A DNA stretch of 63,994 bases, counting the filler, from Jimgerdemannia flammicorona (taxonomy: Eukaryota), in assembly GCA_003990765.1 (NCBI GenBank). It is 3 parts of 3 records of this genome, joined end to end, with 100 filler letters (N's around TTAATTAATTAA, not from the genome) between each part and the next. Parts side by side here need not be neighbours in the genome. Positions count along the whole stretch, not along the records: positions 1 to 21,394 come from RBNJ01001464.1; 2 more parts are not named here. One strand, 5' to 3'. A model generated the notes under the pieces. The model was given only the letters and a program-made list of their open reading frames with translations, did no database searches and was not told the DNA's origin. Positions 1 through 63,994 of the stretch are shown here, in pieces; the first letter of the stretch is position 1; each line of letters starts with the position of its first letter. Made by a program: the position numbers and the translations under genes.

Positions 1-66
<66 letters not shown>

Positions 67-629
67 GAATAAATAATAACAGTGAGATGAAATAAATATG
101 GCAATAAAATAGATATAGTGATTAGATAGATATGGTAGTAGACAGTAGCAGCAAGATAGATCTATAGATATTAGTTTGGCTATCTTTAAATAAAATATGA
201 AGAATTTGATATTTTATATAAGAAATTTTCTAGTAAAAGTATTACAATAGAGTTATAGATATTAACTTAACTACTTTTACTTAAATATGATAGAGAAAAT
301 TATTGTGACAGAGTCATAGATATTAACTTGACTAAATAAAACTTTTTGATAATATAAAAATGAGATTTATTTATATATAATATAATATTTACCAATAAAA
401 CCATTTAGATCTAAAATTATATATATATGTATAGTAGTTAATAAAGTATTAACTACTACCTTATCTATTATATATATATTATATAATTTGAAGAACTTTC
501 TTAATGATTTTATTTACTATCTTTCTTAGAACTAATATTATTATATTAGATTTAATTTTTATTTTGATATTAGAGTAAGTATAATAAAAAATTAGATATT
601 TATTATTATATAGTAAGTACTAAGTTCTC

Positions 630-2125
630 TGTAAGAGGGTTACTTATTAGGGTAACCATTATGTAGTTCTGGAAGAGTTTTCTGGAAGTTCTGAATATTC
701 TAGAAGACTGTTTTCTTAAGGTCAAGATTAATTTCATATAGAATATATCCTTTATACTTATTGATTTCAAGATTAGATTGACATCTCAACCAAAGTTCTT
801 TTTTAGACTAGTTTTGAATATTCAGGATTTTCCATATTTTAGGAAGTTCAAGAAACTAAGACCAGCTTAGTTGAATTGGCATATCACTGCAGATAATACT
901 AAATTAGAAAATTTCATAATAGGGTTAGAAGTGAGATCTAATAGGAAGCAGATTTACTTAAGAGTAGTTTGTGGGTTATTAAATAGGTTTATTTACTATT
1001 TATGATATTGCTATACTAAGAATAGTTATGTAAAGAGATATTGTAGAAAAGTGTTCAGAAGTATTTTTATATATTTAAGTCTAAGATTCTGAGGTCTAGT
1101 GAAGGGAGTATTTATACTAGTGAGGGGTTATCTGAGCTAAACTAGATATGGATATAGTACTTAGTATCTTGCTTAGTCAGAATACAGTCATATAGTACAA
1201 GTGTGATCTAATATATCAAGAGATCATCTAACTGCTAAGTCAGTTCACAGTTATATTATACAAGGCTAATCTAACTATACTATGACTGCTAAGCTATCTA
1301 TAGATTTAGATATTATCTAGTTAGTCTTTGATAATATCACTATTGATGACATTATCTTTGGTAAAGTCTGAGCAGTTTTCTGACTTCTGACATCATCAGT
1401 TTCAAAGGTATCATCACTTCTATCTCTTGCAAAATTAAGACTATTCTTGGTAGTAGTGGTTATATAAGAATAACAGATCTTGATTCTCTTTTTTTTTTGA
1501 CTATTAGTATATTTGCGAGGACTGACCATCCTTATCTAGGGCAAGAGCTCTCAATGTCACAGCTGGGGGTTTGAACCTCTCAGAAATGATATTTTCTGTA
1601 ATCTGAGGCAATTTCTAGTAGTAATATCTGTTATATAGATAGGCTTGAGATTAGTTTTGACAATATTGACTTTCTTGAGTTCAGATGAAGCATTTATTAT
1701 TCTCTAATGGAGATGATACAGATAGAGCAAACAGGGTTATTCAAATGTGTTTTGCTTCTACTAAGTAATGAGGTCTTATATAGTTGTAATATATCTTAGT
1801 CTTAAGTTAATAAGTATAGTTTATGAATCTTTGATAGATGAGATAGGGTTCTTCTCATCTTAGTTTGAGTTTAGTACTTCAGTTTCATTTTATAATAGTA
1901 TAGTATATCAAAACTAGTTATAGAGGTTCAGAGTCAGTCTTATAGTTATAGTACTTCTTTTGGTATTCTTATATCTTAGTAATAGATTCTCATACTTGCT
2001 GGTATATTTTGTATACATAACTAGGTAATCTCTTTAGTAACTTGTTTTGTAGTCTCATATGTGATTTTCAAATTAGTTCTGAGGATGATATGCAATTTTG
2101 GTAGCTTAGAGATTGTGTACTTACA
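630..2125 (-). repeat. 3' LTR of copy A (LTR type 1, about 1.5 kb)
   Basis: TGTAAG...CTTACA termini, preceded on the minus strand by the PPT AAGAAGGGGAGAG (about 2127-2139). Inverted copy of 11726-13219. Confidence 0.92.
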
Positions 2126-2361
2126 ACTCTCCCCTTCTTAGCTTTTGATGTCCTTATCAAGACCTTCTAATTTTGATCTAGTGTTATTATATCATTTGGA
2201 TAATCAAAAGTCTGATAAAGTCCATTTTTCTCAAAAAGTGATATGCTTATAGTACAGTTGCCTAATATATTGGATTCATATATTAAAGGATCATATGTTC
2301 AATACTATATGCCAGAAGTGATTCTAATGTCATTTACTGCTGAAGAATTTTCTCTAAGAAA

Positions 2362-2399
<38 letters not shown>

Positions 2400-2420
2400 G
2401 TTACTTGGACTCCGTCTTTA

Positions 2421-5400
2421 TTACCAGTCTATGAATAAGTATACAATATCACCACCCACTATCTAATCCCCATAGGGGGGCCCCTCCCCATCTCTTCACA
2501 GATAAAGACCACCCTCCCACCAATGACTCCAACTCTCCCACCACTCTGACTATAGATTTTCACCACCAAGCAGCACCTCTGACCCCCCTGCAGCCCCCAA
2601 CTAAGCCACCAGCCTGTCAAGGTGTCCTCTATAAGACACTGCTACTATGATAATCGGCTCTCCAAGCTCTGTCACCTCTCCTCCTCAAAAACAAATAGCC
2701 AGTGACTGATCAGTCTAACCCAAATAGCCAATACCCAGCCTAAGGTGATCCACTCTACCTCTATCCCTCCCACCAATTGATCCCTCAGGTCCTCCCACCT
2801 CCCCTGTACATCATCTCCCCTATGCCTCACCCCCAAGCGATCTCCAATGGCCCACCAAAAGTCTCCCAATACCTCACACTCTCCTAGCTAATGTTTTGGC
2901 ATCTGTACAAATTCCCCTTTCTGCTCTACATTATGGTACTCCTCACAGTCAAAGCAATCCCCCATGATAAGGTGTCCTGAGTAGAAGTTGAGCATCACAT
3001 TCCTCCTCAGCATATGCCACCAGACCACCTAGTACTTTGGTGGCATCCATTTTTTCACTGTGGCACTCCAGGTCTAAACACTATGCCAGTCCCACTCCTC
3101 TTCAATTCCAACTCCTTGCCAACCACTAGGCCACAGATCCTGGCCCAGTCCTCTTTGGCATTCTACTCTATCACCAAAGTCGAACTCAAGTAAAGGTATG
3201 CTGCCCAGTAGAATACCATCCCATCTCTACATTGCCAGGTCCCAAGCCCTCTCTCCCTCATTCCCTTGCCAGCAAATACCAATGCAGTGTACCCCTTCTG
3301 CTATCCCCTACCAGAAACCTTTATATTGTAATTATACAGTATTCTGAAGTCCAACTAATGAGAGAAGATCACCAGTTGAGCCTCTTGGTGATGACTGCCT
3401 CTCCCAGACCTTCTGCAGCAGGGAAACCCAACCCCCTCTATGCAACTCCACTGCCCTCTTAAGCCATCATGCCCTCAAGCAGTGTAGTCATTTGGGAAAG
3501 TCTACCAGCCCAAGACCACCTCTTGCCACTGGTAGGGCCAAGGTCTCCCAACCAATCTGACTCTGTCTGCCAGCCCAAATCCATCCCTTGGTCACCTTCA
3601 CCAATCTCTTCACCACCCAGGCTGGGAAGTCTAGATGATAAGCCAAATACCACAGCTTCGGCAGTCAGTATACATTCAAGATTGAGATCCTTCCTGCCAG
3701 AGAAAAGTGTCTTCCCCCCCAACCCCACAGATCCTCCTCCCAAATTCCAACTTGCTGCTCCCACCACAGCCTGGGCAGAACAGACCTATAGACTGACAAA
3801 TAGATGCCCAAGTACTACACCACCTCACTAGTGGGGACAATTGTTCCAATAACTTCTCCTCCCACCAGGCTATTGCCCAGCACTATTGTTTCACACTTAT
3901 GCCAATTCAGCTTCACCCCAGAGTACTCCTCATACCACTCCACTGTCTTCTTGAGCTCCTCAACATCAGAAATCACTCCCAAACCAACCACCATGTCATC
4001 TGCAAAGGCTCCAACTTTCCAGCCAATGCCATAGATAGAGAGCCCCATTATCCTCTGCTGAATTCTATCCATTAGGGGTTCCAAGGAAAGAGCATACAAA
4101 ATGGGGGACAGTGGGTCCCCCTGGAGCACTCCCCTACCCAGAGGGAATGCTATCCCTCTATGCCCATTATACATGAGTGCAGCCCTACTCCCTTCCAGTA
4201 GGCTGACCATTGCCACCTGAAATCGGACTGGAACCTCAATCCTATCTAACACTTTTGCCAGCCAGACTTATTGCACCTGGTCATAAGCCTTCTCCTGGTC
4301 CAAGAAGACAAGATGCCCATCCAGTCTACAGGCTCTAGCACCTTCAATAACTCCATGTATCCAGGCTGTACTATCTCTAATAAGCTGACCCCCTACAAAG
4401 CCCCTCTGCTTGACACCCACAATTTGCTGGGCTACCTTCTGTAGCCTTACAACCACCACCTTAGTCACCAACTTTCTGTCCATATCTAGCAACATTATTG
4501 GCCACCAGTTCTTCCAATCCTCTCGTCTTCCTTTGTTCTTATAAAGCAGCATCACCAGCCCAAGATCCTGCTTCCCCACCCATCTCCCTGACTATAATAT
4601 AAAGTCACACAGTGCCATCAACTCCCCCAACATACCTGGGACTCCAACCATTCACTTCCAGAAGTCCCAGGGTAGGCCATTCTCCCCAGGTGCCATACCT
4701 GAGGCTATCATGGTAAGAACCTGGTGGATCTCATCCTCCTTTATAGGCATCACCAGGTCATCTAGTCCCTCAACTTGTGGTGGGTGCCAATCCTCTAATG
4801 TTCGGTCAATGGCTGTAGCATCTGCCCCACCCTCCTCCTCACTCCACAATCTACTCCATTGCTCCTTCAGCAATCCAAGGATATCCTGTACACCATGCAC
4901 TAGTACACCATCTGAGTCCAGTACCCCTTCCCACCACTGCTGTACCCTTCTCACTCTAAGCATCCTTGTGAGAAACTTAGAAGGCCTCTCTCCTTCCTCC
5001 AGCCCCTGCCAACAAAGCCATGCCACCAGGCCTTGCATCCTTGCCTCTTTCTCTTCTTGCAGCATCTGTTGTAGTTCCCCAACCTCCATCTTCACCCTCA
5101 TTGTTCTCCAATCCTCATCCCTCTCCACTATTACCAGTCTCACCCACTCCTCCAGGAGCCTAGCCAATCTAGTAGAAGCCCAATACACTCTCTGCCTTCA
5201 CTGCTTCCCAGCCTCTCTACTAGCCTCACTCCAGTACATCCTGGCCATCTCTTTCATCCTCATCCACCAAACCCCAATTAAGGCCCCTTCCTGCTGCCAG
5301 TTCTCTACCTTCAGCTGAATGTCTTTAGCCCACTCCTCCCACCAGGACTCATCATCTAACAAGGAGGAATTTAGGTACCAATGTCCAGACCCATCTCCAC

Positions 5401-6115
5401 TTCCCCCAAAACACCCCTGTCTCAAAAGGCCCCAGTGATCTGACCATAGACACCATTCCATCTCTAGCATCTTCCAAACATCACAGCCCCAACAGTTGGC
5501 TGTCAGAATCCAGTCAATCCTTGTCCCCAGGCCTCCAGCCCAATGTGTATATACCCTCCTGTCTCCCCAGTACTCCCTACCAGTATCTATCAGTACTCCT
5601 AGTCTTTTGACTTCCTCTCACATCACCAGCCCCCCACTCCTGCTCTCAACACCCCATCCTCCATCAGTTCTATCCAACTGTAAATTCTGAACCATATTGA
5701 AATCTCCCCCAAGCACATCCACCCCAGCCTCAGCAAGGATCTCACTCTCCTGGAGCCCTTTCATCCAATCTACACATTCCCCTCATATGGCAGGGCAGTA
5801 GTAGGAGCCAACTATAACTGGCTCCCAGCCTGCATGAATCCACTCACCCCAGACCAGTCTCTCCCCCCAGCTTCTCATATCTCTTATCTTCCCTCTGTCT
5901 TTCTGAACCAGAATCCCAACCTTGCTGTTCCAAATCGCCATGCCACCCCATTTCTTTGTCCATTCCATCCTATCATAATCATCCTCACACCTGATATCCT
6001 GCAAGAGGAAGAGATCAGCCTCCAATCTCTTCAGCTAAACAAAAATATTCCTACATCTAACAGCGCCCCATAGCCTATTCACATTCAAAGAAAAAATGTT
6101 GGTTGTACTATTCAT
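2421..6115 (-). pseudogene. LINE ORF2: AP endonuclease + reverse transcriptase + C-terminal Cys/His region
   Basis: APE motifs (IFSLNVN, FLLQD, GGDFN-like, SDH); RT motifs LDQEKAYD, GVLQGDPLSPILY, AFADD. Several in-frame stops. Confidence 0.92.
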
Positions 6116-6145
6116 AATGAAATACGATTTGTTCTCAGTTGATCC

Positions 6146-8170
6146 CTACTGCTCTATGCTCATCTCCTCCTGTACTATGTCCAGATTATATTCTGCCATC
6201 ACCTCCTCCTCTTCAGCCCTCTGAGCCTCCAATCCAGCCAACAGCTCATTCATCTCCTCATCAGCCTTCTCCTCAAACTCCTCTCTGTACTCGATGCAAG
6301 CCTCCTGCCAAAGCTGCAACCCATGATACTTGTTCCAACAGTACTCAGCCCTCTCCCCAGCAATAACCACTATCTCTACCTCTCACTTCTTGTCCACCTC
6401 ATACCCTTCCTCCTCTAGATATACTGTGAGAATTTCCACCTTCAGTGCCAACACCACTCCTTCCCCCTACAAAACTCTTGCCTAGTACTCATCACTCATC
6501 ACATATAGGTCCACCTCCCCCAACTCTTCTGCCACCAGGTTATTCATCATCCTGCATATCCAAAGTAGGTTCTCCACCTCCTTCCCACCAGGGGTCGCCA
6601 GCCTCCCTCCATCAAGCATTGTGGTGTCAGCTCTGGCACTCGCATCCTCATCCCACACCTCTGGGACATCCACCAGTTCCTCCTCCCCGGCTGCCACTAC
6701 ATGACCCCCATTCATCATCTCTGGAATGCTGAATTTCACCTGCTGGGTCCCCAGTATTGTTATGTCCTCCCCAGTCTTGTTTCTGGAAGCCAGGCCATGC
6801 CTGATAAGAGGAGAAGGAGTGGGGGAGTCCTCCCAGACCTCTTCCCAAACCTCCAAGGTGCCATCAGCATATGGGTCAATAATCTTCACCTCTTTCACCT
6901 TCCCTGTCTCCACCCCATCATTCCCACTTCTCTTGCTAGCCCAGATGCTCACTTTGGCCCCTTTTACACTTGTCTTCTTGCTTGCATCCTTCTGTGGTCT
7001 GCCCTCCAGTGTAGCCAACAGATCCTTCTGTCTCTTCCACCCCTGAGCCCTTTCCCACTGCACCTTGTTCATTTGAATCCTCTTTCCATCCACCACCTCC
7101 AGGTGTGTCAACTCCTTGAAAGCCTTCCAGGCCTTCACTCGCTGCTCCACAGCCCCATCCAGTTCTTCTAGTACTTCCAATAAATCTTCTTCCTCCTCTT
7201 TACTTCCTTTCACTCTCATCACCTTGCACAAGATTACTCCCCAAACCATCACCAAAGGCCAGTCCCTCGCCTTCTCAGTAGCTTCTTTCCCAGCCAGCTG
7301 AATCCTCACATCCACATCTCCAGTCCTGAGCATGGTCCCTTCCCAGACCCTGAATCTGATATCCACCACCTTGCTATACTCCACCATGACATCCTCAACT
7401 CTGTTTCTTGTCTCCATTATTGTCACCATAGGCACTCCTTTCACCAGTAGTTGGACCACCCTCAGATCCCATTTCAAATACCTCACCATTGGAACACACA
7501 TCTCCCCAACCACCAACCCAATCTTCAGTGCCTCCTCCAGTGGCTCAGTCTCCTCAAAACCGACCTCCACACCCTCCAGTCCCTTCAGAAACTTCACCGA
7601 AGCAACTCCTGCCACCTACTTAGCAATAAGCCCCAGTATCATTTTTACTGTCACCACTAAGCCCCTGAAGCACAGTGTAACTGCGAATACCAAGATTGAT
7701 TTCTTGAGTAATGGGGCCACCGCCAGGTCCATCATACTATCCACCAAATCCCCTTGTCTTCCAAGCCCCAGTTGCTCAGTCTTGCCAACAGCTGTCACAT
7801 CTGGATTTTTTTCCAGATTAGCAGTCCTGCCACCATCAGCAGTCACACTCCCCCCAGCCACTATATCTCCAGCTTCACTGCCTCCCCTTCCAAGGGCCAC
7901 TCCCCCATGCACTGCCACCTTCTCAGTCTCCTTGCCCCTCTTCAGCCAGCTCTCCAGCCCTGATGCCTGCTGCCTCCCCTTCACCATCTCTGCAAAGCTT
8001 GTCCTCCCAGACCCCTGTCCTCTACCAGTACCTCTACCCCTTCCTTGCCCTCCCACCAGCAGCCCCCTCATACCTCCCCCCAGGCCTGGACCCCTCCCAA
8101 CTTGCTGCCATTCGAAAGCACTTGGGCTGCCCTGCCTAGTACATATCTCAGCTTGCCTATTAGTTGCTAT
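6146..8170 (-). pseudogene. LINE ORF1 (Gly-rich N-terminus, central folded domain, charged C-terminus)
   Basis: Consecutive ORF pieces 7616-8071, 6482-7615 and 6146-6370 upstream of ORF2. The SFA(E/D)xVKG motif is shared with the ORF at 21122. Confidence 0.8.
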
Positions 8171-11100
8171 GTTATTAGTCTCTTTACTCCAAAAATGATG
8201 TCATGAGTGCCTTCCAAAGGTTGTGTAACCTGAATGGTACCAGAGAAAGATGTCTAAGGAATCTTCTTAAATGTCTATATCTTATTTCCTATCAGTGGTA
8301 TAGAGAGAATAAGCTGGCTTTCAGTTTTGCTATTTTTCTAGAGAGTCAGTATTCTTTTATCTTAACTTGCTGAGTTCTTGATTTTGTTCATGATAATTAT
8401 AATATTCAGAAGAGTAATATATAGTATGTACTGATAGTTATAGAAGTGTTCAGGTTTTAGTTGCTTAAGGAATCATATTCCTGAACTAAGTCAGTAGCAT
8501 TCTGGAGATTGGTCTTGAGTTCCCATGTCACATCATAGATCAGATAACCTTTCTATTTGACAAGATACTCAGAATAGTTCTTATAGCTATATTTGTTGAG
8601 GATTTGTTCAACTTCATATTCTTCTTGATCATTAATAATAATAGATATAGGTGGTTCTGTGGTTCAGTTTGGGAATAGCTCATTGTTATTTTCATTATAT
8701 CACTTAAGACATTAAACATTGAAGACTGGGTAAATCTTAATAGTATATATCTGATAGTACTAATTTGTAGAAAATTAGAGAGACTTGTGCAATAACTTCA
8801 AATAGTTTAATAAATTTGCTGTTCAGCTTTATAGATGGTCTGTACTTGAGGTTATCAACTCAGTATCCTCAAATATCCAATAGAACCTTTTCTCTGATAT
8901 TGAAAGTTTCTTCTTGATAGTATTGGTTAATATACTGTGACTGTTGTTCTTGGGCTTGCAATAAATTCTCAATGGCAATCTGGCTTAAGTTGTATATTTA
9001 GAGTAGGAATTCTTCAACAACTTCAATTGTGGAGGGTTCATCAGTAGTTTGGATAAGTGTCAGGAGGGTATTCAGATTTTGTTCTATATTGATAAAGAAT
9101 GAAATCATTCTAAGAGAGGCTTGCTTACTATTATTGTAGACAAACTCAACTATAGTGAGGTATTCATATCAATCATCTTGTCTGTAGAAAATATAGTTTC
9201 TTAGTATTTGTTCCAGAGTTTGGTTCATTCTTTCAGTTTGGCTATTAGTTTTAGAGTAAAAGACTGTAGATAGTACAAGCTTTATTTCAAGATATATATG
9301 AAGGGCTTTCCAAAAATGACTGGTGAATTTTGGATCTCAATCACTAACAATGATCTTAGAAAGACCATGATATTGGAAGATGTTGTCAAACAAGAGTGTA
9401 GCTATGTCTGATGCTATTGTGGTAGTAGTAGTTGGCATAAAGTGGAGTTGTTTACTGAGATAGTCTATAAAGACAATAATTGCATCTTTCCTATTCTTGG
9501 TTCAGAGTAGTTGTACAATAAAGTCTATAGAAATTTGTTTCCAATTAGTAGATAGTACTGGAATGGAGTGGAGTAGGCTAGGTTTTACTAGTATTGAGGA
9601 CTTGTTGCATTGGTAGGCATTATAGAAAGTAATGTAGATCTTTAGCTAATCTGCTATATGGGACCAATAGAAGTTTTGAGAAATAACTTTATAATATTTG
9701 TCAAATCCTAAATATCTAGCTATAGGGACATTATGACATTCAAATAGGATAGTCCTTCAGAGGTCTCAGTTGTTTGGAATATACAATCTATTCTTATAGT
9801 AGATAGTATTATCCTTCAGTTAATATTGATGATACTAGGTATACTTGTTAGTATTATTACTACTTAGGATTTCTCAGAGTACTTGAGCTTCCTTATCATC
9901 AGTACATACTGTGATAATTTGTTCTATAATAGAGTTTGTAACCAAGGTGAGAGTTTGGATAACTTCTTTAATTGGTGGTCTGGAGATTGCATCAGCAATA
10001 ATATTTTTCTTACTAGAGCAATACTAAATTTCATAGTCAAAGTTGGTGAGAACTTTCATCTATCTGGCTTGCTTTTGAGAAAGAGTAGTCTGGATCTTGA
10101 TGTTAACTAATAACTTGTGGTCAGTCAATACAATGAAGTATACTTCTTTTAAGTATAGTATTTTCTTCTTATAAGTTATGTAGTTGATTTCAGCATTATT
10201 GAACTTATAAGAGTAATAGACCACAGGGTATCTTTCTTGTATGAGTACTGCTTTAAGAGCTAGATCAGAGATATTAGTAGTAACTTCATATAGTAGAGCA
10301 GAATTTGCCACTTAAAGTACTGGAGTAGTTATTAAGATATCTTTCAGTGTTTGAAAGGTTGTATCTTATTCAGGTCTCCAATTTACAAGATTGTTGAAGT
10401 CTTTCTCTTGTTTTATAGTTTAGGGCTGTTTTTCTTTCTTACTGTACTTGGTCATTTAGGTAAGGGCAGTAGAAATCTTGGCAAAGTTGATAACAAATTG
10501 CTTGTAATAGTTTGCTAATCTCAGAAATAACTAAAGGTCTTTTAGCTTCTTAGGTCTGAGTCAATTCTTGATTACAGAGATTTTGCTAGAGTCTACTTTG
10601 ATTTCATTAGGTGTAATAATATGTCTAAGAAATTGAATTTTCTTTAGAAGGAATTCACATTTGCTAAGTTTTGCAAAGAGTCAGTTTTCTTAGAGTTTCA
10701 GTAGTACTAGTTCAAGATGTTCAAGATGTTCTTTTAGAGTTTTGCTGAAGACTAAGATATCATCAATATAGATAATAACAAATTTGTCCAGATATGGGTA
10801 CAGAATGGTATTCATCAGTATCTGAAAAGTTATAGAAGCATTAGTTAAGCCAAAAGACATAACTAAGAACTCAAAATGTCTATAGCAAGTTCAGAAGACT
10901 GTCTTGTAGATGTCTTCTTCTTTTATGATAATTTGCCAATAATCATTTTGCAGATCAAAAGAGCTCATGAATTGTGGGTTAGTCAATCTATTGAATATTT
11001 TATTGATTCAGAGTAGTGGGTAATAGTTCTAGATGGTCTGTTTATTAAGATCACAATAATCAATATATATTTATAGATCTCCTCTTTTCTTGACAACAAA

Positions 11101-11725
11101 GAAGACTGGTGTACTATAGGGTGATACACTAAGTCTAATGAATTCTTGTTCTAGGAGTTCATCAATCTTTTTCTTGAGTATATCAATTTCTCTCAGAGAT
11201 ATATAATAGATTGACTTAAAGGTGGGCTTGACATCTGGGATAGTCTTGATGGCATGGCCTACTACTTGTTTAGATAGTAGGTCTTTTGGGAGTTTCTTTG
11301 GAAATATGTCTTAGAATTTCTAGAGTAGGGGTCTAATATGACTGTCAACTTTGGAAAAGTCTTTCTTAAGAGTTTTGGGTTCTCCTTTGGATGAGCAGAT
11401 AGAGATAGCAAAGAGAGGGTATTTTTTGGTCAATTTTTTGAGTTGTAACTTGTTGATGTAAGTGATCTTTAGTCCAGGATTGCTAGAACTAAGCAGGTCT
11501 TTTTTATCTTGTAGTTTGAAGCTGTGGTATTCTTTTTTAATAGTCAGAGAATAGTTTACCCAATCAATCATGGGGTTTTCTTATTTTAACCATAGAGTTC
11601 CAAGGATGATTTCATTGTCAGGAAGTGATACAATCTGGAGAGTAATATATACTCAGTAGTTATCAATTTAGAAGGGTAGATTGTGAACTTTCTTACTAAT
11701 GATATATGAGGTTCTATCAGCTGTG

Positions 11726-13219
11726 TATAAGTGCACAACCTCCAAGCCACCAAAATCACATGTCATCCTCAGAACTAATTTGGAAACCACATGTGAGACT
11801 ACAAAATAAGTTACTGAAGAGATTATCTGGTTATACAAAATATGCCAGTAAGTATGAGAACCCACTACCAAGATACAAGAATACTAGAAGAAGTACTATA
11901 ACCATAAGACCAACTCTGAACTGCTATAACTAGTTTGGTATACTGTACTATTACAAAAGAAAACCAGAAGTACCAAACTCAAATTGAGATAAGAAGAACC
12001 CTATCTCATCTATCAAAAGGTTCACAAACTATACTTATCAAACTCAAGACCAAGATACACTATGACTATACAAGATATCATTACTTAGCAGAAGTAAAAC
12101 ACATTTAAACAACTCTGTTTGCTCTATCTATATCACCTCTGTTAGAGAGTAACAGACACTTCATCTGAACTCAAGAAAGCTGACATTGTTGAAACCAATC
12201 TCAAGCCATCCACGTGACAGATATTACTACTAGAAATTACCTCAGATTATAGAAAATATCATTTCCAAGAGGTTCAAATCTCCAGCCATAACATTAGGAG
12301 CCCTCATCCTAGACAAGAATGGCCAGTCCTCGCAAATACACCAGCAGACCAAAAAAAAAGAGAACCAACATCTGTTAACCTTGTGCAACTACCACAACCA
12401 AGAACAGTCTCAATCTTATAAGAGATAGAAGTGACAACACCTTGGAAACTGATGATGTCAGAAGTCAGAAAAATATTCAGACTTTGCTAGTAATGATGTC
12501 ATTAATAGTAATGTCATCAAAGACTAACCAGACAGCATCTAAACCTATAAATAGCTTAGCAGTCATAGTATAGTTAGATTAGCCTTATATAACATGACTG
12601 TGAACTGACTCAGTAGTCAGATGATCTCTTGATATGTCAGATCACACTTATACTACATAACTGTATTCTGACTCAGCAAGGCACTAAGTACTATATCTAT
12701 ATTTAGCATAGTCCAGATAGCCCCTCACTAGTATAAATACCCTCTCCCCCAGACCTCAGAATCTCAGACCTGAACAATCCAAACACACTTCTGAATACTT
12801 TTTCACAATATCCCTTTACAGAACTACTCCTAGTATAGCAATATCATGAATAGTGAATAAACCTATTTGATAACCCACAAACCACTCTTAAGTAAATCCG
12901 CTCCTCATTAGGTCCCACTCCTAACCCCATTACAAAATTTCCTAATTGGGTATTGTCTGCAGCGATATGCCGATTCAACTAAGCTGGTCTTAGTTTCTTG
13001 AACTTCCTGAAATATGGAAAATCCTGAACATCCAGAACTAGTCCAAAAAAGGACTTTGGTTGAGACATCAACCTAATCTTGAAATCAATAAGTATAGAGG
13101 ATATACTCCATATGAAATTGATCTTGACCTTAAGAAAATGGTCTTTCAGAACATCCAGAACTTCCAGAAAACCCTTCCAGAACTATGTAACAGTTACTCT
13201 AAAAAGTAACCCTCTTACA
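11726..13219 (+). repeat. 5' LTR of copy B (type 1)
   Basis: T(A)TAAG...CTTACA termini, TATA box GTATAAATACC at about 12731, AATAAA at about 12855, followed by a PBS. Confidence 0.9.
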
Positions 13220-13222
13220 ACT

Positions 13223-13234
13223 TGATAGCAGTGG
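13223..13234 (+). promoter_or_regulatory. Primer-binding site, probably initiator tRNA-Met
   Basis: TGATAGCAGTGG here and TGGTAGCAGCAG in copy C (28560-28571, minus) give a consensus TGGTAGCAGCGG. This is complementary to a CCA 3' end with an A1:U72 AGCAGCG acceptor stem, typical of initiator tRNA. Confidence 0.65.
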
Positions 13235-13259
13235 TTTACAATCTAATTCTGCTTCAAGA

Positions 13260-16200
13260 CACTTCCTCACCCTACTACAAAACTCCTCTGCGAATTTCTA
13301 TAAGTTGGTATAAAGCCCAACCTCTGAACTGGAATTTATCCTGAACCATCTAACAATCTAGAGAGAATTGAATCTGATATACAAGAACAATTTGACCTCC
13401 ACACCTGCAACAAGTGGAACAAATTTCATTTGAAGAAAGAAATACTTCAGTTAAATCAGCAAATAGGCAAAATCCTATTTACCGAACTCCTTGCTCTACA
13501 CTCAGCAAGTTAAGATGAAGAAGGTGTTATAGAAGTCTTCTTTACTCTTCTCAACAAGAGTTTTATCAGCTCTACAAATTCAAGTGATCTAGGACAACCA
13601 GCAGCAGTCTTTTTAGCCTTAGTCCCTCATGAAGCCCAAGTCTCTGTAGCCAAGTGGCTCAACTCTACTGACTTTCACCATACCTGAACCAAGACTGCAT
13701 TATACTACTGATTCTAGAACAGCAAGACCTGCTATATTCTTAAAGAAGAAGTAAGAGAAACCCTTCATCAACTATCTGACTCCGAACCAGAAGCAGGCCT
13801 AGCTATAGCTCTACCTGAACCAGAAACCAATATCAAACCAGAACTTGACTTTAAATTAAGTCCATCCGAAATCAGATATATAACTGATTCTGTCTACTTT
13901 GATGCTGAGCAAACCCAACTACATGAGGACCAAACTGAAGAGGAGGAGGAGTATCTCAGTGAATTTGATCCCAGATACACTACTGAAGGAGATGTACCTC
14001 TATCAGGACAAAATATACCAACACAGTAACAGACAGCTATTTACCAAGCCCTTACTCCAGACCCACAACTATTACTCCAGCAACTTACACAGACCCAAAG
14101 AACCCCATCACACTCTGCACCAGTACCTCAAGTAGTACCAGCAATACCACTACCAATAGTCCAACTGCTTCTAGTAAACAATATAGCAAACCAACAGATT
14201 CTAGATCTCACAGCTCAAGTAGCCATAATGGTAGCAACTATTACTGCCTTAGCTGAACAGACCTGACCTACTAAAAATCTAAGCCTACCTACCTTCAATG
14301 GTACTGTACAAGAAGTCCAAAGCTTCATTAGTATAGTTGATACCAACTTCGAAGCCAATCAAGACCAATGAGTGAGTTGCTGACTGCCTTCTGACAAACA
14401 ACCAAGACCACACTCTGGAACAACTCTTTGCTATCACTATAGCCTATGTCCACTGAGTTGTTACATTCTCCTGAGGACCTGCTGAAGAATAGTGGTGAAC
14501 CCTTTCTGAAAAACCCCTTACATGGGATACCTGATCTGCAGTAGTTACCCAGAATACAGCAAACAATGCCCCAGGATATGGAGCTCATCCTGCAGCCCCT
14601 GGACTCAAACAACTCATGATTGTCCAATATCATAGCAAAACCATGATTGCTGAATCTCAAGTAAAACTCTGCAACCTCAAATTTGATGTGTATGGCAAAG
14701 AAGAATTCAAAACCTTCTGTACAAAACTCGAGTTACTCCTGAACACTGTTGGCCTAGGATATATTGCCAATGATGAAGTATGAAATAGTACAAGAGCAGA
14801 CCATTTATTTGATGCTCTGCCTGAATGGCTTACTAGAAAAATCTATGAACAAGGCCGCTCAGTTAGTTGTGATCACCAACAATGGTATCTAGCAAGAATC
14901 AAGACTATGGTCAAGCAAATCCTAACAGCTGGACCAATTCTGCCCCAAAGACAATTCAACAATAAGAAAAAGACTTAGATCAAGAAAGAAGAACCCAAGT
15001 ATGAAGCATCCTGAACTCCCTCTACATCCATCTCATGGACACTCAGAAATCATGAACCCACCCGGCCAAGTACCTTCAAGAAATCACCAAAGGTGAAAGA
15101 AATGAATGTTGAAGAAGCAGAGCATACTTCTATTGCTGAAAGACAGGACATATGGCCAGTGCCTGCCCCAACCAAAAATCCTGAACAGTAACATGAGCAA
15201 CTATTACTACTCTGCACCACCTCAATAATATGACTACCAGAACACTAGATTTTGTCAAGCTAAGACAAACTGCCAAAGCCCCAACTAAAGGAAGTCAAAA
15301 AGTAGCTAGATATAACCTATATATAGGTGAAGAAGCTACAGTTTCCAACTGAGAAGTCAAGCAAGTCTATACAGAAATCAGTATCCAAATCCCTGAAGGA
15401 CATATTGGAAGAATATGCTGTTGCAGCAGCCTAGCATTAAAAGGACTCAGTAGAAGGAGGAGTTATTGATAAAGATTATATAGGCAAAATTATTGTCCTT
15501 ATCTAAAACTATAGTTAGATACCCTTCAAGATCCCCATAGGTTTCTGCATTGCTCAGATCCTATTCAAAAAAATTGAGTCAACTCTGATAGTCAAAGAAG
15601 TCCCTGAACTACTGCTTACCATCTGAGGATCCAAAGGATTTGACTCATCAAACAAAGCCCCAGCCCAATCTATCATGAACAAAGAAGAACAATTCTACAA
15701 GAAAATCGAAAATGGATATATACCAAGTGGCTGATGCCCCTATGGTATTAGAATGTACTCATCTCAAATAATTGATGATTGCTTCTTTTGTGTTAACGAA
15801 TTGGCTCAAAGAAGAACTAATAGAAGGAAAGCTCCTACAACTGAAATTACCACTATTGGATCAGACAAACTGCTTACACTCCAAGCTTTTGTCAACCAAG
15901 CATCTGTCAAGATTATGATAGACAACAGTGCCTCAGGCAACTTCATTAATGAAGAAACAGCCAACAGACTCAAGGTCTTCACCTCTCTGGTACAACAAAT
16001 CAAAGCAGTTGCTACAGCTGATGAAACCTCACATGTTATCAGCAAGGAAGTCTGCAACCTACCCTTCCGAATTAGTGACTACTGAGTACATGTTATCCTC
16101 CAAATTGTACTACTTCCTGACAATGAGATCATCCTTAGAACCCTATGGTTAAAACAAGAGAACCCTATGATTAATTGGGTAAACCACTCTCTGACCATCA

Positions 16201-19200
16201 AGAAAGGACACCACAACTTCAAACTACAAGGTGAAAAGGACCCACTTAGTCCTAGTGACCCTGGACCAAAGATCACTTACATCAACAAGTTACAACTTAA
16301 GAAATTAGCCAAGAAATGTCCTCTCTTTGCTATTGCCATCTGCCCATCCAAAGGAGAACCTGAGAACAATGAAGAAGACTTTTCCAAAGTTGACAGCCAT
16401 GTCAGACCACTACTCCAGAAATTCTGAGATATATTCCCAAAGAAACTTCCAAAAGGTCTATCCCCCAAACAAGCAGTAGACCATGCCATCAAGACTATTC
16501 CAGATGTGAAGCCAGCCTTCAAGTCAATCTACCACATATTGCCAAGAGAAATCAATACACTCAAGAAAGAAATTGACAAACTCCTAGAACAAGGATTCAT
16601 CAGACCCAGTGTATCACCTTATGGTACACTAGTCCTCTTTGTTGTTAAGAAAGGAGGAGACTTGCAAATATGTATTGATTACTGTAACCTTAACGAACAG
16701 ACCATCAAGAACTATTGCCCACTACCTAGAATCGATGAAATATTTGATAGGCTTACCAATTCACAATTCATGAGCTCTTTCAACCTGTGAAATAGCTATT
16801 AGCAAATTGCCATGAAAGAAGAATACATCTACAAGACAGCCTTCTGAACTCGCTATGGATACTTTGAGTTCCTGGTTATGCCTTTTGGCTTAACCAATGC
16901 TCCTACAACCTTTTAGACACTGATGAACACCATCCTGCACTCATACCTAGACAAATTTGTTGTTGTCTACATTGATGACATTCTAGTCTTCAGCAAAACC
17001 CTGGAGGAACATCTTGAACACCTCGAGCTAATACTATTGAAACTCCAAGAAAACCAACTCTTTGCAAAACTTAGCAAGTGTGAATTTCTCCTAAAGGAAA
17101 TTCAATTCCTTAGACATATTATTACACCCAATGGAATCAAAGTGGACCCAAGAAAAATCTCCACAATCAAGGATTGGCCCAGACCCAAGAAGCTGAAGAA
17201 CCTTTAGTCATTCCTGGAATTAGCAAATTATTATAGATGATTTGTTGCCAACTTTACCAAAATTGCTACCACCCTTACTCAAATGACCAAGTACAGCAAG
17301 AAAGAAGAATAGCTCTGGACCATGAAATAAGAAAAAGACTTCAACAATCTTGCAAATTAGGAACCTGAATAAGATACAGTCTTTCAAGCACTAAAAGATG
17401 CCTTGATAACCACTCCAGTGCTTCAAGTGACAAATTCTGCCCTGCCATATGAAGTTACTACTGATGCCTCTGACCTAGCTCTTGAAGCAGTGCTCATGCA
17501 AGAAGGACACTCTGTGGCCTATCATTCCCATAAGTTCAATGATGCTGAAATCAACTATGCAACTCACAAAAAGAAAATATTAGCCATCATAGACACTCTG
17601 ATCAAATGGTGACCATATCTAAAAGGAGCACACTTCACTATATTGACTGACTACAAGTTATTAGTCAACATCAAGACACAGGCTACTCTTTCTCGAAAGC
17701 AAGCCAGATAGATGAAAGTCCTCACCAACTTTGACTATGAAATCCAGTATTGCTCTTGCAAGGAAAACATTATTGCTAATGCAATATCTAGACCACCAAT
17801 CAAAGAAGTTATCCAAACTCTCACCTTGGTTATCAATACTATTATAGAACAAATTATTACAGCATATGCTGATGATAAGGAAGCTCAAGCACTCCGAGAA
17901 ATTCTGAATAGTAGCAATGCTGATAAGTATACCTGGTACCATCAATACCAACTCAAGAACAATGCTATCTACTACAAGGACAGACTATATGTCCCAAACA
18001 ACTGAGACCTCCAAAGGACTATCTTATTTGAATATCATAATGCTCCTACAGCTGGACATTTAGGATTTGACAAATGCTATGAAGTTATCTTCCAAAACTT
18101 CTATTGGCCCCGCATGGTAGATCAGCTAAAGACCTACATCACTTTCTGTGATGCCTGCCAATGGAACAAGTCCTCAATACTTGCAAAACCTGGTTTACTT
18201 TACCCTATCCCAGTACCATCCACTAATTGGGAACAAATCTCTATAGACTTCATTGTATAACTACTCTGAACTAAGAACAGAAAAGATGCAATTATTGTCT
18301 TCATGGACTATCTTAATAAACAAGCTCACTTTGTGTCTACTACTACTACTGCAACAGCTCCAGACATAGCTACACTCTTGTTCGATAACATCTTCCACTA
18401 TCATGGTCTTCCTAAGACCATTATTAGTGACCAGGATCTGAAGTTCACCAGCCATTTTTGAAAAGCCCTCCATAGATACCTTGAAATGAAACTTATACTA
18501 TCTACAGCCTTTCACCCTAAAACTGATGGCCAAACTAAAAGAATGAACTGAACTCTGGAACAAATGCTAAGAAACTATGTTTCCTACAGATAAGATGATT
18601 GGCATGAACACCTCACTATAGTCGAGTTTACCTATAACAATAACAAGTAAGCCTCTCTTAGAATGACCCCATTTTTCGCCAACACTGGACAAAACCCAAA
18701 CGCCCCTTTGATACTTATCCAAACTACTGAAGAACACTCCACAGTCAAAGCTGTTGAAGAATTCTTACTCTGAATGTGTAATCTAAGCCAGATCACAATT
18801 GAGAATTTATCATAAGCTCAAGAATAACAGTCACAGTATGTTAACCAATACTGCTAAGAAGAAATCTTTAACATTGGAGAAAAAGTTCTATTGGACATCC
18901 AAGGATACTGAGTTGACAACCTCAAGTACAGACTATCTACAAAGCTGAACAGCAAGTTCATTGGACCATTTGAAGTCATTGCACAAGTCTCTCCTACTTC
19001 CTACAAATTGGCTCTACCAGACACTATTAGGGTCCACCCAGTCTTTAATGTCCAACATCTCAAGCAATATAATGAAAATGATGATAAGCTATTTCCAAAC
19101 TGGACCACTGAACCACCTGTACCTGTTATAATTAATAATCAAGAAGAATATGAAGTTGAACAAATTCTCAACAAATATGGCAACAAGAACTACCCTGAGT

Positions 19201-19310
19201 ACCTTGTTAAATGGAAAGGTTACCCAATCTATGATACAACATGGGAACCCAAGACCAATCTTCAGAATATTACTGACTTAGTTCAGGAATATGATTCCTT
19301 GAACAACTAA
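13260..19310 (+). pseudogene. gag-pol polyprotein of copy B, with a roughly 300-codon N-terminal extension before the capsid-like region
   Basis: Long reading frame broken mainly by TGA/TAA/TAG transitions and a few small indels; ends after the chromodomain at 19310. Confidence 0.88.
15270..15650 (+). pseudogene. dUTPase domain of copy B (between gag and protease)
   Basis: Decayed versions of all five trimeric dUTPase motifs (AGYDL, GRIxxRSS, GVIDxDYxGxI, RIAQ, RGSKGFGS). Homolog in copy C at about 26135-26500 (minus). Confidence 0.9.
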
Positions 19311-19736
19311 AACCTATCTGATACCTATTAGTATATACTATATATTACCCTCCTGAATATTATAATTATCATGAGCAAAAAATCAAAAACTCAGCAAGTT
19401 AAGACAAAGAATACCAACTCTCTGAAAAAATAACAAAACTGAAAGCAAGTCTATTCTCCCTATACTACTGGTGGGAAAGAAGGCATAGACATTTAAGAAG
19501 ATTCCTTAGAGGAAATTCTCCAACAGTGAATGACATCAGAATCACTTCTGGCACATGATATTGAATACATGACCCTTTAATGTGTGAATCCAATGTGTTA
19601 GGCAACTGTACTATGAGCATGCTACTTTTTGAGAAAAATAGACTTCACCAGACTTTTGACCTTCCAAATAGTGTAATAATGCTAGAACAAATTAGAAGGT
19701 TCTGATGAGGATATCAAAAGCTAAGAAGGGGAGAGT

Positions 19737-21039
19737 TGAAAGCACACAACCTCTAAGCCACCAAAATTACACATCACCCTCTGAACAAGCCACCAAAATC
19801 ACATGCAACCTCTGAACAAATCTGGAAATTACCTGCTTAGTTATGAAGTTGAGTTAAACCAAAGTCACAGTGCACAAAGCTGAGTCAATACAAAGTCACA
19901 GAATATAAGATTTATATAAATGAAATCTTATCAATCAGGACCAAATACATATATACTGAATACCGAGATATGTCGAACAGAGAACTAAAACAAACAATAA
20001 CTACAACTTCTGAATATATACAAACATGACCACTGAGATCTACAATCACATCCATGCTGACATTTAGAATACCATTGTCAACTAAGCTACACCCCCTCTG
20101 TCTCTTATAAATATCCATAGTCTAGCACCCTTCTACTTTGTGGAAGCCCAATGGAATGTCCTGAACATGCTTAGTAAGGCTAACCAAATCAGACAAATCT
20201 CAAGCTACTATCAGATTGGCTGTCTCCTGGAAGATATAGTCGAATACTACTACAATATAGACATTACTCAGATGTCTCAACACTAGAAACTCATTGCCTG
20301 TAAACACCAAGAACTCTTCTATAATTATAGTACCTTTATTCTCTGCCTCCAAGTTACTACTATCAAAATGGTTGCTATCCTGTCCTAGAGTCAAATTGAC
20401 AACATGATACAAGAACTCAACCACAAGTACCTCGAGTACATTCAGACCACAGACAGAACCTTCCCATACCCCGACAACCATATTCTGCAAATGTCTCAAG
20501 TCAGATACACTATGAAAGATGTCTATAATATAATCTGGTTCGATGAAGATAAAGCAAAAGACAATGATCCCTCTGATGCTGATATGACCTCCAGCCAAGA
20601 ATCTCTGCCAACTTTGATCACTCCGCCAACATTATCAATAAACTTGTAACAGTTTATAATCACCTACAAGACCTATTAGAATAATGACCACTGGTACAAA
20701 TACCAACCTATATTCACCCCTGATTACTTCAACTATAATGAAGAGACTAGAGAACACAACCTATACCTCCAGACAACTCTTGAGATTGAATCAACCACTT
20801 CACCACCTGAGTATGAGTAACATGAACCACAGCCACCAGCTTACTACAACCCTATGACTCATAGTGCTGTAACCTATAGAAGGTATATAGACAGTGAATC
20901 CGATGAAAGTGAAGATGACACACCTCTTCTCTATCTACCAACACCTTATCCAACATATGAGACAGATGATGCTATCCTGTGTGACAGTGATGAAGTCCCA
21001 ATGTATTATTACCTCAGTGAATAAGGAGAAGTAATCCAA
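19737..21039 (+). repeat. 3' LTR of copy B (type 2), truncated by a LINE insertion
   Basis: Follows the PPT at 19723-19735. Matches the LTRs of copy C, and beyond the first ~50 bp does not match B's own 5' LTR. Confidence 0.88.
20026..21024 (+). pseudogene. LTR(U3)-encoded ORF of unknown function, about 330 codons
   Basis: Single frame from ATG 20026 with no frameshift, broken only by transition-type stops that mostly differ in position from those in the copy-C homolog. Confidence 0.8.
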
Positions 21040-21394
21040 CACCTTTCTCCTGTACAATTCACGTTACACAAACCTTCAAGCAACAGTTCTCGACACAACT
21101 AGGAGTAAAGGTACTAGCAATATGTCTTCAAGCAAGAGTTCCGACGGGCGTACTGGGTCGGGGGGAGCTGGGGCTTTCGGCTGGCAGCAAGTGGGGAGGG
21201 GTTATGGCCTGGGGATGGGGGCCTTTGGAGGGTCGAACGGTGGTGAGGGCTCTCGAGGAGGACTGGTGACAGGTGGTGGTGGTGGAAAGGCTGGTCCCTC
21301 GAGTTTTGCTGACAAGGTGAAGGGGAGTGGATGGCCTGCTGGAGACAGGGCTGGTGCTGCTGTGGGGAAGGGCAAGGCGAGCCTTGGGAGGGGG
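21040..21394 (+). mobile_element. 5' end of a second, younger LINE (5' UTR + start of ORF1 at 21122), cut by the contig end
   Basis: 5' terminus CACCTTTCTCCTGTACAATTCACGTTACACAA resembles the 5' end of the first LINE; Gly-rich ORF1 with SFADKVKG; CpGs retained. Confidence 0.85.
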
Positions 21395-21494
21395 NNNNNN
21401 NNNNNNNNNNNNNNNNNNNNNNNNNNNNNNNNNNNNNNTTAATTAATTAANNNNNNNNNNNNNNNNNNNNNNNNNNNNNNNNNNNNNNNNNNNN
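21395..21494. other. Artificial contig linker N44-TTAATTAATTAA-N44
   Basis: Six-frame stop palindrome between N runs; an identical linker is at 42887-42986. Confidence 0.97.
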
Positions 21495-21770
21495 GACAAA
21501 GTCCAAATGACTCATTTATTACTTAGCCACCCTCTCATAGCTAGCAAACTTGTATAAATAACCCAGTATCTTCAAGTGAATAAACCTCAGATCGAAATAG
21601 TTCAAAGCAAAGAGATAGCAAAGGAACTAGTAAGCCTGCGGGCAGATACACTTCGAACTCACCCACCCTCCCCTGCAACTTCAAGAAGACTCTGCGAGAG
21701 TCAGAACAGTCAAGTTTTCAAGATACAGAAATCCGACGTACTTTCAAGAGTAAGCATCCGCTACGTTACA
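21495..21770 (+). mobile_element. 3' part of an LTR from another family (F), inserted into the 3' LTR of copy C
   Basis: TATAAATA at about 21553, AATAAA at about 21579, ends in GTTACA exactly where the type-2 LTR sequence resumes. Confidence 0.7.
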
Positions 21771-24700
21771 ATATGTTCAAGAGTTGTAATTGTTTGTTTA
21801 TTGTAATTCTCCATTTCAACACATCTAGATACTTGGTATATATGTATTCAGTTCTGATTGGTAAGGTTCTATTTGTGTAAATCTTATGTTCTGTAACTTC
21901 AAGTTGACTTAGCTTTGTACTCTGTAACTTTAGTTTAACTTAGCTTCATGATCTTGTATGTAATTTTCAGATTTATTCTGAGAGTGATATATGATTTTGA
22001 TGGCTTAGAAGTTGTGTACTTATAACTCTCTCCTTCTTAGCTTTCAATATCCTTGTTGAGGTCTTCTAATTTTGGTCTAGTGTTGTTATACTATTTAGAT
22101 AGTCAAAAGTTCAGTAACATTTATTTTTCTCAGAAAGTGGCATACTTATAGTATAGTTGTCTAATGTATTGAATTTATATATTAAAGAGTTGTATGTTCA
22201 ATACTATGTATATACCAGAAGTAATTCTGATGTCATTCAATGCTAGAGAATTTTCTCTAAGAAATTTTTTTAAATATCTATGCTTCATTTCCCATCAATA
22301 GTATGGGGAGAATAGACTGACTTTCAGTTTTGCTATTTTTCTAGAGAGTTGGTATTCTTTGTTTTATCTTGCTGAGTTCTTGATTTTGTTTGTGATAATT
22401 ATAAGGATACTTAATGTTCAGGAGTAGTAGTATATAGTATAGACTGATAGATACTGGAGTTTTTAGGTTTCAGTTATTCAAAGAATCATATTCTTGAACT
22501 AGATCAGTGATATTCTGAAGGTTGGTCTTAGGTTCCTATATTGTATCATAGATTAGATAATCTTTCTATTTGACAAGGTATTCTAGATGATTCTTATGGC
22601 CATATTTATTGAAGATTTGTTTAACTTTATATTCTTTCTAATCATTAATAATAACAGATGCAGGTGGTTCTATAGTTTAGTTCAGAAATAGCTCATCATC
22701 ATTTTTATTGTATTATTTGAGATATTGAATATTGAAGACTAAGTGAATCTTAATGATATCTGGTAGTATCAATTTGTAAGAAGTTGGAGAGACTTGTACA
22801 ATGACTTTGAATGGTCTAATGAATTTGCTTTTTAGCTTCATAGATGGTCTGTGCTTGAGGTTATCAACTCAGTATCCTTGGATATCTAGTAGGACTTTTT
22901 CTCCAATATTGAAAGTTTCTTCTCAGCAGTATTGATTGATATACTGTGACTGCTGTTCTTAAGCTTGAGATAAATTCTCAATTGCAATCTGGCTTAAGTT
23001 GTATATTCAGAGTAGAAATTCTTTAATAGCTTTAATAGTAGAGAGTTCATTAGTAGTTCAGATAAGTATCAGAGAGATGTTTAGGTTTTGTCCAGTATTG
23101 GTGAATAATAGAGTCATTCTAAGAGAGGCTTGCTTACTGTTATTGTAGGCAAACTCAACTGTGATAAGATATTCATGCCAATTATCTTATCTATAAGAAA
23201 TATAGTTCCTTAGTATTTATTTCAGAGTTTAGTTCATTCTTTCTATTTGACCATCAGTTTCAGGAGTAAAAGACTGTGGATAGTGCAAGTTTCATTCTAA
23301 GATAGATATGGAGAGCTTTCCAAAAGTAACTAGTAAACTTTGGATCTCAGCTATTAATAATGATCTTTGGAAGACCATAATAGTAGAAGATGTTATCAAA
23401 CAAAAGTATGGCTATATCTAGTACTGTGACAGTAGTAGTAGTTAGTATAAAATGAACCTATTTGCTGAGATAGTCTATAAAGACAATAATTGCATATTTC
23501 TCATTCTTGGTTCAGGATAGTTATATAATAAAGTCTATAGAGATTTGTTTCTAATTAGTAGATGGTACTGAGATAGGGTGGAGTAGACTAGGTTTTGTTA
23601 GTGTTAAGAACTTGTTGTATTGGCAGATATCATAGGAAGTAATATAAGTCTTTAGCTGATCTGCTATATAGAGCCAATAGAAGTTTTGAGAGATAACTTT
23701 ATAACATTTGTCAAATTCTAAATATCTGGCTATAGGAGTATCATGATATTCAAATAGGATAGTCCTTCAGAGATCTTGATTATTAGGAATATACAATCGG
23801 TCTTTGTAGTAGATGGCATTATTCTTCAGTTGGTATTGATGATACCAGGAGTACTTATCAATATCCTTACTACTCAGAATTTCTTAGAGTACTTAGGCTT
23901 CTTTATTATTAGTACATACTGCAATAATTTATTCTATGATAAAGTTAGTAATCAAGATGAGAGTTTAAATAACTTCTTCAATTAGTGGTCTGGAAATTAC
24001 ATCAGTAACAATATTCTCCTTACTAGAACAATACTGGATTTTATAGTTAAAATTAGTGAGAACTTTCATCTATTGACTTACTTTCAAGAAAGGATAGTCT
24101 GGGTCTTAATATTGACTAATGATTTGTAGTCTGTCAGTACTGTGAAGTATACTTCTTTAAGATAGAGTTACTATTTGAACAGAGTGTCTATGATGGCTAA
24201 TATTTCCTTCTCATGGGTTATATAGTTGATTTTAGTATCATTGAACTTATGAGAATGATAGACCACAGAGTATCCTTCTTATATATGCACTACTCCAAAA
24301 GCTAGATCAGAGACATCAGTGGTAACTTCATATGAGAGGGCAGGGTTTGCTGCTTAAAGTACTAGAGTGGTTATCAAGGCATCCTTCAGAGCTTGAAAGA
24401 CTATATCTTGTTTAGATTCCCAATTTACAAGATTGTTGAAGTCTTTTTCTTGCTTTATAGTCTGAGGCTATTCTTCTTTTTTACTATACTTGGTCATTTA
24501 GGTGAGAGCAGTAGTGATTTTGACAAAGTTTATAACAAATCATCAGTAATAGTTTGTTAGTCCCAGGAATGACTGGAGGTCTTTCAGCTTTTTAAATCTA
24601 GACCAATTCTTGATTGTAGAGATTTTGCTGTGGTCCACTTTAATTTCATTAGAAGTAATAATGTATCTAAGAAATTGAATTTCCTTCAGAAGAAATTCAC

Positions 24701-27700
24701 ATTTGCTGAGGTTTATAAAGAGTTGATTTTCTCAAAGCTTCAGTAGTTCTAGTTTAAGATGTTTGAGATATTCCTCTAGAGTTTTTCTGAAGACTAGGAT
24801 GTCATCAATATAGATAACAACAAATTTGTCTAGGTATAGGTATAGGATAATATTCATCAGTGTCTAGAAGGTTATAGGAGTATTAGTTAAGTCAAAAGGT
24901 ATAACTAAAAACTCAAAATATCCATAGTAAGTTCAGAAGACTGTCTTGTAGATATCTTCTTCTTTTATAGCAATTTGCCAGTAACCATTTCACAGATCAA
25001 AAGAGCTCATAAATTGTAGGTTGGTAAGCCTATCAAATATTTTATTGATTTGGAGTAGTGAACAATAGTTCTTAATAGTCTATTTATTGAGGTCATAGTA
25101 ATCAATACACATTTATAGATCTTCTTCTTTTTTGATAATAAAGAGGACTAGTACACTATAGAGTAATATACTAGATCTAATGAATTCTTGTTCTAGGAGT
25201 TCATCAATCTTTTTCTCAAGTGTATTGATTTCTCTAAGAGATATATAGTAGATTGACTTGATGCAGGCTTAGTATCTGGGATGGTCTTGATGGTATGGTC
25301 TACTGCTTATTTAGGTAGTAGGCCTTTTGGAAGTTTCTTTAGAAATATGTCTCAGAATTTCTAGAGTAATGGTCTGATATACTGTCAATTTTAAAAAAGT
25401 CTTCTTCAAGATTTTCAGGTTCTCTTTTTAATAGGTAGATAGAGATAGCAAAGAGAGGGCATTTCTTAGACAATTTCTTAAGTTATAGCTTATTGATGTG
25501 AGTGATCTTTGGGCCAGAGTCACTAGAACTAAATGAGTCTTTTTTGTCTTACAGTTTGAAATTGTGACATCTCTTCTTAATGGTCAGGGAATGGTTTACC
25601 CAATCAATTATAGGGTTCTCTTATTTTAACCATAGGGTCCTAAAGATGATTTCATTATCAGGAAGTAGTACAATCTGGAGTATAATATATACTTAGTAGT
25701 CACCAATTCAGAAGGGTAGGTTGTAGACTTTTTTGCTAATAATATAGAAGATTCTATCAGCTGTAGCAACTACTTGGGTCTATTATACTAAAGAGGTCAG
25801 AACCTTGAGTCTGTTGGCTATTTCTTTATTGATGAAGTTGCCTGAAGTACTGCTGTCTATTATAATCTTAACAGATACTCAGTTGATATAAGCTTGGAGT
25901 ATAAGCAGTTTGTCTGATCCAATAGTGGTGATTTTAGTTATAGGAGCTTTCTATTTATTGGTTCTCCTTTGGACCAATTCATTGACACAAGAGAAGTAAT
26001 CATCAATCATTTGGAAAGAGTACATTCTAATACTATAGAGGTATTGGCCACTTGGTATAAATCTATCTTTGATTTTCTTATAGAATTATTCTTCTTTACT
26101 TATAGTAAATTGGACTGGGGTCTTGTTTGATGAGTCAAATCCTTTTGATCCTTAGATAGTAGACAGTAGTTCAGAGACTTCTTTGACTATCAATATTGAT
26201 TCAATTTTATCAAATTGGATCTGGGTGATACAAAAACCAATGGAGATCTTAAAGAGTATCCAACTATGGTTTCAGATAAGGATAATGATTTCACCTATAT
26301 AATCTTCATAAATGACTCCTCCTTCTACTGAGAGTCCTTTCAATGTTAGGCTGTTATGACAGTATATTCTTCTAATATATTCTTCAGGAATTTGAATGCT
26401 AATCTCTATATAGACTTACTTAACTTCTCAGTTAGAAATTATAGCTTCTTTAGCTATATATAGGTTATATCCAGCTATTTTTTGACTTTCTTTGATTAGG
26501 GCCTTGGCAGTTGGCCTTAACTTGACAAAGTTCAGTGTTTTGGTAGTCAGATTGTTGAGGTGGTACAGGGTAGTAATAGTTGCTCATATTGTTGTTCAGG
26601 GTTTTCAGTTGGGGCAGACACTGGCTATATATCCTGTCTTTTGGCAATAGAAGTATGCTCTGCTTCTTTGGAGTTTATTTCTTTCTCCTTCAGTAAGTTT
26701 CTTGAAGATACTTGGCTGGGTGGGTTCAGGATTTCAAGGTATCTAAGAGGTAGATATAGGGGGAGCTTGAGATGCTTCATGTTTGAGTTCTTCTTTCTTA
26801 GTCTAAGTTTTTTTCTTATTGTTGAATTGTCTTTAAGGCAGAATTGGTCCAGCTGTTAGGATTTGCTTAATTATAGTCTTAATTCTTACCAGACACTATT
26901 GTTAGTGATCACAATCAACTGGGCATTCTTGTTCTCAGATTTTTCTTATAAGCTATTCAGGTAGTATATCAAATAAATAATCTGCTCTTGTACTATTTCA
27001 TGCTTCATCATTGACAATATATCCTAGACTAACAATGTTCAGAAGTGACTCAAGTTTTATATAGAAGGTTTTAAATTCCTCCTTGCCATATATATATACA
27101 TATCAAATTTGAAGTTGTAGAGTTTAACTCAAGATTCAGCAATCAGAGTTTTGCTGCAATATTAAGCAATCATGAGTTGTTTGAGTCCAGGGGCTACAGA
27201 ATGGTCTCCATATTCTGGGATATTATTTGTTGCATTTTGGACAATGACTGTAGATCAGGTGTCTCATGTGAGGGGTTTTTTAGGAAGAGTTCACTACCAT
27301 TCTTTAATAGGTCCTCAGAATAATGTAATAACTTGACAAATATAGGCTGTAGTAGTAGCAAAGAGTTGTTCCAGAGTGTGGTCCTAATTGTTTGTCAGAA
27401 GGCAGTCAGCAACTTGCTCATTAGTCTATTGGTTAGCTTCAAAATTAGTATAAACTATACTAATGAAGTTTTGGACTTTCTGTGTAATACTATTGAAGGT
27501 AGGTAGACTTAGACTTTTTATTGATCAGGTCTGTTCAGCTAAGGTAGTAATGGTTGCTGCCATTATGACTACCTGAGCTGTGAGGTCTAGAATCTGTTGG
27601 TTTATCATATTGTTTACTAGAAGTAGTTGGACTACTGGTAATAGTATTACTGGTATGACTTGAGATATTGGTACAGAATGTGATAGTGTTCTTTAAGTCT

Positions 27701-30448
27701 ATGTAAGTTACTAGAGTAACTGTTATAGATCTGAAGTAAGAGCTTAATAGATAACTGTTTGTTACTATATAGGTGTATTTTGTCCTAATAGAGATATGTA
27801 TATCTCCTTTAGTAGTATATCTCAGATTGAATTTACTGAGATACTCCTCCTCTTCTTTACTTTGGTCCCCATATAGTTGGGTTTATTCAGCATCAAAGTA
27901 GATAGTATCAGTTATATATCAGATTTTAGATGAGCTTAATTTGAAAGCTGGTTCAGGTTCAGTATTAGTTTCAGTTTCAGATAGAGCTATAGCCAGGCCT
28001 GCTTCTGGTTCAGAGTCAGATTATTGATGAAGGGTTTCTCTTACTTCTTCTTTAAGAATATGGCAGGCCTTGCAATTCTGGAATTGGTAGTATAAGGCAG
28101 TCTTGGTCCTGGTGCAGTAATAGTTAATAGAGTTGAGCCACTCAGCTATAGAGATTTGAGCTTTATGAGAAACTAAGGCTAGAAAGACAGCTGCTGGTTG
28201 TCCTAGGTCACTCAGATATATAGAGCTAATAAAACTCTTGTTGATAAGAGTAAAGAAGACTTCTATAAGACCTTCTTTATCTTGACTTACAGGGTATAGA
28301 GTAAGGAGTTCAGTATATAAGATTTCACCTATTTGCAGATTTAATTAGAATACTTCTTTTTATAGATGAAGTCTATCCCACTTATTATAGGTATAGAGGT
28401 CAAATTGTCCTTGTACATTATATTCAATTCTCTTCAGATTGTCAGATGGTTCAGAATAAATTCTAGTTCAGAGGTTGGGCTTTATACTAACTTGTAGGAA
28501 TTCTTATAGAGGTTTGTAATAAGGTGAGAAAGTATCTTAAAGCAGAATAGAATTGTAAACTGCTGCTACCAAGTTGTAAGAGAGTTATTTTGTTAGAGTA
28601 CTATTACATAGTTCTGGAAGAGTTTTCTGGAAGTTCTAGATATTCTGGAAGACTATTTTCTTAAGATCAAGATCAATTTTATATAGAGTGTATTCTCTAT
28701 ACTTATTGATTTCAAGATTGAGTTAATGTCTCAACCAAAGTCCTTTTTTGGACTTATTCTGGATGTTCAGGATTTTCTATATTTTAGAAAGTTCAAGAAA
28801 CTAAGACCAGCTTAGTTGAATTGACATATTGCTATAGACAATATTTAATTAGAAAATTTTATAATATAGTTAGGAGTGAGACCTAATAGAGTTCAGATTT
28901 ATTTAAGAGTGATTTATGGATTATTAAATAGGTTTATTCACTATTTATGATATTACTATACTAGAAGTAGTGGTGTAAAGAAATATTGTGGGAAAGTGTT
29001 CAGAAGTTCTTATATATTCAGATTGTTCAAGTCTGAGTTTCTGAGGTCTAGAAGAGAGGGTATTTATACTAATAGAAGGCTATCTGAACTATACTAAATA
29101 TGGATATAGTACTTAGTATCTTACTGAGTCAGAATGCAGTTACATATATAGTATAAGTGTAAACTAATATATTAAGAGATTGTCTGACTACTGAGTCAGT
29201 ATATAGTTATGTCATACAAGACTAATTTAACTATATTAATGACTGCTAAGATATCTATAGATTTAAATACTGTCTAGGTAGTCTTCAATAATATCATCTT
29301 TGCTTTCATCAGATTTGCTGTCTGCATACCTTCTATAGGTAATAGTACTATGAGTTACTGGATTATAGTAAGCTAATAGCTATTCTTTATATTGCTTATA
29401 CTCAGATAGTAGAGTTTTCAGTTCAATCTCAAGAGTTGTCTAGAGATATAGATTGTGTTTTCTGGTCTTTTCATTGTAGTTGAAGTAGTCAGACATAAAT
29501 GTGAGTTGGTACTCATACCAGTGGTCATTATTCCAATAGGTCTCATAGGTGGTTATAAACTATTGTAAGTTTATCAGCAAGGTTAGTGGGGTGATCAGAA
29601 CTGGCAGAGATCCTTAGCTAGAGGTCATATTGGTATTAGAGGGATTGTTATCTTCTACTTTATTATTATCAAACTAGATTATATTGTAGATATCTTTTAT
29701 GATATATCTGACTTGAGATATTTATAGGATATAGTTATTGAGGTATGGGAAGGTTCTGTCTATGGTCTGAACATATTTAATATACTTGTAGTTGAGTTCT
29801 TGTATCATATCATTGATTTGGCTATAGGATAGAGTAGCAACTATTTCAGCAGTAGTAACTCAGAGATGGGAAATAAAGGTGTTATACTTATAGAAGAGTT
29901 CTTGATATTTGCAGGTGATGAGTTTTTGGTATTGAGATATCTGGATAATATCTGTGTTATAGTAGTATTTAACTATATCTTCTAGAAGGCAGCTAATCTG
30001 ATAGTAGCTTGAGATTTGTCTGATTTAATAGACTTTGCTGAACATATTCAAGGCATTTCATTAGGCTTCTACAAAGTAAAGAGATACCAGGCTATAGATA
30101 TTTATGGGAGGCAGGAGAGGTGTGGCTCAGTTGATAATAACATTCCAAATATTAATACAGATGCAGTTGTAGATCTCAGTGGCTATAGTTGTATATATGT
30201 TTAAGAGTTATAATTGTTTGTTTGTTGTAGTTCTCTATTTTGACATATTTGGATACTTGGTATATATATATTTAGTTCTGATTAGTAAGGTTCTGTTTGT
30301 GTAAATCTTCTGTTCTGTGACTTCAAGTTGACTCAGCTTTGTGCTCTATAACTTCAGTTTGACTCAGCTTCATGATCTTGTATGTAATTTTCAGATTTGC
30401 TCTAAGAGTGATATGTGATTTCAGTGACTTAGAGATTGTATATTTATA
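21771..30448 (-). mobile_element. Ty3/gypsy chromovirus copy C (same family as A and B), inserted into element D
   Basis: Colinear with B across gag-dUTPase-PR-RT-RH-IN-chromo. 5' LTR 28575-30448, PBS 28560-28571, PPT about 22026-22038, partial 3' LTR 21771-22024. Confidence 0.94.
28575..30448 (-). repeat. 5' LTR of copy C (type 2, about 1.87 kb), containing the U3 ORF homolog at 30186-29263
   Basis: Termini T(A)TAA(A)...CTTACA. The last ~700 bp match the type-1 LTRs; the U3 matches the 3' LTR of B. Confidence 0.9.
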
Positions 30449-33400
30449 TTGCTTAATGATACCAGCTTCTTTCAATTCCTTGAGTTCTGCTTGCAACTAT
30501 TCTCTATAGGCAGGTGATATGGGTCTGGCTTTCTGATAGATAGGCTTGATATTACTAGTATCAACTTCATAGTAGTACTTGGGTTCTTGGTTGTGGATAT
30601 TCCTGAAGTCTGTGGTGAGTACTCCTTCATTCTGGTATAGAATCTTGAGAAGTTATTCTTCTAGAGAAAAGTTTTCTCTAATAGTATATGTGTACTTATT
30701 CTAGTTCTTGTCTTTCTTATACTTAAGTTTAGTAATCTTGGTAGCAGTATAGGCTCCTCTTCCAGTAGATCCAAAGTCTTGTTTTTCTCTCTTAGTCTTG
30801 ATGAGTTCAATAGCTTCAGTAATCTTAGACTTCTTAACTTCATGGATCAGCATCTGGCCAATCCTATCATACTTCTTAACTTTTAATAGAGTGGTGGGGT
30901 TGTGATTCCTAACTATAGGAAAGATCTCACCAGTATAATCAGAATCAATGACTCTTCCTTCAACTGAGATTTTACTCTTAACTAGACTGCTCCTAGTCTT
31001 GATAATTCCAGTATAATTCTTTGGTAATATGACTCCAATTTCAGTATCAAGTAGAGTGGTGGTTTGTAGTTCAAGGATAGCATCTTGGATATTGACAAGG
31101 TCTATTTCTATAGCTCCTTCAGTCTTATATTCTGAGATCTTAACTTTAGGGTGAAACTTCTTAACCTTGAGAGTGATGTCTGATTCTTGTTCTTTCTCAT
31201 CATCACTATCAGCTTGAAGCTCTGGGGGCTGGTCATCTTCTTCAGCTTTCTTTTTTGCTTCAGCTACTTCTTGCTTGCACTTTTGTTAGTAGATTTTTCT
31301 AACTTTACTAATATAGGACTAGCAGTCATTTAGGTGTTCAGAGCAGTATATCTTAGTACTATGAGGGTATCTTTCTTGAGGAGTATAGCTATCAATAATT
31401 TTGTTGTACCACTGCTCATCTGTAAGCTTAGTTGTCTTACTCTTATTCTTATACACTGAGTGCATAAAGACTTCTGTGTCCTCTTCATATTATTTCTCCA
31501 TATCTGATAGTACTCCTTTGTAGATATTGATATAGTGACTCATATCTTTCTTTCTCTATAGTTAATCTGCATCTTCTGGACATTGAGGTTAATGATAGCT
31601 TTGATCTTATGAAGTCATTGATTACTAATGAGGATATCATAGTTAGTGGTACTTATAATGATCACATCTACTAAGATAGTAGCTCCTCTAATCTTGATGA
31701 GAACTTCTTGGATCTTACCTAGTGGGGTAGCTTATGTACCATCTGCTGTGATATAGACAATTCTAGTAGATTCTTCAATATTCCAGCCCAAGTAGTCAAT
31801 TGCCTTCTTACTTATAAGATATCCTCCAGTACTAATATTAATGATAGTATCAAAGATACAATCTTCAATCTGGTATTGGGTATAGGCTGAGGTCTTGTAC
31901 TGATCTTCAGATTCTTTATCTGAGTCTTCTTGTTCATCTTTTTGTACATTGTGAGCTTCTATGATCTTGTACTCTTAGTTTTTGACAGTGGTTGCAAGTT
32001 CTGCTCTCAACTACTGTCTAAAGGTGGGGACTTCTGCTAGTTGTCCAAAAGTAGCATTGATCTTCTGTTTCTTGAGATCTTTATAGATATCATACTGATA
32101 GACTTTGGTCTTATACAGCTTCTGTTCTTTCTTACTTTCACTTTCTCCTGGAACTGGAGTAGTACTTTCAATAATTTGACAGATAGCTTTATCTAACTCC
32201 ATATCTTGATCAATCTCCTCAAGTTGGGTCTTACTTTGAATAGTGATGGTTGGGGTCTTTTTTGGTCTTCCAACTGACTTACTGTTATTCTTCTTGTCAT
32301 AGGGCTTAGACCAGGTTCTGGTATCTTCAGTAATAGGGTAGAATTCAGACTCCTCATAGTATTCTTCATTATCAGTATCACCAATCTTCTTGATGACTAC
32401 TGTATTGGTTTGTTCTCTGGTTTTGATAGTATTACTTAGTTGGACTCTGTGTCTTGTTTTGGTCATACAATTCTTTGCATAGTGGTCTTCTTCTCTATAT
32501 TTGAAGTATATAATGATATATTTCTCTATAGTACATAGCTACAAACTTCTGTACTGATCTCCTATTGGTACTTTGTACTTCTCTAACAACGTCACTAAGA
32601 TATATAGTCATCTTGACAAACTGCTGGGTGAGTTCCTCCACTGGATTAGCTTTGGCCATCTTTGGAATAGGTGGAGATGGTTGTTTGTTGAGAGCTGTAG
32701 TGGGTATGATACTGGTTGGCTTTGGTGGCTCTATCTTGATACCAGTTATCCTTTTCATTGAGTATTTAGTAGAGTGTCTGACAGTCCAATATCTCTGTAC
32801 AAAGACCACTTTCTAATCAAGAGTCAGAGTAGCTAAGATAGATCAGATTATTAGGGTGATTTCATAGTAGACTCTTTTTAGGAAGGTTAAATTAGCTATC
32901 TATTCCTTGAGAGTATCATCATAGCTAGCCAAGATAATCTGGTAGCAGATTTGAATATAGAATAAGTTGGAGTCTTCATTGAGTCCTTGGCAGATATATA
33001 GTATTGAGTTGATCTTTAAGAGCTTACTTGATCTCTTCAGTATAATATATAGTTCTGAGGAAGTTCTTCATGTTGGTAAGTTTGACTGTACTATTGTCAG
33101 CAATAGTGGCTGTATTGAACTTATCTCTAGCAAGTCCTCTGAGGCTGACAGATAGAAGGATCAATTGTATTTCAATACTAAGAGCTTATATGGTGACAAA
33201 TTGTTCAAAGTCTTCAATGAAGATCAAGATTGACTCTTCAGTAGTAAATCTATAGAATATGGAGAGACACATTTCTATCTTATCTTGAATTCTTATAGAG
33301 GGTGACTCTTATAGTCAGAGTAGTTGTTGTAGTGATTATTTGTTATTTAGCTTGAAAGTGAGGAATCCTAATGATATTACTAGTTAATAAGTACCAAGTT

Positions 33401-35004
33401 GTTACATAGTAGATGTTAAGTTCTTCAAGTATATCAGATTCTCTTTAAGATATATCTCTTAGACTAACCATAAGTTTCTTATAAGCAAGTTCTATTGGAG
33501 TACCTTTCTAAGGTCTTATAGTCTTTAAACTTCTTATCTTTAAACTATTTTATTATTTCTTAAATTTGCTTGCATGAAATTGAGTAGAGAACTAGAACTT
33601 TTGTACTCTTGAGTAGTTGGATATTTAAATGTTTGAGTGTTTTAATACTGACTTTATTTCAAAGGAAATAAGAGGGGTATTTATATAAAATATAATTCAA
33701 TAGTTACTAAGATATAAAGCTAAATATAAAATCCAATAACTAAATAAGATATTTGAATACAGAAAACTTCAGGTTATAAGTATAAATTTGAGTATCCATA
33801 TAATTGGTTGCATAAGATCAGAATGCTGAAATAATTTCTAATAGTTATATGAGGTCAGGATACCAGAATATTCAAGTGTTCAAATAAATAGTTACACAAA
33901 TAAATTAGAGTAGAATATTCAGAATCCTGGGGGCTTTGTCTTCATTGCTATCATTATGGCTAGAGGTCAGAGACAAGATGTCTTTGAAGGAAATAAGATC
34001 AGTAAATATTTCTATTTCATTTGTTTTATATATATCAATTAGTAGGATAATGTTATTACTAGTAATATTATCATATTCAATGGTAGCAGAAAGGAGATCA
34101 TGGACTCTCTAATCTATGACATTTTCCTCTACAAAGTAGAGAACAAAGATGAGATCTTGAGAGAGTCTGACCTAAATACTGGGGTCTTGGAATACTGAGA
34201 TTAATCTTATAAAGAATTGATCTGAATTGTCCTCAAGAATGAGATTCTAGAACTCTTCTATCTCATCACTTTTGAGAGTAATAGTAGATTGGACTTCTAT
34301 GGCCACCATGACTTCTAATATATCTGTATAGTGGACTGATAATTTCTTAAAGTCTGAGACTCTGATATACTCTAAGTTAGGGATTGACCAAGATATATAT
34401 CTGAAGACCTGATAGATCTTTTTAGCTATTCTCAATTTGCATACATCTATAGAGGTGGCATCTTGTATCTCTTGGAGACTGGCCTGAGAGAATTCCTGGC
34501 AGAGGAGGTTTCTTATTTCATATTCCTACTATATTCAGAGGTATTCAGTAACAGTAGTAATTCTTATCTCTATTTCATGACAGTAGAGAGTAAAGTGGTA
34601 AGAGTCACCAGTACCCAAGTTAAGGCTAGGAATCCTTCTGGTATAGGTTCTTATAGCTCTTCTGATGTCTTGGAATATCCTTTCTTGGACTGAGAAGCCT
34701 TAGTGATTCCTAGATCTTGAGGTTTGGCAAGTGGCAGGCATTTTGTTTATAGTGAGTCTTTTGAACTATTTCAAGATTTTGTGAGTCTTGTTTGAATTGC
34801 TACTGCTACAGTTTTTTGGTCCTTCTTTTATATTCCTTGAGATATCTATCTTGTAGTCATCATGACTTATGGTTGGTCATTATTGCTCATCTTGTAGCCT
34901 GGGTGAGTCATGCCATATAATCTTCTTGTGCTCTGATCTGATGACTTATAAGGAAAGGCTATCTCCTGTGATGATGTCACCATTCTGAGATCACTATTAT
35001 AATA
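30449..35004 (-). mobile_element. Ty3/gypsy element D, 5' half: LTR-gag(CCHC)-protease-dUTPase-start of RT region
   Basis: LTR about 33400-35004 (ends GTAACA, then TGGT PBS start). Decayed zinc knuckle about 32470-32515, aspartic protease about 31600-31870, dUTPase about 30760-31170 (TRSSL, VIDSDYTGEI, DRIGQM, DFGSTG). Confidence 0.88.
33905..34741 (-). pseudogene. LTR(U3)-encoded ORF of element D, about 280 codons
   Basis: Continuous frame from ATG 34741 that includes track ORF 34247-34435; lies upstream of the TATA (about 33680) and AATAAA (about 33655) inside the LTR. Confidence 0.7.
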
Positions 35005-35511
35005 TATATATCTTTTCCTTTCCACAATTGTAAATATCTGCAACTTCATATCTATCATCATTACACACTATTGTCTTTGCTGTGCATGGCTTGCAATTAA
35101 TTGCAATTGGTATGATAATTGAGTAAGTACATATACAAAGAGCAGTGATGTACATATAGTGCATTCTACAGACATTTTGCTGTTATTCTGTAAGCATTCC
35201 CAACGACTCATTATGATACGCGCATTCTCGCAATCTGGGCTGGCATTCACAGGTGCAATCTGATTCTGGCTGCATTCCGATACTGCACGTTCTACGAACG
35301 CGTAAGAATGCGGGTCAGAATGCCGAAATTTTTTTGTGATGTAAATGAGAGCAAAAATTGGAACTAGGATCCTACGTGTTGAAAGATGAAAAAATAAACA
35401 CAGTAGCTTTCTATCAGATGCCTAAAAGGGATATATTCATAAAATATGTGTGAATCAGCTAAGAAATGAATGAAGGGGGGTTATATTCACAAAGAGAAAG
35501 GGATGCAAAAA

Positions 35512-36910
35512 TTAAAGATGATCTTTTATCCGATACTTGGATTGAATACTCAAAGTCACAGCAGGATACACCTTCTCCGGAAGATCAGTCCATGCAATTC
35601 CGTGGTTAATGCCATTGACGGAAAATGCGCAAGTATGGTTTCGTTTATCCAAATGTACATCACCATTCCGCCATAGTCGCGAGTCTCTTTCGGCCCCATT
35701 ACCCTATGATTCCCTCCCCAAGATTGGAATACCCACGCCGATCTCCTGTTCTCCATATTGGTATCGAAGTAAGTGAACTCCTCGCTCACCAACCCAATCT
35801 CGCTGATGCCAGACCGGTGATGCGATGCAACGGACTCGACCACAATATCCCATTTGCATAGCCCGTCCAGAGTCGTCGTCCCGGGATTGGAGATCCGCGC
35901 TGTCTGCATTAAGTGCGTTGACGACCCGACGGAAAGCTCCACGACTTTGCCATCAACAGAGACGACAATGTGCGAACCGACCTTCGATCGATCTTGACTT
36001 CCTCGTTCTTGACGTCCGCGATACCCGTCCGGGTGCCCCGTTGGGCACATGGTGTTCTTGCATGCGTGGTAACAAAAGGCAATGTAGTGCGGAGATGTCT
36101 CCGCAAACCCTTCGACCGCCTCTGTGAGGATCTTCAAGCGATGCGGGCACACAAGAGTGAGGTCTACATGTCTCATCATGTTCAGCAACGACTCATTTCC
36201 CAGCCGAATTTTGCCTTCACATCCCGGAACCATACTGGCGACATCACGCAAGACATCATGGCGCTCCGCAACGTCGGGTCCCGGCTCCTCGTCATGTGCC
36301 TAGACCTAGTCGAGGCAGGTCGTATTCGGAAGTGACGAAGGGTGTCGCGCAGGGTGCAGTGAAGAGAATCTCGATGGCCTCTTAGAGAGGTCTGTCAACT
36401 CTCCTATGGCGAGCTTGCGAGAGTAGAAGGGCTTGAGAAGCACGACATAGAGGTCCTGGCTGGCCTCACTCCATGGGATGGAGGCGGCGGCCCCGTTGAA
36501 GAGAGGCGAGGAGACGCCAAAGTCGGAAATGCCTTGGGCGCGCTCTAGCACCATTTCCATAAGCTTTGGAGGAGAAGGAAGCTCGCTGCGCGGTAGATGT
36601 CCACCGCGATGGTAGCGTCGTCGCTAAGTTGATGTCGTGGAGAATTATCCGCTGAGAAACACTCTCTTGCATGTTTCCGTACAGCATTGCCTTGAAAACC
36701 GGGCACCTTAGGAACTATGTGATATGAATTAATATAAGATAGATCTATAACCATGAAATACAATCAAGAAACGATCAAACACACCTTGCAGCCAGCACAG
36801 CACGATAAGCGCCAAGCTCTATGCCATCAACGCAGGCAATGGTTACGTCGTGGTAGGATGTGTCTTTCCATATGGAGGCGATATCGTCCTTGAGGCTAAG
36901 GCCACTGTCA
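35512..36910 (-). pseudogene. BTB/POZ-SPRY paralog, pseudogene
   Basis: Colinear with the gene at 37894-39397, but the start codon is deleted (about 36912) and there are frameshifting deletions (e.g. about 36630 and 35665). Confidence 0.9.
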
Positions 36911-37747
36911 GATGTTTAGTTGCCGATTGAAGGATATGTTCCTGGACAAGGTGAACTGTGGCGCAGCGACTTGTGAAGACGCCAGTTTAGCCGACGGAGT
37001 TCATGAACAAACCCGAGAAAGCATGTTACTGAGGTGTGACACGCTTCGAGTAGAGTTTCAGCTGCAGCTAAGGCGATCCTCAACAGAGGATACCCAGGCG
37101 TCAGTGCCATTTCCTCGACAAGCAGACCGCTAACGGCCCAATAGCAAGAGCACTAAAATCTGAACGAGCTCCATTCAACAGTGACCGTAAGAGCAATTGT
37201 TTATTTGCAATCTTAGTGAAGCGCGAAAAATGGTTCTTTTATGAAACGTATATACTAATGGCGATATATCACATTTGACTAGCCTATTACCGCGACAGCG
37301 ATCTGACTGTATGTCAACCCAATACATTCAGATTAAAAAAAAGAGTTGGGTGAATTCATGTATGTAGTTTGACAGGTGCATAGGAAAAAATATCAACCAA
37401 AATAATATCAGTGCGATGTTCGCAGGCTGTTCCGGGTTTCTGGACTATAGTCATGATTTCAACCATAAGATGTGTTTTCGCAAATGCACAAGTTGGGGAA
37501 ATGATAAAAATTTGCACCATTATATAATCATGGGTCCAAGCATTTGTTACATTTCGACCACTTTGAAATGGAACAATTTATAAAATGAATTTGACGATTG
37601 CGACCTGAGCGCACATAGAAATTACTGAAGAGGTTTTGTGCGCCATATCAGCTGTTTAAACAGGATTCTCCAGTCTGTTTAGACATTATTACTGACGATC
37701 AATTTGCGAGAATGCAAAATTGGAACTAAATATTTTATGTTTAAAAG

Positions 37748-37790
<43 letters not shown>

Positions 37791-37893
37791 TAGCTTACTC
37801 TAGCAGAGGATATATTCATAAATAGGTTTCAATCAGCTAAGAAATAAATAAAGGGAGCTTGTATATATTCACGAAGAGGAGGAGAGAAAAAAA

Positions 37894-39397
37894 TTAATGA
37901 TCTTTTATCCGATACTTGGATTGAACACTCAAAGTAACGGCAGGGTACACCTTCTCCGGAAGATCAGTCCATGCAATTCCATGGTTAATTCCATTGACAG
38001 AAATAGCACAAGTATGGGTTTCTTTATCCAAATGCAAAGTCACTACATCACCACTGCAAATAATGACGCCATAGTCGTGGGCTCCTCCTGGCCCCTTTAC
38101 TTTCCGAAACTCTTCCCAAGACTGGAATACCCACGCCGATCTCCCGTTCTCCATAGTGGAATTGAAGTCAGTAAACTCCTCGCTCACCAACCCGATCTCG
38201 CTGATGCGGGACCAGTAAGACGATGAAACGGATTCGACCACTATGTTCCATTCGCATAGCCCGTTCAGAGACATTATCCCGGGGGCGGAGATTCGTGCCG
38301 TCTGCCTCACGGACCTTGACGTCTTGACGGAAAGCTCCACGGCCTTGCCATCGTCTGAGACGACAACGCGCGAACCGACCTTGGATCGATCCCACTGGAG
38401 ATCTTGCCTTCCACGATCTTGACTTCCTCGATACCCTGACGAGTGCTCCGTTGGGCATATGGTGTTCTTGCATGCGTGGTGACAAAAGGCCATGTAGTGC
38501 GGAGATGTCTCTGCAAACCCGTCGACCGCCTCCGTGAGGCTCTTCAGGCGATGCGGGCACACAAGGGTAAGGTCCACATGCCTCATCATACTCAGCAACA
38601 AGTCATTTCCCAACCGAATTTTCCCATCGCATCCTGGAACCATACTGGCGACATCACGCAAGACAGCATGACGCTCCCGAACATCGGGTCCTGGCTCTTC
38701 GGCATGCGCCCAGACCCAGTCGACGACACACAGGAGCAGATCGTATTCGGAAGTGACGAAGTTAGTCGCGCAGGGTGCAGTGAAGAGCAGCTCGATGGCC
38801 TCTTTGGAGAGGTCTGTCAATTCTCCTATGGCGAGCTTGCGAGAGTAGAAGGGCCTGAGGAGCACGGCGTAGAGATCCTTGCTGGCCTCACCCCAAGGGA
38901 TGGAAGCGGCGGCCCCGTTGAGAAGGGATGAGGAGACGCCAAAGTCGGAAATATCTTGGGCGCGCTCCAGCACCATGACCATGAGCTTGGGGAGGATAAG
39001 GAAGCTCGCTGCGCGGTAGATATCCACCGCGATGCTGATGGTGTCGTCGTCGATCGATTCGGTGTAGATGAAACCGAGGACGGCGGTGAGCGCTGCAGAG
39101 TTTATGTCGTGGAGGACGACGCGCTGGGAGACACTCTCCTGCATGTTTCCGTACAGCATTGCCTTGAAAACGGGACACCTTGGGAACCACAGAAATGAAT
39201 TAATATGAGATGTATCTATAAAAACTATGATACACAATCGAGAACGATCAAACACACCTTGCAGACAGCACAGCACGGCAAGCGCCAAGCTCGACACCAT
39301 CAGCGCAGACGATGGTTACGTCGTGGTAGGATGTGTCTTTCCATATGGTGGCGATGTCATCCTTGAGGTTAAGACCACTGTCGGATTGCACGACCAT
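37894..39397 (-). CDS. BTB/POZ (+BACK-like) and C-terminal SPRY/B30.2-like domain protein, about 474 aa, two exons (39397-39258, 39178-37894)
   Basis: DVTIVC...ACRAVLSAR|CPVFKAMLYGNMQES...VLGFIYTES (BTB); GDVVTLHLD...SVNGINHGIAW..LP..VYPAVTL (SPRY). A GT-AG intron at 39257-39179 restores the frame. Confidence 0.9.
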
Positions 39398-40622
39398 GTT
39401 TAGTATTTGATTATGCCTTTGTTGATTCAAGGATCCGTTGTACTGTGGCGCAGTGTTTTTTGAGCTTATCACACTGCGTGATCGATGCAATCCCTGAACT
39501 GAGCTAGAATCCGTATTTTGTCATACAGACCGTCGGCACCCGGATTCGCCATTCATGGGACCGAGATCAATCATACAAGAGTTTATTTCTCCCTTTTGGA
39601 ACCACAATTCATTGACGCGATTGATGATGACGAGAAGTCCGTTAGAAACGGTTAATGTTATAGAACTTCTTTTTTTAGGTAGAAAATTGATATACAAGAT
39701 AAGTTGGTGTCCAAAAAATAATTACGTAAATGTAACTATCCTCACCAAGCTTGACGAAGAAAAATGTAACTATCCTCACCAAACTCGACGAAGGTTCTAG
39801 ATGAAAATCAATAAAATCAAGACTAGAACCGAGCCGACTGGTTGTTTTGCCAGACCTCTGGAGTTGTAATCCTAGCCAAATGGCGGGCCGAAAGAGTGGG
39901 AGCGTGTTCGAAACACAGGAAGCTGGCGGCGAAAGGATTTGCAGGGTAAATAATACAATCATTGTTGTAAGGTCAAGTTTAGCGACGTTTTGCCAGACCA
40001 TATCTTAACTCGACATCGAAATCGTTCTCAATTTTAGAGCGGAAATTGGGTGTATATTGCCTTAAAAGCACACCTCCCTCTTTCCTCACCATCAAAAATC
40101 CTTCCCCACCGCACAACACGAATTTCATTCATTCAAGAAAGCCCCTCATGTCGTCAATTCTGTAGTAAGAAACTAAAATGCACCAAAGCTATTCTTAGTA
40201 GAAGAAACAGGCAGACTTGCCAATTGTGGGTAGCAGCGTGGAAGAAATATGAGGATGAGAGGGGTTGGAGACGAAGACAAAACTTTTCCGGCTTGTCAGA
40301 GTCAAACTAGGATAAAGATTGCGAACACTACAGTCTTCCGCCCTACCAACAGAGCTAAAACCAGTTTCCATTCAAGGTGATTTGGGATTGGAACGATGAT
40401 CGCGAAACGATAAAATGATCGACGATCATATGCATGCCGACGCCGTGAGAAATTGACCAACCTCAAGACGTATTGAGAAATCGGGAGCACAGTTTTTAAC
40501 CATTTATTTTCTCTATGATACATTAAACAATTTATTATCGCTCATAGAGCTTTTCTCTATACTGTACACAAAATTTTACTCTACCTTCTGAAACCCCCGC
40601 CACAAGACACATCTGTCGCACC

Positions 40623-42062
40623 CTAATACGCCAAATCATCCCCGACAACAACACACTCTGCACAAATCCTCACAACCTTACTCAGGAACATCGCCGCAAC
40701 ATTATTACATTCCTTGACGTCCAGTTCCCTTAGCCCCACGCACCTTATCTCGCCTACCTTTCTCCCCGTGACCTCCTCGCACCCCCTCAGTTTCAGCTTT
40801 TCGAGCCTCGCAGCTCCCGCCAGCACGCGCGTGAGCACATTGTCGGGCAATGCGCGATGGTAACTCAAATCGAGCGTGCGCAAGTCGGAGCATCGATCAA
40901 CGACGTTGAAAATACCCTCCTGGAACGCGAAGAAATTCCGGTCCCAGGTACCGTGAATATTCATCTCCTTGTCGGAGTTACTCACATCGGGGATTGCAAG
41001 GCTAAGGTGACGTACCGCAGGGCAATTCTCGGCGAGTTGGTGCAGGAATCTGGACCCATACATGAGCCCGACAGTGTTTGTAATGTCGACAGAGACGAGG
41101 TGCGATGAGACGTGCGGGAAGGGTAACCATCGGTCGTCGGAGTCCCAGAAGCGGAGCCCGAGGAGTTTGATGGTGGTTATGGGGGCCTGCGTCGCCCGCA
41201 TCGCGTGGCGGAGGTCGAGTGTGAAGAAGCGGGAAGTGAACGCAACAGTTTCCAGCGTCTCAAGGCGGGCGAGGGAGCCAATCCAGTTGTAAATTGGTGT
41301 GGCAGGAGGGACGGTATAGAGTTTTGGGAGACTGGAGAGGTGAAGAGTGGTGGCTTTCTTCGCGCCGACGCCGTGAAAGGTCATAGTCTCGAATAGTATA
41401 CGGGCGGTTTTAGAGAGGCGGTACTTCTGTCTGTCGAAGTCGAGGCGCCAGATAGTAACGCCGGGCATAGTTTGCATGATGGAGTGAAGGTGTAATGCCA
41501 GCGGCCGAATGTCCTCCAACGTCTCGCCGGAGCTGTAGCGGCGCTTGTGACCCTGGCCACTCATTGAGAGCGTCAGGCGGCGTACGGGGACAGTCGCAAT
41601 GAGGTCGCGAGCGCGCGAGGTCACGGTTCCCTCTGCAGATCGTGTGACCATAGGTCCGTCGCGTAGGACGGTCATATCGAGGGTGACGATGCGGACGAGT
41701 TGGCCCAGGTGTGGGTTGGCGCAATAGAAGCGGTCCATGGCAGCGAAATGACGGACGCGGTCGTCGTAGCCCGTGTCAGTATGGGTGAGGTGGACGTGCT
41801 GGAAGCGGTGGGGGAGGGAGGCGTGATGCCATGCGCGGCAGACGGTGGCGAAGGCGCGGAGGTGTTGGTTGGGTGGGGGGATGACGGTGGTTCTGACGGA
41901 GGAGGGGTAGTCGAGGAGGAAACCGATGATGTTCTCGAGGAGCTCGAGAGGGAGAACGGAGGCGAGTTTTTGGGGCGGAAGGTAAGGATTACCTGGGAGG
42001 TGCTGGGATGAGGGTTGGGCTGGCGATGTAGAGAGCATGTCGTCGAGAGAGCACAACGACAT
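40623..42062 (-). CDS. F-box / leucine-rich-repeat protein, about 479 aa, intronless
   Basis: F-box-like LPLELLENIIGFL...LRAFATVCRAWH; Cys-containing LRRs (LRTLDLS, LEKLKLRGC, LRELDVKEC). First ATG at 42062. Confidence 0.88.
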   Translation of the reverse strand: MSLCSLDDMLSTSPAQPSSQHLPGNPYLPPQKLASVLPLELLENIIGFLLDYPSSVRTTVIPPPNQHLRAFATVCRAWHHASLPHRFQHVHLTHTDTGYDDRVRHFAAMDRFYCANPHLGQLVRIVTLDMTVLRDGPMVTRSAEGTVTSRARDLIATVPVRRLTLSMSGQGHKRRYSSGETLEDIRPLALHLHSIMQTMPGVTIWRLDFDRQKYRLSKTARILFETMTFHGVGAKKATTLHLSSLPKLYTVPPATPIYNWIGSLARLETLETVAFTSRFFTLDLRHAMRATQAPITTIKLLGLRFWDSDDRWLPFPHVSSHLVSVDITNTVGLMYGSRFLHQLAENCPAVRHLSLAIPDVSNSDKEMNIHGTWDRNFFAFQEGIFNVVDRCSDLRTLDLSYHRALPDNVLTRVLAGAARLEKLKLRGCEEVTGRKVGEIRCVGLRELDVKECNNVAAMFLSKVVRICAECVVVGDDLAY

Positions 42063-42886
42063 TCTTGGGCGAGGAGCGCACAACACCTTTAATCTCACCG
42101 ATCGATCACGTGCAGCGGTCAGCCACCAGAAATGTCAACCCAGCTTCCACGGACTATCAATCCGGAATAGTGCAGGGGACGGGCTCTCGCCAATCGTGTC
42201 ACCCCCTCTGGAATCCACGCTCCTTGAACCTCAACCAGGCAGCAATGCCATCTTCCTGTTTCATATGCGTCTGCCACTGGTCATGGCCCGACTCATCCAC
42301 ATGATCCTCCTAGCCCAAAACCATCCCAGACTTATACTATCGCGTGAACCCAAGCTTCTCTCGTCTTACCCCATTGTATTTAGTCTGGCTCCAAACGTTT
42401 GAGCGCACCGGTTCCCGTAACGGCTGGATGCTTTCGAGAAGGAAACCATACGTCAATTGATCCCAACTTGGCTAGGCCGGTCGGTCGAACGCTGCCGCTT
42501 GTGTTCCTGTGCATGTAAAGGTTTTATGAATTGCGTCACCCGAGGTGGTATGTGATAATCTTGCCCGAAATACACAATTCCACCAATCACCATCCTGTAT
42601 CCCGGTGGAACAATCTATAGACTCATGGTTTCATCCGACATAACCAGCGCCACCACGACTTTCACGGTGGGTTTGATATAGCACACCAACGCAGCTCCAT
42701 TCCACGCGCGCACAATCCTAACCTATCCGACGCCCGGCTCTTGTTACAAGGACCAGCGTTATTGCAACAGGGTCCGTGCGCATGTCTCAATTGGTGCGGT
42801 GCGTCTGGATGCGGCGGGACCCAGTGCCAGAATTAATCAAATTTAATGCTTCCATGGCAGAACTTCGTTAAACGTTTTTTTTTTTT

Positions 42887-42986
42887 NNNNNNNNNNNNNN
42901 NNNNNNNNNNNNNNNNNNNNNNNNNNNNNNTTAATTAATTAANNNNNNNNNNNNNNNNNNNNNNNNNNNNNNNNNNNNNNNNNNNN
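42887..42986. other. Artificial contig linker
   Basis: Same N44-TTAATTAATTAA-N44 structure as the first linker. Confidence 0.97.
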
Positions 42987-43009
42987 AAAAAAAAAAAAAA
43001 AAATTGCTC

Positions 43010-44480
43010 AAGAAGGGGAACGCAGGTTCCGGCCGCCACAGAAGCTGTTCAACTACAAAGAGATTGAGCAGCACAGGTTTGATATCTTCAAGGACGGATA
43101 TTTGGAGAAGGATATGATTAGGGATTGGTGAGTAATATTATTTATTATTTCTAGGGGGTGAGAGTGGGGTTGAGGTTGGTAGTGGTGCTTCGTAGAGTTT
43201 CAAAGGTTCGAAGTAATCGCTGATCATTACACCCATTCAACCAGATCGTCGAGACTCTCGACGAGATTACGTGCTTTGCATTTAGCAGTAGCGATGCTAG
43301 TGACCCTGATGATCACGTGGGCTTCGACCTTCCTCGCTGGCTTCGTCTCCCTCAGCTCGTCCACTCTACCCACGCAATTTCAGCCAGGTGACATGGTAGA
43401 GGTAACAGTGATCCACACAGTGGACGCGTTAGAGCAGGGGATCGTAACCATCACACCACCTTAGCAACAAGCTCAAGTTCCTCCCGCGACAGCTACGCAA
43501 AAGTTCAGACTTGGGGATAATTCGACCTTCAAGGAGGTCTCGGTGTTTAGTAAGGGGTTGCTGAGGTCACATTGGAGCAGACAATGATTGGGATTATGAA
43601 TTGCGTGATTTGACACTGTAGGAGTATATTAATCATTTTTATGAGTCCATCTTCTTACGGCTTGAATTTTCCACCATGTTACCACTATTAACATATATAC
43701 ATCCCACTTCAGTTTCTTGACCGTCAGCATGATCATTAAAGTGGCCGTGTGTTCTTCCATTCTGGATAACAATCTACGGAGCAGCCGCAGTCACAAATAT
43801 GGTGGGCACACAAGACAACCGGAACAGGCGACACCATGCATGAGATCGACGGCGGCACCGTGCTACACTCGTTCCGATAGCAGCTTATCTTGCAAAGTAG
43901 AGGGAGGTAGTCAGGGTTTTGGAGTGTGGATTGTGAGGGGAAAGAGCATATTTTGTATCGCGGGAAAGGGGAAAGGACATTAAAATATTTTTATTTTTAT
44001 TCTTTGGAGGGGATAAGGAAGGTTTAGGATGTGTTCTACATGCACTGTTTTTTTGTTCGGTAAAACGGATATCAACTGAGCACCGACACTGGTCCGTACA
44101 TATCTCTCCATGTCACCAGGCCAACAGCTGGGAAACCCAGCGCATGCTGTAAAGTGATTGGCCTATTGTGGTGAGCTACGTCAACCAAAACAAATGCCTA
44201 TAGCGGTGGCGGTGGGCACGATGGAGGTAGTTATGGCGGTGGTGGCTACGGTTGTAGTAACAATGCATATAATCCATCAGCACCAGGCCCGTGCAATTTC
44301 GGCGTTGGCCACATGACTCCAATGCACCCATCCCCCGTTTCCCGCACCCCGCCTATGTATCTGGCAATCGTACGCCTGCATGGAATGCCGGCTCATGCAC
44401 TTCCAATCCGCATGGGTACGCCGATGGGAGCCGCACCCCGCCTAGGATGTTGGCAGCAAGATCCTTAACCCACATGTGTA
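43010..44480 (+). pseudogene. SPT5: Transcription elongation factor Spt5 pseudogene fragments
   Basis: RPPQKLFN, FKDGYLEKD, QFQPGDMVEV (KOW), then C-terminal repeats GNRTPAWNAGSCT(S)NP..DGSRTP; stops, frameshifts and missing internal KOW segments. Confidence 0.8.
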
Positions 44481-45479
44481 TGGTGGAGATGGGAGTAAGA
44501 CTCATGTATGGGAGGTTGGGTGTAGGACTCCAGGAAGTCATGCGAGTGGTTGGTCGACGGATGATGAGGTGTGGAATTTGGGACGCATTCGTTTACTATG
44601 CAGGATGGGATGTGCGAAACAATGAATAAGAATATTGGGATCAGTTGGAGTTCATGAAAAGAGAAGGATGGGTGGGGTGCTGATAAAGACGACGATGGGT
44701 GGCCCAGGCCGAGCGGATTGGCTAGGTTTGGTACAGCAATGCCCAGTGATTGTGGTGTTCCGACGCCTGCGAGCATTTTATCCTTTGTTGCTGTGATATT
44801 TACTGACAGCTGTCTATTAATATTCGTGAAGAGGAACGATATATTAAGCATCCTCACTTCTTTTCTGTATATACATAACATCTTCGCTACACCATCTCCG
44901 GCACGCTACCTGAGCATTCCTACTCACTTCCCTTAATCGAAATGTTTTTACAGTTATTCATTAAATCTGCTTTTTTTTTTTTTTTTTTTGGGGGGGGGGG
45001 GTTGGTGGGGTTAGCGAGATTGGGCCCAGGTGGGGTTGCAAGATAAAACAATAACTGAGGGGTCCCATTGATTAGTGCAGAGTTGGAAAGACTGGGTAAA
45101 GACAACGATGCCAACTGCTAAGGTTAGGGAAATCAAATGAAAGTCTATCAATATTGTCAGTGTGGATCCAGATCTTACTACCATCCCATTCTGCTGAATT
45201 CACCAACCTCCCTGTATATCTCCTTCGGACGTCAATACCGTTTCTTATTTTGGGTAACTATTGACAATGACACTACCAACAATTTTATTATCAGAATTAA
45301 ATATATATCATATAAATCTATATCTTTTAATGTCATATACATGGAAAGCCATCATGAGAGCATATAATGATCACAGATATCTGGTGCATATCTATGCATC
45401 GCCATTATCTTATATTTGATTAGAATTCAATTTGTTCATCAGCACAGTCTTTCAAGCAACTCACAAACTTGGTATGATG

Positions 45480-47130
45480 GGTTGTATGTCAGATTACCAT
45501 AGTCTGTAGTATAAAGATGTCCTGATATTTATGAAGGAGTTCTGTGAGTTGCTGCTATTGCTGAGGGATCAATTCTTCTTTGATATTGATGGAAGGCTTT
45601 ACTTTCTCCTGGGTTGCAGAAAGACCTTTCCTTTCTTCTGAGATCTTCTGCCATTTCTTGATAGGTTTAGTTCATAAACTTCTCTATATGTCCAATTGAG
45701 ATAGGACACCAGATGGTCTATAATAGTTCCTTTTAGCAGAATGAGGCTATCTCAGCCTTGGTTTATTATTCAAGAGTGTACAGGATATATCTTGTCAGAA
45801 AATATATATCCTTCTATATCCAGATTCTTGATATTCTCATTGAGTTTAAAGAAGAGATTTCTAGAATTAGATAGTGTGAAGGTTTTGAAGATGGTCTGTT
45901 CTCCTGGTTCTAGGATGAGGTTCTTGTATAGTTTAATTGGTTGACAGTATACTTATTGAGGAGTATTTTTCTTGAAGTAGTTAACTTAAAGGAGGTATAC
46001 TTCTTTCTTATCTAAGCTTCCAAATCCTTTGGATTTTCTTATGCCTTGAGTCAGTTTGGGGACTTCTTATAGTTGAGGAGTTTTGACCTTTATAAAGATT
46101 GCTTATACAATCTTTTACTCTTTATAGATTTAGTTCTATTCTATATAGCTATTGTTTAGAATAGTACTCCTAAATGAATTGAATCAATTTGAATTGAATC
46201 AAATCAAATTGGGGTTTTTTCAATTTGAATTAAGTTCAAATTGAATTGAATTTAAATTGAATTGAGGGTCTGATTCAAATTCTATTTTTTGAAATATAAT
46301 AACTTGACAAAAACATATCCAAAATTAATAATCTTTAGCTTGTTAGATTTCTCTTATATAGAGAGATCTAACAAGCTAAAGATCATTAAATTTGGATATG
46401 TTTTCATTGAGTTATTACATTTTGAAAAATAGTGTTTAAATCAAATCTCAAATCAAATTGGACCTTTGATTTGATATAAATCAAATTGAATTGAACCTTT
46501 GATTCAATTTGTTGAGAGCACTAGTTTAGAATGATCTTGATTTCACCTATATATCTAGGGTTTATTATTTCTCCTTTTACAGTTATTTCTTGTCTAATGA
46601 GTCCAGACCTTGAGGTCAGTTAGATGTAAGTTCCTTTGGGTAATTATATAGCTAGTTCTATACTAAGCACTATTGTTCTTCTAAACTTAATAGATTTATC
46701 TCTGAGACTGTAAAGGTCATATCCCACATCTTTCTGATAAGCTTTTGTTGGGAGTTTGGCTTTGGGATGTAGCAAGATATACTGGACAATATCTTCACTA
46801 AGTTTGAGTTATCCTTGGGCTGAGGTTCTAGTGGACATGAGACTCTATACTCTAAGATTAAGGTACAGCCATCTGGCTTCAGTAGAGGGGTCTCAGAAAG
46901 TTGATTTCTCTTTTTTCATAAGATCTAGGGCTTCCATGAAGCTGATGGCATCTCCTGCCCATCCTTAATGAGTTTTATATCTGATGAGAACTAGGATGTC
47001 ATTTTCTAGATCATAGATCTTGAGAGCCTTTTTCTTTGGTTTCCTGACCTGGTTTCTTCTGATCTGAGCTCTGTCATCTCCTTTCTTCAGTGTATATTCA
47101 TATTTTCCATTTATGACCTTATACATTGGT
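45480..47130 (-). mobile_element. Internal fragment of a third dUTPase-bearing Ty3/gypsy element
   Basis: dUTPase at about 46010-46770 (DVGYDLY, SRSGL, GEIKII, SKGFGS), then a pre-RT segment (QQLTELLHKYQDIF). No LTR seen. Confidence 0.78.
46162..46523. mobile_element. hAT-type MITE, 362 bp
   Basis: 8-bp TSD GTTTAGAA (46154-46161 and 46524-46531), TAGT(A/G)CTC termini, TTGAA/TCAAA subterminal repeats, central long palindrome. Removing it rejoins the dUTPase. Confidence 0.88.
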
Positions 47131-49659
47131 TACAATAATGTGAGAAAGGACTGTTATCAAGACCAGGCAGGGCTACCAGTCGCGAGGAGAGTTAGTGGAT
47201 TACTTCATGGTTTATAAAAGTGTGTACAATTTTGCCTCTTCTTTTGGCCATCAACATTTTTACGTCCTCTTCGACTTTCTCAACCGGTCCTTTCTCGATA
47301 GATGTTCGATCGCCGTGGAATAACTTGAATGCGATGAGAACTTGGTTGAGCTCCGTTGGGGGCCAAGGTGTTTATAGAGTGGGCAAAAAGGTTGGGATGA
47401 ACACAACATACTAGAGAATGCACGGGTGGGTTTATTTTGTGCCGCAAAATAAAGTCTGGTGTTGGGTACACGATGCCACAGCAGTTAATTTTATTATTTT
47501 TTAATCAAAGACATGTTTCGAACCACATTAACATATGAATTGTCACAAAATTTTTTCGACATTTTTTCCTTACGGATTCTCATCATATGCATGTAGGTCA
47601 TATATGTTCTATAAACCAAATAAAACTGATGTGCAATTACTTTGTGAAAATTGCCTGGGCATCTGAATCGATGAGAGACCTGTTAAAAATTCGGATGTAA
47701 AAAGTATCAAGCAATTTGACTCGTCGTCGAGAATATATACATACATTTTTGACATCTGTTCAATTTAAACACACATGTCGCAATTAAGTCTCTGACTCTT
47801 TATATTTCGCACAATGATGGGAAGTAGCCATTCATAAAATTGTAACTCGCGCATGCACAAAAACCTCGTTTATTCATCAGCCAACCAATCTACTCGCTCA
47901 AGGATGTGCGTGCTCGTTTCGACGTTCCAAACAATTTATTGAACCGCATCAGTTCAGGTGATGTCGCCTCTTTTGCCTCTTTCACTCTTCGCACTTCACT
48001 AGTTCATTAATGAGGTTCGGCAAGGTATGCACCATGGGAGTGTGCCTATAGCTCAAATAATTAGAAGCACCAATGCCGCAATATTGGAAGTATTGATTTT
48101 ACTCACTCGTTGCTAGATGGGTTGTCGATCCGCAGATCGAGTTTCGGTACTGCTCATTGTGTAACAATCCAAATGCAGGCATTGGACTTCAACTTCAACC
48201 CGCTAACGTATGCTGACGTTCTTGTCAACGCATACCACGATGCTTGCATCCCCAGTAATAGAAGTACTTCTCTATGAAACCTCAATTTGATACTCTGTTC
48301 GTGCGATTTTATGTTCTTCATTGTGCAAGCATCAATGTTAACGTTATTGAATATTGCTTGATCGATGAAATTCAACTTCTTTATGAAACAAAGCACCATT
48401 CTCTTAAAAAGAAATGACAACGGCTCCTAGTTCCATAAATGGGACGATTGGGGTTTATACCTCCTAAGCGGTGATGTGTATCTAGCTTCGAACTTTCGAC
48501 TACAATCGATGCCATTCTCCTCGAAACTGCCGTGCTTTATTTTTGCAGCAATCGCCACTTTGGTTCCAGCGATCAGGTGCTGTGCGCATGCCTGCTGAGG
48601 ATATTATAAGTTTAATCAATACGAAGGCCCGAGTGCTGGGCCTTGCACCCATCTTGCTTCGCGAGTACTTCTACGGCGATCGGCTGCATTCTTTTCCGAG
48701 CTCATTTCCCAAAACGTACAGAGGGTTTAAATGAAGTGGATGCCCCCATTCTCTCACCCTGGCAAAAAAGCGCGCCATTGGAGCACACAATTGGCCTTTT
48801 CGATAGTTTTGATGAATCCATAGGATATGATTCCGATCGATCCATTAGATCTTATGATGGATTTAATGGATTCGATAAAATAATGATCCCTTCAGTACCC
48901 ATTTCCTCGACAGAAGGAGCAGAAGGAACAGAGGAGGGTACAGAAAAAACAAAAGGAGCAGAAGACGTCATGACTAATGATGTCGTTATGTGCCATCCAG
49001 CGCACCTGCAACAGTATCAACTCGATGCCATTGCTCTATTTTAAGAAATTGCGTACCAATGTGTGCGCCATTCCGCAAATGGCCTGTCGTTGCTACAAGA
49101 TCGCTACAGAACAATTGAGGAAACACTATAAAATATCCGCTACCACCTTGAAAAAAAAAAAAAAAAGAAAAAAAGAAAAAAAAATACATAAAAAAAGCAA
49201 ACCCAACCAGACAGCACCGCAACATTTATAACGAGAGCGAAATATTTGTGACAAAACACTCCTTGCTCAAGATGCTGGGGGTTGGGAAATATTGCTTCCA
49301 TGTACGCACCAACGTGTCAAACCCTCGCCATCACCAGTGGCAACGGAAGAAAGAGCCGCAAAGAGGCCGAAGAAATTTAATACAGACCAATTTATGTGTA
49401 AAACGCTCACATTGTCAATTATGTTTGTAAAATATAATCAATCATTGTCAAATTTGTAGAAAACACATTATACCTCCTATAAGTGATGATGATGAAGGAA
49501 GTTTATGTGGCTAGATACTGCGACAATGGGCGGAACCGGCAAAAATATTAAGGTTGTAAAAGCTTTCGTGGTGGATATCAATTCCATTACTGATAGCAAT
49601 TCTCAGGATGAATATTACAACGCTGATGACATTGAAGAGCTCGACAAGAATGAAAGGAA

Positions 49660-49962
49660 TGAAACAAAATCTCAGATCTCATTGCACTGGGCGACATCGA
49701 ATGGTTACTTTTTTGTTGTGAAATTACCTGTCAAATAAATATGAACTGGATGGACACTATAACACTTGGTGGCAAAATAGGACATGTTGATACTATTTGA
49801 TTACTTGCTCAGTTCTTGCTGACATAAATGTCAAAGACAATCATTGTCGGGCATGCATGACTGCGCGTTACGGACGTGTCGGCGTTGGGAGACCGCTTCT
49901 TGACAAGTGCGCCAACTTGAACACCAAGAATAATTGAGATCGGATGTCGTTACACATGATCA
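49660..49962 (+). pseudogene. Degenerate ankyrin repeats
   Basis: SLHWATSNGYFFVVKL, GHVDTIxLL, ADINVKDN and LLDKCANLNTKN in shifting frames; ends at the DIRS remnant. Confidence 0.7.
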
Positions 49963-52740
49963 CTAAGTGATCTTGTAAAGAGTGTAGTTAAGAAGGATCC
50001 AGAGGGGGTTGACATATGTTCCAGATGCTGACCAAGTATGTTGGAAGATATTGGTCTCCAATATATCAGGGTCTGCCCACTGACTATAGAAGAGGGAGGT
50101 TGGGTGATTGTCTATGTAACAAACAGATCTAGATAGAGAGAGCCCCACTGGTGGAGGTGGTGAAATAAGGTAGGTTGAAGTTGTCAATTATTGGGGTTGA
50201 GTAGGTATAACTGAGAAGGTCTGTCTATATATTTTCTATCCTGAAGAGATATTTAGTAAAGAGGCAGATCTTCTTTATTATATATATATAATATATTTAG
50301 ATAGTAATATTATTCAGATAGTAGATTGAATCTCTTTATTTATTAATAAAGACTCTTATAGTTATGTTGTCTATATATATCAGAACTGTGTAGCCCTCTC
50401 AGAAATATTAATTGATCTGAATAGTAAAGAGTATTATCTTGAGCTCACAATAGTTAATAGAGGAGCTCTGTTCTGATGGGATTTATGAGCCCAGTGCCCA
50501 GTATAGTGCTCTATTTTTTGGTGAGACAATAACTTCAAAACCTCAATCCAGATTACTTATATCTATTTTGACTATAATCTCAAAGTATTTGATAAGAAGT
50601 GACTGACTGTTCTTCTCAAAAATTCATAGAACCACTAACTCAGATCTATTTAAACTATTAAGAAGATAGTCATGAGGTCATTCCAGTTGTTGTATAATGT
50701 CTGAAAAGTAGTCTAAATGTCTTAGATAAGAGTCCAGACCTGAAATCTAGCCAGAAAGACTACCTGTATTATAGAATTATAGAGGCTGACCAGTGAAGCT
50801 ATCTTATATATAAGAACTATAGTAGTCTGATAAAGTAGAGCTATGAGCTCTCTGTATATCTTACATATCTTATTCAGGAGAAGATATAGTTCTATCTTGA
50901 TAGTATTAATTAAGAATTTTAGAAATATCTTCTACTATATGAGTTCTCAATTATACTTTATAAGATAAAGAAGAAAGTCCAGTATTTCTAGATAGTTCTG
51001 AATAATCTACCTATAATGAATGGTCTTATCTCATAAGTAGGTCAAGAGATAAATATTATTGATATAGTAAGTGAGATAAATGCTATATTTCTATAGAGGT
51101 GCTAGAACTGCTGCCATTATCTTGATCTATATCTAAGGAGTAGATAATAGGCTGAAGGATATCACCTGAAATTTTCAATTGATTGACTGCTAGTAAAAGG
51201 TCAGAAGATGTTAATTAGTAGGATAAAGAGAAATGTAGAGATAGATATCCTTGATGTTAATCTTGATCAAGTAATTATTAGATCAGACTATATATTATAG
51301 AGTTTAAATTCCTTCTATCTTAAACTATAAATACTTTATAAACTTATTCAGTAAATATATATAGTATTTATTGACCTAAGAAATAGTGAGAAGAAGAGTT
51401 ATTTATTTAATAAAGTAGTATAGATGATATTCTTGTTCTGAAAATTCATAATAGTTATATTTACCAGAGCTTTTTTTATTATAGATATGCTCTTTTTATA
51501 GGAGAATCAGAGTTGATATCAGAGGGGAGTCAGGAGGTTCACCTATTTAATTCAGATCTTACCATAAGTAAATCAGTAATTTCAGATTCATCTAGACTGC
51601 CTTGGAAATCTAAGCCAGTCATACTCTTATCTTGATAATAATATTCATAATTTTAGAGATAACTGTGAATATCAGTTGAGTCCTCAGAAGTAGGTAGTAG
51701 AAATTAATATACCTTATTCTGAGACAGAGACTCAGTATAGAGCAGTAGCTACTCTGACATCTATTTCTCTGATCATGGCCCCCAGAGGAAGATAAACTAT
51801 AGTAAAAATAATTGCCCTAGCTATGAGATTTAGATGTATTCTTAATAGTAAGATAGTGTTTTTGATATTTAGTATTATTTTGAAAATGGTGGATAAATTT
51901 AGTACCAAAGAAGTTGTGGTTATATTTAAATCCAGAAGTCAGAATATAATATGCAAAGATGAGAGATAGAGACCAGTCAGTAGCTTTGGTAAATTTGATA
52001 CATCAATAGATCCAGATATACTCAGTCTCATAGAAACTGATCTGAAGAAAGTTTTGCAGTTTTTCCACTAGAGAGAGAATGACAGTATTATGAATAGTCA
52101 GTAATGATAGAGATCAGCTTCATTAGTCTATAGTTTAAGAATATGGAGAGTGATAGTAATGAGTCAGAGAGTGTTATAGATCACTCATTGAGTATCAGCA
52201 AGAATCTTGTCTGCTTTCTTAGCTATCTTGCTGAAATTATTAACAAAGGCATTATTGATAGAGAGGGTATAGAAAACCCCTCATCTTGGTTTGAGGTTGT
52301 AACAAAGAAGCTCTGGAAACTGGTAGTGGCAAGGTTTGCCTTGATATATTTATCTGGGATAATATTAGAGAATGTTGGGGGAATGTAATATCACCCAATA
52401 TCTCTGGTCTTGGCAGCAGTGAGGAACTCATTGTCACTGCTGTCAGAGTTATTATCATGGAGGTCCATTTCATCAGGGTTGTCCCCAGAGGTGGTGGGGG
52501 TGCTGGCATGCCCCCTGGGGTATTGCAGAAAGAGGGTGTTGATGATCCATTGTCACTCATACTCATTTGTGATCACTGGATCTGGTGGAGGAGGGTGGAG
52601 GCTGACCACAACAGCCTCCGTGACTTGTCAAAGGAACTCAGCACATTCGGTCAAAGCGGCCTGATCACGTTGTTGCTGTTGGAGTTGTTCATCATTCATA
52701 ACCAAATTGTGTCATAAGAAAAGGTGAACTGCCAAGCTTT
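49963..52740 (-). mobile_element. DIRS-like (tyrosine-recombinase class) retrotransposon remnant: gag-RT-RNaseH-methyltransferase-like domain; recombinase absent
   Basis: Decayed RT (KINIKDIYLYISL; YYINNI), RNaseH end (YLFRIENI*TDLLS, compare HLPGxENxxADLLS), and the DIRS MT-like segment DP..LETNIFQHTWS..GTYVNPLW. Confidence 0.78.
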
Positions 52741-53729
52741 CAAAACGGCTAAGGGACTCCGTTGAGATGTTCTTTTATTACTACCATGTTTTACATTAAA
52801 TGTCTCATATATATGTCTTAGACAGATGAAAATTCGTATGTATGCACCATGTTTAAGACAAAATAAAGCATGCCAACGCTTTCAGGATGGCAGAAACCAA
52901 CTCTGAAACGGTCCGGAACAAAGCGATGCTTAGTCAACACTTCATCAGATGTCGAGACTGAGTCATATCAACCATAAGTCTAGTCCGTCATTTTGGCGAT
53001 ACTCGGGACGTACATCGGATAGAGGAATTAAAAGACAGTGAAAATGAGCATGAAACAGTAACACCCCGCAGGATGCGAGAGCGTTTTTGCGGAATGCCTC
53101 TTAAACGAGACCTCGATATCCAAGCATTCAGCTGATCTTACTAATCATTGTATTGTCGTCACATCTCGAACCATTTCATGCACAAAATTATTCAAGGATG
53201 CTTATTATCGAAGCCTGTAATGATCGCATCTTTCATTCCCTATCGAACTGTCATTCCGCACTTTTCGCAAATTTTTTTGGTGTGATGCTGATATTTTAAT
53301 TGCAGGATTAGAAGTTTCAGACTTCATGCAATCCATTAATCCTGAAAATTCGATAACATCTGGCCAATATGCCGATGAGACGCTGATCCTGACAGTGGTT
53401 TGCAGCAGCATTAACGTAGTGTGTCTTGGCCCGTCGTTGTGACCTTCCTGTCGTCCCAGCATCTCCGCGGACCTCATTGATACCATGCAGTAAGTGCGTG
53501 CACTTCGCAAGCACTCAAAAAAGAAATGCGCCACCGTGATCGCCATCACCATGCTCATCCCACACAATGGGGCTCAACCCCACCATTTGAACTCGTTCCT
53601 GTCAATGCCATCAGCGTTCAAAATTCATCCTGTTGCGCACAATTTGTCTGGGCGTAAACCAACATTTTTTGGAGGCTTGCAATGACGTATCATGACGTGA
53701 CGGGGCTTTTTTTTTCTTTGCCGCGTGCC

Positions 53730-53970
53730 CCGCAATCGCCGCAATACTCGCCCCCAATACTCACACTTTCCTCTTTCCTTCCACATCGTATTCTCACTTC
53801 CACCCTTTCATATCGTTCGCCCCCGCAAAATATTCTTCTTTCCACATCGCTTGCCCCCACAAAGTATTCTCCCTCACATTATTTCCCTTCGCAAACTATT
53901 CTCCCTTCCGCATCAACTCCGCAAAGAATTCTTCCTTCCGCATCATTCCGCAAGGTATTCTTCCTTCTAC
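53730..53970 (+). repeat. Degenerate ~30-bp repeats with a CCGCAAxxxATTCT core
   Basis: Recurring CGCAAA(G/A/C)TATTCT(T/C)CC(C/T)TCC units, e.g. 53822, 53891, 53919, 53948. Confidence 0.55.
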
Positions 53971-54224
53971 CCTTCCATATTTTTCACCCCTGAAAGGCTT
54001 TCTTCCCTGCCCTCCCCCCAAAGATTTAAAATCTAGCCCTTTGAACTCTCGACACGTCACGCTCACTCGAACTCTCTCTATTCGCAAACTCACCGAAATC
54101 CAACACCCCCGACATTCACATCCGTCCGGCATCCACGTCACGGCATCCACATCCGTCCGCCATCAACATCCATCTTCACCTGCGATAGCCATTTAAGGTC
54201 AGGTTTCTTTATATCTATTGGAGG

Positions 54225-54820
54225 CTGGAGGTAGTTCAGGTGGAGGGTGTGGAGGTGGTTCGGGTGGAGGTGGAGGGTTTGGAGGTGGAGGAGGGCATGG
54301 AGGTGGTTGGGGTGGAGGGAGTGGAGGGTCAGGTTGGGGCGTGGGGGTGGGGGTTGGGTTGGGGCGTCGGGGTAGGGGTTGGGTTTGGGCGTAGGGGTAG
54401 GGGTTGGGTTGGGCATGGGGAGGTAGTGGAAGGCGTGAGGGTGGTGGAGAGTGTGGGGAGGTGGCGGAGGGCATGGGGAGGTGGTGGAGGGTGTGCGTGG
54501 GAAGGTAGGTGGAGGGCGTAGGAAGGTAGGTAGAGGGCGTGGAGAGGTAGTGGAGGATGTGGGAAGGTGGTGGAGGGCGTGGAGAAGAGGTGGAGGGCGT
54601 GGGAAGGTGGCGGAGGGCATGGGGAGGTGGTGGAGGGCGTGGGGAGGTAGTGGCGTGGGGATGGGGTTCGGGTTGGGAGGTAGTGAAAGGCGTGGGGTGG
54701 GATTTGGGTTGGGGTGTGGGGAGATGGTGGAGGGAGTGGGTGGGGTTTGGGTTGGGGCGTGGGGAGGTGGTGGAGGGCATGGAGTGGGGTTCGGGGTGGG
54801 GCGTGGGCGGTGGAGGTCAG
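54225..54820 (+). repeat. G-rich minisatellite / low-complexity tract
   Basis: Many ~21-bp variants of GGGGAGGTGGTGGAGGGCGTG interspersed with GGGTTG/GGGTAG runs. Confidence 0.85.
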
Positions 54821-55714
54821 CGGGAGTGAAAGCGCCGGGGTGGGATAGGGTCGGCGGGCGCTATAAAATACAGCTGGATACATTATTATTTCTATTTTAT
54901 CATTGTAATAAATTATTCAATGGACGTGGTTCAGGTGGACATGGTTCGGGTTGACGTAATTATATGGTTTTTGATATTACAGCGAGCGAGATTGTTATCG
55001 CAAGGAGAAGGAGAACGGCGGTCAAAACAGCCAACGAAGGCGTGGAGCCATAAGAACTATACAGCCGAAAATGGACGCAAATCTAGAGTTCGAAACAAAG
55101 TTCGCGACTGTGATAAACTTGAGGCCCACCAACGGCATGTAGCCTACGCCTGCGCATTAATCAAACCGTAAGCCCACCGCAACTCCGGCGGATACATCTG
55201 TCAAGCTAAGGAAGTCCGAAAAATCCTAAAAGTCCGAAACAACCTCCGAGACAACCACGATTTAAGCGGGAGTAACGGCACCCGTAATAACGACATCCGT
55301 AACAAACGACATATACGTTTATCCGGCTCTTACGACGCCGACTGGACTAGTGATATCAACGATCGACGCTATAACACGTTTTAAAACTGCGATGAGCAAA
55401 TGGAACTTTTTTGAACATTCACGTAACCTCTTATTGGTGATTAACCCGTTTACTTTCAACTCATTTCTTGCTTTATTTCTAAGTATATACAACGTAATTC
55501 CAAAATTTACACGTGACTTTTCAAACGGCGAAAAGCCTCCAGATATGCGGTATTACATTTCTTTGATTTTTCTTCTACCTGCTTATCAGTTATTTAGGTT
55601 ATACATGTTGGGATTTACAACTCGTTATTAATGTACGTCGATTCCAAATGTTGTCGACCACAAACCCAGTTCATGTAATCGAATACAACTGCCTCAACAC
55701 CACAAGCTTATCAC

Positions 55715-56150
55715 AATATGACACCTTTGTTCGTTGCCGTGGAAAAAAAGCATTCCCATATTATGAAGCTGCTTCTATGCAAACATCTCGAATAAATATT
55801 ATGATATACCATTGAGCAATGCTCTAAATCAAAGTTGTGACTCTGCTTCTAATTAGAAACAAATGCGGATACGAATCCTAAAAAACGATAATCATGAGAC
55901 GTCATTCCTCATGAGTGACGTAGTCTAGTCAGCGAGGAATATTCTGAAGCGGTACGCCGACGAAAGCGCCAAGGCTGTTTTGGTTGACTCATCACTGCAG
56001 CCAGCGACAAAGAAAGGGCATGTGGAGGTCGCGGAGATGCTTCTGTACACAGGTGCCGATGTTATTGGCTGGAGATTTTAAACAAACTCCACTGCACCTG
56101 GGTACAGTGTATAAACATATCGATGTTACAAAGCAAGGCCGACGACGTGA
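55715..56150 (+). pseudogene. Degenerate ankyrin repeats, convergent with the minus-strand ankyrin array
   Basis: MTPLFVAVEKKHSHIMKLLL; KGHVEVAEMLLYTGADV; QTPLHL. Confidence 0.65.
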
Positions 56151-56279
56151 ACGCACTGCACCGCGAGAACTTCACAAATGTATTAACAGACCCAACTGCA
56201 ATGTACATTATTAAACAATAAATGCTTTTATTGACCTCCTTGAGGAGAATGAAGAGAGCATTACAACAAATCGCATATT

Positions 56280-57066
56280 CTAAAAGGTCGCCCCAAACTC
56301 GGCCTCGAGCAAATCTGTGATCTCGACATGCCCGTTCTGCGTAGCGAAGTAGAGAGGCGTCCTCTGTAACCAGCTATCCCTAGCGTTGACGTCCACCCCG
56401 GACACGGCCACGAGCAACCTCACGACGTCGATATGCCCCTTCTCCACAGCGACGTGAAGCGGAGTATACCCCCTGTTTTCCTTGACGTTGACGTCTACCC
56501 CGAACTCGGCGACAAGCAACCTTACGACCTCGACGTGCCCATTCTCCGCAGCGAAGTGAAGGGGCGTCCATTCATCTATTTGCCTGGCGTTGGCATCCAC
56601 CTTGGAGTCAGCCAAGAGCACCTTTACTACCTCGATGTGCCCCTGCTTGAAGCCCAGTGAAGTGGCGTCCATCCGTCGTTGGTCTTGGCGTTGGCGTCCG
56701 CCTTGAGTCGGCCAAGAGCACCTTTACGACCTCGATGTGCCCGTTCTGCGCAGCGAAGTGAAGCGGCGTATTGCCAATCTTGGTCTTGGCATTGGCGTCG
56801 GCCAAAAGCACCTTTACGACCTCGACGTGCCCGTTGAAGGCAGCTCGGTGAAGCGGCGTCCATAAATAGTAATCCTTAGCGTTGGCGTCCGCCTTGGAGT
56901 GGGCCAAGAGCACCTTTACGACCTCGATGTGCCCCTTGCTTGAAGCCCAGTGAAGTGGCGTCCATCCGTCGTTGGTCTTGGCGTTGGCGTCCGCCTTGGT
57001 GTCGGCCAAGAGCAGTTTTACGACCTCGACGTTCCCATTCCACGCAGCAGTGTAAAGGGGTGTCAT
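56280..57066 (-). pseudogene. Ankyrin repeat array (about 8 repeats) with one internal frameshift near 56705
   Basis: Canonical TPLHxAAxNGHxEVVKxLL units in track ORFs 56608-57066 and 56280-56672; near-identical ~99-bp nucleotide units. Confidence 0.9.
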
Positions 57067-58706
57067 TCCATGATAATTTTTGGGATTGGGGTCCTGCCGA
57101 TCCTGTCCTGAACACTGACGTCACTGAGACCACTACAGAGTGATCTGACCCTTGCCACATCTCCACCGAATGCAAAGCGATGGATGAGTGGGAAAGAAAG
57201 ATCGAACTTGATCAAAAGTGGCGCCGTCTTGTTTCCTTCAATACCTTGAAGCCTTTGCTCCCAATAAGTCGCTTTCACCTCATCTCTTTCGACGCCTCTT
57301 CCCTTTCTATAACACATTACGATCTCGCTTTGCGCTTCTTTGCTGCCTGCCTCCGCAGTCTTCAAGCACAAATCAAATACCTTCTTCGGGTCTGGGCTAA
57401 CTCCGCACCTCCACTGATAACTCGCAGCAAGCGCTAACTGCGCCTCCAAATGTCCGTTGTTTGCAGCCTTAGTGCACCACTCGATTTGCTTGGCTAGATC
57501 ATTTGCAACACCAAATCCTACTCCGTAGCTGACTGCTTGCCTGGCAGGCTGCTCTTTCTCGGTTTTGGCGAATCTGTTCTTGCGCGTCTTGGTCGAGCCT
57601 GCTTCTGACTCGAGCGGTCTCGGGTGACGTTTTTGGACTACTGAGGGTTCTTTCTGGTACTCCCTCGTGGTTTGTGAGGCTATATGTACTCGCCTAGTGT
57701 TGGCAGCTAACTGCTCCACGTTTCGTTCCAGGTTAAGGTCCCTGGTCGTCCCTTTCCCTTTGCTGGCTAAGGCTTCGAGTCCTCTTGTCAAGGTTTCTTT
57801 TGTTTGCCATCTTTTTTGGGCTTCTTCGGCTAGGAAGAATTCTTCGCTGACATCCTCTGCGCCGTGCCAATCTCCTGTGTCTTTATCCTTTTCGACCCAT
57901 GTAACGAGTCGTTTGGTGATCTTGATATCGCAGGGGCTCCATTCGTACTTTCCGAGTATGTAGTCGAAGAAGAGGCCTTCGAGCGTTATGGTTGATGGGC
58001 ACCCGGGGTTCCTGGCGGCGGTCATGGTTTCGAAGTTGATTCCTTTGAATTCTCCTCCGAGTACGTTTGCGATATATTGCATGCTCTGATAGTTGTGGAT
58101 ACCTTTTCTGAGCATAATTCTGATTTTGCTGTAGGCGTTCTCCAAGAACTCGCCTACTTCTTCCGGTATCGGGGCATATTTGCTATCGAGGAAACCCATT
58201 CTTTCCTTGAAGGAGCGCTCCCAGAAGTTGCGGAAGCGGCTTGTTTGGGCTCCGGTGGAACTTGCCTTGGTTGAAGCTAGTTCGCGGGTTCGTTCTTTTA
58301 GTTCTTCAGTCGGGAGGTCTGGCTCCTGGTGTCCCCAATAGGTGTCCTGTTCTTGGGGAGGTTCTTGAATTATCGGCCGGACCGTGCTGGGGTCAATTTG
58401 TTGTTCCACCCAGATTTTTCCTTTGACTTTCGTACACTTGACAAAGTCCTGCGGGACAGCTCGTCCTTCAGACTGGCTATCTATTCGCGTAGGGCAGCTT
58501 CGCGTTCCATGGCTTCGCGTTCGCGGCGGAGGCTGCCTGCGGTGCGTGGCCTGCTTGAAGTAACTGATGTTGCGACGTACTGTTGAGCGGCGAGGGGGTC
58601 TTGACCTTCCATTTGAGCGGTTGTTGTTCGTAACTCTCGTTTCAATTCCTATGTCAAAATCTCTTGCTCCTCCGGACTGATTACAGGCGGGCTTACGGCT
58701 ATCCAC
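57063..58706 (-). CDS. Chimeric ORF: retroelement-derived N-terminal part fused to SEL1-like repeats and an ankyrin-like repeat
   Basis: Open for 547 codons. C-terminal ~150 aa show SEL1 motifs (KAANNGHLEAQLALA; EAQSEIVMCYRKGRGVERDEVKATYW). The nominal start is a GTG inside the putative PBS, so the true start is uncertain. Confidence 0.6.
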   Translation of the reverse strand: MDSRKPACNQSGGARDFDIGIETRVTNNNRSNGRSRPPRRSTVRRNISYFKQATHRRQPPPRTRSHGTRSCPTRIDSQSEGRAVPQDFVKCTKVKGKIWVEQQIDPSTVRPIIQEPPQEQDTYWGHQEPDLPTEELKERTRELASTKASSTGAQTSRFRNFWERSFKERMGFLDSKYAPIPEEVGEFLENAYSKIRIMLRKGIHNYQSMQYIANVLGGEFKGINFETMTAARNPGCPSTITLEGLFFDYILGKYEWSPCDIKITKRLVTWVEKDKDTGDWHGAEDVSEEFFLAEEAQKRWQTKETLTRGLEALASKGKGTTRDLNLERNVEQLAANTRRVHIASQTTREYQKEPSVVQKRHPRPLESEAGSTKTRKNRFAKTEKEQPARQAVSYGVGFGVANDLAKQIEWCTKAANNGHLEAQLALAASYQWRCGVSPDPKKVFDLCLKTAEAGSKEAQSEIVMCYRKGRGVERDEVKATYWEQRLQGIEGNKTAPLLIKFDLSFPLIHRFAFGGDVARVRSLCSGLSDVSVQDRIGRTPIPKIIME

Positions 58707-60125
58707 TTAGTGTTAGTATCGTTTGCTTGTACACTCGTCTCGAGGCTATGCCTTTAGATCTCACCGAGGCTATTATGCTTTAAGCAGTGAATAGAACCCC
58801 AGAAGATGCGACAAGGCAATCGTTATAGATTTATTGTAAGAGTTGTGTGTTTGAGTTAAGAATGATGTCTGGGGTTTGCGATTCACCCCAGTATTTATAC
58901 ATTTGCTGCTGACTATAAGACACGTAAGTCTGATTCGGTCCTATACTATTTCCAGATCTAATTTAGTAGGCCGCTCGCTCGCCAGGCGGTCTTCCTTTTT
59001 AGGCCGAGTCACTGTTGCGATTGACGACCAATCTTGCAGCAGCCAGAGCGCCTGTAACTGGAGGATTTCCTTGTTTACTACTTTGATTTCCTCCATCTTG
59101 ATCCGCGCGATAGTGCCTGCTGTTATCCCCTTCATCTTTTTCCAGAAGAGGTCGTCTACTCCTCGGAAGGCTTCATGGCATCTTCTTATCTTTGATGAAA
59201 TCGGCTTCTCCTTTCTTAGTTGTTTTGCCGACCGCTTCTCTTCCTTGCTTGATTGCCGTCATGATTTCCGTCATCGCGTGTACTCCTGCCATCTCTTCGG
59301 GTAGTCCTTCGGATTCGGAAATCTCCTTCGTTCTTCTTTCCCATTGCGCCCCTAGCTGCCTCCAACAATCGATGGCTTCACTGTGCTGGGCGTTGGCCTT
59401 GTCTTCGCACCAGATAGCCTTGTTGCAGAGGTAGGCTTCCTTACTCTCTTGTTCACTCTGCGCCACTTCTTCTGCGGTAGGCTCGTGCCAGTTGAGCGCC
59501 TGCCATACTTCGATTTGTTTTATGGCCTTGATGACTCGTTTCGCGCTATTGGAGAGTTCCGTTGTTTCTCCTTCCAGAACTTGCTCCACCGTTGGTAGTT
59601 CCTCTATCCCTAAGGGCGGATGGTGGATTGGTCCTTATTCCTAGATTATCCGCGTGCTCTAGGTGCGCTTCGAATAGTCCTAGCGCTCGTCACAAATGCA
59701 TGCCGGTGTTTCCTTTGCCGACCATGGATCTTCTTGCTTTGCTTGCCCTTTTCCTGTTGCCATACGCTGACGTCGTCTTGCCAGTTGGCCAGGGTTTCAT
59801 CGTACCACCTTCTTTTCCTATCGAGGGCGTTATTGCCTATATCTTGATTCCAGGCCGCTTTTCTGGTCTTCCCAGGCACGCCAACTTTCGTATCCAGTGC
59901 GGCGTCTAGGTTCTGTATGGTTTTGGCTTTCCGTCGTACTCTCCACCGTACCAGCGGGAGTTTTGCGTTTGCATTTTCTCCGGTTGGTCCTTGAGCTCTT
60001 GTAAGCGCTTTCCTTACTGGCCAGGTTGGGATCGTTGTGATACTACTGATGTTGATGCTCTTTTCAGGGCCTTTGCTGGCGTCCTTTATATCATCGTCAG
60101 TTGGCGGCGTTGGCGGCGTCGGGCA
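57530..60125 (-). mobile_element. LTR retrotransposon fragment E: U3 with ORF, TATA, poly(A) signal, LTR end, PBS-like TGG, gag-like start
   Basis: Minus strand: ORF remnants 59879-58941, GTATAAATAC (58900-58891), AATAAA (58835-58830), ...CTAACA end at 58711, TGG five bases later, ATG 58612 opening a coiled-coil-like frame. No pol and no second LTR. Confidence 0.65.
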
Positions 60126-60134
60126 GCCTCATAG

Positions 60135-60400
60135 GCCATAGCCTCCAGCATGACTGCTGTTCTTGTCATTAGGCTCAATAAGGTGTATGCTCACCGAAAG
60201 GAACCACCCTTCGGCGCTCTCGAGAGATTTAAGCGGATCGTACTTTCCGAGATGCCCATGAGATCGCCAGAGTGCCACGTAGTCGCGCCGCTGATCCTCC
60301 GTCAGGTCGATACCAATTCGTGAGAGTGCCCGGAACATGGCCACGCTGAAGGAGCAGAGCGCTGTAAAGATGCTCTTGGTTGACGGGCATGTCGTTGCTA
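60135..60400 (-). pseudogene. Fragment of an MpaB/rubber-oxygenase-like (DUF2236) gene
   Basis: PVNQEHL (frameshift) ALCSFSVAMFRALSRIGIDLTEDQRRDYVALWR..GHL matches my recollection of the family's PINQED...WRYIGHLLG core. Confidence 0.7.
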
Positions 60401-61229
60401 GTGGCGTATTCCTTGCCGCGTTGAAGCTTAACAATGTGCTTGCCTGCGCAGTTTCACAGACAATTCGTATTTCGACATTGTACTGTGCAAGTGAAACTGG
60501 ATATGTAGAGTAATCCATAGATGGGTCTTTTTACAAATATTTCATTGGTGCTGCTGATTTATGGAAATTTCCAAGTATAGTTTGCATTATCAATTGTTGT
60601 ATTCCATGCACACAATTTGCGTGAGGATGCTCACAGCGCAGGGATTTCATATGCCGCCCGCGGCTCATTCAATATTGTGACGTCAATGTGCGGATTCACA
60701 CGCAATATCTGCTTGCAAAACATCTAAAACATCTGTAACCGTTCCCACAGTTGCCGTGCAGAAGCTCTCAGTGCAATCAGAAGTTGTCAAGATCACCATA
60801 TTGCATGATAGAGTGGGTCAGAGGGTTGGTGACGACACCAATCCAAAACAAGCAATACCAGTGGATCAGCCGCGCAAAAATCGAATAATGTCAGATCGAG
60901 CAGCAATATAAATGCAACTTGTGCAAGCATATTCTTGGCTTTTATTCATGAATTTTTAACCACATTCCGCTGTGGATTATTATGTGAAAAATTTATTTTG
61001 TTTAAATTCATCCATCACGAGACTGACACGTGCGGAACTATTCATTTGATGACATCATTGCCCCGTGACGAAATGCAAGACCACGTGCCAAATCTATCGC
61101 TATTATAGCCAATCACAATTTTAAAATGACGTTACAACCAATCGTATTTTCGGCAGGCAATATCTTTCTAGTGAAAAATGCCCCTCTCGGAAAAGACCCA
61201 AAGAAAATGAAATTGAACTACTGCTAAAT

Positions 61230-61501
61230 ATGGCGCTGCCAATGTCGAGTCGGTTACATGCTTGCAGTCCGGGCTGGTGTAGAAGGCGACAATGGCTGAG
61301 GTACGGCATCGGGAAGCTTTGTGAAGTTAGCATCGGTACCGCGGAGGCATGTGTTGAGGTTCAAGTTGACGGTGGCGTTAGCGCCAGTAGAGTCCTCCAC
61401 GACGACGCCTTTGTAACTGAAGGTGAGAGTGTGACACTCGGCGTTTGCGCGGCTGCGAGGGACAGGCAACAGAGGAGAATGGCGAAGACACGGACGTTCA
61501 T
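61230..61501 (-). pseudogene. Small secreted Cys-containing protein, frameshifted
   Basis: TATATAA at about 61580; ATG 61501 gives the signal peptide MNVRVFAILLCCLSLAAA; the mature-like part continues in other frames (AECHTLTF...NTCL...AIVAFYTSPDCK). Confidence 0.55.
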
Positions 61502-61660
61502 TGTTGTGGTAAGAATTGATGCTTAATGTTTGGTGCTTGATTCTTGATATCGATTTACAGCGACATTGACGCTCTCTTATATACATGTGCTGTGCTGTGA
61601 GTCAAGGTGGACTTTTTTTATTTTTATTTTTGTTCAACGACATGCCCTTCGTACGATGAC

Positions 61661-61758
61661 CTGTATGCACACATGTAAATGTCTAACCCATTCACGGAAT
61701 GTTGAATGTCTGTATGCACACATGTAAACGTCTAACCCATTCACGGAATGTTGAATGT
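61661..61758. repeat. 49-bp tandem duplication
   Basis: CTGTATGCACACATGTAAA(T/C)GTCTAACCCATTCACGGAATGTTGAATGT twice. Confidence 0.9.
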
Positions 61759-62790
61759 CAGTTTACATAGAAATATTTACAGATGAGAATGTCAAAGGCG
61801 GTCGCCGGATGACTGATTGTATCTCCAAAACTAGGCGCAACAGTCCAAAGAGGACGAAAGACGTGCATAAACAATACCGGCTAGCAAAGCAAGGGATCAC
61901 TGCATCACATTGTTTCCTTGCGAGTTTCAGTCACCCTTTGGTTCATTCCACTTTGCCAATCTTGGGTAATAAGCGTCCAATTGGTTTGCCTAGCATCATT
62001 CAAACTACCGAAAAGCAGACCTCCTGAGACAGGAACTTTCAGGTAAACAAGGGTGCAAGCCTCCGCAGAACCATGATTTGCATCGTTATCCCATGAGCCG
62101 AAGCGACAGACAAAGATATTCGTCTCGCAACAAAACGGGATGAGGTAAAGCCACCATTGCCGCTTGTGGCCTCTGGTCGGGTGTTAACCGTGGCCGAACA
62201 GTATTCAAGATAAGAATATTTAGTACACATCCAAGCTGAAGGGGTTATTGCAGACTCCAATACAAACGGGAGGCTTGATATTCGTATAATACCATACATT
62301 TAAAATCAAATTTTAAAACTTTGAGCAGGAGTTCGTGTTTCACGAATTGTATATACCTCAAAGTCAGACATTCTCATTCAATGTCCACTTACGGGAAGTT
62401 ACCGTGAGAAGCCACAGTGGCAAAGGCTATTGTAGTTTGCAGGCTACAGGCCTCGAGTTGCTCGCGAGTGTTTTGGCAATTGGATAGCAAAAGCTATGTT
62501 CCAACAGGTGACGGATATTTATGATTCCATCAACGTACCACAATTAACGTACCAGATAGTTTTAGGGGCGAAGGGCTCACAAAACACACATTGCCACAAT
62601 CTTGCGAATCACAAGATTAATACCATAAAATGTTGGCGAACTTATTACGATTCGTCACTGATTGCCACGGAGTCCGTATAATCGGAGGAAACACAAAAGC
62701 CATGTAATATGGAGAGTAAGAAGGAGGGGGAAGGGTTCTGTTCCGAGGTTTATGATTTGTATATACTAGGACGTGACTTTGACCAACCTC

Positions 62791-62904
62791 TTTTACCTAG
62801 TCTTTTCATCAACTTGCACGTTATGGCAGATCGATTGATCGATTCTTTTTTTTACCTAGTCTTCTCATCAACTTTGCACGTTGTGGTAGATCAATTGATC
62901 GATT
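62791..62904. repeat. ~60-bp imperfect tandem duplication
   Basis: TTTTACCTAGTCTT(T/C)TCATCAACTT(T)GCACGTT...GATC(G/A)ATTGATCGATT twice. Confidence 0.8.
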
Positions 62905-63994
62905 GTTGGCTTAAGTATGTAGTTAGGCTTCTGTGAGGACAATAATAGCAGACAAACACATGGAAATGCATAATTTTTTTTTTGTTGTCATTTATTCAGA
63001 CATGTTGCTAGTAATGGCTAAATTTACAGATTTATTCACTACAGGACTTAGGGGTATTTATACTATTATCTAATAGTATAACTATAACTGGTGGTAGTTA
63101 ACCGAATCACCAACTGCAAAGTTCACCTGACCAAAGGCCACGGTCCATACAACCATACATTAACTTAGTAAGTATAACTTTAAGTTATTTGGTTTATATT
63201 CATTTGAATCAGATCAGTTTTAAATTTAATTTATAAATTTATTATTTTTATTTAATAAATATAGATTTTATAATATAGTTACTATTTCAAAATTCATACT
63301 TATTAAATTGTTCAACGAGCAAATGTCCTAGCTTCCGTCTTACCTCGGTCACCCCGACCCTGTTGAATCAGTTCTTTTGGTTGTGTCGCGTTCGCCTTTG
63401 TCACGTGATGACCGCGGCTGCACACCACGAGTCGTCTAGGACCAAACTTCCGCGCCCTGACCCGGTTTACGGGACTGGGCAGCCCGTAGGCCTCCAAAAC
63501 GGGGTTTTAAAAAGCGGCTTTGAGAGCGTGGAGCGAAGGGTAGGGACTTTGCGAAGTAGTTGATAGTGACAGAAGGCAAATAGATGCTGTACATCACCAG
63601 AGGCAATATAGAGGGTCGATTTACCAGCCGTATACCAATTGCAGCCGTCCTCAAACTCCTTCCAAAACGTGGTGGCGCTGAACTTGGGCTATGCTGTTGC
63701 AAACGCCAGAATCTACTGATATTATTAAGGCAGCAAGTTCTACGTTGCCGTGGCTACCCGATTCCCAGAGTAATCAGTAAGCATTGTGTAAATATACGTG
63801 AGGAGGGCGGGTTTCATGATGTCAGCTTTGTATGCGCTAATGGTTTGTTCTCTGTTTTCGTTTAGTGTGCATGCCTACCAATATGTATGTGATCTTTGTT
63901 GGAAGATCTTGAATATTGTATATCGATGGTGAAGGTTCCGATTTAGAACGATCTTCCCCAATGGTTGTGCATATCAGCGGTTGAAAAGGGGGGG

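Follow-up and report, generated by a model that had tools for sequence, protein, structure and literature searches.

On balance we favour the interpretation that a Ty3/gypsy chromovirus of Jimgerdemannia flammicorona bears a complete extra gene on the sense strand of its LTR, upstream of the TATA box and thus in the presumed U3, that the LTR of a second family very probably bears such a gene too, and that the product would be an accessory protein. The window, which is the whole stretch of DNA that was analysed, comprises three contigs joined by N-linkers and measures 63,994 nt.

Retroelements in the window

The features of the elements A, B and C are as follows.

630..2125 (−): 3′ LTR of A, type 1, 1496 bp; homology to B ends exactly at the LTR end
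11726..13219 (+): 5′ LTR of B, short type 1 form, 1494 bp
14301..19400 (+): gag-pol of B, with dUTPase, protease, RT, RNase H, integrase, Tf2-type SH3 and chromodomain in this order
19723-19735 (+): PPT of B, AAGAAGGGGAGAG, directly before the 3′ LTR
19737..21065 (+): 3′ LTR of B, truncated copy of the long type 2 form; begins with TGAAAG immediately behind the PPT
20026..21024 (+): B copy of the LTR ORF; ATG, 332 codons, 7 internal stops
21771..22024 (−): stub of the 3′ LTR of C; ~254 nt from the start of type 2, followed by unrelated sequence to the contig end
28567..28577 (−): junction of LTR end, spacer and PBS of C, ACA-ACT-TGGTA; B equivalent at 13217-13227 (+)
28575..30448 (−): 5′ LTR of C, type 2, 1874 bp; ends CTCTTACA at 28575
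29055..29068 (−): TATAAATACCCTCT box in the 5′ LTR of C, beyond the stop of the ORF; same box in the B 5′ LTR at 12732-12745 (+)
29263..30186 (−): C copy of the LTR ORF; start codon mutated to ATA, 11 internal stops

One dUTPase-bearing Ty3/gypsy chromovirus is represented by both B and C, each of them a hypermutated copy. Pfam searches of B (14301-19400) gave matches to RVP_2 (E 1e-4), RVT_1 (4e-24), RT_RNaseH (2e-24), Integrase_H2C2 (4e-16), SH3_Tf2-1 (3e-16) and Chromo (4e-13), as well as an rve match below the cut-off (9e-4), and the dUTPase (PF00692, E 8e-10) lies ahead of the protease. Protease, RT, RNase H, integrase and a C-terminal chromodomain, the combination that marks a chromovirus of the Metaviridae, are thus all found in B. 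The B/C LTR begins with TGTAAG just after the PPT (AAGAAGGGGAGAG) and finishes with CTCTTACA, giving a terminal inverted repeat TGTAAG...CTTACA; TG...CA ends, PPT and a PBS-like site, by which LTR elements are recognised, are all present. The LTR end is followed in both copies by a 3-nt spacer (ACT) and by TGGTAGCAG, which is read from its motif as the putative PBS and which we take to fit initiator tRNA-Met; no tRNA gene was found within the 64-kb window. The A 3′ LTR and the B 5′ LTR finish at the identical base. An LTR end at CACACTTATAC was considered and dropped, since the TATA box, AATAAA and PBS were found further downstream.

The 3′ LTR of B breaks off at about 21053-21070, where a GC-rich LINE-like element cuts into it with its 5′ end; this element continues to the contig end at 21394. 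C is inserted at the RT start of element D, described below. No element copy in the window has both ends. Other CpG-free AT-rich blocks, at 45.1-47.1 kb and 49.9-52.4 kb, were set aside, as they lack an open frame and do not resemble B, C or D.

All copies in the window are dead and full of C>T/G>A hypermutation. The internal regions of B and C differ by 1207 transitions versus 158 transversions, and 540 of the 910 C/T differences with a scorable 3′ neighbour lie in CpA context. The TpA/ApT ratio reaches no more than about 0.9-1.1; CpG depletion (o/e 0-0.17) is the most pronounced signature, and it extends to the GC-rich LINE-like element. Methylation-driven CpG decay and RIP-like mutation are indistinguishable in this window.

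Position of the ORF in the B/C LTR

The preliminary description of this DNA had given the LTRs a length of 1.5-1.9 kb and had placed an ORF inside them, upstream of the TATA box. The measured lengths are 1494 bp (B 5′), 1496 bp (A 3′) and 1874 bp (C 5′), and both the LTR limits and the TATA motif agree with that placement. The ATG lies 290 nt inside the LTR in B and 263 nt in C. The C ORF occupies LTR positions 263-1186 of 1874, with its stop 688 nt ahead of the LTR end and the TATA box at position 1381, and AATAAA follows ~125 nt beyond the TATA box of the C 5′ LTR. Because the stop precedes the TATA-like TATAAATACCC box by 195 nt in C, the ORF is probably located within U3; the TATA box, poly(A) signal, U3/R limits and PBS are assigned here by motif only. 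In D the same type of box follows the ORF stop after 220 nt.

The ORF is confined to the type 2 LTR. Types 1 and 2 agree over ~90 nt at the start and ~700 nt at the end of the LTR. The common end includes the final ~25 ORF codons, up to PDSI* (12542 in the B 5′ LTR), and in type 1 the place of the ORF body is taken by ~700 nt of unrelated sequence with no coding signal. The type 1 LTR was rejected as a third ORF carrier, given its shuffle fractions of 0.10-0.79; 18 tests showed no similarity of its amino-acid sequence to the type 2 ORF (z -1.7 to 1.3), and nucleotide matches between the two regions were only short and at chance level. The existence of type 1 copies (A and the B 5′ LTR) without the ORF body means that the ORF is dispensable in cis for a copy to exist. 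Since the last ~25 codons are kept, type 1 looks like a derivative that has lost the ORF and not like the ancestral form.

Evidence for a gene

In B the frame 20026-21024 (+) contains 7 internal stops in 332 codons, as compared to 16 and 39 stops in the other sense frames, and in C the frame 30186-29263 (−) contains 11, as compared to 22 and 38. The stop density of the B ORF equals that of pol in the same copy (14 stops in ~667 codons). The alignment of B and C is free of indels from 20026 to 20918; nearer to the C-terminus ~57 codons are deleted in C.

A profile built from B and C retrieved two matches among 1,835,955,588 representative proteins, which we call P0001 and P0002. Both are stop-free metagenomic protein fragments, from contigs of 998 and 1180 bp. 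P0002 (128 amino acids, E 1.5e-55) begins with MTTEIYN exactly at the B ATG, and P0001 (247 amino acids, E 7e-79) spans residue 115 to the end, with the same ...PDSI stop as C: the C ORF terminates in ...DYLDSI*, like ...EYPDSI in P0001. The apparent B stop at 21022-21024 is itself a mutation, P0001 extending ~33 residues further. For 6 of 7 internal stops in B and 10 of 11 in C, one C>T/G>A step leads from the sense codon of the relatives to the stop. With 16 of 18 stops explained as mutated sense codons and no indels between 20026 and 20918, the earlier proposal of an open ancestor with a single frame is borne out. Once C>T/G>A changes are allowed for, B agrees with P0002 in 121 of 128 residues and with P0001 in 166 of 214; P0001 is therefore a clearly diverged copy that still holds 247 open codons. 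Searches of metagenome contigs with the alignment and with P0002 gave no confirmed related locus. In a single-sequence homologue search the B ORF had no match and P0001 found only itself; such a search is insensitive for hypermutated queries, because the B query missed P0001.

The open frames might also be explained without any gene, as a by-product of the skewed composition of the LTR. An A-rich, T-poor sense strand depresses the frequency of stops, and the antisense frame in phase with the ORF is as stop-poor as the sense frame (8 stops in B, 12 in C), its translation being a V/I/F/L-rich sequence. In the type 1 region, moreover, frames have only 10-17 stops and yet are non-significant. Against this reading, none of 1000 dinucleotide-preserving shuffles was as open in any of six frames as the B or the C ORF, which upholds the earlier report of open frames in both copies, and 1 of 1000 was as open as the D frame, whereas five non-ORF LTR control segments were unremarkable (shuffle fractions 0.26-0.83). 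Two independent metagenome gene calls match the sense frame without stops (E about 1e-55 and 1e-79), and the stops map to sense codons through the window's own type of mutation. The match of both database proteins to the sense frame is also the reason for which the sense strand is preferred over the antisense strand. Differences between B and C are less informative: transversions are distributed over the codon positions as 3/2/8 (p 0.09) and transitions as 69/39/82, a comparison confounded by base composition. A composition by-product is very unlikely for B/C, and as a general account of these frames it comes close to negligible. That a real gene is embedded in the B/C LTR we hold with high confidence.

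Properties of the encoded protein

The intact B/C protein has about 361 amino acids. The N-terminal ~130-170 residues are probably helical according to prediction, and the remainder forms an extended, strongly acidic tail in which proline, tyrosine and aromatic residues abound. P0001 has a pI of 4.05, with 46 D+E versus 10 K+R, 24 Pro and 23 Tyr, and its last 37 residues carry a net charge of -11. AlphaFold2 gave pLDDT values of 44.1 for P0002 and 31.0 for P0001, each with B and C; because such values represent low confidence, the models provide no structural support for a fold or function. The protein had been described as all-helical, a description that does not extend beyond the first 128 residues, which are predicted helical at pLDDT 44, the rest being acidic, Pro/Tyr-rich and modelled at pLDDT 31.

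Pfam gave no family above threshold for B, C, P0001 or P0002, and a PDB sequence search with the profile gave 0 matches at E up to 10. In the ESM Atlas, P0002 reached a recognition value of 2273, under the 2300 mark, with unspecific matches that had fewer than 170 shared features. A likeness to an expanded protein family of arbuscular mycorrhizal fungi, suggested in the preliminary description, found no support: two metagenome fragments were the only relatives among the 1,835,955,588 representatives.

A second family, and a region that is not a transposon

Element D, into which C is inserted, and the region called E have the following features.

30481..33396 (−): D internal region; leader/gag, weak protease match, dUTPase, RT start; cut by the C insertion
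33400..35170 (−): D 5′ LTR (limits inferred), 1771 bp; starts TGTAGAATG, ends ...TGTAACA, then ACT TGGTA
33685-33672 (−): TATAAATACCCCTC box of the D LTR, downstream of the D ORF
33905..34741 (−): D LTR ORF; ATG at LTR position 430, 278 codons, 7 internal stops
58941..59634 (−): region E; overlapping open stretches 59634-59173 and 59258-58941 in different frames

D is a separate family from B/C. Its dUTPase (E 1e-19 and 2.8e-19) follows the protease, for which the RVP_2 match is weak (E 0.0024, below the cut-off), so that the domain order is PR-dUTPase in D versus dUTPase-PR in B. Only these two pol domains are seen, because D is truncated before RT. The LTR limits derive from one LTR copy: the start at 35170 is the point where the CpG-rich 3′ flank of the host ends, and the end at 33400 bears the same ACAACTTGGTA junction as B and C. 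A search in purine/pyrimidine space for the D PBS and terminal repeat was too noisy to be of use, and the exact 11-mer junction decided. With 7 internal stops in 278 codons and an openness reached by 1 of 1000 shuffles, the D ORF was likely once a real gene inside its LTR. The earlier placement of an ORF in the D LTR stands to the extent that a degraded open frame is present, its position in the LTR depending on that single copy.

Region E, on the other hand, is not part of the LTR-ORF feature. Its frame has only the openness expected by chance, which 199 of 1000 shuffles equalled, and the two blocks that had been cited from it lie in different frames, separated by a frameshift. Its CpG o/e is 0.93-1.0, compared to 0-0.17 in every transposon stretch of the window, and it resembles ordinary unique DNA, upstream of a Sel1/ankyrin ORF. 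No LTR pair, repeat partner, PBS junction or gag-pol was found nearby, retroelement domains were absent from all 42 scanned ORFs of the E contig (taken from 50 of at least 90 amino acids), and tblastn of the B gag-pol and of the LINE-like element against this contig returned nothing. The E1 sequence gave no homologue in a search (lengths 84-268 amino acids), and its recognition value in the ESM Atlas was 2012, under the 2300 mark, with unspecific matches of fewer than 170 shared features. The claim that E carries an LTR ORF is not supported. Of the three LTR families to which a U3 ORF had been attributed, B/C is retained, D is retained on the basis of one LTR copy with inferred limits, and E is removed.

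Relationship between the B/C and D proteins

The preliminary description had gone further and aligned the three proteins by eye as members of one ancient accessory family residing in the U3 of the B/C, D and E elements. Several features would suit a common origin of B/C and D. They share a layout in which a few hundred nt are followed by an ORF of 280-360 codons, ~200 nt, the TATAAATACCC box and the ACA ACT TGGTA junction, and both families have a dUTPase. The dUTPase domains themselves align weakly (SW 84, z 10), so that a fast-evolving accessory protein could have drifted past detection; for this reason a common origin of B/C and D remains conceivable despite the missing similarity. Gag sequences of B/C and D likewise gave no clear alignment. 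Nevertheless, profile, pairwise and hypermutation-aware comparisons of the ORF products all failed to reproduce the alignment. The profile-profile comparison that had been proposed as a check gave hhalign probabilities for the four-sequence B/C profile of 0.17% (D), 0.19% (E1) and 0.31% (E2), all below 0.4%, and 13 cross-family Smith-Waterman tests gave z values of -1.7 to 2.7, the lowest shuffle fraction being 0.013 (D versus E1) before correction for 13 tests. Letting every D codon revert C>T/G>A changes resulted in z values of 0.2 and 0.8. The order of dUTPase and PR also differs between B and D, and membership of E is refuted as far as the window allows, by its normal CpG content, its frameshift and the absence of homologues and of retroelement domains in its contig. 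A single family in all three is highly improbable; the resemblance cited for it is at chance level, and E, one of the three regions involved, is not a transposon. The proteins of B/C and D are analogous in position, and they may or may not descend from a common ancestor.

A further explanation is that the ORF is a passenger, a captured gene or gene fragment that resides in U3 and plays no role in the life cycle of the element. Capture of genes by LTR retrotransposons is on record in the article on plant elements discussed below (PMC7264820), and type 1 LTRs without the ORF body occur on otherwise similar copies, but the ~25 codons left in these LTRs resemble the remains of a lost ORF. Neither Pfam nor the 1.84 billion representatives contain a cellular homologue, a relative that has diverged to 78-80% identity after correction stays open for 247 codons, and a second family, D, has an ORF at the equivalent place. 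We consider a passenger unlikely and prefer a gene that belongs to the element.

Comparison with known systems

The sag gene of MMTV, nef of HIV and SIV, and tas/bel-bet of the foamy viruses are U3-overlapping accessory genes of retroviruses. Like these, the B/C ORF is a sense ORF in U3, as delimited by the TATA motif, and lies downstream of pol and the PPT. This position places it at the 3′ end of the genomic RNA, from which it is duplicated into both LTRs of the DNA. The retroviral genes are similar in size to the 280-360 codons found here, and foamy virus Tas, which we take to have an acidic C-terminal region, resembles the B/C protein in this respect. Unlike the retroviruses, the host element is an env-less Ty3/gypsy chromovirus, and whereas the retroviral genes overlap the LTR edge, the B/C ORF lies wholly within the LTR. 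The B/C protein has no sequence match in Pfam or PDB and is by sequence not a member of the nef, sag or tas families.

Additional ORFs (aORFs) of plant LTR retrotransposons are, in the passages of Vicient and Casacuberta (2020, PMC7264820) that deal with them, conserved in most copies of a family and without database similarity; their function is unknown, and a regulatory role has been proposed. The LTR ORF resembles them in being an extra ORF of unknown function. According to the same passages, plant aORFs are internal, mostly between pol and the 3′ LTR in sense or antisense orientation and in some cases upstream of gag, whereas the B/C ORF is found in the LTR and not in the internal region between the LTRs. 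In fungi, the brtn ORF of the Botrytis element Boty/BcGypsy1 is, as far as the relevant text of PMC8365987 indicates, likewise an extra ORF of a Ty3/gypsy element that annotation did not call; going by the title of Zhao et al. (2011) it is antisense, as opposed to the sense ORF described here.

Fungal chromoviruses that bear a dUTPase are described in passages of Novikova et al. (2010, PMC2864245) for Postia placenta (PosPlaTy3), Phanerochaete and Tuber (Tmt1). The position of the dUTPase in Pol varies by family in these passages, as it does between B (before PR) and D (after PR), both of which contain the domain within Gag-Pol. The legend of Figure 3 of that article marks an 'add. ORF' of unknown function in some fungal elements, and its fungal chromovirus passages do not mention LTR-embedded ORFs such as that of B/C. 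The CERV protein of the Cer1 element of C. elegans, as presented in the available part of PMC10309623, serves its LTR retrotransposon as an accessory protein in a task like that of retroviral regulators, nuclear export of genomic RNA; host and element differ from B/C. Among titles and abstract openings in the literature, a scope outside which most subscription journals fall, no ORF inside a retrotransposon LTR was described.

Possible role and significance

The template for U3 is the 3′ end of the genomic RNA, so that the gene would move along with the element and be placed in both LTRs. Its product would most likely be an accessory or regulatory protein encoded by the element. It could be expressed from a spliced or internally initiated RNA that spans the 3′ U3; alternatively, transcription could begin within the first ~260-290 nt of any LTR. 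A search for sequencing runs with the stretch 29000-38900 listed none. The acidic and hydrophobic C-terminus would suit a transcriptional activator or a chromatin-directed factor that acts on its own LTR, and judging from this composition we put forward a regulatory or activator role as a tentative suggestion that is still doubtful. A more far-reaching model, which we regard as speculative and rather improbable, is that some fungal chromovirus LTRs are self-contained cassettes of promoter, ~360-codon ORF, TATA box, R and poly(A) signal. In this model every LTR, even a solo LTR, would provide its own mobile copy of a trans-acting factor, which as an acidic activator or an anti-silencing protein would turn on the LTRs of the family, in a Tas/Tax-like circuit that evolved outside the retroviruses; the versions carried by B/C and D at one and the same U3 site would be either rapidly evolving or separately acquired.

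Extra genes of retrotransposons are usually sought between the LTRs, and the LTRs, taken to be non-coding, are masked ahead of gene prediction. In B/C an ORF the size of a gene takes up about half of a 1.9 kb LTR and is coding in live relatives. A gene embedded in this way would account for the great length of some fungal LTRs, and the recovery of two fragments among 1.84 billion proteins points to accessory proteins of retroelements that are systematically overlooked by annotation. The LTR gene would give retrotransposons an equivalent of the U3 genes known from complex retroviruses. If the protein does regulate its own LTR or counter silencing, it would bear on how transposons escape the genome defence of fungi.

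Element map and LTR forms

The window comprises three contigs joined by two N44-TTAATTAATTAA-N44 linkers (21395-21494 and 42887-42986) and is not continuous; contig ends cut the features that seem to cross the linkers, namely the LTR end of B and the 3' LTR stub of C. Self-comparison of the window together with Pfam searches gave the following map of decayed retroelement copies.

630-2368 and 8242-11724, minus strand: element A, interrupted by a LINE-like, GC-rich insert of 5.9 kb
11726 to about 21065, plus strand: element B
30448 down to 21771, minus strand: element C
35170 down to 30481, minus strand: element D, of a family other than A/B/C, with C inserted at its RT start
2369-8241 (minus strand) and 21053-21394 (plus strand): LINE-like element, GC-rich (about 50%)

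Self-comparison and Pfam assign A, B and C to a single Ty3/gypsy chromovirus, of which they are copies; the Pol domains of B follow the order dUTPase, protease, RT, RNase H, integrase, Tf2-type SH3 and chromodomain. More than 1 kb separates the primer-binding site (PBS) from the first recognisable gag-like sequence in B and C (13223-14300). The LINE-like element has an RVT_1 match at 3815-4267, a Gly-rich N-terminus and an A/T run at its 3' end (2364-2396). Its first copy interrupts element A; the second, through its 5' end, truncates the 3' LTR of B near 21053-21070, and for this reason B and C part ways after 20918-21065. This truncating end and the 5' terminus of the A insert are 36% identical in amino acids over 119 residues.

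The CpG pattern of the whole window, taken in 1-kb bins, is sharply two-state:

1-21100, 21495-35170, about 45200-47000 and about 50000-52300: CpG o/e 0-0.17
all other parts of the window: CpG o/e about 0.8-1.4

The stretches of A, B, C and D lie at 0-0.17 and the LINE-like element at 0.02-0.12 despite its high GC; transposon DNA is better marked by CpG o/e than by GC content. Copies differ almost exclusively by transitions; the internal regions of B and C, for example, show 1207 of them and 158 transversions. The CpG pattern suggests methylation-linked CpG loss on top of RIP-like CpA>TpA changes. Two AT-rich CpG-free blocks, 45100-47100 and 49900-52400, show neither similarity to A-D nor an open frame and are presumably old unidentified repeats.

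The LTR of the B/C family starts with TGTAAG, or a mutated form of it, directly 3' of the polypurine tract AAGAAGGGGAGAG (19723-19735 in B) and ends with CTCTTACA, followed by ACT and then TGGTAGCAG..., which is read as a putative PBS and which would fit initiator tRNA-Met. The match of the 3' LTR of A to the 5' LTR of B ends exactly at the terminal CA. Two LTR forms were distinguished:

11726-13219, plus strand: 5' LTR of B, 1494 bp, short form
2125-630, minus strand: 3' LTR of A, 1496 bp, short form
30448-28575, minus strand: 5' LTR of C, 1874 bp, long form
19737-21065, plus strand: 3' LTR of B, long form

The measured lengths of 1494, 1496 and 1874 bp agree with the 1.5-1.9 kb of the preliminary description. 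The long form, also seen in the 254-nt stub of the 3' LTR of C, carries an open reading frame (ORF). The short form has its first ca. 90 nt and last ca. 700 nt in common with the long form and retains the last ca. 25 ORF codons, ending PDSI* at 12542, while its middle of ca. 700 nt is unrelated to the long form and has no coding signal. The LTRs of B are discordant, the 5' LTR (11726-13219) being short and lacking the ORF body and the 3' LTR (19737-21065) being long with the ORF. Such a pair cannot have arisen from one retrotransposition event; copies that recombined, or a chimeric assembly, would account for it. A 31-nt tandem duplication in the 3' LTR of B (ca. 19757-19818, …CCACCAAAAT.ACA…CTCTGAACA…) has no counterpart in the other four LTRs.

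Coding evidence for the ORF in the B/C family

20026-21024, plus strand: ORF in the 3' LTR of B
30186-29263, minus strand: ORF in the 5' LTR of C

The sense frame is interrupted by 7 stops in B and 11 in C, as compared to 16-39 in the other sense frames, and in none of 1000 dinucleotide-preserving shuffles was any frame as open as either ORF. Five control LTR segments outside the ORFs were unremarkable (shuffle fractions 0.26-0.83). Stop density equals that of the pol frame of the same element (7 per 332 codons in the B ORF, 14 per ca. 667 in B pol). An HMM of B and C, searched against 1,835,955,588 representative proteins, gave only two matches, both metagenomic and both without stops:

P0002, 128 aa, E 1.5e-55: starts with MTTEIYN, at the ATG of B
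P0001, 247 aa, E 7e-79: spans residue 115 to the end

Stops are just as sparse in the in-phase antisense frame as in the sense frame, but since P0001 and P0002 match the latter, the sense strand is the coding one. P0001 extends ca. 33 residues beyond the apparent stop of B and ends with ...EYPDSI, matching the end of C (...DYLDSI*), so the intact protein has ca. 361 residues; about 57 codons have been lost from the C ORF. Of the internal stops, 6 of 7 (B) and 10 of 11 (C) can be derived in one C>T/G>A step from the sense codon of the relatives. Allowing such changes, B is identical to P0002 at 121 of 128 positions and to P0001 at 166 of 214. P0001 is thus clearly diverged, yet its 247 codons are open, which would argue for selection on coding capacity. 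Between B and C, transversions at the three codon positions number 3, 2 and 8 (p 0.09) and transitions 69, 39 and 82, the latter confounded by base composition.

In the LTR of C, the ORF occupies positions 263-1186 of 1874, with a TATAAATACCCTCT box 195 nt past the ORF stop and AATAAA ca. 125 nt further. With both motifs downstream, the ORF falls within the presumed U3, as had been proposed, U3 being assigned from motifs. The presence of the ORF in the LTR of the B/C family is solid.

Element D

34741-33905, minus strand: D ORF, 278 codons, 7 internal stops
15453-15651 and 15864-16212: dUTPase and protease regions of B
about 31815-31563 and about 31141-30760: protease and dUTPase regions of D

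The Pfam matches of D are a weak one to protease, then dUTPase and the RT start. B and D are distinct families: the dUTPase precedes the protease in B and follows it in D, and the two dUTPase domains align at only SW 84, z 10. The limits of the D LTR rest on a single LTR copy. Its start was placed at 35170 (TGTAGAATG), the point at which CpG-free sequence takes over from the CpG-rich DNA 3' of a BTB-SPRY gene copy. Placing its end at 33400 relies on the 11-mer ACAACTTGGTA, which the window has at the B, C and D junctions and nowhere else. With at most one mismatch ACAACTTGGTA has 3 matches, and at least 3 were obtained in 15 of 100 shuffles; the argument rests on the positions of the matches, not on their count. 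A TATAAATACCCCTC box lies 220 nt past the ORF stop, so that the B/C layout is repeated in D with an LTR of 1771 bp. Openness of the D ORF was equalled in 1 of 1000 shuffles. An ORF inside the LTR of D, as in B/C, is therefore likely, on the basis of one LTR copy.

The BTB + SPRY gene is present as two tandem paralogous copies (35429-36913 and 37808-39386, minus strand, ca. 80% identical), with a long T run (ca. 37743-37789) in the DNA 3' of the second. The insertion of D lies ca. 260 nt beyond the aligned part of the first.

The region described as element E

59589-58941, minus strand: stretch proposed as a further element, E
56300-58706, minus strand: Sel1/ankyrin region, a 547-codon ORF followed by ankyrin repeats in other frames

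No test supported E as a third ORF-bearing LTR family. Its CpG o/e is normal (0.93-1.0) and differs from that of all transposon stretches in the window, including the young-looking GC-rich LINE. As a significant ORF the frame was rejected, 199 of 1000 shuffles being as open, and the two blocks aligned by eye as one protein are read in separate frames (59634-59173 and 59258-58941). Window self-comparison and a junction search revealed no repeat partner and no PBS junction, tblastn with the B gag-pol and LINE frames gave no match in this contig, and no retroelement Pfam family was found in the 42 ORFs scanned of 50 listed at ≥90 aa; the clear Pfam matches among these 42 are ankyrin repeats. TATAAATAC and CTCTTACA are present downstream but were taken as chance because no TGG-type PBS follows them. 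For E1, the first of two open stretches (E1, E2), a search among proteins of 84-268 aa gave no homologue, and recognition in the Atlas was low.

E lies just upstream, on the same strand, of the 547-codon ORF, which has a weak Sel1 match. The ankyrin repeats that follow form tandem DNA repeats of ca. 100 nt (56291-57068), and the shifts between frames may reflect introns, a pseudogene or indels in the assembly.

Relationship and properties of the proteins

The preliminary description placed the B/C, D and E proteins in one family, but profile, pairwise and hypermutation-aware comparisons detected no similarity. In hhalign, a four-sequence B/C profile gave probabilities of 0.17% for D, 0.19% for E1 and 0.31% for E2. 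Smith-Waterman comparisons across families (n=13, 300 shuffles each) gave z -1.7 to 2.7, against 124 (B vs C) and 80 (B vs P0001) for the positive controls. When D codons were allowed to undo C>T/G>A, z was 0.2 and 0.8; the same method on B scored 636 and 930. The blocks seen by eye are chance resemblances. Common descent of the B/C and D proteins is compatible with this null result, given that the dUTPase is all that aligns between two families as distant as B and D.

The B/C protein has no Pfam family, PDB sequence match or useful Atlas neighbour. AlphaFold2 with three-row alignments predicted four helices for residues 1-128 (pLDDT 44) and nothing reliable for residues 115-361 (pLDDT 31). 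P0001 is acidic (pI 4.05; 46 D+E, 10 K+R) and contains 24 Pro and 23 Tyr; the final 37 residues combine a net charge of -11 with bulky hydrophobic side chains. An acidic and bulky hydrophobic composition is typical of acidic activation domains, which this tail may resemble.

Comparison with known systems and possible role

Genes in U3 are a retroviral feature, as in nef, sag and tas. Extra ORFs are well known in LTR retrotransposons but are placed in the internal region by a review (PMC7264820), whereas the B/C ORF lies inside the LTR; the extra gene brtn of Botrytis is antisense (PMC8365987), unlike the sense B/C ORF; fungal chromoviruses with a dUTPase in variable position are on record (PMC2864245, mentioned also in PMC6431247); and, judged by titles and abstract openings, no description of an ORF inside a retrotransposon LTR was found in the literature. 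An LTR-embedded ORF is thus solid for B/C and likely for D, while E and the single shared family are unsupported.

A sense gene in the LTR is copied with U3 from the RNA 3' end into both LTRs. The message for it would be a subgenomic or spliced RNA, or else a transcript initiated within the first ca. 260-290 nt of the LTR. Since the short LTR form lacks the ORF body, copies can exist without it; this fits a dispensable passenger and equally a product acting in trans. The LTR ORF probably encodes an element protein with an accessory or regulatory function; for its role, activation or anti-silencing is the best guess, at low probability.
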